Shown here piece by piece: positions 1 through 64,000 of a stretch of DNA of 64,000 nt; the first letter of the stretch is position 1; each line of letters opens with the position of its first letter. This stretch comes from Macrostomum lignano. Lineage: Eukaryota. The stretch lies in contig NIVC01002211.1 in NCBI GenBank assembly GCA_002269645.1, positions 128,045 through 192,044 of the forward strand. Direction: 5' to 3'. Both the position numbers and the translations under genes were made by a program. The notes under the pieces were generated by a model, which was given only the letters and a program-made list of their open reading frames with translations, searched no databases and was not told the origin of the DNA.

Positions 1-25
1 TACTCAGCGCAGCTCACCCAGCTCA

Positions 26-3000
26 CTAGTGCAGTGAGTCACGCAGGAACCTGCGCAGTATTTTGCCGCTAGGGTTCCTGGGAATCGAGTCGGTGAAGAC
101 CACGCCGCCGTCCAGCCGCTTGTACTTGGTGACCCGGTCGGCCACGTAGGACTTGACCTCCTCGGCAGTCAGTTGCACCCCAGGCCGGGGCACCACAAAG
201 GCGCAGGGCAGCTCGCCGGCCCGCTCGTCGGGCCTGCCAATGATGGCGCAATCCTGCACGGACGGGTGGTTCAGCAGGATGTCCTCCAGCTCGGCCGGAG
301 CCACCTGGCTGCCCTTGACTTTGATCAGCTCCTTGACTCGGTCCACGATTCTATGGGGCGGGTTGGCGCGAGAGGAGAGGGAGGATAGAAAGAGGGAAGG
401 TTGGAGATGAAGGGAGGGAGATGAAGGGAAGTGGGTGAAAGAGGTAGGTGAAGTGAGGGATATGAAGGGAAAGAGAATGCGAGTGAAAGGTGAGTAAAGG
501 GACGTAGATGGATGGTGTTAAAGGAGAAAGGGAGGGAGAGAGGAGGATGAAGGGAGGCGTGTGAAAAGAGAGAGAATAAAGGGAGGGAGGATGAATGGGA
601 GGGAGGATGAAGGGAGGGAGGATGAGAGAGAGGATGAAGGGAGGGTGAAGGGAGGTGGATGAAGGAAAAGGGAGGGTGAAGGGAGGAAAGATGAAGGGAG
701 GTGGATAAAGGGAGGTGAATGAAGGGGAAAAATAGAAGGAGGTGATAACTGAAGTTAGGGGATGGAAGAGAATGCAGTGAGACAGGATACAGGATGGACA
801 AAGGAAGGATAAAGGGCAATAGATGAAGGAAGATAGATTTGAATATTTTTAAGCACAACCAATCGTACAAGCTTTATTTAAAAATTTAGGAAAAAAATTC
901 GCATATCGCCTACTTGAAGTAGCCGAACTCGTCGTACACGGCAATATCCCCAGTATGAAACCAGCCGTCCTCGCGAATACAATCTCTAGTAGCCTTCTCG
1001 TTGTTCAGATAGCCCAGCATCACCTGCGGCCCCTTGACAACCAGCTCGCCCTCCTGCCCAGGGCCGACGTCCTGCCCGGTAACGACGTTGACGACCCTGG
1101 TGAGCTGGTTGCACACGGGCGCTCCGATCTGGCCCAGAGTGCTGGCTGGCCTCTCGCCCAGCGGCTGGGGCCCGTGCGTGATTGGCGAAGTCTCCGTCAG
1201 GCCGTACACTGGCGATGGGTGCGCGGGGCCGAGTGTGCTCTTTTGTAAGAACGCCATCCCTACAACCCCACCATCCCTACAACCCCACCATCCCTACAAC
1301 CCCACCATCCCTACAACCCTACTATCCCTGCAACCCTACCATCCCTACAACCCTACCATCCCTACAACCCTACTATCCCTACAACCCCACCATCCCTACA
1401 ACCCTGCCATCCCTACAGCCTTACCATCCCTACAGCCTTACCATCCCTACAGCCTTACCATCCCTACAGCCTTACCATCCCTACAGCCTTACCATCCCTA
1501 CAGCCTTATTATCCCTACAACCCTACCATAACTACAATCGTACCATCCCTACAACCCCACCATCCCTACAACCCTACTATCCCTGCAACCCTGCCATCCC
1601 TGCAACCCTACCATCCCTACAACCCCACCATCCCTGCAACCCTACCATCCCTACAGCCTTACCATCCCTACAGCCTTACCATTCCTACAACCCCACCATC
1701 CCTACAACCCTACCATCCCTACAACCCCACCATCCCTACAACCCTGCCATCTCTACAGCCTTACCATCCCTACAGCCTTACCATTCCTACAACCCCACCA
1801 TCCCTACAACCCTACCATCCCTACAATCCTACTATCCCTACAACCCCACCATCCCTACAACCCTGCCATCCCTACAGCCTTACCATCCCTACAGCCTTAC
1901 CATCCCTACAACCCTACTATCCCTACAACCCCACCATCCCTACAACCCTGCCATCCCTACAGCCTTACCATCCCTACAGCCTTACCATCCCTACAACCCT
2001 ACTATCACTACAACCCCACCATCCTTACAACCCTACCCTCCCTACAACCCTACCCTCCCTACAGCCCCATCGCTACATTTACAGCTCCTCACCCAATCCC
2101 CAGCTCATCCCTATCTTGCCACCAAGCAGCACAGAGAGGCGGCAGGTCACTCACGCTGCTGCAGCTCGATGTCCACCCCGTAGCGAGTCTTGAACATGTC
2201 CACAAGGCGCAGCTGAATCTCCGGGCCAAGCGGCGCCGCGGCGCTGTAGATCTGGCGCACGGAGGACAGGTTGTACCGCTCCGACAGCGGGTGCTGAAGC
2301 AGGAACAGCACCAACGGCGGCACCAGATGCATCACGTTGATCCCGTGCTCTTCTACTGCTCGTAGAAAGGTCTCGGGTTCGAATTTGCGCATTAGAACGG
2401 TTGCGCAACCGGTGTGCAGAGCTTGGCCGACCATAGCCTAGGGATTTCCATTGTGGGGATGGAATTGTAGGGATGGGGTTGTAGGGATGGAATTGTAGGG
2501 ATGGGGTTTTAGGGATGGGGTTGTAGGGATAGGGTTGTAGGGATGGGGTTGTAGGGATGGGGTTGTATGGATGGGGTTGTAGGGATGGGGTTGTAGGGAT
2601 GGGGTTGTAGGGATGGGGTTGTAGGGATGGGTTTGTAGGGATGGAATTGTAGGGATGGAATTGTAGGGATGGGGTTTTAGGGATGGGGTTGTAGGGATAG
2701 GGTTGTAGGGATGGGGTTGTAGGGATGGGGTTGTAGGGATGGGGTTGTAGGGATGGTGAGGTTATAGGGATGGAGTTGTAGGGATGGGGTTGTAGGGATG
2801 GTGAGGTTGTAGGGATGGGGTTGTAGGGATGGGGTTGTAGGGATGGGGTTGTAGGAATGGAATTGTAGGGATGGGGTTTTAGGGATGGGGTTGTAGGGAT
2901 GGGGTTGTAGGGATGGTGAGGTTATAGGGATGGAGTTGTAGGGATGGGGTTGTAGGGATGGTGAGGTTGTAGGGATGGGGTTGTAGGGATGGTGAGGTTG

Positions 3001-4437
3001 TAGGGATGGGGTTGTAGGGATGGGGTTGTAGGGATGGGGTTGTAGGGATGGGATTGTAGGGATGGTGAGGTTGTAGGGATGGGGTTGTAGGGATGGGGTT
3101 GTAGGGATGGGGTTGTCGTGATGGTGGGGTTGTAGGGATCGGGCTGTAGGTATGTGGATCGGACTTAAGTAAAGGTTATGAGATTCATTTAAAATACAAA
3201 TATACAGTGAGAATCGCAACTGCAATGTTTGCCTCTCACCTGACCGTAAATATGATAGAACGGCAGCACTCCCAGATACGGGCCGGACATGACGGGCGGT
3301 CGCACTGTGCGATTGTACTGCAGCAGGTTAATGCAGATGTTACTGTGGCTCAGCTGCACTCCCTTGGGCAGGCCTGTGGTGCCGCTGCTGTAGGGTAGAA
3401 TGGCCACGCGTTTCGACGGGTCCAGCTGCCAGTCGTCAAGGCTGCGCGGACCGTCGGAGTCGACCAGCAGCTCGTCAAAGTGATGCGCACCGGACATAAG
3501 CTTGTCAACGACGTAGATGTCCTTGGGACAGCGGAGCGGTAGTGTACAATTGAAGCACAGTTGGAGGAGGAATAGAGTACATTGAGGGCCGGAGCTGGTG
3601 GAGACAGTCCATGACCCCGTGTGTACATTGAGGGGCAGAGTTGTTAGGGACAGTCTATGGCCCCGTGTGTACACTGAGGGGCAGAGTTGTTAGGGACAGT
3701 CTATGGCCGCGTGTGTACATTGAGGGGCAGAGTTGTTAGGGACAGTCTATGGCCCCGTGTGTACACTGAGGGGCAGAAATGTTGGGAACAGTCTATGGCT
3801 GGGTGTGTACATTGAGGGGCAGAGTTGTTGGGGACAGTCTATAGCCGCGTGTGTACATTGCAGTGAATACACAGTGAATACATGTACACAGAATGGAGTT
3901 GGCAACAGAGCAGCCTCTCCCCTCACCTTCACGCAGCCGGCCTCTTTGGCAGCTTTGGCGGCAATCTCGAATTTATCGGCCTGAGTAACAACAGCCACGG
4001 CGCCGGAATGACGCAGCTGATAAGCCAGCTCGCTGGCCGTAAAATTCGGATTAGCCAGTGTCAAAGTAGCGCCAGCGATCATGCCGCCTAATTGGGCCAG
4101 CACGAACTCCGGGCAGTTGTGCAGGAACAGCGCCAGAACGGCGCCATCAACGATGCCGTGACGTGCCAGGCCGCCGGCGGCGTTCAACGAAAGGTCGCGA
4201 ACGTCGGCGAGGGTCAGTACTCGGTGGCTGCCACCATCGTCATTTTCCGTCCGCGCCGAGACGTCGATTAGCGCCGGGCGGTTGGGAGCCTCGTCAACGC
4301 GACTAAGCGTCAAGCTAGGATATCCGAGAAGGCTGTTGAGCTCAGAGGCAGGGATATCCGGCACAGGGCTGTGGATGATCCGGCGCTGTCGAATGGGATC
4401 CGCTTTACTGTAGGACTGATTAGCAGGAATAACCGGC

Positions 4438-4536
<99 letters not shown>

Positions 4537-4634
4537 CATCAGCTCACCGCTGATTGCTGCTGACGCTGCTGACTGCCACCGCTTGCTGCTGCGCTGGAGC
4601 TGCCGCTGCACCAACGCCGCGTAACCAGCCGCAT
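26..4634 (-). CDS. Luciferase-like / 4-coumarate-CoA ligase-like acyl-CoA synthetase (ANL adenylate-forming family), 6 exons
   Basis: Exons (minus): 4634-4548, ~4415-3927, 3521-3240, 2437-2155, 1208-914, 350-26. All have GT..AG ends; phases match for exons 2-6, and the exon 2 acceptor could be 4415 or 4407. Motifs YSSGTTGLPKGV (AMP-binding), LPFYHIYG, YGLTETS, HTGD, DRVKELIKVKG.QVAPAELE, PSGKILRR. Confidence 0.92.
355..840. repeat. GA-rich polypurine low-complexity tract in intron 5 of the acyl-CoA synthetase
   Basis: Almost only G/A with scattered T (gaagggagg-type units). Confidence 0.85.
1255..2100 (+). repeat. Minisatellite with core ccatccctacaacc (intron 4)
   Basis: Direct reading; ~850 bp of ccatccctacaacc/ccatccctacagcctta variants. 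Confidence 0.95.
2455..3135 (-). repeat. Same minisatellite family in the opposite orientation (gggttgtagggatgg on +; intron 3)
   Basis: The unit is the reverse complement of the intron-4 unit. Confidence 0.95.
3575..3865. repeat. ~46-bp tandem repeat (gtgtacattgaggggcagagttgttagggacagtctatggcccc), ~6 copies, intron 2
   Basis: Unit starts at 3621 and 3667. Confidence 0.9.
4437..4536. repeat. (CAGA)n microsatellite in intron 1
   Basis: Direct reading. Confidence 0.95.
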
Positions 4635-4778
4635 GGTCGCGGACGTCGTCCTGCTGACTAAAGAGACTCGACCAGGCATTCCCTGTTTAGTTTGGCTCGA
4701 TTTGCTGCAGCAAAATTATTTGGTTGAAAAGTATTCGGGGCTGCAGCAGAAATTAGCGGGATATCCACAAAGCATTAG

Positions 4779-5457
4779 TAGCGGCACTCAATGATGGACT
4801 GAGCGGAGGGTAGCGGCACTCAATGATGGACTGAGCGGAGGGTAGCGGCACTCAATGATGGACTGAGCAGAGGGTAGCGGCACTCAATGATGGACTGAGC
4901 GGAGGGTAGCGGCACTCAATGATGGACTGAGCGGAGGGTAGCGGCACTCAATGATGGACTGAGCGGAGGTTAGCGGCACTCAATGATGGACTGAGTGGAG
5001 GGTAGCGGCACTCAATGATGGACTGAGCGGAGGGTAGCGGCACTCAATGATGGACTGAGCGGAGGTTAGCGGCACTCAATGATGGACTGAGTGGAGGGCA
5101 GCGGCACTCAATGATGGACTGAGCGGAGGGTAGCGGCACTCAATGATGGACTGAGCGGAGGCTAGCGGCACTCAATGATGGACTGAGCGGAGGCTAGCGG
5201 CACTCAATGATGGACTGAGCGGAGGGTAGCGGCACTCAATGATGGACTGAGCGGAGGTTAGCGGCACTCAATGATGGACTGAGCGGAGGTTAGCGGCACT
5301 CAATGATGGACTGAGTGGAGGGTAGCGGCACTCAATGATGGACTGAGCGGAGGGTAGCGGCACTCAATGATGGACTGAGCGGAGGGTAGCGGCACTCAAT
5401 GATGGACTGAGCGGAGGGTAGCGGCACTCAATGATGGACTGAGCGGAGGGTAGCGGC
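4779..5457. repeat. 32-bp minisatellite (tagcggcactcaatgatggactgagcggaggg), ~21 copies
   Basis: Unit starts at 4779, 4811...; copies are near-identical and have no spacers. Confidence 0.95.
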
Positions 5458-6184
5458 TAAAAAGACGACTTAGCCATAAAAAGGAAAAAGTTCAAAGTTC
5501 TAAAGTGCTTTTGTAAGAATAATATAAAAAAATAGTCGGGATATATATATGAATGGGTAGAGCATTACTTACTTGAATAGGCGCATAATACATAACAGTA
5601 AAAACCTGATTAAAAAATAAGGATTTTCTTACATAGAAAAATACCAAGCAGTCTTAAGCTGATGCAGTATGTATTAAAAGGGCACGCACACGGATTCGTC
5701 TATATTGAAAGGTAAAATTGTTATAAAATGCTGGCCTAAAAGTGGCATACTTTTTGGCAATAAATGAGTAAAATATTTGCTCAAATAGCAAATACTGAGC
5801 ATGAGGACATGTACACAGCGCTTTTTAATAATATTTTTTTGCCAAAATAAACTATTCTTAACATCTATCAAATAGTAGGGGTCAAAGATAAATGGCTGTG
5901 TTTAATAAGTACATTTTGCTTTCTAGGAAAGCAACTAACGAATCCTGCGTTAGTAAATATGACTTATACTTGTATATGGAATTAGTCGACTCCAGATTTG
6001 AAACTGTAACAGTTTATCAACGCCGAAATTACATTCAAAGTACCCAGTACAAAATTTGTTCACTTGCGGTAGCCGCAAAATAGCAACCTAGCTATTTAAC
6101 TGGAGTATTGCTATTAATAAGTTATATGTAAAAATCTCAGCCAATTTAATCAATTCAGCCATTGAAAGTTCGATGCATATTTAT

Positions 6185-8089
6185 TTAATAATAATGTCCG
6201 CCTCTTTGATCTCTACCGCCGCGACCAGATTGCCCGCCTCTTTGAACTCTACCGCCGCGAGCAGATTGCCATTCTCTTTGATCTCCGCCGCTGCGAGCAG
6301 ATTGCCATTCTCTTTGATCTCTACCGCCGCGAGCAGATTGCCATTCTCTTTGATCTCCGCCGCTGCGAGCAGATTGCCATTCTCTTTGATCTCTGCCGCC
6401 GCGAGCAGATTGCCATTCTCTTTGATCTCTACCGCCGTGAGCAGATTGCCATTCTCTTTGATCTCTACCGCCGTGAGCAGATTGCCATTCTCTTTGATCT
6501 CTACCGCCGTGAGCAGATTGCCCGCCTCTTTGATCTCTACCGCCGCGAGCAGATCGCCAGCGAGAAGATTGCCCGCCTCTTTGATCTCTACCGCCGCGAG
6601 CAGATTGCCATTCTCTCTGATCTCCGCCGCTGCGAGCAGATTGCCATTCTCTCTGATCTCCGCCGCTGCGAGCAGATTGCCATTCTCTCTGATCTCTGCC
6701 GCCGCGAGCAGATTGCCATTCTCTTTGATCTCTACCGCCGCGAGCAGATTGTCCGCCTCTTTGATCACCGCCGCCGCGAGCAGATGGTTTGCCTCCTCGG
6801 TCTTTTTGATGTTTACCGCCCTGACTCAACTGCTTCCGAGCGCCGTTACTCTGATTCCAAAGTTGGCATTCCGAAATCTCTTCAGCCTGCGACAGCCAAT
6901 TGCACCAGATATTCGAGCTGGTCTCCATAGCAACCCGGTCGCCAATGACAACAATACAACGTCTCGCTCGCGTAAAGAGAACTTCAAAATCCGACTGCTC
7001 AGCATCAGACAACAAGCTATTGGCATCTGCATGTACAATGACAAAGTCGGTCTCGAGACCACGGAATTCATCAACGCTAGCCACCTGAACATCCCGAAGG
7101 TGCAAGGATTGGCCAACCCGATCGGACGCACCTGACAGTGTCAGGACGGCAATGGCTTCCAAAGATTCAGTTTCCAGTAGAACAGCGAGAACCCGGTCAA
7201 TCAGCTCGATAGATGAAGCTGCCGAGCCTTCATCGCAGTTGATAAAGCAGACAGCGGGAAAAACCATCGGCGGCGGCAGGGTGGGCGGCGGCGCCGGCAT
7301 CTCGAGTGCCGGCCAGCTGAAGCATCGGCTGGGCAGGCTGGCCAGTTCCGGCCGCATCCGGTGCTGCACAGTCAGCGCCAGGGCGTTCGACGTCGTTGCC
7401 GCCGCCACCGCTAGCCGATGGTCAGTTCCCAGCAGCACGACACGCCTGGAGCATCGGGCCAGAGCGCAGAGCGCGGCCGACTCGGGCGACTCGTTTGCAT
7501 CGTCAATCAGCGCCAAGGAAAACCGGACGTCGTACAAGCCGCCAATCGACGTCGACAACGCCAGAATCACGTCGGCGGAGCGCAGAAGGCGCTGCTGCAT
7601 CGTCTGGCTGTCGTTTAAACTGTCGTCATCCGTGCCGAACTCTTCCAGGCGTCGACGTTGGATTTGCGCGTCGATTGTCAGATCGGCGACGTCGGGAGCG
7701 ACGAGGCCAGACGATGGCAGGCGGAGCAGCAGTAGGCACGGAGCGGCGAGGCGCAGCCGTCGAGCCAGACTGTCGAGAGCGGCGTCGGACTGGGCGCAGA
7801 GGAAAATCGGCAGAAACGATGCCGCCGCCGCCGCCGCCGCCGCCGCCGCCCGGCAGACGATGCTGACGGCCAGCGCGGACTTTCCCGTGCCCGGCGGCCC
7901 GCCGATGAACAGCAGGCCTGGATCCGGTTTCGAACTCAGGACGACTGCCAGCGCGGCCCGTTGCGAGGCGTCGAGTCGCTCTAAATCTGCGTCGATATCC
8001 GCGCTTAGCGACACAGCTTTCTGCTGTTTTGGAGCAAGGATAGGGAATAGGATTATGAGGATGAGGATGAGGTTGATCATGATGATGAT

Positions 8090-8124
<35 letters not shown>

Positions 8125-8158
8125 GAGAATGGTGAGGATGATAATAATTATGATAATA

Positions 8159-8190
<32 letters not shown>

Positions 8191-8224
8191 GAGAATGGTG
8201 AGGATGATAATAATTATGATAATA

Positions 8225-8256
<32 letters not shown>

Positions 8257-8453
8257 GAGAATGGTGAGGATGATAATAATGATGATAATAATGATAATGA
8301 TGATGATGATGATGATGATGAAGAGAATGGTGAGGATGATAATAATTATGATAATAATGATGATGATGGTGATGATGATGATGATGATCATGATGATGAT
8401 GATGAAGAGAATGGTGAGGATGATAATAATTATGATAATAATGATGATGATGG

Positions 8454-8484
<31 letters not shown>

Positions 8485-8518
8485 GAGAATGGTGAGGATG
8501 ATAATAATTATGATAATA

Positions 8519-8550
<32 letters not shown>

Positions 8551-8689
8551 GAGAATGGTGAGGATGATAATAATGATGATAATAATGATGATAATAATGA
8601 TGATGATGATGATGATGAAGAGAATGGTGAGGATGATAATAATTATGATAATAATGATGATGATGATGATGATGATGATTATGATGATA

Positions 8690-8755
<66 letters not shown>

Positions 8756-11700
8756 ATGATGATAATGATGATGATGATGAAGAGGATAAACGAGGTAAAG
8801 ATAGGGATAAGTATGCTGCAGCAACGTGTCCAAAGATGCACTATTACGAGCTATCAACTCAAGCCGCGGTCTCACGCACTCTAAGAGCGACGGTTTCTGC
8901 GAGCCACCGAGTCACGTGACCCGTGCACTCGAAGCGGGCCAGCGGCGACTCTTTCGGGTGGCCCCGCGGATCAGCCAGCAGATCGAGCGCTCGCTTCAAC
9001 AGTCGATCGTTGCCAATATTCTCCTCGTTGTCAGCAGCCCGGAGGCAGCGTCTCAGAGCGTCAAACACTTCCCTGTAGCTGTCGATGCCACCCGCAGGAG
9101 GTTCGCGCAGCTGCCAGCAGCCGCCGCCCTGCCAACAAGCCGGCAGCGTTGTTAGGAGGCAGCCGCGCGAGTCCAAGCCGCGCAGACAGACCAAGGCTCG
9201 ACCGTCGTCCAGACGCCGACAGGCGACAACTTGAACAAGGCAGCAGAAGCCGCCAGCCGAAGTCGCCGATGCCAGCAGCAGCGACATAAACCGGCCTGGG
9301 CGCGGCTGATGTCGCTGCCAGTCAATCGGCGCCCGACTTGTCAGCCAAAACTCCGACAGTTCGTTAGCGGGATTCGCAGGCTCGACAGTCTCCGCCGGCA
9401 CCGACCGGTCGGACTCCCAGCTGTCAGCCGACAGGCCGGATGATTGACAGCCGCTCAGAAACCCCTGACAGGCCAGCGAGGCCTGGTGCCGCAGATACCG
9501 ATGCACCGGCGTCAGCGGCGACACCCTAGTAGATTCCGTCAACATCGGCAGTAGAAGTTGTTCAGCAAATCTCTGTGCTACGGCAGGCGAACTGGCGGCA
9601 ACGTGGAGCAGCGGCCACCAGCAGTGCCAGGCGCCGGCAACGTCCAGCAGCTCGGCGGTGGAAGCTTCGGCTAGCGATAAAAGCGACGACAGCAGACGGT
9701 CAGCGGTGGCGTCGGCAGCCAGGCGTCGCAGCGATGTGAACAGTTCCAGTAGCCCTGCAGACGGCTGGTCTCCGAACCTGACGGAAGCTGGGTCGAAGAA
9801 CAGCTGAGCGACAATCTTGTCGATGTCGGCCAGAGCTGAGGCTGGCAGCGGCCTCGGAGCCGCCAGCAAATGCAGACGGTCTAGCAGGGCCCGCAGGCGG
9901 TCTGGCACCGAGCCAAGCTCCGACGGTGGCCACGCGCGCAGCGAGTCGATGAACAAGCGAGGCGAGGCAAAGGCGACGGCCGCGTCCAGGCACTGCAGCG
10001 TCGGAGTCGGCGAAGGCATTGAATCGTGGGACGGCGGCTGCAGCAGCATCGGGTCGACGAACTCGTTGACTGCGTGAGCCAGTTGGGGCCGGTTGGGAGC
10101 TGGGAACTCGACCTGGGCAGAAGGAGACGGGAGAGTGCACTGCTGGAGAGGCTAGATCTACAGAGGCACTGTCTAGATCTGCAAAACTATTGTCTAGATC
10201 TATAAAACCACTGTCTAGATCTACAAAATCACTGTCTAGATCTACAAAATCACTGTCTAGATCTACAAAATCACTGTCTAGATCTACAAAATCACTGTCT
10301 AGATCTACAAAATCACTGTCTAGATCTACAAAATCACTGTCTAGATCTACAAAACCACTGTTTAGATCTACAAAATCACTGCCTAGATCTACAAAACTAC
10401 TGTCTAGATCTGCAAAACGATTGCCTAGATCTATAAAACTACTGTCTAGATCTACAAAATCACTGTCTAGATCTACAAAACTACTGTCTAGATCTACAAA
10501 ACTACTGTCTAGATCTACAAAATCACTGTCTAGATCTACAAAATCACTGTCTAGATCTACAAAATCACTGTCTAAATCTACAAAATCACTGTCTAGATCT
10601 ACAAAATCACTGTCTAGATCAACAAAATCACTGTCTAGATCTACAAAATCACTGTCTAGATCTACAAGATCACTGTCTAGATCTACAAAATCACTGTCTA
10701 GATGAGTTGCTCCCACGCAGATCTCACCTGTCGGACATCAGCGGCCCACCAGTTGACATCGGCCACATCCAGATAGCCAGTGGCCCGCCCGTCCGCCGGG
10801 TCGCCCTGGGCAGACTCGAGCACGAACATCTCGGCCTCAATAAATGGCACCTTCCGTACCAGCATCCCAGCTTGCGCCCGCCTCCTGTCGCCAGGCAAGT
10901 CGAACCGGGTCAGGTCTACGCTGATGGACGTCAGGCCGTCGGGCCCGCCGCCGTCATTCAGCCACACAAAAGTGCCCCTGCGATCGCCTTTGTAGAGCTG
11001 CAACGAGTGCTCCGATAAGTCCAGGCTGTGTCCCGGACTCAGTCGGTGCTGCCTACGGCAGTTGAGCAGGCCGGAGAAGAAAAACGCCCGGACACTGTCC
11101 GGAGGCATGTCAGCCCGTTCGCAGATTGTCAGCTGCCGTTGGAACAGCAGGGCGAGGCACAGCTGGTCTGGCAGACGCAGCAAGAGAAGACTAAACAGAA
11201 TGTAGGGATTTCAATTGAATTAGACTGGGCTAATCTCTCGCTCAGATCCCTAATCTCACTCTTAGATCCCTAATCTAACTCTCAGATACCTAATTTTACT
11301 CTCAGATACCTAATTTCACTCCCAGATCCCTAATCTCACTCTTAGATCCCTAATCTCACTCTCAGATACCTAATCTCACTCTCAGATACCTAATTTCACT
11401 CTCAGATCCCTAATCTCACTCTCAGATCCCTAATCTCACTCTCAGATCCCTAATCTCACTCTCAGATACCTAATCTCACTCTTAGATCCCTAATCTCACT
11501 CTCAGATACCTAATCTCACTCTCAGATACCTAATTTCACTCTCAGATCCCTAATCTCACTCTCAGATCCCTAATCTCACTCTCAGATCCCTAATCTCACT
11601 CTCAGATCCCTAATTTCACTCTCAGATCCCTAATCTCACTCTTAGATCCCTAATCTAACTCTCAGATACCTAATTTTACTCTCAGATACCTAATTTCACT

Positions 11701-14700
11701 CCCAGATCCCTAATCTCACTCTTAGATCCCTAATCTCACTCTCAGATACCTAATCTCACTCTCAGATACCTAATTTCACTCTCAGATCCCTAATCTCACT
11801 CTCAGATCCCTAATCTCACTCTCAGATCCCTAATCTCACTCTCAGATACCTAATTTCACTCCCAGATCCCTAATCTCACTCTTAGATCCCTAATCTCACT
11901 CTCAGATGCCTAATCTCACTCTCAGATCCCTAATCTCACTCTCAGATCCCTAATCTCACTTTCAGATGCCTAATCTCACTCTCAGATCCCTAATCTCACT
12001 TTAAGATGCCTAATCTCACTCTCAGATCCCTAATCTCACTCTCAGATGCCTAATCTCACTCTCAGATGCCTAATCTCACTCTCAGATCCCTAATCTCACT
12101 CTCAGATGCCTAATATCACTCTCAGATCCCTAATCTCACTTCCCAATCCCTAATCTCACTGTCAGATCCCTAATCTCACTCTCAGATCCCTAATATCACT
12201 GTCAGATCCCTAATCTCACTTCCCAATCTCACTTCCTAATCTCACTCTCAGATCCCTAATCTCACTTCCCAATCTCTAATCTCACTCTCAGATCCCTAAT
12301 CACAATCTCAGATCCTTAATATCACTCTCAAATCCCTAATTTCACCCTCAGATCCCTAATCTCACTCTCAGATCCATAATCTCACTTTCAAATCCCTAAT
12401 CTCACTCTCAGATCCCTAATCTCACTGTCAGATCCCTAATCTCACTGTCAGATCCCTAATTTCACTCTCAGATCCCTAATCTCACTCTCAGATCCCTAAT
12501 CACAATCTCAGATCCTTAATATCACTCTCAAATCCCCAATTTCACCCTCAGATCCCTAATCTCACTCTCAGATCCCTAATCTCACTTTCAGATCCCTAAT
12601 CTCACTCTCAGATCCCTAATCTCACTCTCAGATCCCTAATCTCACTTTCAGATCCCTAATCTCACTCTCAGATCCCTAATCTCACTTTCAGATCCCTAAT
12701 CTCACTCTGAGATCCCTATTCTCAATTCCCAATCTCTAATTTCTCTCAGATCCCCAGAATCTTTTCCAGCTCCAATGTCTTGGCTTCATCAGTTAATTGT
12801 CACGCCTAAACGCGAGGGAAGTCTCACCTTTTAGAATGCCGCTCCAGACCGCGCAGCAGGTGGGCCCAGTCGAACTCGGACTGGCCGCGCCGAAAGTACA
12901 GCCGCCATCGACAGTCCACGCCGGCCAAGCCGAAAGCTGACCGGTCGTCCGGCCTGGCGAGCAGGCGCGACTTGTTCAGCGCGTTGAGCACCAGAGGCGC
13001 TGGCAGGCCGATCTCGTGGATTGCGATTCGCTGCTGATCGAGACTGAACTTGCCAAAGTCTACCAGATCGGTGTAGGCGTCCTTGAGCATCGTCCTGCTG
13101 TCTGCAGAGTAGGTTTAGGTGGCTCAGATAGTAGGAATGGCACTCAGATAGTAGGAATGGCACTCAGATAGTAGGAATGGCACTCAGATAGTAGGAATGG
13201 CACTCAGATAGTAAGAATGGCACTCAGATAGTAAGAATGGCACTCAGATAGTAGGAATGGCACTCAGATAGTAGGAATGGCACTCAGATAGTAGGAATGG
13301 CACTCAGATAGTAGAAATGGCACTCAGATAGTAGGAATGGCACTCAGATAGTAAGAATGGCACTCAGATAGTAAGAATGGCACTCAGATAGTAGGAATGG
13401 CACTCAGATAGTAGGAATGGCACTCAGATAGTAGGAATGGCACTCAGATAGTAGAAATGGCACTCAGATAGTAGATATGGCACTCAGATAGTAAGAATGG
13501 CACTCAGATAGTAAGAATGGCACTCAGATAGTAGGAATGGCACTCAAATAGTAGAAATGGCACTCAGATAGTAGGAATGGCACTCAGATAGTAGAAATGG
13601 CACTCAGATAGTAGAAATGGCACTCAGATAGTAGGAATGGCACTCAGATAGTAGAAATGGCACTCAGATAGTAGGAATGGCACTCAGATAGTAGGAATGG
13701 CACTCAGATAGTCGGAATGGCACTCAGATAGTAGAAATGGCACTCAGATAGTAGATATGGCACTCAGATAGTAAGAATGGCACTCAGATAGTAAGAATGG
13801 CACTCAGATAGTAGGAATGGCACTCAAATAGTAGAAATGGCACTCAGATAGTAGGAATGGCACTCAGATAGTAGAAATGGCACTCAGATAGTAGAAATGG
13901 CACTCAGATAGTAGGAATGGCACTCAGATAGTAGAAATGGCACTCAGATAGTAGGAATGGCACTCAGATAGTAGGAATGGCACTCAGATAGTCGGAATGG
14001 CACTCAGATAGTAGAAATGGCACTCAGATAGTAGGAATGGCACTCAGATAGTAGAAATGGCACTCAGCTAGTAGGAATGGCACTCAGATAGTAGGAATGG
14101 CACTCAGATAGTAGGAATGGCACTCAGATAGTAGGAATGGCACTCAGATAGTAGGAATGGCACTCAGATAGTAGGAATGGCACTCAGATAGTAGGAATGG
14201 CACTCAGATAGTAGAAATGGCACTCAGATAGTAGGAATGGCACTCAGATAGTAGAAATGGCACTCAGATAGTAGGAATGGCACTCAGAAAGTAGGAATGG
14301 CACTCAGATAGTAGAAATGGCACTCAGATAGTAGAAATGGCACTCAGATAGTAGGAATGGCACTCAGATAGTAGAAATGGCACTCAGATAGTAGGAATGG
14401 CACTCAGATAGTAGGAATGGCACTCAGATAGTAGGAATGGCACTCAGATAGTAGAAATGGCACTCAGATAGTAGAAATGGCACTCAGATAGTAGGAATGG
14501 CACTCAGATAGTAGAAATGGCACTCAGATAGTAGGAATGGCACTTAGGAGTGGCGCCAAGATGATAGGAGTGGCGCTAAGATGATGGGAGTGGCTGATAG
14601 GAGTGGCGCCAAGATGATAGGAGTGGCTGATAGGAGTGGCGCCAAGATGATAGGAGTGGCGCCAAGATGATAGGAGTGGCGCCAAGATGATAGGAGTGGC

Positions 14701-17700
14701 GCCAAGATGATGGGAGTGGCTGATAGGAGTGGCGCCAAGATGATAGGAGTGGCTGATAGGAGTGGCGCCAAGATGATAGGAGTGGCGCCAAGATGATAGG
14801 AGTGGCGCCAAGATGATAGGAGTGGCGCCAGGATGATAGGAGTGGCGCCAAGACGATAGGAAGCCAGTGCTGGCATCTAAGAAAAATTACCTTCCACCTT
14901 CCCTCCTCACCTTCCACCTGCTCGCACCGGGCCCGACAGAAATCCCAAGCGAACTGGAATTTGCAAAACTCGCTGATCCGTCCGAACTCGTGCCGACTGC
15001 TCAACAGGTCGACGACAAACTCCGGCCGAACGTTGTCCACCGTGAGGGTCGGATAGCTATCGTCGTCGGTTTTGGTTGTCGCCGCCGTCGCTCGGGCGGC
15101 AACAGCGGCTTTGACAAACAGATCGCTCCGCAGTCTTCGACCTCTCGCGAGCATTCGCTGCCAGACGAATTCTCTGGGGTTTGCTGCACCTGCTGCCGTC
15201 GGCAACCGGAGCTTCGGGTCGATGCTCACCAACTCGCCAGACTTTGCGGCGTCAACGGCGCGGGAGAACAGACGGCCGAGTTCACAGCACTGCCAGCAGT
15301 CCGGCCCCAGGCTGTCTGCCCAGCTCTTGTACAGAGTGTCGATTTCTGACGTGACAGCATGAAATTTATTCTGGCTGGCAAAGTGCCGGATAAGATCATT
15401 TTTTGTCGGCGGCCTGACAGATGCAGGCACCTCGGCAGCTGGGTAGTGGTACGGCTCAGCTTGATGCAGAGGCAACAGGTCTGCGGGATGAGGATCCTCA
15501 ACTCATTATCTTTGCGCTCTTAATTAGAAACATCTTGGCTACTCTATAGAGTACACTTCAGCCACTTTTCAAAATAAATTTTAGCCGCTCGTAAGAATAC
15601 ACCTAGGCCACTCTATAAAGTACACTCTTTAAAGTACATCTCCACTACACTTTAGAGTAAATTTAGCCACTCTTTAAAGTACAACTCGGCCAATCTTTAA
15701 AGTACATTTATCCACTCTTTAAAGTACATCTCGACCACTCTTTAAAGTACATCTCGACTACTCTTTAAAAGTGCAATTAAACGCTTTTAAAGTACATTTT
15801 AGCCTCCTTTTACAGTACATCTCAGACAGCACAGCGAATACACACACAATGATCAAGCAACTGGGTCTCCTCACCGGGATCCCAGCACACAAAGAATTGA
15901 TCCCCGTCCAGGTCGGAGCCGGAAATCTCGCTAGGATGCGACCGCGGTCCCCGCACCGGGAACACGATGCAGTCCACCAGGTGGTTCAGCGCCGCCAGTC
16001 CCGGCTTGTCCTCGTCAGTGACAGCCAGAAGCACCCGAACGTCGCCCAGCAGGTAGCAGGGACTCTTCGTCACCACAACCTGACCGCGCAGACTCAGCGG
16101 CGAGCCGCCGTCAGTGATCCGGACGAAGCATTCGCCGTATTCTAACAGCTGCTCATTGGTTTGGTCGCAGACTCCGAACAGGTTGCGGGACAGCGGCACC
16201 AGGATGTGCAGGCGGTCGCAGCGTTCAAGCAGCTTCGATTGAAAGCTGGCGAGTCTGGCGCGCAGAATTTTGTGCCTCTGCGCCATGGCGTCCTGAGATT
16301 TTGATGATGTAGGATGAACTGGGAGTCTGGATCCTTCAAGTCAGAACAGACATGAATCTCACTAATCACCTGAGAGCCGGACAATGCCTAATGATGAATC
16401 TCTCTAATCACCTTAGTGCTAGACAATGCCTAATGATGAATCTCTCTAATCACCTTGGTGCTAGACAATGCCTAATGATGAATCTCTCTAATCACCTTAG
16501 TGCTAGACAATGCCTAATGATGAATCTCTCTAATCACCTTAGTGCTAGACAATGCCTAATGATGAATCTCTCTAATCACCTTAGTGCTAGACAATGCCTA
16601 ATGATGAATCTCTCTAATCACCTTAGTGCTAGACAATGCCTAATGATGAATCTCTCTAATCACCTGAGAGCCGGACAATGCCTAATGATGAATCTCTCTA
16701 ATCACCTGAGAGCTGGACAATGCCTAATGATGAATCTCTCTAATCACCTGAGAGCTGGACAATGCCTAATGATGAATCTCTCTAATCACCTGAGAGCCGG
16801 ACAATGCCTAATGATGAATCTCTCTAATCACCTGAGAGCCGGACAATGCCTAATGATGAATCTCTCTAATCACCTGAGAGCCGGACAATGCCTAATGATG
16901 AATCTCTCTAATCAACTGAGAGCTGGACAATGCCTAATGATGAATCTCTCTAATCACCTGAGAGCTGGACAATGCCTAATGATGAATCTCTCTAATCACC
17001 TGAGAGCCAGACAATGCCTAATAATGAATCTGTGTGCCCAGCAACAAAGAATATTCCACTCACGCTAATCAAGTCGGACCCGGCTGGCGCAGTCAGCGTC
17101 TCCTTGTGCATGCGCAGCAGCTGACTTGCCAGAAGGAATTCGCCTCGCCAGCGCAGCACAGCGATGGCCGCTTCAGGATCCGTTGCCATGCGGCGGAGCC
17201 GGTCGAAGTGCTCAGACTGGCGGGCCAGGAAGGCGGAGTCGGGCACGCCCAGGCCTGAGGGAGGGAGACGATGAGACAAAAGTTACACTTGGCTCTACTT
17301 GACTTAAATCACATGGTGCTCTACTCAATCTACCCGGTATTCTACTCAATCTACCCGGTATTCTACTCAATCTACCCGATATTCTACTTAATCTACCCGA
17401 TATTCTACCCGGTATTCTACTTAATCTACCCGGTATTCTACTTAATCTACCCGGTATTCTACTTAATCTACCCGGTATTCTACTTAATCTACCCGTTTTC
17501 TATTCTAGCAAATAGAACAGATATTTTTCCATTGACATACCCGAAAGCAAAGTAATAAACTGCCTGTTCAGCTGTCCGAAAGTGTAAGGTCGCGAATATT
17601 CGCACAGACTAATTTCCGAGTGCTTTTCGGTTTGAAATTTCAGCATCGACGGTCGAACTAGCATACGCGGCGCCGAGCCGAGACTGCGGTCCTGGGCCAG

Positions 17701-20700
17701 CACGCCTTTGTAGCCGCGGTAGCGGATCTGGGCGGCGGTTGACAACTTCGATGCTTAAATTACTTATAAATACCAAATATAGACGGAGTGGGGTGGCTGC
17801 AGATAAGGCAGGGAGTGGGGTGGCTGCAGATAAGGCAGGGAGTGGGGTGGCTGCAGATAAGGCAGGGAGTGGGGTAGCTGCAGATAAGGCAGGGAGTGGG
17901 GTGGCTGCATATAAGGCAGGGAGTGGGGTGGCTGCAGATAAGACAGGGAGTGGGGTGGTTGCAGATAAAACACGGAGTGGGGTGGCTGCAGATAAGGCAG
18001 GGAGTGGGGTGGCTGCAGATAAGGCAGGGAGTGGGGTGGCTGCAGATAAGGCAGGGAGTGGGGTAGCTGCAGATAAGACAGGGAGTGAGGTGGTTGCAGA
18101 TAAAACACGGAGTGGGGTGGCTGCATGGAAGGCAGGGAGTGGGGTGGCTGCATATAAGGCAGGGAGTGGGGTGGTTGCAGATAAAACACGGAGTGGGGTG
18201 GCTGCAGGTAAGGCAGAGTTAAGGTTAAATTTGCATTCAGATAGCCGTCCCCTAACCTGATAGACGGACGGTAGGGCAGCTTGGCGTGCAGCGGGTCCGT
18301 CGCCGTCTGCGCACCCCATGGACGCCAGGAACTCCTCGTCCGTGTCGTCGCCTTCGCCGAACACACCGGCGCAGATTTGACGAGCCAGCTCTGGACTGAC
18401 GCTGCCGCAGCCGTCGGTGAAACAACTGCGAGCGTTTTGAATGTCAGCAGCTTCGATCAGCCAGTCAGACGGAACCGTCACGTGACTGGGGCGGACAGAG
18501 CTGAATAGCAGGCCGATTCTGGCCTGGCGCTTGGGCACGCTTGGGATCGCCTGAGAATCACGCGGACGGATTTCAATTCATTTTAAGCATGCTATTTGCA
18601 ACAGAATTTGCAACTAGATAGTGACTCATTCCGTAAACTAATATGTGACTAGTTCCGTGAACTGATCAGTGACTCATTTCGTAAGCTAGACAGTGACCCA
18701 TTCCGTAAGCTAGGCAGTGACTCATTCCGTAAGCTAGACAGTGACCCATTCCGTAAGCTAGACAGTGACCCATTCCGTAAGCTAGGCAGTGACTCATTCC
18801 GTAAGCTAGACAGTGACTCATTCCGTAAGCTAGACAGTGACTCATCAACGAATACAAGAGAAACTCACTAGAAAGGGATTTACTTAAAATGGGCAAAAAT
18901 CTCACCTGAAACTCCCCGTGCGAGGCCAACACAGCCTCCGCATCGGAGGCGCCGCCCTGCCACAGGTAGCACTTGCGCTGCTTCAATCCGCCAGAGCTGC
19001 AGCCCAGATATGAGAATTGCTGCCCAGCAACTAGCAGCGAGTTTCCCTCTAGTAGAAAATGCTCCACAGTCGAGCTGGGCACCCGCTGTTCGAACTGCAA
19101 CAACAGAAGCCGATCGGGACCTTCAACATCTATCAATCGGTTCTCTACCAACTCCCAGGACTGTTTGGCGAAGTGCTCCGACACAGTCAGCACCCGGATT
19201 CGGTGCCCGCGCTGTCGCCGACTGCTCGACTGATTGTGGAGAAGCGACAACGGTACTTTGTTGCCGCAGTCCTGAGCTGACGGAGGCGGATCCACGTAGA
19301 AGGCCAGATGATGCAGAATCGACTGCTTGACAGCTGGCTTCTTCTTTTTGGCGCCCAGCTCGGCGTAGTGCTTCAGCGAGGCCGTTGCTAGGGGAAACTC
19401 GCCTTCGATTGCGCTGTTCAGGGATCTTTGGCGGATGAAGGGGATGGGGGTAAATTGAATAGTTTGATTGACAGCCCTGTCTGATGGACAGTAGTAATTT
19501 TCGGCCAGTTATGTACTTTTAATTTTACTCTCTTCTTTCGCTCTGATTACTCACATTCCACAGGTACTTCCCATTATTTTTTTCTCATTTCTTATCTATT
19601 GCGATTTCCTAATCTTTGCGTCTCATTACTCACGATTCCCTGATTCTCACATCTCATCATTCACGATTCCCAAATCATGTATCACCATTCACGATTACCT
19701 GATCCTCACGTCTCATCATTCACGATTCCCAAATCATGTATCACCATTCACGATTACCTGATCCTCACGTCTCATCATTCACGATTCCCAAATCATGTAT
19801 CACCATTCACGATTACCTGATCCTCACGTCTCATCATTCACGATTCCCAAATCATGTATCACCATTCACGATTACCTGATCCTCACGTCTCATCATTCAC
19901 GATTCCCAAATCATGTATCACCATTCACGATTACCTGATCCTCACGTCTCATCATTCACGATTCCCAAATCATGTATCACCATTCACGATTACTTGATCC
20001 TCACGTCTCATCATTCACGATTCCCAAATCCTCACTTATCGTCATTCACATTTTTAATGCTTCGGAGGGTCTCTAGAGCCTAGTTTGTTACAGATAGAAA
20101 GTTAAGCAAAGCCGGCTGTGGTTAGTACTTCACGCAGAGCTGCACTCACTTCGCCGCGGCAGCCAGGCCATCCTCAGTGGAAGCGTCAACAACCAGCCCC
20201 ATGAGTGGCACCAACAGGTGGTCGCACAGTTCAACGAATTCTTTCACATATTCCTCGTCAACCGCGGCGTTGAAGTCAACAACTGGACGGCGAATTAGCA
20301 CGACAAGGGAGCTGCGGTAGAGGGCGACGCTCTCGCCCAGCTGTCCGTCGACAATGTCGACGTCCGTTCGGCCATGCTCGAGCAGCAAGTCTAGCGCCGA
20401 ATTGGCGCTGGCAAAATCTGGCGCCATCGACTCCTCTTGGCGCCGAATTTCGGCCAGAGACGAATCGAAATTTTCGCATCGAGTTCGTCGAATCGTTCGC
20501 CGGCGACATCTGCGCAGAGCGTCGGAGTGGCGACACGCGGCCAGCAGACGGTCCTGAAGCTCTTCAAGGCTGCGACCGCAGAGAATCAGGCGCATGTGGG
20601 AGCTGCAAGATGTGGGGATGTAGGGTTTTATGGATGTAGGGATGCAGGGTTTTATCGATGTAGGGATGTAGGGTTTTATGGGTGTAGGGATGAAGGGTTT

Positions 20701-21810
20701 TATGGATGTAGGGATGCAGGGTTTTATGGATGTATGGATGTACCATGTAGGGTTTTATCGATGTAGGGATTTAGTGTTTTATGGATGTAGGGATGTAGGG
20801 TTTTATGGATGTAGGGATGTAGGGTTTATGGATGTAGGGATGTAGGGATGTTTTATGGATGTAGGGATGTAGGGATGTTTTTATTGATGTAGGGATGTAG
20901 GGTTTATGAATGTAGGGATGTAGGGTTTTATGGATGTAGGGATGTTGGGTTTTTTGGATGTAGGGATGTAGGGTTTATGGATGTAGGGATGTAGGGTTTT
21001 ATGGATGTAGGGATGTTGGGTTTTTTGGATGTAGGGATGTAGGGTTTATGGATGTAGGGATGTAGGGATGTAGTGATGTGGGGATGTAGGATTTTATGCA
21101 TGTAAGGCAGTAGAAATTGTAGGGTCGTGTAGATGCAGGGATGTAGGTTTGTAAGGATGCAGACACGTAAGGTAACGGATGCAGAGCTGTAGGGATGTAG
21201 GGCTGTTGACTAAACAATTATAAGCAAAAGCCCAATAATGTTTAGTTTAGCAGCTTAGATGACACTGATAAAGAAGCAGATAAATAAGTAACAGGTTAGA
21301 CTACAATGGTTTTAATTAATCATTAAAAATGAATAATTTATCTGTTGCGATTGTGTTAGACATTATTGCTCAGTATATATTTCCACTCTCTAAATAGAAT
21401 ATCAATGTTTAAACAATTTGAAATTCAAACAAAAACAAACAAAAAACGAAGTCCAACACCTAAAGACAAGAGTACCAGGGTAAATAAAACAAATAAAAGT
21501 TAGCAACAATATCTGGAAGTGCGGCGAATATTTTTATAACAGGCCGGAAAAAATCAGCCATTAGGGCAAGTGCGTTACTAAAAAATTGAGATAAAAAATG
21601 TTCTAGTCAGAGTATGGAATGTAATAACAATGCCTGGTATTAAGTATATAGCTGCTTTGTAAATAATACAACTATTGAGACACACTATACTAGCCCACCG
21701 TGACTGCTGCTAATGGAATGCTTTCGAATTTTTTTTTATTAAAAAATGAAATTTGCAAGCAAAACAATTACCTTAAAAAATCGATGAGATGGGAGGCAGA
21801 GGTGTATACA
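6185..21810 (-). CDS. Cellular RNA-dependent RNA polymerase (RNAi-type) fused to a C-terminal Upf1-like SF1 helicase and an RGG-repeat tail; 5' end unresolved
   Basis: Exons (minus): [21810-21772 tentative], 20569-20150, 19425-18906, 18550-18257, 17727-17541, 17254-17064, 16292-15875, 15480-14911, 13101-12828, 11190-10728, 10112-8880, 8023-6185. Every junction is GT..AG and phase-compatible (6448 nt in total, 2149 codons after the first partial codon). Junctions rebuild RdRP motifs: GEFQ/AIPSVPKRQARIGLLFS, PSVYQ/IRYRGYKG, LNRQFITLLS/GLGVP, GSDLDGDQFFVCWDP/DLLP. AATAAA overlaps the TAA stop. Confidence 0.88.
6190..6790 (-). repeat. 36-bp coding tandem repeat (SARGGRDQREWQ, ~16 units)
   Basis: In frame with the helicase with no stop until GGHYY*; poly(A) signal at the stop. 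Confidence 0.8.
6870..8023 (-). CDS. Upf1/DNA2/NAM7-like SF1 helicase domain (terminal exon), degenerate motifs
   Basis: LDASQRAA (Q motif), GPPGTGKS (7877-7900), CAQSDAALD, IDDANE, QHRM, SVDEFRGLE, FTRAR in the expected order. Confidence 0.88.
8050..8780. repeat. (GAT)n-based higher-order repeat filling intron 8024-8879
   Basis: (gat)n runs punctuated by the recurring unit gaagagaatggtgaggatgataataattatgataataat. Confidence 0.93.
10150..10702. repeat. 21-bp intronic minisatellite (tctagatctacaaaatcactg)
   Basis: Direct reading; lies inside intron 10113-10727. Confidence 0.95.
11240..12740. repeat. 20-bp intronic minisatellite (ctcagatccctaatctcact), ~70 copies
   Basis: Direct reading; inside intron 11191-12827. 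Confidence 0.95.
13121..14860. repeat. Two abutting 20-bp intronic minisatellites (cactcagatagtaggaatgg, ~70 copies; then ggagtggcgccaagatgata)
   Basis: Direct reading; the unit switches near 14540; inside intron 13102-14910. Confidence 0.95.
15200..19425 (-). CDS. RdRP catalytic domain exons (eukaryotic double-psi-barrel RdRP)
   Basis: FSYLGCSSGGLK, FTDGCG, QIRYRGYKG, RPSMLKF, TKSPCYLLGDVR, HLVDCIVFP, catalytic DLDGD at 15900-15914, LFSRAVDAAKSG. Confidence 0.95.
15540..15830. repeat. Degenerate intronic repeat (cactctttaaagtacat core)
   Basis: Recurrent ctttaaagtaca motif in intron 15481-15874. Confidence 0.75.
16352..17030. repeat. 42-bp intronic minisatellite, ~16 copies
   Basis: atgaatctctctaatcacctgagagccggacaatgcctaatg; inside intron 16293-17063. 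Confidence 0.95.
17330..17500. repeat. 21-bp intronic repeat (ctacccggtattctacttaat)
   Basis: Direct reading; inside intron 17255-17540. Confidence 0.9.
17785..18210. repeat. 27-bp intronic minisatellite (gcagggagtggggtggctgcagataag)
   Basis: Direct reading; inside intron 17728-18256. Confidence 0.93.
18615..18845. repeat. 24-bp intronic repeat (gtgactcattccgtaagctagaca)
   Basis: Direct reading; inside intron 18551-18905. Confidence 0.9.
19630..20045. repeat. 59-bp dimeric intronic minisatellite
   Basis: Unit starts at 19662 and 19721; each unit has two related cacgatt-headed subunits. Confidence 0.9.
20605..21200. repeat. gtagggat(gtagggttttatggat) minisatellite
   Basis: Direct reading. 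Confidence 0.9.
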
Positions 21811-21867
21811 CTGACAGGGCGGGTGATGTGAGATTCCTCTGTGGCTAACTAACTCTGATGGGTTAGG

Positions 21868-22450
21868 ATGGGCTGTGGGGGATGGGATGGGGCTGTGGGG
21901 AGTGGGATGGGGCTTTGGGGGTGGGATGGGGCTGTGAGGGATGGGATGGGGTTGTGGGGAGTGGGATGGGGCTGTAGGAGGAGTGGGATGGGGCTTTGGG
22001 GGATGGGATGGGGCTGTGGGGGATGGGATGGGGCTGTGGGGAGTGGGATGGGGCTGTGAGGAAGTGGGATGGGGCTGTAGGAGGAGTGGGATGGGGCTTT
22101 GGGGGATGGGATGGGGCTGTAGGGGAGTGGGATGGGGCTTTGGGGGAGTGGAATGGGGCTTTGGGGAGTGAGAAGTGGGATGGGGCTTTAGGGGAGAGGG
22201 ATGGGGCTGTAGGCGGAGTGGGATGGGGCTGTAGGCGGAGTGGGATGGGGCTGTAGGCGGAGTGGGATGGGGCTGTAGGGGGAGTGGGATGGGGCTTTAG
22301 GGAGGGGGATGGGGCTGTAGGGGGAGTGGGATGGGGCTGTAGGGGGAGTGGGATGGGGCTGTAGGGGAGTGGGATGGGGCTTTAGGGAGGGGGATGGGGC
22401 TGCAGGGGAGTGGGATGGGGATGTAGGGGCAGTGGGATGGGGCTGTGAGG
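21868..22450. repeat. G-rich minisatellite (gggatggggctgtagggggagt), G-quadruplex-prone
   Basis: Dense runs of 3-5 G separated by short loops. Confidence 0.9.
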
Positions 22451-23549
22451 TAGGGAGGGGGCTTATTTGCAGAAAAATGCACAGACCGTGAGATTAATAA
22501 CACCTGCATAATTATGAGTATAGAGGCGAACATTACACAACATTTCAGCATGCATTCAAGTTGCAAATCCGATAAAACGATATTAGAGAAAAATTATTTA
22601 AAAAAACAAAAGTTAAACTCAGAAACCAAAAAGAGTAAAATAAACTTTAAAGATTGTTAGACCGCAATATCCAATGTATCAACAGTGAATAAAATTCTCA
22701 TCAAAGAAAGTAAACAGTTTACAACTGGAAGGCAACCTTAAGTATCAATTGTAAAAAATAGCTTATTTTATGATTTCACGAAACCGAAACTACTCATGCG
22801 ATAGTAGTATGTTCAGCAGTTTAAGAGTTCAATTAATCAATAGCTCAATAACGGGGTTACTTTTGTCATAACCTGGGTCAGATTATTAAATTTGTATTAG
22901 AAAATTCATCAAAAATTAACAAAAATTGATAATAAATAATAATATCAAAAAGAAGAGATTATAAACGTTATTTTCTGACAAGACGAAAGAAATTACATAG
23001 CAGAAAGATCGAAAAAGTACAAAGACCGGAATGACTATATCTGTTTCTAATTGACGGTTTTAAATTAGAAAAAAAGTTGTTTTTAAAAGTCCAAAAGTCC
23101 TTACTGTGCTACTAACAGTAAGGAAAAAGGAAAAAAAATCATTAAAAATTCGAAATTCCATCAACAAGGCGAAACACAGGGCCAAATTCTCTGTTAATTT
23201 TTAAAAAAGGCGCGAAATATTTAGGAAAAACATTAAAACAAATTATGATGTGGCCAGATTGTGGGAGATTGCGGACTGTACGATCGAGAATGGTTAGAAT
23301 GTTGTCTACAGCCAGCAAAAAAATTTGATCAGAGAGAGGAAAACTTCGACACCAGACTAGAAGTGAAAGCAAAATGGGATTCTTTAATCTGCATTAAGAA
23401 AATATTTTCAAAATTAAAAATTGTGTCAGTTGTTAAACGGTACGAGAATTAGGATCTGGGAGTCTGAATTTATGTAATCGGATTTTCAGCAGCAAATCCA
23501 AATAATATATGGGAGATTTATCCAAGGAATATTTAGGAGATTTTATCCA

Positions 23550-26303
23550 TGGGATATCCGGGAGATTGTCTATGGTTCCAAATCCATGTGATATCCGGGA
23601 GATTGTCTATGGTTCCAAATCCATGTGACATCCGGGAGATTGTCTATGGTTCCAAATCCATGTGATATCCGGGAGATTGTCTAAGGTTCCAAATCCATGT
23701 GATATCCGGGAGATTGTCTATGGTTCCAAATCCATGTGACATCCGAGAGAGATTGTCTATGGTTCCAAATCCATGTGATATCCGGGAGATTGTCTATGGA
23801 TCCAAATCCATGTGACATCCGAGAGAGATTGTCTATGGTTCCAAATCCATGTGATATCCGGGAGATTGTCTATGGTTCCAAATCCATGTGATATCCGGGA
23901 GATTGTCTATGGTTCCAAATCCATGAGATATCCGGGAGATTGTCTATGGTTCCAAATCCATGTGATATCCGGGAGATTGTCTATGGTTCCAAATCCATGG
24001 GATATCCGGGAGATTGTCTATGGTTCCAAATCCATGGGATATCCGGGAGATTGTCTATGGTTCCAAATCCATGGGATATCCGGGAGATTGTCTATGGTTC
24101 CAAATCCATGTGATATCCGGGAGATTGTCTATGGTTCCAAATCCATGGGATATCTGGGAGATTGTCTAAGGTTCCAAATCCATGGGATATCCGGGAGATT
24201 GTCTAAGGTTCCAAATCCATGTGATATCCGGGAGATTGTCTATGGTTCCAAATCCATGGGATATCCGGGAGATTGTCTAAGGTTCAAATCCATGTGATAT
24301 CCGGGAGATTGTCTATGGTTCCAAATCCATGGGATATCCGGGAGATTGTCTATGGTTCCAAATCCATGGGATATCTGGGAGATTGTCTATGGTTCCAAAT
24401 CCATGTGATATCCGGGAGATTGTCTATGGTTCCTAATCCATGGGATATCCGGGAGATTGTCTATGGTTCCAAATCCATGGGGTATCCGGGAGATTGTCTA
24501 AGGTTTCAAATCCATCGGATATCTGGGAGATTGTCTATGGTTCCAAATCCATGGGATATCCGGGAGATTGTCTAAGGTTCCAAATCCATGTGATATCCGG
24601 GAGATTGTCTAAGGTTCAAATCCATGTGATATCCGGGAGATTGTCTATGGTTCCAAATCCATGGGATATCCGGGAGATTGTCTATGGTTCCAAATCCATG
24701 GGATTCCGGGAGATTGTCTATGGTTCCAAATCCATGGGATATCCGGGAGATTGTCTATGGTTCCAAATCCATGTGACATCCGGGAGATTGTCTATGGTTC
24801 CAAATCCATGTGATATCCGGGAGATTGTCTATGGTTCCAAATCCATGTGATATCCGGGAGATTGTCTATGGTTCCAAATCCATGTGATATCCGGGAGATT
24901 GTCTATGGTTCCAAATCCATGTGACATCCGAGAGAGATTGTCTATGGTTCCAAATCCATGTGATATCCGGGAGATTGTCTATGGTTCCTAATCCATGGGA
25001 TATCCGGGAGATTGTCTATGGTTCCAAATCCATGGGATATCTGGGAGATTGTCTATGGTTCCAAATCCATGTGATATCCGGGAGATTGTCTATGGTTCCT
25101 AATCCATGGGATATCTGGGAGATTGTCTATGGTTCCAAATCCATGTGACATCCGAGAGAGATTGTCTATGGTTCCAAATCCATGGGATATCCGGGAGATT
25201 GTCTATGGTTCCAAATCCATGTGATATCCGGGAGATTGTCTAAGGTTCAAATCCATGTGATATCCGGGAGATTGTCTATGGTTCCAAATCCATGGGATAT
25301 CCGGGAGATTGTCTAAGGTTCCTAATCCATGTGATATCCGGGAGATTGTCTATGGTTCCAAATCCATGGGATATCCGGGAGATTGTCTAAGGTTTCAAAT
25401 CCATGGGATATCTGGGAGATTGTCTATGGTTCCAAATCCATGGGTTATCCGGGAGATTGTCTAAGGTTCCAAATCCATGTGATATCCGGGAGATTGTCTA
25501 AGGTTCAAATCCATGTGATATCCGGGAGATTGTCTATGGTTCCAAATCCATGGGATATCCGGGAGATTGTCTATGGTTCCAAATCCATGGGATTCCGGGA
25601 GATTGTCTATGGTTCCAAATCCATGGGATATCTGGGAGATTGTCTATGGTTCCAAATCCATGTGATATCCGGGAGATTGTCTATGGTTCCAAATCCATGT
25701 GATATCCGGGAGATTGTCTATGGTTCCAAATCCATGGGATATCCGGGAGATTGTCTATGGTTCCAAATCCATGTGATATCCGGGAGATTGTCTAAGGTTC
25801 AAATCCATGTGATATCCGGGAGATTGTCTATGGTTCCAAATCCATGGGATATCCGGGAGATTGTCTAAGGTTCCAAATCCATGTGATATCCGGGAGATTG
25901 TCTATGGTTCCAAATCCATGGGATATCCGGGAGATTGTCTAAGGTTCAAATCCATGTGATAACCGGGAGATTGTCTATGGTTCCAAATCCATGTGATATC
26001 CGGGAGATTGTCTATGGTTCCAAATCCATGTGACATCCGGGAGATTGTCTATGGTTCCAAATCCATGTGATATCCGGGAGATTGTCTATGGTTCCAAATC
26101 CATGTGATATCCGGGAGATTGTCTATGGTTCCAAATCCATGTGATATCCAGGAGATTGTCTATGGTTCCAAATCCATGTGATATCCGGGAGATTGTCTAT
26201 GGTTCCAAATCCATGTGATATCCGGGAGATTGTCTATGGTTCCAAATCCATGGGATATCCGGGAGATTGTCTAAGGTTCCAAATCCACGTGATATCCGGG
26301 AGA
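23550..26303. repeat. 37-bp minisatellite (gatatccgggagattgtctatggttccaaatccatgt), ~74 copies
   Basis: Unit starts at 23553 and 23590; only point variants and 1-3 bp deletions between copies. Confidence 0.96.
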
Positions 26304-26327
26304 TCAACACCCTCACAACAGAGCCAG

Positions 26328-29300
26328 TCACAGCCGCAGCTTCTCCAAGTCAAACAGCAGGATAACATTGCGCCGCGGGTCGCAGGCGGCAGCCAGACTG
26401 TCGGTAACTTCGCACAGGTCGGCCAGCAGGCCAGACTGAGTCTTGAACAGACAGACGGCCGCGTCGGCGGTAGCGGCGGCAGCTGTGCCGGCGGCGGACA
26501 AATCGAGCGACATCAGACAGCCAGCAGACGAGTCGTTCTCGGCCGATTTCGTGCAAACCAACCGGTCGCCAATGGCAACCAGAGCCGGTTGGGCAGCCGA
26601 CACCAGGCTAACAGACGAGCTGTTGTCGGATTTTGCCGAGGACTCCGATGCCAAGGGCAACAGGACTGGATTCTTGCCACCCGGATTGGTCACCTCCAGT
26701 ACTAGAAATTCGTATCTATTCGATTTGCAGCGCAGGGTGGCAACTAGGATGCGAGGGCCCGGACACCAGGTGAGTCGAACCGGACAGCCCGGGTCAGTCT
26801 GGGGCAGGGTGGCCCGGACAGAGTCGTCCGAGCAGGAGAAGATGAACACGCCGATCCGGGGACAGCAGACAAAGATCAGCTCGCCGTCTGTGGCCGCGTC
26901 TTCTGGTCTGCGGGAAGCGGCGAGCTACTGACTACAGCTGCCAGATCTACTGACTACAGCTGCCAGATCTACTGACTACAGCTGCCAGATCTACTGACTA
27001 CAGCTGCCGGATCTACTGACTACAGCTGCCAGATCTACTGACTACAGCTGCCAGATCTACTGACTACAGCTGCCAGATCTACTGACTACAGCTGCCAGAT
27101 CTACTGACTACAGCTGCCGGATCTACTGACTACAGCTGCCAGATCTACTGACTGCAGCTAAGTTCTACTAACAGGCGCCAGATCTAACAACAGGGGCCAG
27201 ATCTAACAACAGGGGCCAGATCTAACAACAGGCACCCGATTTAAAAACAGGCGCCAGATCTAACAACAGGCGCCAGATCTAACAACAGGCACCCGATTTA
27301 AAAACAGGCGCTAGATCTAAAAACAGGCACCAGATCTAACAACAGGCGCCAGATATCTAACAACAGGTGCCAGATATCTAACAACAGGCACCAGAGCTAA
27401 CAACAGGCGCTAGATCTAAAAACAGGCACCAGAGCTAACAACAGGCACCAGATCTAACAACAGGCGCCAGAAATCTAACAACAGGCACCAGATCTAACAA
27501 CAGGCGCCAGAAATCTAACAACAGGCGCCAGATCTAACAACAGGCGCCAGATCTAACAACAGGCACCCGATTTAAAAACAGGCGCCAGATCTAACAACAG
27601 GCACCAGATCTAACAACAGGCGCCAGATCTAACAACAGGCGCCAGATCTAACAACAGGCACCAGATCTAACAACAGGCGCCAGATCTAACAACAGGCGCC
27701 AGATCTAACAACAGTCGGCGCAGACAAACCTGCTAAGCGAATACTTGGCCGACACGGCCGGGCCGATGCGGCGCTCCGCATAGCCGCTGGGCCACACGGT
27801 CAGCAGGCAGCCGTTACGGTTGTCAACTAACAGAAGCCACTCTCGCACCGCGCAGGCCACCAGCCGGTAAGGATCAATCTTTGGCCCAGTCTCGGCCGGT
27901 TCGCCTTTAAACTGCAACTGGTTCAAGAAATTGCCGCCCTGGTTGTACACGCGAACGCATTTCACTGGCTGGGTCTCCACGGCGTAGAATTTTCCTAAGA
28001 GATGCGTCAGCGACACCGGCCGGCCCTCGGCTTTGAACGTCTGACAGCTGGAGTCAGTTTCCACTTTGCCGCGGCGCTTCTTTTTACGCGGACGCAGCCT
28101 CGATTCCATAGCGACGGCATCCGTCTCCCAGAACTCCAGCTCGTCTCGGTGCGGAGCCGACGCGACGGCTGCGGGATCGGCGTCTCTGAATTGTTGATCA
28201 AAATCGTCGACTAGCGAGGAGCCACCGACGCCGACACCGCCAGAAGTAGGCAGCATTGGCGACGGCGTCGCTGACGACGGGGTCGTCGTTCCGACGGCTT
28301 CGGCGGAGTTCACGTCGGCCTCGAAGTCGAGGCCGAGACTGCCGAATCCGTCAGCGTCGGCCGCTTCAATAGCGTAGTCGACAGCGTCAATGAGGTCGTA
28401 GAGTCGAGATTGGGCCTCCTCCAGACAGCAGACGGGACCTTCGGGCCCGGCCAGCCGACCGGACAGGGGCGTCAGCAGGCGGACCAGCCTGACCAGCTCC
28501 TCCATGTCCTCCTCCTCTTCCACCGCCTCCGTCTTGTCCGCACCGTTGGTTCTGCCGCCGTCGGAATCGGCAGTGTCGTCGGTGTCGACGGCGCGCAGAG
28601 CCCGGCCGCACTCGTCCAGCAGGTCGTCGAGTTCGCCATGGCCGGCCAGGCGGTCAAGCACGCGCTGCCGACGGTCCTCCAAGGCGGCGGCCGCTTCGTC
28701 GAAAAAAGCAACAGCGGCGGCGCGTTCGCGATTTCGAGCTTCTCCGTTGGCGAGTTCGGCGAGGCGGCCGACAGCGGCGGCATGGAGGTCAAGCGCCTGC
28801 GATGGCGAGGCGAGGGAAGCGCGGAGTTAGACGACAAAAGCTTCAACTTTCCCAGTGCTAGCCAAAAGCCAAAATAAAAAGACAAACGCAGGAACGCAGA
28901 TGTGCAACCGACAGCTCAGCTGCAGCCATTGCGCGGCGCATCTGAAGGCTGCGTAACGGCTGTTCAGTCCAAGGACTGGGGGGGTCGCCAAACGCACCTT
29001 CAATTACCCCAGCTAATGCTGGCACCCATTTTACAGCTGGGTGGAATGAAGCAATGCAGAGTTAAAGTGTCTCTGAGTGGGTCGAGAATCGAACCCCCGA
29101 CCTTTCAGTAGTGAGTCCGCCGCTCTAACCACTGGGCTAAAACCCCTACTGTAAAGCAGCACAATAAAAAAACGCAGTAAAAACGCTAAAGCGTTTACGG
29201 AGAATACAGAATAGCACATCTGAAGGTCGGGGAAAATTACTCGTAGATTTTAAAGATGCTGAAAAAGTACATTTGAGGATAAAAGAAAAATACATTTTGG

Positions 29301-29533
29301 TGCATGATTTAAGATACACAAAATAATGGGATTATAGTAGTATCACTTCATACAATGCATATTAGAAGCCAAAATTCGAGTTAAAACAGGTAAAAATGAC
29401 GCACCTGTTTCCGCAGCTCTCGCCCGTGCCCAGCTAAACAGGTGGGGCAGAGCCGGCGCGAACAATGCAGACAGTCCGATAGACGGCCAGGCTGACCGCC
29501 ACGATTGCAGTCTGCGCATTCGTTCATCGCCAT
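26328..29533 (-). CDS. B-box zinc finger + coiled coil + NHL-like beta-propeller protein (RING-less TRIM-NHL-like), 3 exons; may continue into the RdRP
   Basis: Exons 29533-29405, 28796-27730, 26907-26328; phases 0 and 2 match (592 codons including the stop). C-x2-C-x11-C-x2-C-x4-C-x2-C-x3-H fits the B-box type 1 pattern, followed by FFDEAAAALEDRRQRVLDRL (BBC-like), an acidic linker and CVRVYNQGGNFL / LLLVDNRNGCL / PEDAATDGELIFVC (NHL-like blades). Confidence 0.75.
26925..27712. repeat. 22-bp (ctactgactacagctgccagat) then 19-bp (ctaacaacaggcgccagat) intronic minisatellites
   Basis: Direct reading; inside intron 26908-27729. Confidence 0.93.
28896..29141 (-). mobile_element. tRNA-derived SINE in intron 1 of the B-box gene
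   Basis: A box TAGCCCAGTGG and B box GGTTCGATTCTC, then a ccacccagctgtaaaatgggtgcc central domain; second copy at 44712-44871. Confidence 0.8.
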
Positions 29534-29716
29534 CGTATTAATAAGTAGTAGAGGCAGGATATTCTTTAACAACGGCAGGTGTATATTTTTAGTAAAGAAA
29601 CTATTTCCGATTAGATTTGTTTTCTGCAGGAATAAATGAGAAACATGAAATTACCAATGCTCTGGTAGTGCTCTACTAGATTAATCATAATCTTAAGTAA
29701 CCTTCTATCCCTAGGT

Positions 29717-29790
29717 GGGCCGTAGCCCAGCGGTAGCGCAGCTGCTCTGGTGTGCCAGCGACCCAGGCTCGATTCCAAGTGCAGTCACAT
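29717..29790 (+). mobile_element. tRNA-like SINE head / tRNA pseudogene (different family)
   Basis: A box TAGCCCAGCGGTAG and B-box-like GGCTCGATTCC; the acceptor stem does not pair and there is no oligo-T terminator. Confidence 0.55.
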
Positions 29791-32700
29791 TAATTTGGGG
29801 CTGAATTGGAATCTCGGCTTGGCTCTGCTTGTGCAATTAACGGCCTTGAGAGCCAACCCCCCAAGACGCAGTGAAGTGTACATGCCTAACGATAATATAA
29901 AGTTAGGGCCGCTGTACACTCCTGTGTGATTGTGTGCCTGCGTACGTATCCGCGCGCTTGTGTGCCTGCTCAGGGGAATCGGCAGAATGGGCCATAATGC
30001 CTCTCGCCGGTTGTGTGCCTATGTCGCTTAAAGTGCGCCAGGGTGCACACAACCCCCCTGTCTCAAATAAAAAAACCTTCTATCCCGACTCTCGCTCCTT
30101 AAATTACTGCGACGCAAGTGACTCTGGGGCCATAGAATCGTATCTGAGGCGTATTGAAGTCGCTGTAGAATCACAGAGTTGCGTCTAGAGCACATCTGCG
30201 TCATTTTATGAATTAGAAATGCATTTTGCATTTATAACAGCTTTATTTAGTTTACTTGTGTTAGTAGAAAGTTAAGCGCTAACACAACGACTCTTGGACG
30301 ACTCTTTTGCAACTCTGCAACTGATGTGATGCGCTCGTGACTCAACAGCCGCCTCTCTCCTGTTGTATCTCAGACTGAACAGGTTGAATCAAAGGACACA
30401 AGTTCGATTCCTGACATGGCTAAATTTATTTGCAATACTGAACTTGTGCTTAGTATTGAGATCAGTTGAAGGGAGTGCTACTTTAAAAAGAATCAGAACG
30501 ATGTCCATTGTACCATTATAACCAACTACCCTTCACTTCTCTGTTATCCAAGTGAAAAGAAACCTGTATTTAAAATATGGAATACTGGGCCTATTTTACT
30601 CATTTTCTATGCATGATTGTCTAACCTAAGGGAAATAGATACTGTATCAAAAAATCGAGCCAACTAAGAGCATATAGCATTAGTTTTCTGATGCAGAGCA
30701 TGGCATTTAAACTAGGTCAACTACATATGGCCACAATTTAGATTCAATGAGGGGCTAGAAGTATAAATTTTTAATTGAATTTACATAGGCCTACTTTCCT
30801 TTTTATTTAAGAAGCATTGTACAATAAGCTATGATGATGTTCCCTATTAGAATAAATTTTCAAGCATGGAAATTGGCCAAAATGCACAAATAATTTATTA
30901 GTCTCTTATTTAGTATCATTTGCTAGGCTTCTGAACTTAGTGGAATTTGCCATTTATTTTCTTAGTTGTAATAGGAATTATCCTATCTAAGTCTGTCACA
31001 GGCTACAAAGCTATATCCAATATATTTTTATAATAAAAATATCTAATGAACTATCTAAACTTGTCAAAAGCAATCAATTTAGGCATATAACCCATTTTCT
31101 TTTTTACAAAGGCAATTGCTATATCATGCCACTCTTTTTTCCCTTTTGCTATATCACAGTGTATCACTAAAGGGATCTATTTAAAAGTAAGGCAATTGGC
31201 CAATTTAACAAATAATATCTTTTAATAGGAATCTAAAAAATAATTAAATAACAAATGACTAAATTAAAAGTTGATTTTAACCTAACTCTTAGTATACAAG
31301 CCTTATTTATTTATCTACACATGAAATTGACAATAAAAGTAAAATAATTGCTATATATTATTCTAATTATCTAGCTTAGATATATAAATTGCTTTGTAAT
31401 ACTTTGTCAAAATGGTAATTGTATGCATTTTATTTAAAGTACCTTCTTATTTTAAATATTTTAAATACCATTTTAGGCCTATTTTTATCTAGACTAGGCC
31501 TATACTATGGTTGATGGTGGTTTTATCTGCTGCCAGTTTGTTGCCATTCTTTTGTCTACAAAAATACAATGCTGTCATTTTGTCTGCCACAAAATATTAA
31601 GACTAAGTATGATACTACTAGTACATTTAATATTGAAAATAAATATCTATATATCTTAAAAAGTACTTATAGTGAAGATAACGAATTCATTACGTAACAA
31701 GCACGAGCATACGATCTAAAAAATATTTTCTAAGGGACCTGTAGTATAGGCCTATGGCTACACGTACACTAGACCAAACTTTTTGTTTGTTATATGAATT
31801 TTGTCAGCTGAATATAATTGTTCATAATGAAAATGCATCATCATTGGATGGTGTCATAACAATGCTCATAACAGCCAGCTGATCATATTTAACAGCTCTG
31901 TCTTGCCGTCTTGGCCTTCAATAATTGCAGCTTCCATCCATCCATCCATCCATATATAGTTTCTTTTTTCAATGGATGTTTAAAATTGATATTATGTTTC
32001 TTTGAAATATTGCAATAAACAAAATTACGCTTGGAAAAACTGACATCCCACTTTAAATAAGCTTTGCTAGCTATGTAGCTATACCTTAACTTTTCTTTTA
32101 AAAAGTCATTTTGTCTGCCGGCAGACAAAAAGGCGGCAGACGAAATGACCACACACCTATATTATACTTTTTAAATCTATACTTTGATGCTATTATTTAA
32201 AATTTTAAGTTTAAAAACAATCTTCAATAGGCTATTAAATATGAAAATGAAATATGATCTTAAATATGATAGACCTTATACTAATAATTATTCACTAAAT
32301 TATTCAAAAATCTATTTTAGTAATAAAAGCCTAACTAAAAACTAATGCCTAGATTCTATCATCTATAAACTAAAACACAAACAAATCCTATAGTCATAGA
32401 CCCCTAATTTAGCTTCTAAGGAAATATATTTGGTATATAAAATGCTTAATTCGCATAAAAGGCCATTTAAAAAAAATAACTTGACTTAAGTAGGCCTAAG
32501 TTTTGTTGCATTATTGATACATCTAGATTCTAACATCTAGGATCCAGTTTTGCATTTACAAAATAAGCCTACTTTTTTATAAGCAATGAATTTAATAAAA
32601 TATTAGATTTATAAATATTATATGATAAATTAAACTAGTGACTGAAACTTTTTTTAAATACTAATTGATCATCAAACTAAGTTTTTGAAACTGACAACCC

Positions 32701-34217
32701 AATTTTCAAAAACACATTAAAATATAGACATTAAGCTTTATTTTACAATACTTAAAATTGGAAAAAATGGAATCAGATTGAACGAAAATAGGTAGTCTTA
32801 GTTTAAATAAATGTTACCAGTAATGTCATTCCTAACTGAGGCCTAAGACTCGCCCGCCCTACAAGCAAGGAAACGGGCAAAGCGAGCGAGTCTAAAATGC
32901 GAAAAAATACAGTTGAGATTTAAAATACGATACAGACGCCATCTAGAAAGCTAATATAACAAAAAATTCGTCTCAGGTTTATTACTCGGGCTTTATAGAC
33001 CAGATAAATATCGTGGAACTATGGAAGTTTCTGATCCCATAACTCACTGCACTATTCATTTATCCTTTTGTGTGTGTTCTACATGTATTCATTGTGTTCG
33101 TGGGCAGGAAGGATCTCATCGGTGTTCATGTACCCATACAGGGCGTTTATGAATGTGTAGAATGCGTCTGCCTAATTTCCTGTCTAGAGAGAGAGACATT
33201 CTAGCTGGTACTATTTTTTATGTGCCCCCTGCATTTTTTTTCATGTACAGTGTACAGGTTTAGTGTATTAATGAATATTATGGGCAATAAACGCGTCGGA
33301 TAGCGCAAACATGGTTTCCCACAATCACAAGATAAAGAAATCAAGGCAATATTCCCTTGTGATCTATAGTCATATAGCCATTAATCTAGACAATGCGTGC
33401 ACATGTACAGGTAGTTTAAAGAAGCATTAAAATCTTTGCCTAAATAACATGCAGGGACAGAGTCCTCAATTGTCAATGAGGAATTTTTAACGGGAAACTA
33501 CTAATGGGAAAGATTCTGTAGGGAAGAATTTTTGTTGTTGTATAGAATAATAAAGGATAACTTTGGACTTCTGAGACTGAAACCTCCTGTGCAGGTCGAA
33601 AATGATCGTGTCAGGGGAGTTTTGAATTATAGCGCCAGAAGGAATTCCATAGCCAGGGGCGCCAAACTGGGACAGAAATGATTTTACATGTATAATGGTG
33701 CATGCATGTCAACAAGGATTAATTTATAGTGCTTTGTCCATCGTAATAAACTCTGTGGCATCGACTACTATCGTCTGTTCTCGTATCCTTGCGATCTACT
33801 ATAGCCTAAGAGCGTTTTGCCTCATTTATGCTCCATATAAATAGCAATTTTACGTAGAAACCCCGGAATCGATCGATAGTCAATTGTATAGCTAAGCTAG
33901 GGTGGATGTCTAAATTTTATGACAATCACTATTTAATCAGGTGTAATTTCCCATGCAGTCACAGGAAGTCAGTCTGTGATAAGTTTTGAATTTTCTTTAA
34001 AAAGATTCAAAAGCAGAGGAAACACGCACAGGCCACCATAGCTCCCATTGTGTTTGTTTCCCCCTGCATCAAACTTTATAAAAATATTCTGCCTGCAGAT
34101 TATTGTTTTACTGCCTTATACCTTAACGAAGAATAATACTCAACACCTTGAATACAATAGTACAGTACAGAAAATACATGTAAACGGCAGGAGTCAAGCC
34201 GAATGACTCTTAAATCA

Positions 34218-34422
34218 CGGGGCGATTCTCGCGCAGGGCGATTCTCGCGGGGCGATTCTCGCGCAGGGCGATTCTCGCGGGGCGATTCTCTCGCGGGGCG
34301 ATTCTCGCGCAGGGCGATTCTCGCGGGGCGATTCTCGCGCGGGGCGATTCTTTCGCGGGGCGATTCTCGCGCGGGGCGATTCTCGCGCGGGGCGATTCTC
34401 TCGCGGGGCGATTCTCGCGGGC
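34218..34422. repeat. CpG-rich 14-17 bp minisatellite (ggggcgattctcgcgc)
   Basis: Direct reading, ~13 copies. Confidence 0.92.
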
Positions 34423-35597
34423 AGACTGCATTTGAGCCACTTGCATTGAATCCTGAAATCATAAAATTAACACGAAATTCATTTGATTATCAAACTGAGA
34501 AAAATAATCTTTTTTAATCCTGCATTTAAGACACCTGTGATCCTTGAACAGCCAATTTTGTTGGGCTTGACAGAGGAGAATATTTTAATTTGAACGATTC
34601 CATCCCGCATCGTTTTAAAGACACAAAAAGGATATCTCTACACAAAGGCGAGGTGCTTGACCTAGCATTGTCAGCGTGAACTGCATGGGCGTAGCCCATT
34701 CATCAGAGGATCAGTCCAATCAGCAGCAGGGATAGGAAACACGAGCTAGATCACAGCCTATATGCTTTTAAAATACGAAGCGAACTTTAGGACAGAATGG
34801 AAGACAGCTTGACACTCGATACAGACGCATTCCGATTGGCCACGACGCTGAGCCATTGGGTAAAAGCCGTGTGCAATTCATCAATCTAGTATTTAACAGC
34901 CGGCACTGAAGCACTTAGGCTACACCAAGAGGCCTTACCTGAGTAATATTAGTTTCGAGTCTGTCTGCAATATTATACAGCCGGCACTTACGGAATGTAA
35001 GTAAATTCTACTCACTAATGCTATAATCATTTGGCATTATAACAGATTTTTTGATATTCAATACTTAGCGTGCAGAAAATGCATAGGAAAAAGTGAGTCG
35101 ATAAAGAGCCAGTGTCCATCATACCGGCTTTTCGTCACGCATGACAAATTATCGTCAAGGTTCTTGTTATTGAAGAGAGAAGTTGCCACCAATATATGGT
35201 TTAGAATTGCGCTAGCATCTGGCAGCGTCAGCCAGCACATTATTTATCACGCGTGGCACGAAATGCACTAGAAATCACTGAGAGCTGACTTCCTTCCATA
35301 CAGGAATCGTGAGTATAGGAGTTGAGTCGTTGTGGACAACAGGAAATTCTTAGTGTGTCTTGGAACTGTGCGCCTCTAGCTCGTATTGGCAGATAGATTC
35401 TTGACTAACAATTTACGCCAATCGACTGATTTTAATTGCGCAAATTATACTCCATGTCGCAATTTTAATTTTTTGACACGTCCGTCAATCATGCCTTCGT
35501 TTCCAACAGAACGTTTCCAACAGAACGTTTCCAACAGAACAGAACAAACAACAAACCATTTTTTATTTTAGGATTCAATGCAGTTTGCAAAATAAAG

Positions 35598-36120
35598 TCC
35601 TCTCCTCTCCTCTCCTCTCTTCTCTTGTCCTGTCCTGTCATCTCCTCTCCTCTCCTCTCTTCTCTTGTCCTGTCCTGTCATCTCCTCTCCTCTCCTCTCC
35701 TCTCCTCTCCTCTCCTCTCCTCTCCTCTCCTCTCCTCTCCTCTCCTCTCCTCTCATCTCCTCTCCTTTTCCTCTCCTCTCCTCTCCTCTCCTCTCCTCTC
35801 CTCTCTTCTCCTCTCATCTCCTCTCCTTTTCTCTCCTCTTTTCTCCTCTCATCTCCTCTCCTTTTCTTTCCTCTCCTCTCCTCTCCTCTCCTCTCCTCTC
35901 CTCTCCTCTCCTCTCCTCTCCTCTCCTCTCATCTCTTCTCCTTTTCCTCTCCTCTCCTCTCCTCTCCTCTCCTCTCTTCTCCTCTCATCTCCTCTCCTTT
36001 TCTCTCCTCTCCTCTCTCCTCTCATCTCCTCTCCTTTTCTCTCCTCTCCTCTCCTCTCCTCTCCTCTCCTCTCCTCTCCTCGCCTCTCCCTCTCCCCTCT
36101 CCCTCTTCCCCCTCTTGCAT
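35598..36120. repeat. (CTCCT)n pentanucleotide-based repeat
   Basis: Direct reading. Confidence 0.95.
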
Positions 36121-36228
36121 TTCTCCTATATTCAACTCTTAAGACCTAAACACTTATGAAAAGCGTAATTTTCGTCTGAGACGTAAGGAAAGATTCAACG
36201 AATATCTTGGAAACTCCGCATCACACAG

Positions 36229-47010
<10,782 letters not shown>

Positions 47011-47099
47011 GGACCGTCAAACTTTAGGGAATTTGCCACTCGGAAATTTCCCAACTCCCCGGAATATCCGCAAAAGGAGCTACAGCTACAGCAGGAAGA

Positions 47100-47455
47100 C
47101 GAAGTCACAGAGGGGACACGGGACCAGCTACAGTTAGGTGTCAGCAACAGAGGGGCGCCAGTCACAGAGGGATTCGGGACCAGCTACAGTTGGGTGTCAG
47201 CAACAGAGGGGGCAAACTACAGAGGGGACACGGGACCAGCTACAGTTGGGTGTCAGCAACAGAGGGGCGCCAGTCACAGAGGGGACACGGGACCAGCTAC
47301 AGTTGGGTGTCAGCAACAGAGGGGCGCCAGTCACAGAGGGGACACGGGACCAGCTACAGTTGGGTGTCAGCAACAGAGGGGCGCCAGTCACAGAGGGGAC
47401 ACGGGACCAGCTACAGTTGGGTGTCAGCAACAGAGGGGGCAAACTACAGAGGTCC
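47100..47455. repeat. 57-bp minisatellite, ~6 copies, just 3' of the GPCR stop
   Basis: Unit starts at 47229 and 47286. Confidence 0.92.
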
Positions 47456-48414
47456 CCAGTGAGCTGGAATAGGCTGCAACAAGTGCATGACTAAACTAAA
47501 CTTGACGACAGACCCTCTTTAGTAGGTTTGTTAAGGCTGGGAACTCTCCTATACATGTAAAATCTGAAGTTACATTGCAAATAATGCGCCCTTATCTGTT
47601 GTTGTGATGCGTTGTACTTTAATTGCAACGCACCAAGTCGCGTTCTGCACATTTAACAGCAGAAATCCTGACCAAGGCCAGTTACGTTTGGTAATACAAG
47701 CTACTGACCACAAGATCTGGTCAATCAACATTGAACAGTTGGTGTACTGTTTCAGGCACTTGTTCGTACACTCGTGTTTCACGATTTAGAAATAGGATCT
47801 CTGCAAGGTTAATCAATGTGCAATATTTACTGGCAAGCTCAAATGCCATAATCTGGGATGAGTTTAGATATTTAAGGAAGTAAATAAATTTGTTTTCACA
47901 GGAGACTTGGCCATCGAAATACTCGTAGTTAACGATTTTATGTCTCTCGATTCATGTCGCAGTTCTAAAAAATCTGTCATAGTAAATACTTCATTTTTTA
48001 AAGAATATTTTTCGCCATTTTCGAGAGAAAAAGTACATTCCTCCAATAGCCCCAGTCTGTTCACTGGGAATCCTTATTAAAGGCTTGTTATTAAGAACGA
48101 CATCAGACTTCCCTTTTCTTTAGCTGGGTGAGCCGAAGACGAACTAATGACCATCTGGAACAGAGTGACATTGTACAGGTGCAGTGCTCGAAGTCTTTTG
48201 CACTAAACATGAGTAGCCCAGTTTTATACTGTAGAAAGTATATAAAGGATGGTTGCAGAAAAACATTATTTTCGGCTCTAACAGAGAATTTGGTGCTGAA
48301 ATATGCAATATTTACCTGCATATTCTGATCAAGCGAGAAGAGGCTATTGGAGCAGCAAGCGATGAAGCCGGATCAATTTCAGCCCTGCGTCTGAGTTTAG
48401 TTAAGCAGAGCAGA

Positions 48415-48491
48415 GTACAACAGTAACAACAGCAACATCATCAACAACAACAACAATAACAGCAACAACAAGAACAATGACAACAAAAAAT

Positions 48492-48539
<48 letters not shown>

Positions 48540-48545
48540 GCAACA
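48415..48545. repeat. (CAA)n microsatellite
   Basis: Direct reading. Confidence 0.92.
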
Positions 48546-49784
48546 TCTGTCGACCTTTACGGACGACCTGGAGCCCCGGCTCCAGCTCCTGCCCGGCGCT
48601 GCGTCTTCGTCGCGGAGGGGAGGCACCCAGACCATCGGGTGTCGAAGAGCGCCGGAAACCCGGACACACAGTGTCCCATCGGCTAGTACGACCTTACCGA
48701 TGGTCACTTGGTGGCGCGGCTCCTGCGTTCTCTCGGCTGGGTCCCCATCTGAAGGAGCCGCACTCCGCAATCAACAGCAACAACAGCAACAAATACAAGA
48801 ACACATACGAGCGTACAAAAACAAAATAACAGCGGCAACAACTAAAAAACAGCAACAGCAAAAACAACAATACGCTGTCGAAATTTATGAAGTTAAATAG
48901 CAATAACAGCGCAACAGGGCGCGCCTCAATGCTCTGCACGAAAGCCGCGCTGCCAACCGAGTCCGGGACGCCAGCGGCAGCCACAATTGCTGTACAGCTG
49001 GTTCAGGTTCAGGTGCAACTGCGGAACTGAGCTGCCCGCGTGTCTCTCGTACTTGTAAATCTTCAGCAGGATGGCGGCAAACATCGCATCAAATATATGT
49101 AGCAACAGCATGTACCAAATTTTCCTAGGAACTGTACGAGTATGAAGAAATCTTTTCATCCCAAGGCGACAAGGGAGATTTTCAGCTGCTGCTAATATTT
49201 CCTTGCTTGCTCTGTTTCCATCGAATGAAATTCACGAAAAAGTCCAAAATAACGGCTATCTGTCTGGTGCAAAATTGCTACAACAGAAATTGAGTATTCT
49301 TGCATCCCGGCTTTTACTCGCACGGCATTCATTGACTGGGCTGATGTAGCTCTGAGTCTTGAAATGTAGCAGAGTTCGCTCGGAGTAAGCTGAGAAAGTT
49401 TTGCAATCCCATGGAATTATGAGAAATTTGACTCACGACATCAGGCTAACTTCTAAATTTTCTTTGAACTCTCGAAATGCAGAACATTTATCAACGAACC
49501 CAAGTATCTAGGGGCCTCGGAGTCAGCCTTATTAACAATTGTCTTTTCAAAGCTATATAAGAAATCAATGAAACAAATGAAGCAGAGTTGAAGAACGCGC
49601 TTCAATGGCCAGCCAATCGTGCCTTTTCCAAGAACTCCCGTGCTCATTTGGCAGATTGGACCAGCTATGCACAGACAGTTCAAATCTTACCTGTCAATTG
49701 TCAAGTTCTCAAGGGTTGCCTAGGGACTTTGAGTTTTTAGACTCGTTTGTAGTTTGTTGGAGCGTTGTGGTGACCCAACAACAG

Positions 49785-50100
49785 AGGATCTGGGAGGGCT
49801 GCGGTGGCCCAGCAGCTGAGGATCTGGGAGGGTGGCCCAGCAGCTGAGGATCTGGGAGGGTGGCCCAGCAGCTGAGGATCTGGGAGGGCGGACCAGCAGC
49901 TGAGGATCTGGGAGGGCGGACCAGCAGCTGAGGATCTGGGAGGCTGGCCCAGCAGCTGAGGATCTGGGAGGGCGGACCAGCAACTGAGGATCTGGGAGGG
50001 CGGACCAGCAGCTGAAGATCTGGGAGGCTGGCCCAGCAGCTGAGGATCTGGGAGGGCGGACCAGCAACTGAAGATCTGGGAGGGCGGAGAAGCAGCTGGG
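49785..50100. repeat. 23-24 bp minisatellite (ccagcagctgaggatctgggagg...)
   Basis: Direct reading; the same family recurs at 52470-52940. Confidence 0.92.
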
Positions 50101-50717
50101 AGGGTGAAATATAAAATCACGGAGTTATTTAGGGCTGCAATAGATATAGTCTTGTAAGATTTAAATTATTCTCAATATAACCTCGTTACGGTCATATTAA
50201 AAGAATACTATAATTTTAAATAATATTGTCCATAACGAAAGTGGTAAATTTGAATAGCTGCTATATGTCTCAATCCGAGAAGCATCATGCTATAGAAAAA
50301 GTGTCTGAGCGTTAATTTTGAATAAATGTAACAAAACAACAGTAGCGATATTAATAATACGTCGTAGATAATATTGTGGAGAGACTTTTGAATAACAAAT
50401 AATATACGTGGGAATTAAAAAAACACAGACAGGGAAAACCGAGACATTCTGTCACCGCCCCAGGGCACTCGCATCTGCCAGGCAAACACTGCATCGCAGA
50501 TGGAGAAGGTTCCTGAATTCACTAGGCGCACGCAAGTCAACTTTGAGTGTTCGGAAATATTCGGGAATATTGATGAAACAGCATGTCTCTGTCCGTCTGT
50601 TACTATTACTTGTAGAAAATCTGTAAATAAAACGAAATTAAAAAATAAAACTGCAATTAACAAAAATTATGCAGTGACTATTCTGAGATTGTAGTGAAAA
50701 TTTTGTCAGCATAAAAT

Positions 50718-51745
50718 GATTGGGTCAGGAAGGATTGGGTCAGGAACGAATGGGTCAGGAAGGAATGGGTCAGGAAGGAGTGGGTCAGGAAGGATTGCGT
50801 CAGGAAGGATTGGGTCAGGAAGGATTGGGTCAGGAAGGATTGGGTCAGGAAGGAATGGGTCAGGAAGGATTGGGTCAGGAAGGATTGGGTCAGGAAGGAA
50901 TAGCACAGGAAGGATTGGGTCAGGAAGGAGTGGGTCAGGAAGGATTGGGTCAGGAAGGATTGGGTCAGGAAGGAGTGGGTCAGGAAGGATTGGGTCAGGA
51001 AGGATTGGGTCAGGAAGGATTGGGTCAGGAACGAATGGGTCAGGAAGGAATGGGTCAGGAAGGAGTGGGTCAGGAAGGATTGGGTCAGGAAGGATTGGGT
51101 CAGGAAGGATTGGGTCAGGAACGAATGGGTCAGGAAGGAATGGGTCAGGAAGGAGTGGGTCAGAAAGGATTGGGTCAGGAAGGATTGGGTCAGGAAGGAT
51201 TGGGTCAGGAAGGATTGGGTCAGGAAGGATTGGGTCAGGAAGGATTGGGTCAGGAAGGATTGGGTCAGGAAGGATTGGGTCAGGAAGGATTGGGTCAGGA
51301 AGGATTGGGTCAGGAAGGATTGGGTCAGGAAGGATTGGGTCAGGAAGGAGTGGGTCAGGAAGGATTGGGTCAGGAAGGATTGGGTCAGGAAGGAATAGGA
51401 CAGGAAGGATTGGGTCAGGAAGGAGTGGGTCAGGAAGGATTGGGTCAGGAAGGAGTGGGTCAGGAAAGAATGGGTCAGGAAGGATTGGGTCAGGAAGGAT
51501 TGGGTCAGGAAGGAATAGGACAGGAAGGAATGGGTCAGGAAGGAGTGGGTCAGGAAAGAATGGGTCAGGAAGGAATGGGTCAGGAGGGAATGGGTCAGGA
51601 AGGAATGGGTCAGGAGGGAATGGTTCAGGAAGGAATGGGTCAGGAAGGATTGGGTCAGGAAGGAATGGGTCAGGAAGGATTGGGTCAGGAAGGATTGGGT
51701 CAGGAAGGAATGGGTCAGGAAGGAATGGGTCAGAAAGGGAATGAA
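50718..51745. repeat. 15-bp minisatellite (gggtcaggaaggatt), ~68 copies
   Basis: Direct reading. Confidence 0.96.
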
Positions 51746-51939
51746 AAGTTCAAAGGTTGAAAGTACAATAAACAAGTCAAAAGGTCAAGACGCAGCTGCT
51801 GTTCACTTGATAAAAACCAATGTAACCGTATCAAAAAAGGTCAAAAGAGATGAAATCTAAATTAAACAACGCAGCACCATCTTAGAGCGTTACAACTGGA
51901 AAAGAATAACAAACAAAATTTGGCACCAATTCAATTTCT

Positions 51940-54558
51940 TCAACAATCGGCCGAAGAACCCGTCACCGACTGGCTAACCGCGCGGTCAGCCGGCGCCAGA
52001 AGCGCGGCCGTCTCGGACGCCGCCGCCTCCAGGCCGATCAGGGCGCGCCTGGCCGCTTCGGCTTGACTCCGCAAGCAGGCGGCCACGGCGGCCCGCAGCT
52101 CGACATCGCGACGACGATCGGCTCTGGCGAGCTCCCGTCTGGCCGCCTGCGACACCGCCTCGAAGTCGAGCTGTCGGCGTTCGACTTCATCTTCAAAAGC
52201 CTCGATGTCGGCCGGGCTGGGGCCGGAAGCGGCGGCGCGACCGGCCAGCTCGGCGCGAATTCGGGCCTCCCGGCGCTTGTTTAGCGCCGTTTCGGCGTCG
52301 GAGAGAGCGCGGCGAGCGCGCGCCCGCTCAGTCAGGCAGTCGCGCTGGCTGGCGAGGCCGTCGTTATGGTCGGCGAGAAGGTCGCAGAGTTCGAGCTCTT
52401 CAACTTCAGCTTGGGACGCCTTCGTTGCGATGGAAGGGGACGGGGATAGAGGCGAATGTATTAAATGCCCAGCAACTGAGGATCTGGGAGGTGGGCCCAG
52501 CAGCTGAGGATCTGGGAGGCTGGCCTAGCAGCTGAGGATTTGGGAGGCTGGCCTAGCAACTGAGGATCTGGGAGGTGGGCCCAGCAGCTGAGGATCTGGG
52601 AGGTGGGCCCAGCAGCTGAGGATTTGGGAGGCTGGCCCAGCAACTGAGGATCTGGGAGGTGGGCCCAGCAGCTGAGGATCTGGGAGGCTGGCCTAGCAGC
52701 TGAGGATTTGGGAGGCTGGCCTAGCAACTGAGGATCTGGAAGGTGGGCCCAGCAGCTGAGGATCTGGGAGGTGGGCCCAGCAGCTGAGGATCTGGGAGGC
52801 TGGCCTAGCAGCTGAGGATTTGGGAGGCTGGCCTAGCAACTGAGGATCTGGGAGGCTAGCCTAGCAACTGAGGATCTGGGAAGCTGGCCTAGCTGAGGCC
52901 AGCTGAGCTGATCCTGAGCTGAGCTGAGGATCTGGGAGGATTAAGGCCAAAAGAGATGAAGGAGTACTCATCCTTGCCGCACCTGCAGCTGGCACAAGCT
53001 GATAATGGACTGCGCCATGCGGCCCAGTGCGAGTCCTAATTCAGCATTCCGCTGCGTGCCGGCCAAGCGTCCGAGATTCTCGGCCAGCCGGCCAGTCTGG
53101 CTGGCGTAAGTGCGCCTCTGCCCGGCCACGGATTCCAGACAGGCGCGCAGGCGGCCGAGGCGTCCGGCCGCTTCGTCCAGCTCGTCGTAGCGGTCGGCGA
53201 ACCACTTGGGAATTCGGATGAGACGGCGAGAGAGCGGGTAGAATTAATTATAAGAGAAATGCTCGAAAATTTTAAGTCGCCTTATCCTGGCTACTTAAAA
53301 GTAAAAAGTTACGCAAATTAACAGAATTTTTGTACATGTATTTATAAAACTCTCATCTGTCAAGACATGAGAAAATGGGAAACATATGGCTTTTTTGAGG
53401 ACCTGGGCCTGTGAGGATCTGCCAAGTAACTGGCTCGTAAGGTTGGAGGTGTGTTGTCTTCCGTGCAATCGGGCAATCCCGTGCTGCCGTCCCCTGCCCC
53501 CTCCTGTGCAGAGCACTCCTTAGGCTCAACCGCAGTGGTCTTAGAGCAGTCAGCATGGCCCTCTTCAGGACCCGGTACCTCTATCTGCCACTGCCCTGTC
53601 TTCAACAGGGCTAGGCTCACTCACCTCGAGCCAAACCTGGTTCTCCCCCCGACGTTTGAACGCAAAGAGAGCATAACTCAGGTACCTCAGGGGCACGAAG
53701 ACAAGCTGAGTTCTTCCCCTACCGCCGGTGAGGAGGACCGAGGCCGACGGGTTCCCCTGAGGGCTAGCGGAATGGGCGGTCCCCTCCGCTTCCTCGCTGC
53801 ATCCGCTGGTCGGTGCCCCCTGCAGCTACGAGTAAGTCAGGCCTTCAGCCAGGCTTGGAGCTGCAGTTCCCCACTTACCTCATCGGGCTCCTCGTCGGCA
53901 GCCAGAGCTCCTTGAAGCCCCAGCGCAGCCACCGAGTCGCCGATGGAGGCAGCCAGAGCTCGAACGGCCCGACGCCGCCGCTGCCGCTCGAAGCCACAGC
54001 GGGTTGCCCGTCCCATCCTTCGAGAAAGTCGAGCAACTCCCGGCTGTTCCTCAGGTCGGGATGGTCGGCGCAGCGCGCCAAAAAGCGCGCCAGGCGGGCT
54101 CGGCGCCGATCGGCGAAGCTGACTGACTGCTGGACGGAGGAGTTCGAAGCTTCGCCCGAGTCGCCGCCACCGCCGCCGAAGATTCGAGCCCGGGCGGCCT
54201 CAGCCAGCGGCCGGTCGGGCGGGCGAGCCGGCAGGACGACGCCGAACTTGGCGAATCCGTCGTGCAGGCGGCTCCACAGGCTGACGAAGTCGGCGAAACG
54301 GCGCCTGATGGAGCCCTCGGAGCTGGCGAACTGCGGCAGGTTGGTCCGGTAGCTGACAGTGTACACAGCTTGGGTCGTGTGGCCTCCAGTAGGGACGTCT
54401 CCAGGACCAACATGCACAGCGAGAAATTGCTGCTCACCAGTCTCAGAAGTCGCTGGTGGCGAATTGTTTTGCTGCTTCTCCAGTAGAAGTGTTGGCGGGA
54501 GATTCTTTTCTTCATTGGAGACACTTTGGTCAATTGGGCTTGACTCATCTCCGGACAT
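51940..54558 (-). CDS. SNX1/SNX2 (Vps5)-like PX-BAR sorting nexin, 3 exons; apparent -1 frameshift at 53968-53970
   Basis: Exons 54558-53879, 53204-52983, 52419-51940. PX: YTVSYRT, RRRFADFVSLWSRL, PARP, RRRARLARFL..HP.L...FLE. BAR: EEPDE/WF, ALNKRRE, DFEAVSQAARRE. One added G restores the phase-0 junction and SNX1-like text (VRALAASIGDSV). Confidence 0.85.
52470..52940. repeat. 23-24 bp minisatellite in sorting nexin intron 2 (same family as 49785-50100)
   Basis: Direct reading. Confidence 0.93.
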
Positions 54559-57500
54559 GTTTCAAGTTTTATAAGATCTGGAATTATAATGGGCTCCTAA
54601 TGTAAATCTTGATAAGATCTTCGCCATTTAAAATGATTATAATACTAACAGGCTGGTTAATAATGAGTATTGCGCTATGGGATAAACTATAGGATTCGAT
54701 CTCAGTGGACAACACCAGTTAAGAAAGAGTTTATATGACAGAATAGGTTAAAGAATTGTTGTAGGCTTGAATCTCAATTTTTGACACTTTAGAAAGTAAA
54801 AGAGAGATAGATTTTTTTTAATAAAATGCATGATTTAGGTTCTAAAAAATAAGAAATATAAGATAGACAGAAAGATGAGAGAAATACACTTGGAAATAGC
54901 ATACATTTGGAAAATTTGAACAACAAAAACACTAGGAATGTTTTCTTGAACATTGAATACAAGAAATAATATTATAAAATTCAGTTTTATTTTAAAACAT
55001 AATATCAAAAAAGTGTTTTCTAGCCTTTAATGGAACGAAAACGGTTAATATTTTTCAGTTCAAAGTCTTGAGCTATTTTTTTCACTTCAACAGGAGCTTT
55101 TGTTACGAAATTAAATTTCGTCGATACGGTAGCTACGAAAATAATGGCCTAGCTTACATTTTAAAGTTACAGCTGTTGCTTTAAAAATTGTAACAGTCAA
55201 GGTGCAGTATTTGAGTCTGATGTACGAGTAAAATCAATCAGGACCAGTGTACAATAAGCATTTCTTTTTTGCCAGCTAACTGCTATGCAGTGACACAGAA
55301 GCCACGAACGAAGCGACCTGCGATCTTCTAGCTAGCATGTTTTTATATTTAAAGCAGCTCCATTTGCAAAAGTTAAACTGCGGGAGGAACGCAACTTTTT
55401 AATTAAAACAAATCGATAGGAGCTTTATGTAGATGAATTTGTGACTTTTGTTAAATAATTCTTCTCAGTCTTGCTGTGTGAATTTTATTGAAAAAATATG
55501 TTTTGGAAAATTTTAGTCTAGGACATGGGATGGCTAAATCGTTAAAAGTACATACGACTACGAGCGTATCTATAGGCCTAGCCAGTTTTTTTGTAACGAT
55601 TAATAACGAACCAACATTTAATTGCAAGGTGTCGAAAGGGAACAGCTGCATAAGCGTAACAATGCACACTTAAAATGCGATTCGATTTTGGGGAAGTAAC
55701 TGGGTACTGTCGCCATACGCGGACGAGGATTACCAACGTACTACAACGCCAGCTACAGGCCGCATTCATTCAATAATTCGTTTTAATAAAAAAGTATTTA
55801 TGCAGCTTAGCATTGCCCTACTACCACGTTGTTATCAATATTATTTCATGCATATAATGAATACATATATTGATAGCGAGGTGAAATCTCCTCCCCCAAA
55901 TGGAAATTACTGTTATCGCGATAAACATCATCGCGATTTTTATAAATTGCATACAGCTACGCAACATACATATCGCTATTTCTCCAATTATTTAAAATAA
56001 GCAGATTTATGGATCTGATGAATATTGCCAAATACAAAACTGCGTTGATAAAACCACCTATTGTTGCCGGAGACTCAAAGGAAGTTTTCTGAACAAGTAT
56101 TTTCTCTGATCTAGAAGTTATAGTGACAAAATTTCTATACCATATCTCGAATCTTTTTATTTAGAAATAAGCTATAAATATGGTTACATATGGCGTCATT
56201 AACTGCAAAAGTTATTAGTGCACAAAATTAGTACAGTTAAACATGCATATGCAAGCAGCCACAGAATATTTTAGCATTATTCTCACTTATGTACGTCTTA
56301 GGCAAAATATTGGTGTTCTATTGTATTTGTTATATTATGTATTTACATGAATTCAAAACTAAAATTGTGTACTTATAGTAAAAAGCAAAATAAAGAAACA
56401 ACATATAAACTTTTGCATAAATTTTTTTCGAAAAAAACTTATTACTGTACAAAAATTGTGGCCTGAAATTTTCTAATTTTTAAGCATTCAACTTCTGGCA
56501 ATAATCAGTTGAGAAAAGTCAGTGTTTTTCAAACGCGATTCAAGCAAAAGTCTTTACCAAGTTAGAATGTTTACTAATCGAAATCAAAACCGGACACATA
56601 AACCTCCGCGTTACAGTAAATCTTACGAAATCCCAGCATCGCGTCCTCGGTCGATTTCACTAGCAAGTAACTCTTGGAATCAGTAGCCGATAATTTTGCG
56701 TACACTTCCGGAACTTGAAAATCGAGCGTGCACTTAACATTTTTGACTGGTGAAGGCTGCAGGCAACCTCTGGGACTGCTTGGTAGCTTCCTCGGGATTC
56801 GATCTGTAACAAGAAGCGTCTGAGCGTAGGGCTCAACGTCGGGCTTCGAACGCAGGCAAGCTGCCTTGAGCACTGGCGGCGGTGCAGTAATAGTTGGATA
56901 GAATAGCCACAAAAGCAGAAGTATGAAGTTTATATGCAAGTAGGCGCACATCCTTGTATTCCTTAGCTTTTATTTTTTAAGATTGCGTCTGCCAGAAGTT
57001 CTCAGCTTGGTTTTAGATCTTTTCGTCCTAATCGCATGGTTAAAATAACAACTAAAAAATAGACTATAATTAAGAACACGGAGCAAAAATGACCGCAGAA
57101 ATGTGTCTCTACCGCAATTAACGTTAGCATAATATAAACCCGCACCATTCGGTACACTTCATTTTATCTAATGGCGTTAGAAATCTTCTCAAGCGTACAC
57201 AGGATAGAGCCGGACGCAACAGACCAATGCTTGATTAAAAAAACTTAAAACATGATAAGCACAAACTACATAGTACGAGCACGAGTACAATACTTACCTT
57301 GACCTGCGTTCCGTTTGCAGAATGAACAGACAGATTCCATGCAGATGTACAAAAGTGCAATAAAAGAATAATAAACAACTAAGCATAAATTTGCATTTCT
57401 TCGACAACGCCTAGATTGGGCACAGCAAACTGCTATAAACCCATGCAGGCTGTCAAAAGTTTTTATCCTTGATCTTTTATGCGAGCGTGCAAACCTAAGG

Positions 57501-57998
57501 AGTAGCTATAGGGTAAAATGAATACCTGTTTACAGCATAGGACAGCAAAAATCTGTACAGTTCTAAATCGCTTATTAGAAAAGGCAGTTCTTCCTATAAT
57601 ATCCAGGAAATTATTGGGTCAAACCAAGGTATCGAACTCTTTGCAAAAAATTTCAGTTAAATATGTACGAGTACCTGTGTACACGTATAATTAAGTCATT
57701 CAGTTACTTTTAATGCAAGAAATTCCCATAGAGGGGGTGCTGGGCAGATGAGACCTTTTTCAGCTACAAACGCCGAGTTATTTATGTGTTATTATAGTTA
57801 GTTGTGAGTTACTTGGGCATGATTGAGCGTAAAGGCGTAAAGCTGATTGCACATCGGATAGATGAGAAGCAACCAAATCAGGGTGTAAGATGGTTCTGTT
57901 TTTATGTACCGGTACGAGTGCTACTCGTTAATTGACGCTTTTCTTACCTTCTGTCTGGAATTCCTAACGACGAGTACGAATGAAGCTGGACTTCATTT

Positions 57999-59224
57999 TG
58001 CTCCGATATTTTTTCAGTTCGTCATTGTCGCAAAGCGAGCTGTGACATTGCTTTTCACTGACCCTGAGCACGCACATGCACCTGGTATGTACGATCTGCG
58101 GACCCTCCTACTAATATTTCTGAGATTGGCCGTCAAGCACAAAAGAGATACCTATAAATATTTGAAGTATAGGTGTCTTGCCTGTGGTTGTCTAGAAGTC
58201 TTCAATAGAATCGCTGCCACCAATGAAGTACAGGCTTCTTCGATGTCGACTAGAGATGGCATGGTAGGTCTCCTAGCGCTGGGCGGTGACCTCTAGCTGG
58301 CGGTTTCTTAGAAACTAGTTCTCGTAGCGTAGGTAGTGCTGCCATCAGCTTCGCAGAGTCGCAGCCTTCGGTGAGGTGCGATAACTAAGACGAGAGAGAA
58401 AGTCAAGCACTTCGTGCAGATTTAGCAGTCTTCGAGTAGAAGCGTCCGCAGTCAGCAGTCCCTGCCGGGCAAGTGCGGGGTTAGAGCGATGGTGCTAGCT
58501 TCGGGCGATCTAAGCTGCCCTGCTACTAATAGATAGCAGGAACAATTTGAAGCAGGCACACGCAAAGTCGGGAGTCTGGAGAGTCAAACTTAGGCTCAAA
58601 CTTGGCACACAAACTTAGAGACTTGAACTGAGAGAATCTCGGAGGAAGGGCTGAGGAACGATGAGAGGGGCTGCATTTATAGGGAGAATCGATTGCACCA
58701 CTTTAGGAAAGACCCCCGCTGAGAGTCACCTCTGACTCTGATGCTAATTTTAGCAACAAGCGAGCGGGTTCTGCCTCAGAGGAGGCAAGGGGGTCCGGGC
58801 GCACGTGATCTCCCCATAAACGCGAGCCCATGCGTACAATGATGAAATCATTGCACTTTGGACTAAAGAAGGAAGAATGCCCTGTCATGTGACTGGTTCA
58901 CATGACAAGGGGGGAAAGGCCCACAAGTGAAAGCACTCGTGACTTTGGAACCGGAAAACAGGACAGCACTCCAAATTTGGAGATGCCAAACAGAGAACGA
59001 AACAGAGGCAGGCCAGACCAAGCTGTCTGGGCACTGCAAAACGGGAGCACAAGACAAAAGGGGGCAAACGAGGACAAACAGACAGACAGGCAAACGGGCA
59101 ATGGACAGGCCAGAGGACAGGCGGGAAGGGACAGGCAACTGCCCAGCGGCAGACAGAAGCCTGGGGCGAGGGCGAGGGAACCAGCTGACTAGTACGGCGC
59201 CTAACTAAATAGCGACTCACTACA
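57999..59224 (-). mobile_element. Possible solo LTR (~1.2 kb)
   Basis: TG...CA ends flanked by CATTT on both sides (57994-57998, 59225-59229); TATA-like ccctataaat on the minus strand near 58675-58684; GC content higher than the flanks. The terminal inverted repeat is poor. Confidence 0.4.
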
Positions 59225-59801
59225 CATTTTGTGCACGTAAACCCAAACCGCCAAGTTAGCGTGGTTGCGTCTTCGTTTCAAAGCCAAGCCAATTAGCCAA
59301 GACAAAAGCCACGAAAACAAGCATTATGAGCTAAAACAGATATAAAATCATTCTACTTATTACATAAGTGAACTTTTGCAAACTGTTTGCAGCTTGTTTA
59401 ATTTGATATTTAGCGGCTGATTTTGCTTCAGATACTGAAGTCTTAGAGTAAATTATAGAAATTCACAATAATAGAATACATTTGTACGGATAATCATCAA
59501 ATATAATCCTAATTATAGGAAGACCTCTCAATAGGAAGACCTTAGCAACGGTTTGCTTTGAGTAAAAACAGCATTACGGAGTGGCTGCGCAAAGTGCTCC
59601 AATGCGAAGCAAGAACAATGCAATGTTAAGAGCGGTGTTATTGCGTGTGTTGTCATCAGGGATACTTATATCGTCCGAGAGGAAACGACACCGGGGCACT
59701 GAGTAGGTTGCAGTGGCGAGGTCAACATTGGAGTTTTGTGTTTTTAACCTAATTAATATAATTAAGAGCCCTTACGCATCTGAATGCAATCAGCCCCAAT
59801 C

Positions 59802-59808
59802 TATAAAA
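59802..59808 (+). promoter_or_regulatory. TATA box upstream of lectin paralog 1
   Basis: TATAAAA ~70 bp before the signal-like stretch; same arrangement at 63276. Confidence 0.5.
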
Positions 59809-59877
59809 GACAGCATCGGCCACAAATCGTCAACAAACAATTAAGCTGATCGTGAGCTGCGGGAATAAATTTCCACG

Positions 59878-60594
59878 GTGGCAGCAGCAGTCGTTTTTGT
59901 CTGCACCGCTGCTACCAACCAGTACGCTGGAATCAACGGCTACCTGTGCGTCCAGAGCGCCTTTGTACAGACTGGCAGCTTTGCCTGGACTAGGCTGCAG
60001 TGCGCCTCGGCCTGCAGCGTTAATCCGCTTTGTCAAGCGTTCTCCATGGCCGACGGTCCGTGCCAGCTGTTCGTGTTCAACCAGTGCAGCAAATACGTGC
60101 GAAACTGCACCTGCAGTCGGACAGGCCGAGTGTACGTCAAGCAACAGCCGGGACTGCCGCCCGGAGCTCTGTGTCCGGCTGGCTACTCTAACGACTACTG
60201 CGGCACAAAGTACAAGTATTACGATGGAATGAAGGATTGGAATGAGAGCAGAATTGCAATCAACGCCGAGCCGGGACTGACTGTCATGGCCGAGGCGGGC
60301 GACGCAATCGAGCTCGCCCATCTGAAGAGCATAGTTAATGCGAATAGTTCGCTAATGCAGAAGCTATTTCTGGGCGGTCGTCGAGCTAACTGCAGCTCGC
60401 TCGCATTGGAAGGCTGGGTCTGGACCGGCTGTCATGGAATTTTCCAAGGCGACTTGTGGAGCTCTGGCGAACCGAATGGCGGGACAGAGTGCGTTACTGT
60501 AGTTGGCAGCTTGTACTCGAAGATGATAGACGGGCATTTCTACGATTTCACAATGTCTGGCAGTCTGGGCCAGTGCAGCTCTCCGTTTGACTGA
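59878..60594 (+). CDS. Secreted PAN/Apple + C-type lectin domain protein (paralog 1; start codon unresolved)
   Basis: Hydrophobic N-terminus, PAN-like CASAC-x5-CQAFS-x5-CQL, CPAGY linker, FLGG, WVW, WSSGEPN, ECV; intronless. There is an in-frame TAA at 59866 and no ATG before the hydrophobic stretch. Confidence 0.8.
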   Translation: MAAAVVFVCTAATNQYAGINGYLCVQSAFVQTGSFAWTRLQCASACSVNPLCQAFSMADGPCQLFVFNQCSKYVRNCTCSRTGRVYVKQQPGLPPGALCPAGYSNDYCGTKYKYYDGMKDWNESRIAINAEPGLTVMAEAGDAIELAHLKSIVNANSSLMQKLFLGGRRANCSSLALEGWVWTGCHGIFQGDLWSSGEPNGGTECVTVVGSLYSKMIDGHFYDFTMSGSLGQCSSPFD

Positions 60595-62384
60595 TTGGCA
60601 CGGGTTATGATTATTATCATAACTTTAATGATTATTTGTGTCAAACTACGATTGAAGGTGCCGGCCATTAGTCACTGGAACTGTATCAATATTAAAGTTT
60701 TTTTAATCAAAGACAAAGGTCGAACAAAGAGAAATACAGCGACATGGACGAAGCTTCGCTTAAAATTGTTGCATCGATAATTTGCTATTCGGTCTTTTAC
60801 CTATTCTTTTAGTAGAATCCCTTTGAATTCAATATAAATTGTTGGTTTTGGAACTTGACCTTGAGCTTCATTGAGCTGTCAATCATTTTAGGACGCAGTC
60901 AGTTTGATAAGTTTTAGCCGATGCATCCTCAGAACAGACCGTTTTGGCCAAAAGCAGTAGATTGCGACAAGAAATGTAGCTGGCGCCATCGGACACTCGG
61001 TCATGGTAGCCAACGGGCACAAAAATTCAGAATTTAGCTACGAGCACTAGCATCCAACACAAATTGATGGGAGCAAAAAACCCTTTCAGTGTTGACAATG
61101 AGATCAAATATACAACAGCCCTGCTCCCTCCCCTAGTTCAAGCAATCCGGCCAGCAAACAACAGCTAAAAAAGGGTAAACACGATGTTTAATGGCATTCC
61201 ATTATTTGCGCTATAGCCACACTCAACTGTTGTCAGTCTGGCTATCCAAAAAAAGCGCGACATTTCAAGACAAATGGAGGCTGCGGTATTGCCAGTGCAT
61301 TCCTGAGCTGAAAAACGCATCACCATGCAGGGGGTGTTTTATATACGACTTGTAGTGGCTACAAGTGCTTGTGCTTGTCACAAGTTACTTTCGTTTCATA
61401 AAATTGCCAAAGCTACAAGTACCTAAAAGCTACAAGTGAGTAATAGTGACAAGTCCGTATTACAAGCGTTCCGTTTCATATATGGTGTCTATGTCTACTA
61501 TCCTCGACGCGTGTAATGACTGACAAGCTGAAGAGACATCTTTTACGCAACCTTGTAGTTCGGTTCTTCTTCTTACGAAAGCCCGATTATGAAAGCGACG
61601 GTTCTGTTGCACTAATAAAGCGGTGCGCACATTTAATTAGACAATTAGACACATTTCACCTCTCTCGAAAGTGGCAGTGGATTCGGCCAGTTTGAAAGTT
61701 GACTTCGGTTAAAAGCTACGAGCCATACTAGCTTGGGTTTGTAGTCTGTGAATGATTTTAGTTCCGACTGGTATAGGCTGAGTTTGCCGTAGCAAGTCTA
61801 AGACTGTGAATTTCAAACTGCCTAAACACAAGAATGGCGCTGACTGAGAGCATAGTTATTAGACTAATTTGATCTTTTAAAAAATCATTCATTAGTTGAT
61901 CAAACAGCTAATTTAACCGAAGAACAAAAATATGATATCACATGCACCATCACCTGACAGGACTTCTTTTACCTCGAAAACTTAGGTAACATGTCGATTT
62001 TCCGTTTGAACGATACATAAAATATTTTAATCGAGCTGCTGTCTTTAGTAGAAATAACAGCGCATTAACCTCCAGCCAATGACGGCTAATTTTCGCTAAT
62101 GTCCGCTAATGTCCGCTTACCTTTCTCGTCAACGGAAAGCCGTAAATTTTTTTTACTTCAGCGAAATTTGACTCAGTCTATGGTGCGTAAATTCGTTCAA
62201 CTGCTCTCAAAGCAGGATATAATAGCCTTGTGCCGTTGCAGTTTGCACATGCGCTTGCTTTATAAAGTCATGTTCAGATATTGTCATTTGACAGGGCTGT
62301 CTGGTGTCGACCGACCACTGTGTAGTGTAGCTTAACAGCAAAAAATGAGCTCAATGTCTATGATAGAGCGTATCCTTGTACTGC

Positions 62385-62800
62385 TTGCCTCGCGGTTCAA
62401 GGCTCGGGCTGTTTCAGGCAGTCGTTGAGACTGTCTTGTTGTACAACGCCGAGACCTGGACCCTGACAGACGCTTTAGAGAGGCAGCTGGACGTTGCGCA
62501 TGCGGCCATGCTGCGTGCGGCGTTCGGAGTGCGCAGCGGTCCAGACAGCGAGCCCAAGCCGCGCTCTACACGAGGGCACGCCTGACGCGGCCTTCTGACC
62601 TGCTGCTCGGGCGGCGACTTCGACTGGCTGGCCACGTCATCCGGTCGGAGGCTCGCTGCCCTGAGCCGCTGTACGAGGTGCTGCTGCTCAAGCTGCAGGG
62701 ACCGCGCAGGCGAGGCCAAGGGCGAACGGCGAGATATCCTGACAGGCTTTTGACCTATGTTGGCGCCCCGGACCAAGCTGAGGGTGTGACTTTCTGAGGG
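62385..62800 (+). mobile_element. 5'-truncated RTE-clade LINE 3' fragment (frameshifted)
   Basis: LFQAVVETVLLYNAETWTL...RRLRLAGHVIR...RRRGQGR resembles the RTE ORF C-terminus. Confidence 0.8.
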
Positions 62801-63275
62801 CTATGGCCCAGAGACGCGCTCTCTGACTTCTCCCCCCTTTCTGGCTACTACTATGGCTGGCATGTGAAGTACTTTGTTGTGTTGTTGTTGTACTGCTATA
62901 CCCCTTTATTGCTATTAAAATTGCTGTTTCATTTTCAAATGACGGAGACAACAAGTGAAAATTCGGATTCCACTAAGAACAGCAGTTGAAGCCAGCAAAT
63001 TTGAACGTAAGTTTGTGGTTGGCTAATGCAGGTCTGCTACAAAATGAAAAAATTGACAGAGAGGACAGACAGACATGCAGGGAAGAAAACATGCATAGAA
63101 CCATGGGAGACAAAAATGCGAAGACTGGTGTTAAACAGAAATTAGCGAAGGGAAAATAAAATTGGAGGGAGCGAGGGATCGCTAACCAATCGGGATGACA
63201 TTGGCTGGTAGCATCACTTTCAGACAACTCACTCTACCATATTCCCGAATCGATTACTCAGTGTTGATGTCAGGC

Positions 63276-63282
63276 TATAAAA
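63276..63282 (+). promoter_or_regulatory. TATA box upstream of lectin paralog 2
   Basis: TATAAAA 67 bp before the ATG at 63349. Confidence 0.55.
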
Positions 63283-63348
63283 CCAAGCTAAAACCAGACA
63301 AAATGTCTTCAACCAACAGCACAGAGTAGCCACCAAAGCCAGAACACA

Positions 63349-64000
63349 ATGCTTGCTAGTCTGGGCATCATCATTTCTTTCGCAGTCACCGCGGCTGCCT
63401 TCGAATACGCGATAATCAACGGCTGCAGTGCATGAAGAGTGAGTTCATCGAGACTCACAACGAGGCCAGGTCCGACTTAGACTGCGCCATCCTCTGCGAT
63501 GACAGAACCCGCTGTCAGGCGTTTTCCAAGTCTGCGGGCCGTGCCAGCTGTTCATGTTCGACAGGTGCAGCAAGAACGTGAGAGACTGCAGCTGCAGTCG
63601 TACAACAAAGGTGTTCGTGAAGCAGCAACCGGGTCTGCCGCCCGGAGCCCTGTGCCCTGCTGGCTACGCCGACGACCTGTGCGGCACCAAGTACAAGTTC
63701 CACAACAAGTCCACCGACTGGGACGCGTTCAGGAGTGCGATGGACTCGGAGTCTGGCCTCGTCATCATGGCCGACGTGACCAATGAGACGGAGATGGCTC
63801 ACCTCAAGGGAGTCTTTGCCTCTCGAAAGTTGGACAAAGTGTTTCTTGGCGGACTTCGGCTGTCTGGCACCTCGGATCCAAGCGCTGGATGGATGTGGAT
63901 CGGCTGCAATGCCAGCATCGCTGAATTCTGGTCGCCTGGAGAGCCGAACAATAGCGGTGGCACAGAGTGCGTCACCGTTGCTGGAAACCCGTACCCAGCT
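63349..64000 (+). CDS. PAN/Apple + C-type lectin protein (paralog 2), two apparent -1 frameshifts, runs off the window
   Basis: MLASLGIIISFAVTAAA signal peptide. Colinear with paralog 1 (VKQQPGLPPGALCPAGY identical; GEPN; ECVTV) if one base is restored at ~63424 and at ~63536-63540. Confidence 0.8.

What the first reader, a model, noticed from the sequence alone, without database searches (positions are those of the whole stretch)
6185..21810. Single-chain RdRP - Upf1-like helicase - RGG/Trp tail: a fused siRNA-amplification machine
Seen: eleven firm exons plus one tentative micro-exon splice in phase from a catalytically intact DLDGD RdRP, through ~800 aa of intervening sequence, into an SF1 helicase and a low-complexity tail, with no frameshift needed. 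Known: RdRPs work with separate Upf1-like helicases (S. pombe Rdp1 with Hrr1 in the RDRC; C. elegans EGO-1 with ZNFX-1; Arabidopsis RDR6 with SDE3), and animal RdRPs are patchily distributed. Inference: this is a Rosetta-stone fusion encoding an RDRC-like complex in one gene in a flatworm-like animal. Similar fusions may already exist in other invertebrates; I cannot check this.
Basis: partly seen in the sequence, partly recalled or inferred. Interest (0 to 1): 0.9.

Follow-up and report, generated by a model that had tools for sequence, protein, structure and literature searches.

The report
Flatworm RdRP fused to degenerate helicase
One Macrostomum lignano gene joins an intact RNA-dependent RNA polymerase to a TLDc-like domain, a Upf1-type helicase that has lost most catalytic motifs, and an RGG-repeat tail; the fusion is real, but it belongs to a family already present in sponges, cnidarians, amphioxus and fungi.

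Summary
Eleven GT-AG exons on the minus strand (20595-6185) splice in phase into a 2161-aa ORF. No micro-exon is needed, and the CDS starts at 20595, not 21810. The window is Macrostomum lignano. The spliced protein aligns end to end with single-chain RdRP+AAA_11/AAA_12 proteins of a sea anemone, sponges, many unnamed eukaryotes and fungi, so the fusion is a conserved gene, not an artefact. It is also not new. Amphioxus BL02069 (RdRP+AAA_12) was noted in 2019, and Fusarium FgRdRP5 was knocked out in 2024. New here: (1) the "linker" contains a TLDc-fold domain; (2) animal members start with an AAA_28 kinase-like P-loop, which is lost here; (3) the flatworm helicase keeps Walker A but only 45 of 82 family-conserved positions, against 74-82 of 82-87 in all 39 relatives. 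The losses include the Walker-B glutamate and motifs III, V and VI. The RdRP keeps 102 of 109. (4) The tail has 15 RGG and no GW/WG. Public M. lignano models stop before the helicase. I read it as an active RdRP with a non-catalytic helicase-like RNA/protein-binding module. A role in siRNA amplification is untested.

The parts
20150..20595 (-). Exon 1 (aa 1-149). The start ATG is at 20595-20593. It is a remnant of the family's N-terminal AAA_28/NRK-like P-loop domain with Walker A deleted: MRLILCGRS-LEEL against GIILCGASSIGKST in relatives.
   Evidence: alignment; AAA_28 scores 46-63 bits in P0002/P0009 and gives no hit here
18906..19476 (-). Exon 2 (aa 150-339). An alternative in-phase acceptor at 19425 is the one used by GenBank model P0001. 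The Pfam RdRP match begins at aa 276 (19097).
18257..18550 (-). Exon 3, RdRP (…KRQARIGLLFSS…FTDGCG…PSVYQ)
17541..17727 (-). Exon 4, RdRP (IRYRGYKGVL…)
17064..17254 (-). Exon 5, RdRP
15875..16292 (-). Exon 6, the RdRP catalytic core. DLDGD (aa 690-694) lies at 15914-15900.
   Evidence: (E 1.1e-37)
14911..15480 (-). Exon 7. Holds the end of the RdRP domain (Pfam match ends at aa 793, 15209) and the start of the helical lead-in to the TLDc-like module (from aa 855, 15025).
12828..13101 (-). Exon 8. Helical part (…NALNKSRLL…) and the first strands of the TLDc-like domain.
10728..11190 (-). Exon 9. The TLDc-like beta-sandwich (to about aa 1110, 10812).
   Evidence: Foldseek top 15 hits are all TLDc domains; weak Pfam TLD hits in two relatives
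8880..10112 (-). Exon 10 (aa 1139-1549). Predicted alpha-helical repeat, then a small beta unit and long helices just upstream of the helicase core. It includes the family-conserved 'GxWxL…GN.T.F.R…AL' segment (GCWQLRE at 9122-9102).
   Evidence: (fold search not significant)
6896..8023 (-). Exon 11, first part: the Upf1-like SF1 helicase core (aa 1550-1925). Walker A GPPGTGKS lies at 7900-7877. Motif II is degenerate, IDDANE at 7507-7490. Motif III reads GTDHRL at 7429-7412. Motif IV QHRMRP at 7366-7349. Motif V reads DEFRGLE at 7072-7052. Motif VI reads …DFEVLFTRAR, with VLFTRAR at 6982-6962.
6185..6865 (-). Exon 11, second part: a 226-aa tail built of about 12-aa repeats (RGGRDQREWQSA) encoded by a 36-bp tandem array. 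It has 15 RGG, 13 W and no GW/WG. The stop codon is at 6187-6185.

Best explanation
This is one protein-coding gene of Macrostomum lignano, about 14.4 kb, 11 exons and 2161 aa. It is a member of a conserved eukaryotic family whose full animal architecture is: AAA_28 (nicotinamide-riboside-kinase-like) P-loop, eukaryotic RdRP, helical plus TLDc-fold domain, helical region, UPF1-like SF1 helicase, and a basic disordered tail.

Shown: the exon chain, the family membership, the intact RdRP centre, the TLDc-like fold, the loss of the N-terminal Walker A, and the loss of most helicase catalytic and coupling residues with Walker A retained.

Inferred: the protein works as an RNA-templated RNA polymerase. 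Its C-terminal half no longer translocates. It serves instead as a non-catalytic, possibly nucleotide-binding, RNA clamp or protein-docking platform. The RGG-repeat tail adds unspecific RNA binding or condensate targeting.

Whether its products feed an Argonaute pathway (secondary siRNAs) is plausible by analogy but not shown.
For: Single gene and family:
- Phase-compatible GT-AG junctions.
- Collinear tblastn hits, one per exon.
- End-to-end alignment with Actinostola QZH41_005767 (31% identity, 95% coverage, E 5e-216) and about 45 other PF05183+PF13086/13087 proteins.
- Several relatives of about 2000 aa lie on contigs of only 7-9 kb, that is, as one uninterrupted ORF.
- The family-specific middle module finds 307 cluster representatives. 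In the long ones it sits at about aa 600-1100.
- The end of exon 10 aligns with the conserved segment that precedes the helicase in relatives.

RdRP intact:
- 348 bits to Pfam (relatives 375-398), DLDGD present, 102 of 109 conserved columns kept.
- Best solved relative is Arabidopsis RDR2, 1e-50.

Helicase degenerate:
- 45 of 82 conserved columns kept, against 74-82 of 82-87 in 39 relatives (Fisher p = 2e-10 against the protein's own RdRP).
- E1724D, Q1727E, D1749T, Q1752R, Q1870R, R1894D, N1896E, and deletions in motif V.
- AAA_12 scores 34 bits against 165-175, and AAA_11 59 against 129-148.
- 50 bits to UPF1 against 215 for a sponge member.

Still coding:
- 612-codon open frame.
- GC1/GC2/GC3 of the helicase part (0.68/0.49/0.68) match the other exons.
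- The ORF is also intact in the second genomic copy.

TLDc:
- AF2 pLDDT 86, pTM 0.82. The Foldseek top 15 are all TLDc domains, E 8e-6, probability 1.0.

Tail:
- R/G-rich or CCCH-zinc-finger tails recur in animal relatives.
Against: - No transcript evidence was available for the 8880/8023 junction. Both public M. lignano models stop earlier: P0001 in exon 10, A0A1I8FNC6 in exon 7.
- The other genomic copy (NIVC01001147.1) has a 1-nt deletion in exon 10. This could be an assembly error or a real frameshift.
- An in-frame ATG lies 22 codons upstream of exon 11 inside intron 10, so a separate helicase-only transcript cannot be excluded from sequence alone.
- Glu to Asp in Walker B and an intact Walker A and arginine (TRAR) leave room for residual ATPase activity.
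- No close relative of the degenerate helicase was found, so purifying selection on it could not be measured. There were only 3 substitutions between the two copies.
- The exon-10 model gave no significant fold match.
Confidence: 0.6

Rival explanations
1. One reading: a fully active single-chain RDRC-like machine in which the Upf1-like helicase hydrolyses ATP to remodel template RNA for the RdRP, and the Trp-containing tail recruits Argonaute.
For: Walker A GPPGTGKS, the motif IV QHRM and the motif VI arginine (TRAR) are kept. Both Pfam helicase halves pass their thresholds. The architecture is conserved with canonical helicases in relatives. The Fusarium FgRdRP5 deletion partly lowers ex-siRNAs.
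Against: 37 of 82 family-conserved helicase columns are changed. These include residues invariant in all 39 relatives: Walker-B Glu, motif III Asp/Gln, motif V Gln, motif VI Arg/Asn. There is no GW/WG in the tail. No Cid12-like nucleotidyltransferase or other RDRC part was found by Pfam. Amphioxus, which has this architecture, showed no convincing RdRP-derived small RNAs.
Confidence: 0.12
2. Two genes: an RdRP-TLDc gene that ends in or after exon 10, and a separate helicase-like/RGG gene with its own promoter in intron 10.
For: Public annotations end before the helicase exon. An in-frame ATG (MINLIL…) lies 22 codons upstream of exon 11. The reading frame of exon 10 meets a stop 18 nt past the donor if the intron is unspliced.
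Against: The truncated GenBank model is explained by a 1-nt deletion in that assembly. The donor GTGCGT and acceptor …AAAACAG are phase-compatible. Relatives encode the segments matching exon 10 and exon 11 in one ORF. A helicase starting in exon 11 would lack the conserved pre-helicase segment.
Confidence: 0.08
3. A decaying gene: the helicase/tail exon, or the whole locus, is a relic on its way to pseudogenisation. The tail is just one more expanding minisatellite that happens to be in frame.
For: The helicase motifs are degenerate and the N-terminal P-loop is lost. The tail has atypical codon composition (GC3 0.33 against 0.63-0.80 elsewhere). It differs by repeat-unit indels between the two copies. 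There is a frameshift in exon 10 of the other copy. Minisatellites fill every intron.
Against: The RdRP keeps 94% of conserved columns. There are no stops or frameshifts in 2161 codons in the window. At this composition a random 385-codon stretch stays open with a probability of roughly 1e-6 (my estimate). The helicase part shows the codon-position GC pattern of the other exons. R/G-rich tails are common in animal relatives.
Confidence: 0.15

Closest known systems
Fusarium graminearum FgRdRP5 (PMC11237814)
   Same: Single chain with RdRP (PF05183) followed by a helicase. The paper places DEXDc at 1277-1478 and AAA PF13087 at 1475-1677. This layout and size match my fungal hits, for example Ascobolus P0040 with AAA_11/AAA_12 at 1307-1716.
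   Different: Fungal members lack the AAA_28 N-terminus and the C-terminal tail, and they have canonical helicase motifs. I did not compare the FgRdRP5 sequence itself. The link is by architecture and by fungal relatives only.
Branchiostoma lanceolatum BL02069 (Pinzón et al. 2019, PMC6396948)
   Same: An animal eukaryotic-type RdRP with an intact active site that also carries AAA_12.
   Different: That study found no convincing RdRP-derived small RNAs in amphioxus.
Actinostola QZH41_005767, Ephydatia muelleri EMCRGX_G018482, Geodia barretti GBAR_LOCUS15374 cluster (uncharacterised database proteins)
   Same: Collinear over up to 95% of the length: AAA_28, RdRP, TLDc-like middle module, UPF1-like helicase, basic tail.
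   Different: They keep the N-terminal Walker A (clear in the sponges, weaker in Actinostola) and canonical helicase motifs I-VI. The flatworm has lost both. Its tail is a 12-aa tandem repeat.
RdRP-helicase partnerships in trans: S. pombe RDRC (Rdp1-Hrr1-Cid12), C. elegans EGO-1/ZNFX-1, Arabidopsis RDR6/SDE3
   Same: An RdRP associated with an SF1 Upf1-like helicase. The fusion is the 'Rosetta stone' form of that pairing (established knowledge, not tested here).
   Different: The family's helicase is closest to UPF1 itself (1e-62), not to ZNFX1 (5.5e-40). There is no Cid12-like nucleotidyltransferase. In this flatworm the helicase is degenerate.
UPF1 / NAM7 (PDB 2xzo, 2gjk, 2xzl)
   Same: Best solved relative of the helicase module. 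Same motif order.
   Different: There is no CH domain. The window matches only the RecA1 half, at 50 bits, and the catalytic Glu is replaced.
TLDc-domain proteins (NCOA7, OXR1/OXR2, TBC1D24/Skywalker, mEAK7)
   Same: The predicted fold of aa ~950-1110 matches them (E 8e-6 to 1e-4, TM about 0.6 normalised to the target).
   Different: Sequence identity is 9-19%. Pfam TLD is not reached in the window and is only weak (E 0.036 and 0.15) in two relatives. Known TLDc proteins bind V-ATPase. Nothing links that to an RdRP.
RdRPs with an N-terminal DExD/H (SF2) helicase domain in Dictyostelium and oomycetes (Phytophthora survey PMC4791657, listed but not read; the architecture is from my own knowledge)
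   Same: RdRP and helicase in one chain.
   Different: A different helicase superfamily (SF2, Dicer-related), placed N-terminally. This is an independent fusion.

Membership tests
Eukaryotic RdRP (Pfam PF05183) | Domain match above the gathering score | tested here: met
   348.2 bits against a cutoff of 23.8, aa 276-793, profile positions 43-546 of 582
Eukaryotic RdRP (Pfam PF05183) | Catalytic DxDGD loop and conserved core residues | tested here: met
   SGSDLDGDQFFVCWD at aa 686-700; 102 of 109 family-conserved columns kept
Eukaryotic RdRP (Pfam PF05183) | RNA-templated polymerase activity | not testable with these tools
   Needs a biochemical assay
UPF1-like SF1B helicase (AAA_11 + AAA_12) | Both RecA-like halves recognisable | tested here: met
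   AAA_11 58.6 bits and AAA_12 34 bits, cutoffs 27. The best PDB hit is UPF1, but only over RecA1
UPF1-like SF1B helicase (AAA_11 + AAA_12) | Motif I (Walker A, GxxxxGK[ST]) | tested here: met
   GPPGTGKS, aa 1591-1598
UPF1-like SF1B helicase (AAA_11 + AAA_12) | Motif II DExxQ with the catalytic Glu | tested here: not met
   IDDANE. Glu is present in 39 of 39 relatives and Gln in 36 of 39
UPF1-like SF1B helicase (AAA_11 + AAA_12) | Motifs Ia, III, V and VI (GDxxQL, FQGRE…STVR, RxNVxxTRA) | tested here: not met
   The window reads AQSDAALDS, GTDHRL, FRGLE with the VR deleted, and DFEVLFTRAR. D1749T, Q1752R, Q1870R, R1894D and N1896E are each invariant in 39 of 39 relatives
RdRP-TLDc-UPF1-like helicase fusion family (Actinostola/Ephydatia/fungal type) | Collinear full-length similarity, RdRP N-terminal to helicase | tested here: met
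   E 5e-216 with 95% coverage of the query. tblastn is collinear
RdRP-TLDc-UPF1-like helicase fusion family (Actinostola/Ephydatia/fungal type) | Conserved middle module (NALNKS…LQLYR…SVDL…EVFV) | tested here: met
   Present in exons 7-9. The profile finds 307 cluster representatives
RdRP-TLDc-UPF1-like helicase fusion family (Actinostola/Ephydatia/fungal type) | N-terminal AAA_28 P-loop (animal members) | tested here: not met
   No Pfam hit, and Walker A is deleted in the alignment. Fungal members also lack it
TLDc domain (PF07534) | Sequence-profile match | tested here: not met
   No hit in the window. E 0.036 and 0.15 in two relatives, below the cutoff
TLDc domain (PF07534) | Fold similarity to solved TLDc domains | tested here: met
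   The model was built on the second-copy sequence P0001, which has 3 substitutions in this stretch. pLDDT 86. The top 15 PDB matches are all TLDc, E 8e-6 to 5e-3, probability 0.99-1.0
RDRC-type complex (Rdp1-Hrr1-Cid12) | Associated nucleotidyltransferase, and physical or functional coupling to Argonaute | tested here: not met
   The first half of the feature was tested: no nucleotidyltransferase domain in the chain by Pfam. The second half, interactions, is not testable with these tools
GW/WG Argonaute-hook proteins | Repeated GW or WG dipeptides in a disordered region | tested here: not met
   13 Trp in the tail, 11 as EWQ, and 0 GW/WG

The most novel reading that the evidence does not exclude
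The family itself (P-loop kinase-like, RdRP, TLDc, UPF1-like helicase) may be an ancient, self-contained RNA-surveillance enzyme of fungi and early-branching or patchily distributed animals whose job is not classical siRNA amplification. The flatworm copy would then show that the polymerase can be kept under selection while both NTPase modules are turned into non-catalytic scaffolds. That would be a natural separation-of-function variant, pointing to the RdRP plus TLDc core as the essential unit.
Probability: 0.25. Interest if true: 0.6.

Novelty: new member of a known kind. Interest (0 to 1): 0.4.

Why it matters
M. lignano is the only flatworm model reported to have eukaryotic RdRPs (PMC5594548; bioRxiv 10.64898/2026.03.11.711021). 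It is therefore the natural place to ask what animal RdRPs outside nematodes do.

This gene is fragmentary in public protein sets, so its helicase, TLDc and RGG parts have gone unnoticed. A correct full-length model matters for knock-down design, antibodies and phylogeny.

The family-level architecture gives testable hypotheses for several hundred uncharacterised proteins. The contrast between an intact polymerase and a decayed helicase tells experimenters which activity to assay first.

It does not overturn anything. The RdRP-helicase pairing is expected, and the fusion has been seen before.

Tried and rejected
1. Donors at 18884, 18869 and 18865 for exon 2. None is in phase with the acceptor at 18550, so I replaced them with 18906 (CAG|GTGAGA).

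2. A micro-exon or upstream coding exon between 20596 and 21810. There is no ORF with homology there. The homologues' N-termini align with the Met at 20595.

3. Frameshift or hidden-exon explanations for the degenerate helicase. tblastn finds a single-frame match across 8011-6419 and nothing in other frames or elsewhere in the window.

4. Aligning window fragments against full-length relatives (A2, A3). The fragment ends were scattered by MAFFT, so I discarded these and used trimmed sub-alignments instead.

I used the 98%-identical P0001 segment instead.

6. Fold search of the exon-10 model. No significant match (best E 0.11). Weak SETX and UPF1 hits are only suggestive of a helicase accessory barrel and stalk.

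7. Searching for close relatives of the degenerate helicase or of the linker, to measure selection or find paralogues. Only distant helicases and one mis-spliced M. lignano fragment came back.

8. A literature search for the locus tag returned nothing.

9. My guess that the ORFs at 59869-60591 and 63503-64000 are C-type lectins. Pfam gave no hit, so I dropped it.


Full report
**What is there.** On the minus strand between 20595 and 6185 lie long stop-free stretches separated by tandem-repeat blocks. Pfam places a eukaryotic RdRP (PF05183) in 16340-15825 (E 1e-37) and 15502-14900. It places AAA_11 (E 1e-15) and AAA_12 (E 3e-8) in 8023-6188. The result is eleven exons (20595-20150, 19476-18906, 18550-18257, 17727-17541, 17254-17064, 16292-15875, 15480-14911, 13101-12828, 11190-10728, 10112-8880, 8023-6185), all flanked by GT..AG. 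They join in phase into 6486 nt, 2161 codons, with one terminal stop. The spliced N-terminal part scores 348 bits against Pfam RdRP. DLDGD is at 15914-15900 and Walker A GPPGTGKS at 7900-7877. No micro-exon is needed, and nothing upstream of the ATG at 20595 looks coding.

**Whose genome, and is it one gene?** The best database hit is Macrostomum lignano BOX15_Mlig034233g2, "partial", 1522 aa, 98% identical. Its splice pattern equals mine except that exon 2 starts at 19425 instead of 19476. Both acceptors are in phase. The longer form adds 17 aa that align to a conserved IPF/IPY segment.

That protein comes from NIVC01001147.1 (GCA_002269645.1), a collinear second copy of the locus. There, exons 2-8 are 100% identical to the window. 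Exon 10 carries a 1-nt deletion at the position matching window 8965. This frameshifts the annotated protein and explains why it stops before the helicase. The helicase/RGG exon is present there, with its reading frame intact and unannotated. A UniProt model, A0A1I8FNC6, is a 585-aa mis-spliced fragment of the same gene. So no public M. lignano protein contains the helicase, and I had no transcript data for the 8880/8023 junction.

The case for a single chain therefore rests on comparative evidence, which is strong:
- About 45 proteins carry PF05183 plus PF13086/PF13087 in one chain and align with the whole query. Examples are Actinostola QZH41_005767 (31% identity over 95%, E 5e-216) and Ephydatia EMCRGX_G018482, with many unnamed ENA, Logan and JGI proteins and many fungi.
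- One cluster includes Geodia barretti.
- Several members of about 2000 aa sit on 7-9 kb contigs, that is, as one uninterrupted ORF.
- tblastn of three relatives against the window gives one hit per exon, in order, and nowhere else.
- The end of exon 10 (GCWQLRE…YREVFDALRRCL) aligns with the conserved GxWxL…GN.T.F.R…AL segment that precedes the helicase in relatives, and exon 11 starts just before the N.SQ…GPPGTGK motifs.

**The polymerase is intact and the helicase is not.** I aligned the protein with 39 relatives (A1) and counted columns where at least 85% of the relatives share a residue.
- In the RdRP region the flatworm keeps 102 of 109, the same range as the others (98-109).
- In the helicase region it keeps 45 of 82, whereas every relative keeps 74-82 of 82-87 (Fisher p = 2e-10).
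- Residues invariant in all 39 relatives are among the losses: Walker-B Glu (E1724D), motif III (D1749T, Q1752R), motif V Gln (Q1870R) with the following "VR" deleted, motif VI (R1894D, N1896E), motif Ia (T1628S, N1634S), and the PY..Q motif (Y1846S, Q1849S). Q1727E is also lost; that Gln is present in 36 of 39 relatives.
- Walker A, QHRM (motif IV) and the TRAR arginine remain.
- Pfam scores tell the same story: AAA_12 34 bits against 165-175, and AAA_11 59 against 129-148.
- A sponge helicase module matches UPF1 over its whole core (E 1e-62, 215 bits; ZNFX1 5.5e-40). The window matches UPF1 only over RecA1, at 50 bits.

The region is nevertheless an open frame of 612 codons. Its codon-position GC pattern matches the other exons, and its reading frame is intact in the second copy as well. 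I therefore read it as a retained but non-catalytic module rather than debris. That last step is inference. The two copies differ by only three substitutions there, too few for dN/dS.

**The rest of the architecture.** Animal relatives begin with an AAA_28 domain (46-63 bits), which JGI names nicotinamide riboside kinase. In the flatworm the Walker A is deleted (MRLILCGRS-LEEL against GIILCGASSIGKST) and Pfam finds nothing. Fungal members lack this domain.

The "intervening ~800 aa" is conserved. The model is confident (pLDDT 86, pTM 0.82). Its 15 best PDB matches are all TLDc domains: NCOA7, OXR2, Skywalker/TBC1D24, mEAK7 and Oxr1, at E 8e-6 to 5e-3 and probability 0.99-1.0. Two relatives give weak Pfam TLD hits at the same place. 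A profile of this module finds 307 representatives at E ≤ 1e-3 and 116 at E ≤ 1e-30. In the long proteins it lies at about aa 600-1100.

Exon 10 is predicted as a helical repeat followed by a small beta unit and long helices (pLDDT 70). The fold search was not significant. The weak SETX and UPF1 hits fit a helicase accessory region but do not prove one.

The tail is 226 aa encoded by a 36-bp tandem array. It has 15 RGG and 13 Trp, 11 of them as EWQ, and no GW/WG. Its GC3 of 0.33 is atypical, and it varies by repeat units between the two copies. Many animal relatives have basic R/G/S-rich tails, and the sponge members P0015 and P0016 have CCCH zinc fingers there. Fungal members end right after the helicase.

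**What is known.** M. lignano RdRPs have been reported: four genes in PMC5594548, confirmed in a 2026 preprint. Domain content beyond the RdRP was not discussed in the passages I read. Pinzón et al. drew amphioxus BL02069 as RdRP+AAA_12. They found no convincing RdRP-derived small RNAs and suggested functions unrelated to RNAi (PMC6396948). Fusarium FgRdRP5 is described as RdRP + DEXDc + AAA (PF13087). Its deletion reduces ascospore discharge and partly affects ex-siRNAs (PMC11237814). I link it to this family by architecture and by the fungal hits, not by direct sequence comparison. I found no paper linking TLDc to an RdRP. The closest solved RdRP is Arabidopsis RDR2 (1e-50), far ahead of QDE-1. 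I did not place the family within the alpha, beta or gamma clades.

**Verdict.** It overstates both novelty and mechanism. The architecture is already in the databases and the literature, and in this species the helicase has lost its catalytic signature. Most likely mechanism, at about 0.6: an active RdRP carrying a TLDc-like domain, a non-catalytic UPF1-like module that binds RNA or partners, and an RGG tail. Rivals: active RDRC-like machine (0.12), decaying gene or exon (0.15), two genes (0.08). Interest is moderate. The value lies in the corrected model, the TLDc and AAA_28 parts of the family, and the intact-polymerase, decayed-helicase contrast.

Noticed in passing
window 8024-20149 (the ten introns of the gene): 84% of intronic bases are tandem minisatellites, and each intron has its own unit: 20 bp x76 in 11230-12754, 20 bp x71 in 13123-14544, 42 bp x16 in 16352-17031, 59 bp x7 in 19630-20030, and others. 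Repeat copy numbers differ between the window and the second copy, L001.
   Followed up: partly
window 8024-8879 (intron 10): The intron is about 244 copies of GAT. On the coding strand it is stop-free and in frame with exon 11, giving a 908-codon open stretch (8911-6188) that would read as poly-His/Tyr. It contains an in-frame ATG (MINLIL…) 22 codons upstream of exon 11.
   Followed up: partly
L001 21495-22726 (NIVC01001147.1), equivalent to window 8965: A 1-nt deletion relative to the window frameshifts exon 10 in the GenBank assembly. This explains the 'partial' 1522-aa protein BOX15_Mlig034233g2. The helicase/RGG exon downstream (L001 22960-24746) has its reading frame intact but is unannotated. 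UniProt A0A1I8FNC6 is a 585-aa mis-spliced fragment of the same gene.
   Followed up: yes
window 6185-6868: The RGG-repeat tail has GC3 of 0.33 and GC2 of 0.65, against GC3 of 0.63-0.80 in all other exons. That fits a young in-frame minisatellite expansion.
   Followed up: partly
window 21866-22446 and about 23545-26304: Large tandem arrays lie upstream of the gene: a 22-bp unit x27.6, and an array of about 2.7 kb with a period of about 37 bp, inferred from the BLAST ladder against L001.
   Followed up: no
window 29-4538, minus strand: The downstream neighbour is an AMP-binding enzyme gene: PF00501 E 1.5e-20 in 3750-4538 and AMP-binding_C E 1.9e-22 in 29-517. Its introns are also full of repeats. 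The same neighbour is annotated in L001.
   Followed up: partly
window 53878-54561 (-) and 46333-47007 (+): There is a PX-domain exon (E 5.8e-11) and a weak rhodopsin-type 7TM match (E 7.7e-4, below the Pfam cutoff).
   Followed up: partly
window 59869-60591 (+) and 63503-64000 (+): Two similar Cys-rich ORFs (…CQLF.F..CSK.VR.C.CSRT..V.VKQQPGLPPGALCPAGY…CGTKYK…) have no Pfam hit. They are possibly a tandem pair of an uncharacterised secreted-protein family.
   Followed up: no
window 30001-34000: GC drops to 0.33, against 0.41-0.62 in the rest of the window. I did not examine this.
   Followed up: no
relatives P0015, P0016 (sponge cluster incl. Geodia barretti) and P0005, P0007, P0012, P0013: The C-terminal tails of animal family members are variable RNA-binding-type appendages: CCCH zinc fingers (PF00642/PF18345) in the sponge cluster and R/G/S-rich disordered tails in others. 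Fungal members have no tail.
   Followed up: partly

Follow-up and report, generated by a model that had tools for sequence, protein, structure and literature searches.

The locus analyzed here, which lies in a window of 64,000 nucleotides of Macrostomum lignano DNA (the whole stretch under study; coordinates are those of the window unless otherwise stated), very probably consists of two separate protein-coding genes arranged head-to-tail on the minus strand: an upstream B-box/NHL-like gene (gene 1) and a downstream RdRP-helicase gene (gene 2). Support comes from the annotated proteins and where they end, from homology at both termini, and from the poor quality of the splice donor that would have to join them. 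The initial annotation had proposed that the B-box gene may be the N-terminus of the RdRP, and this was not borne out: the public annotation splits the two CDSs, homologues of the polymerase carry neither a B-box nor NHL, and the donor is poor. It had also offered a choice between a fusion and two tandem, functionally linked genes; the tandem genes stood (on the annotation and in three copies), while the fusion failed on the annotation, the homologues, and the donor. The functional linkage found no support beyond adjacency, which is itself confined to three recent duplicates.

The annotated gene pair

Positions 16328-39623 of the window matched NIVC01002211.1:144372-167667 exactly (GCA_002269645.1, the M. 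lignano assembly Mlig_3_7, of which the GenBank annotation was used). The pair annotated on this contig comprises BOX15_Mlig008166g2 (PAA59930.1) and an adjacent 2146-aa RdRP/AAA_11/AAA_12 gene. The B-box/NHL-like gene and the RdRP-helicase gene were separate CDSs in three of three copies of the locus (L002, L003, and L004, the last being the copy in this window, with its 19023 corresponding to 20601); these copies are recent duplicates in one genome and do not represent independent evidence. The public annotation already lists the two genes separately, and they form an ordinary neighbouring pair. In comparison with the GenBank entry, the DNA was identical, the upstream exons and stop agreed, the polymerase started in the same region, and its total length agreed with the exon sum of the initial annotation. 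Both products are named 'hypothetical protein' in the record, and the assignments of an NHL-like propeller and a degenerate AAA_28 domain are those of this analysis. ARAGORN and Rfam gave no match on the window, and a full-text literature search with the gene identifiers found no paper.

The upstream gene and its NHL-like propeller

The features of gene 1 are as follows:
29623-26328, minus strand: whole gene 1, protein of ~590 aa
29405-29623, minus strand: exon 1 (PAA59930.1), annotated as a 5'-partial CDS from 29623
27730-28796, minus strand: exon 2, predicted helices resembling a coiled coil, followed by a disordered linker and the first propeller blades
26328-26907, minus strand: last exon, the remaining blades, ending ...NVILLFDLEKLRL, with TGA at 26330-26328

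The annotated CDS start at 29623 is directly preceded by the acceptor CTGCAG (29629-29624); in L002, a T-to-A change places an AG 3 nt further upstream, and the start annotated for the CDS shifts along with it. Exon 1 contains ATGs at 29533 and 29527, is followed after 29405 by the donor CAG/GTGCGT, and encodes a Cys/His cluster (C-x2-C-x10-C-x2-C-x4-C-x2-C-x3-H). The translation of exon 2 was 100% identical to the annotated protein. Joining of 29533-29405, 28796-27730, and 26907-26328 gave an ORF of 591 aa ending ...LEKLRL, and the annotated products of the three copies (PAA59930.1, PAA80208.1, and PAA71683.1; 589-622 aa) all end in the same residues. The TGA that the initial annotation had placed at 26330-26328 was found at those coordinates on the minus strand. 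Beyond this stop, the first ATTAAA was located at 23388 and the first AATAAA at 21740, in agreement with the earlier remark that the nearest poly(A)-like signal is ~3 kb away (neither hexamer occurs for ~2.9 kb past the TGA).

Pfam on the whole gene 1 protein gave no match at E ≤ 10, including none to NHL; the NHL assignment needed family members, AlphaFold, and Foldseek. In the AlphaFold model, residues 1-31 had a pLDDT of <50, long helices at residues 28-188 reached a pLDDT of only 40-59, and an all-beta C-terminal domain (residues 291-589) had a pLDDT of ~90 over most of its length. The top Foldseek matches in the PDB were the NHL domains of Thin, TRIM71, Brat, and TRIM2 (E = 5e-11 to 5e-10; target TM 0.64-0.72), at an identity of 10-16% to the solved NHL domains, while Pfam matches to NHL were found in three of 12 family members, at E ≥ 3e-4. 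The C-terminal domain may thus be described as a predicted six-bladed NHL-like beta-propeller, an assignment supported at the level of the fold only. At the N-terminus, the isolated first-exon ORF matched zf-B_box_Trim66 at E = 0.031 (14.4 bits; cut-off 27), and no Pfam match to RING was obtained, the N-terminal part containing only one Cys/His cluster. Of the earlier label 'TRIM-NHL-like', the propeller was retained by fold; Pfam gave no NHL, and the B-box only at the E value above.

With a B-box-like Cys/His pattern followed by predicted helices and an NHL-like six-bladed propeller at the C-terminus, the domain order recalls that of TRIM-NHL proteins lacking RING (e.g. Drosophila Brat), and the propeller is comparable to the NHL domains of TRIM71/LIN-41, TRIM2, TRIM3, and Thin. 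The gene 1 protein ends right after its last blade, and the NHL domains of TRIM-NHL proteins are likewise C-terminal. It differs from them in a B-box below the Pfam threshold, no RING, and no Pfam match to NHL. Eleven relatives were detected at E ≤ 1e-10, and in six of these the C-terminus falls at the same point of the alignment or only a few residues away. Paralogues form a stand-alone tandem array without an RdRP; among the relatives, P0063 and its five neighbours were traced to their source and proved to be M. lignano genes in this array. The NHL-like propeller proteins to which gene 1 belongs make up a small family that has expanded in tandem arrays at other places in the M. lignano genome.

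The polymerase-helicase gene and its relatives

The features of gene 2 are as follows (the eight internal exons were fitted to its product, P0010):
20150-20602, minus strand: exon 1, after the acceptor TTGCAG (20608-20603), with the donor GAA/GTGAGT after 20150
19425-18906, 18550-18257, 17727-17541, and 17254-17064, minus strand: exons
16292-15875 (catalytic DLDGD), 15480-14911, 13101-12828, and 11190-10728, minus strand: exons
6188-10112, minus strand: 3' part, a large middle exon from 10112, the SF1 (UPF1-like) helicase, and an RGG-repeat tail

The stop was found at 6190-6188, and every intron of the section 10728-19425 contains a minisatellite. An acceptor at 19476 for exon 2 was ruled out, the annotated product using 19425. 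In the region of ~8.9-8.0 kb (with a His/(GAT)n stretch at 8051-8780), matching of exon joins to the annotated length gave hundreds of spurious solutions, none of which was convincing. PF05183 matched exon 16292-15875, which contains SGSDLDGDQFFV, at E = 1.7e-37, with weaker matches on the neighbouring exons, and the catalytic residues were invariant across the family alignment. As judged from its sequence, gene 2 encodes a eukaryotic cellular RdRP with the DxDGD loop intact as DLDGD. AAA_11 (E = 1.2e-15) and AAA_12 (E = 3.2e-8) were detected by Pfam in ORF 8101-6188, the helicase motif GPPGTGK is present, and RdRP, AAA_11, and AAA_12 are combined in a single annotated protein of 2146 aa. The protein of ~2144 aa consists of a putative, degenerate AAA_28-like domain, RdRP, SF1 helicase, and an RGG tail.

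An in-frame ATG is located at 20595-20593, 7 nt downstream of the TTGCAG acceptor. The initial annotation had seen no convincing ATG exon in 20570-26300; this ATG lies there, in the annotated start region. The annotated 5'-partial CDS starts at 20601 (S-H-M...), the second base after TTGCAG and 6 nt before the ATG, and P0010 accordingly begins SHMRLILCG.... The CDS start has the same position relative to the acceptor in all three copies (17071 in L002, 20068 in L003, and 19023 in L004), which encode proteins of 2129 aa, 1522 aa (partial), and 2146 aa (this copy). Upstream of the ATG, the reading frame continues without a stop for 53 codons. Since the annotated 5'-partial CDS nevertheless begins right at the acceptor, the transcript of gene 2 appears to begin there.

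Forty-two homologues of the polymerase were detected at E ≤ 1e-10, many of them of 1.6-2.0 kaa with AAA_28, RdRP, AAA_11, and AAA_12. The order AAA_28-RdRP-SF1 helicase was found in the sponge Ephydatia muelleri, the sea anemone Actinostola, diatoms, fungi (Ascobolus and Rhizoctonia), and metagenomes; the animal and metagenomic relatives were 31-39% identical over 72-98% of the first 1138 residues of the gene 2 protein. In the literature on RdRP-helicase fusions, our search found nothing beyond a mention of AAA_12 in a candidate RdRP of amphioxus (PMC6396948). The family is old and widespread. With 2144 aa, the gene 2 protein is longer than its relatives (~1.1-2.0 kaa; 1.6-2.0 kaa for the full-length fusions), and differs from them by the apparent loss of Walker A, the RGG-repeat tail, and introns filled with minisatellites.

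Exon 1 encodes the putative, degenerate AAA_28-like N-terminal domain (MRLILCGRSLEEL..., ...LYRSSLVVLIRRP...). In 12 aligned homologues, Walker A lies within the first ~30 residues; nine read M-(2-21 aa)-[IL]-[IF]-LCG-x4-GK[ST], and the remaining three are a VG/AG variant. MAFFT aligned the N-termini of the homologues to MRLILCG and on to ...FASANSALDLL... and ...YRSSLVVL...; Walker A is absent from the gene 2 domain, and the alignment is collinear. Pfam gave no AAA_28 match on this domain, and BLASTP of exon 1 against the first ORF of a metagenomic relative (L001) nothing significant. A profile of the N-termini of 13 relatives, run against the minus-strand frames of 18000-30000, matched only the YRSSLVVL segment (E = 0.04) and nothing upstream of 20754. 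The homology of the N-terminus was therefore taken from global alignment, BLASTP and the profile having given no significant match. The first ~90 residues are tentatively assigned to an AAA_28-like domain, the MRLILCG match being a short motif together with collinearity in a global alignment.

Pfam domains zf-B_box (PF00643) or NHL (PF01436) were found in none of the 42 homologues; the initial annotation had suggested checking whether orthologous RdRPs start with them, and none in this set does. L001, the closest relative outside Macrostomum, has MVRLFLCGVGGAGKT at its start, with a P450 gene on the opposite strand next to it upstream. No B-box/NHL gene was called within 10 kb upstream of the sea-anemone, sponge, and ENA loci, which together with L001 make four loci from other organisms lacking one; the adjacency of the pair was absent for the sponge, the sea anemone, and two metagenomic relatives of the polymerase.

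The junction between the two genes

The features between the coding regions are as follows:
20603-26327, minus strand: spacer of 5725 nt, with three minisatellite blocks and two single-copy AT-rich segments
26326-26334, minus strand: candidate donor GCT/GTGACT, with GT at 26331-26330
21772-21810, minus strand: proposed micro-exon of 39 nt, with splice-like ends only

The largest minisatellite (23545-26304; 74.6 copies of a 37-nt unit) measured 2760 nt and started 24 nt past the TGA, matching the earlier description of a 2.75-kb array ~25 bp after the stop; a short 24/25-nt repeat (23496-23567) adjoins it. The other blocks are 21866-22446 and 20609-21104, and the single-copy AT-rich segments are 22447-23495 and 21105-21865. 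The spacer varies between copies of the locus, at 3919, 5727, and 7143 nt. The initial annotation took the array after the TGA as intron-like; it is no sign of an intron, as arrays of this kind also occur in unannotated DNA, for example at 35598-36102 and 38770-39198.

Approximately 30% of M. lignano genes are trans-spliced to a spliced leader (SL), with the trans-splice acceptor motif [T/C]TNCAG and the cis donor motif GT[G/A]AG, and the annotation of this species drew on reads containing the spliced leader (PMC8629364). The 5' ends of both genes lie at [T/C]TNCAG acceptors (CTGCAG before 29623 and TTGCAG before 20602). From the annotation and this motif, we infer that both are SL trans-spliced, at 20602 and 29623; a search of the window for the 35-nt spliced-leader sequence did not find it. 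The two mRNAs would then gain their 5' ends by SL trans-splicing at these acceptors, which would explain the absence of a visible upstream ATG or 5' exon. In the two-gene reading, gene 1 terminates at the TGA at 26330-26328, right after the last propeller blade, and gene 2 starts at exon 20602 with the ATG at 20595. The minisatellite-filled spacer of 5.7 kb may represent an outron and a promoter for the polymerase gene, and is less likely to be an operon spacer.

In an operon, one promoter upstream of 29623 would drive a polycistronic pre-mRNA, and the mRNAs would be separated by 3' end formation of gene 1 and SL trans-splicing at 20602. The locus resembles known SL genes and operons of M. lignano in that the CDS starts abut acceptors and the spacer is expanded by repeats, which are known to inflate operon spacers in this species (PMC8629364); moreover, in each of the three copies the genes lie side by side and point in the same direction, and the downstream gene begins at a [T/C]TNCAG acceptor. 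However, operons have been defined by a repeat-adjusted intergenic distance of <1 kb together with a trans-spliced downstream gene (PMC8629364, Ustyantsev and Berezikov 2021), and subtraction of 3886 nt of TRF arrays from 5725 nt left 1839 nt of single-copy spacer within the window. This value of ~1.8 kb, above the 1-kb cut-off, was adjusted for TRF arrays alone, whereas the adjustment in PMC8629364 also includes RepeatMasker. Conservation of the adjacency does not extend to other phyla, and the three copies are recent duplicates. An operon is unlikely; if true, it would couple expression of a putative NHL-type RNA binder and an RdRP-helicase.

Any protein spanning the two genes would require the candidate donor at the gene 1 stop. 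Its GT consists of the G of the last CTG codon and the T of TGA, leaving 2 nt over, so that the position and phase 2 given for it earlier are correct. When scored with a matrix built from 11 donors of the two genes (these being scored leave-one-out), it reached -0.5 bits against 4.0-11.7 for the 11 real donors, and 78 of 275 exonic GTs (28%) scored equally or higher. It lacks G at -1, G at +5, and the species motif GT[G/A]AG. The candidate donor is indistinguishable from exonic decoys and not better than chance; the initial annotation rightly called it weak, and as support for a fusion it is at chance level.

Two readings use this donor. In the first, the genes are co-transcribed and the cryptic donor at 26332 is cis-spliced at low frequency to the trans-splice acceptor at 20602, the two genes remaining the main products. 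The resulting junction is in frame (...LEKLR-L-SHMRLILCG...), nothing is annotated between the two genes, which share a strand, and repeat-expanded operon spacers exist in M. lignano (PMC8629364). Nevertheless, the in-frame phase is a 1-in-3 coincidence, the donor has the defects described above, and no annotated or database protein crosses the junction. Such read-through is highly improbable; if true, it would yield a minor isoform of ~2737 aa (B-box-CC-NHL-RdRP-helicase-RGG), joining a putative NHL-type RNA binder to the RdRP-helicase.

In the second, the initial proposal, the TGA is skipped via CT/GTGACT (26332), the micro-exon 21810-21772, and the acceptor 20569, giving a B-box-CC-NHL-RdRP-helicase protein of ~2740 aa as the main product. 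The phase fits, the joined CDS of 8220 nt was calculated correctly (1772 + 39 + 6409, the last part fitting the annotated 2146-aa product minus its first two residues) and is free of stops, no poly(A) hexamer is near the gene 1 stop, and the idea is biologically sensible in view of C. elegans NHL-2, which works with the CSR-1/HRDE-1 22G-RNA pathway and DRH-3 (PMC6351104). It is scarcely credible, since in three loci one annotated product ends at the TGA and another begins at 20601, gene 1 family members share the C-terminal end, the acceptor 20569 would remove MRLILCGR (aligned to a strand that is conserved at the N-terminus of the family), none of the polymerase homologues has a B-box or NHL, the donor is matched or beaten by more than a quarter of exonic GTs, and the micro-exon, put forward as the next RdRP exon, occurs in no annotated product and has nothing behind it, including homology, beyond its splice-like ends.

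Two separate genes thus remain the preferred reading. The likeness to the C. elegans NHL-2 system is that an NHL-type protein and RdRP/helicase machinery occur in one organism; the C. elegans proteins are separate, unlinked, and interacting, whereas the M. lignano pair is linked here by genomic adjacency only. A fusion, if true, would be a 'Rosetta-stone' link of a TRIM-NHL RNA binder to small-RNA amplification. The value of the pair as two genes is modest: gene 2 belongs to a widespread, little-discussed AAA_28-RdRP-SF1-helicase family, of which the N-terminal P-loop appears to have decayed in M. lignano, and gene 1 to an NHL-like propeller family expanded in this species. Minisatellites are ubiquitous in M. 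lignano and do not mark introns, and in genomes with SL trans-splicing, a gene seemingly without a first exon may begin at a trans-splice acceptor near its ATG.

Two tandem genes in the public annotation

Window 16328-39623 was the exact reverse complement of GCA_002269645.1 NIVC01002211.1:144372-167667 (the contig encoding PAA59930.1), and, therefore, the proposed fusion could be checked directly against a public annotation of this very sequence. The spliced upstream ORFs encoded a 591-aa protein with 100% identity to three Macrostomum lignano GenBank entries: PAA59930.1, PAA80208.1, and PAA71683.1 (locus tags BOX15_Mlig008166g2, BOX15_Mlig008166g3, and BOX15_Mlig003028g1, respectively). These tags match the MligNNNNNN.gN identifier style of the published genome-guided transcriptome annotation, in which trans-spliced 5' ends were marked by reads carrying the spliced leader (SL) (PMC8629364). 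The locus was present in three copies in the assembly (L002, L003, and the window copy, L004) because the sequenced line has duplicated chromosomal material (PMC8629364).

Features of the window and of related contigs
29533-29405 / 28796-27730 / 26907-26328, minus: spliced upstream ORFs, 591-aa protein
20601 (L004 19023; L002 17071; L003 20068): annotated start of the polymerase CDS
21105-21865 and 22447-23495: AT-rich single-copy spacer segments, 97.5-98.5% identity among the three copies
46381-47010, plus: ORF resembling part of a 7TM receptor (by eye)
53875-54558, minus: ORF resembling a PX-domain protein (by eye)
59878-60594, plus: ORF resembling a PAN/C-type-lectin-like protein (by eye)
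L005, NIVC01001995.1:89188-111498: tandem array around an upstream-protein paralogue, six same-strand genes, 586-892 aa

In all three copies, the upstream CDS was annotated to end at the TGA, and the next same-strand CDS started at the second base after TTGCAG, 6 nt before an ATG; the polymerase products were 2129 aa, 1522 aa (partial), and 2146 aa, and the fetched product (P0010) began SHMRLILCGRSLEEL... Since this 5'-partial CDS started exactly at the acceptor although the genomic reading frame has no stop in the 53 codons preceding the ATG, the transcript model starts at the acceptor. The upstream CDS similarly began directly after CTGCAG, at 29623, and a T-to-A change in L002, creating an AG three bases earlier, shifted the annotated start accordingly. 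The structure is thus two tandem genes, already annotated publicly with a separate start and a separate stop, the alternative that the initial annotation had placed beside a fusion.

The initial annotation found no convincing ATG exon in 20570-26300, which was incorrect: an ATG (20595-20593), from which the entire exon reads in frame, sits 7 nt after the good acceptor TTGCAG (minus strand: ...catcTTGCAG|CTCCCACATGCGCCTGATTCTCTGCGGTCGCAGCCTT...), and was dropped from view by the choice of an internal AG acceptor (20571-20570). In M. lignano, approximately 30% of genes receive a 35-nt SL (CGGTCTCTTACTGCGAAGACTCAATTTATTGCATG) at a [T/C]TNCAG acceptor (PMC8629364), and the acceptors of both genes (CTGCAG and TTGCAG) fit this motif. 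In the simplest reading of the acceptors and annotation, both mRNAs would be SL trans-spliced, which would explain the missing upstream first exon.

An ATG at the SL end would be in frame with the leader of the upstream gene in the window (29623-29534, minus), giving MKTNLIGNSFF...MAMNEC; L003 carried an in-frame TAG in this leader (L002 9990-10010 and L003 9990-10003 were compared), so the conserved protein start is MNECADC. In the polymerase gene, translation from the SL ATG would produce an out-of-frame uORF of 13 codons overlapping the real ATG. The polymerase of L003 (NIVC01001147.1), annotated as the 1522-aa partial product without the helicase, had a frameshift near the end of P0010 (...LLADPRATRKSRRWPASSARVT; ...LLADPRGHPKESPLARFECTGHV in the window), so that either the copy is truncated or its assembly is wrong. 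P0004 (MetaClust, 913 aa) was an older gene model joining another N-terminus to the second and third exons of the upstream gene and terminating at ...LEKLR, one residue before the stop; a stretch nearly identical to its N-terminus, encoded ~11 kb upstream (41055-41480, minus), was taken to be putatively transposon-derived.

The candidate donor and the spacer

The proposed TRIM-NHL-RdRP-helicase fusion relied on a splice at 26332, with a donor overlapping the stop codon. Its arithmetic was reproduced: the last codons of the upstream ORF were ...CGG CTG TGA (TGA at 26330-26328), the G of CTG and T of TGA formed a GT at 26331-26330 with two bases left (GCT|GTGACT, phase 2), and the joined CDS was 8220 nt (1772 + 39 + 6409, the last being the annotated polymerase CDS of the window locus counted from 20569). 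A TGA stop preceded by G always yields GTGA, and phase agreement is a 1-in-3 event. When a position matrix was built from 11 donors of the two genes, seven of which fit GT[G/A]AG, true donors scored 4.0-11.7 bits (leave-one-out) versus -0.5 bits for the candidate, a score equaled or exceeded by 78 of 275 exonic GT dinucleotides, in agreement with the weakness already conceded to it. The candidate lacked G at both -1 and +5, and did not match the species-wide cis donor motif, GT[G/A]AG (PMC8629364).

The minisatellite following the stop was confirmed (37-nt unit, 74.6 copies, 23545-26304, beginning 24 nt past the stop), but failed as a sign of an intron: arrays of the same type occurred throughout the window, including the unannotated 35598-36102 and 38770-39198. 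The poly(A)-like signals were distant, as described (first ATTAAA at 23388, first AATAAA at 21740). The spacer from stop to acceptor was 5725 nt, of which 3886 nt were tandem arrays; its length in the three copies was 3919, 5727, and 7143 nt. Array length differed greatly among the copies, with several-fold differences in copy number (23545-26304 and 21866-22446 versus L002 and L003). Judging from these copies, array turnover has been very fast: copy numbers diverged while the flanking single-copy DNA remained ~98% identical.

It is rather unlikely that the two genes form an operon, because subtraction of the tandem arrays alone left a repeat-adjusted distance of ~1.84 kb, above the 1-kb limit used for M. 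lignano operon calls (PMC8629364). If there is no operon, the spacer would carry the polymerase promoter and outron. Were the genes co-transcribed, a rare fusion isoform could join donor 26332 to acceptor 20602 in frame (...GCGGCT|CTCCCACATG, encoding ...LEKLR-L-SHMRLILCG...) without the micro-exon 21810-21772; however, the poor donor and the lack of a database protein spanning the junction make it highly improbable. The separate CDSs annotated in 3/3 copies, the poor donor, and the ends of homologues did not support the fusion, and argue for two tandem genes.

Family and fold of the upstream protein

A word-indexed search with the upstream protein found nothing beyond the M. lignano copies, and an exhaustive search brought up 11 relatives with E <= 1e-10, covering residues ~290-580. 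In the alignment, the C-termini of six of these coincided with the ...ILLFDLEKLRL end point or lay a few residues from it. One relative was located in a six-gene tandem array on another M. lignano contig (L005), with no polymerase nearby; this NHL-like family is locally expanded in M. lignano. Pfam gave no match to the upstream protein itself, and found NHL in three relatives (best E = 3.3e-4). An AlphaFold model made from a 12-sequence alignment contained an all-beta domain (291-589; pLDDT ~90 over most of the domain), the best PDB matches of which were the NHL propellers of Thin, TRIM71/LIN-41, Brat, TRIM2, and TRIM3 (E = 5e-11 to 2e-9; target TM 0.64-0.72). Therefore, the description as B-box-CC-NHL was reasonable at the fold level, but the B-box was a sub-threshold pattern (E = 0.031); RING was absent. 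The last propeller strands (residues 568-583) directly preceded the stop, and the NHL domain of TRIM-NHL proteins likewise ends at the C-terminus. The precedent of C. elegans NHL-2 is real with regard to 22G-RNA pathways, but involves separate proteins and no fusion (PMC6351104).

Intron 1 of the upstream gene contained a tRNA-like stretch (GGGGTTTTAGCCCAGTGGTTAGAGCGG...GGTTCGATTCTCGACC; ~29160-29085, minus), which suggests a tRNA-derived SINE; ARAGORN and Rfam found nothing at this stretch.

The polymerase family

The query comprised polymerase residues 1-1138 (exons 20595-10728), with 19476 as the exon-2 acceptor; the annotated product uses 19425. At E <= 1e-10, 42 proteins matched, the best of which, besides the M. 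lignano copy, were proteins of 1.6-2.0 kaa encoded by Actinostola (a sea anemone), Ephydatia muelleri (a sponge), a diatom, numerous fungi, and uncultured eukaryotes. The Pfam content of these relatives was AAA_28, RdRP, AAA_11, and AAA_12; regarding whether orthologous RdRPs start with B-box/NHL, none of the 42 listed either Pfam domain. No B-box/NHL gene was found within 10 kb upstream at the sea-anemone, sponge, and ENA polymerase loci. The closest non-Macrostomum relative (L001), on an 8.2-kb metagenomic contig, started MVRLFLCGVGGAGKT and had, as its upstream neighbour, an oppositely oriented cytochrome P450 gene.

Walker A was located within the first ~30 residues in twelve relatives, nine of which read M-(2-21 residues)-[IL]-[IF]-LCG-x4-GK[ST] (e.g. 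MSQKIILCGASSVGKTT, MTNIILCGCPGSGKTQ, and MACGIILCGASSIGKST). In a multiple alignment, M. lignano MRLILCG lined up with the first strand of the relatives, the P-loop itself was deleted in M. lignano, and the remainder of exon 1 was collinear (FASANSALDLL with FISDRGPDPIVYA; LYRSSLVVLIRRP with RYRxSLVVLxxP), a statistically weak match: a profile of 13 relatives matched only the YRSSLVVL segment, at E = 0.04. Even so, the acceptor at 20569 would remove exactly the residues corresponding to this conserved first strand.

A (GAT)n/(ATC)n array (243 copies, 8051-8780) would encode poly-His/Tyr/Asn if read in the polymerase frame, and the annotated product length did not discriminate between an intron and coding sequence for this array.

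M. lignano RdRP genes were reported earlier (PMC5594548), and, among animals, an RdRP carrying an AAA_12 helicase domain was noted in amphioxus (PMC6396948). The polymerase (6188-20602, minus) is a member of a widespread family of AAA_28-RdRP-SF1 helicase proteins, with representatives in sponge, sea anemone, diatom, fungi, and uncultured eukaryotes; the M. lignano protein has an RGG-repeat tail in addition. Its N-terminus (20595-20150, minus) has lost Walker A (MRLILCGRSLEEL versus IILCGxxxxGK[ST] in relatives), and, from this alignment, the AAA_28-like domain looks like a decayed NTPase domain retained as a scaffold.
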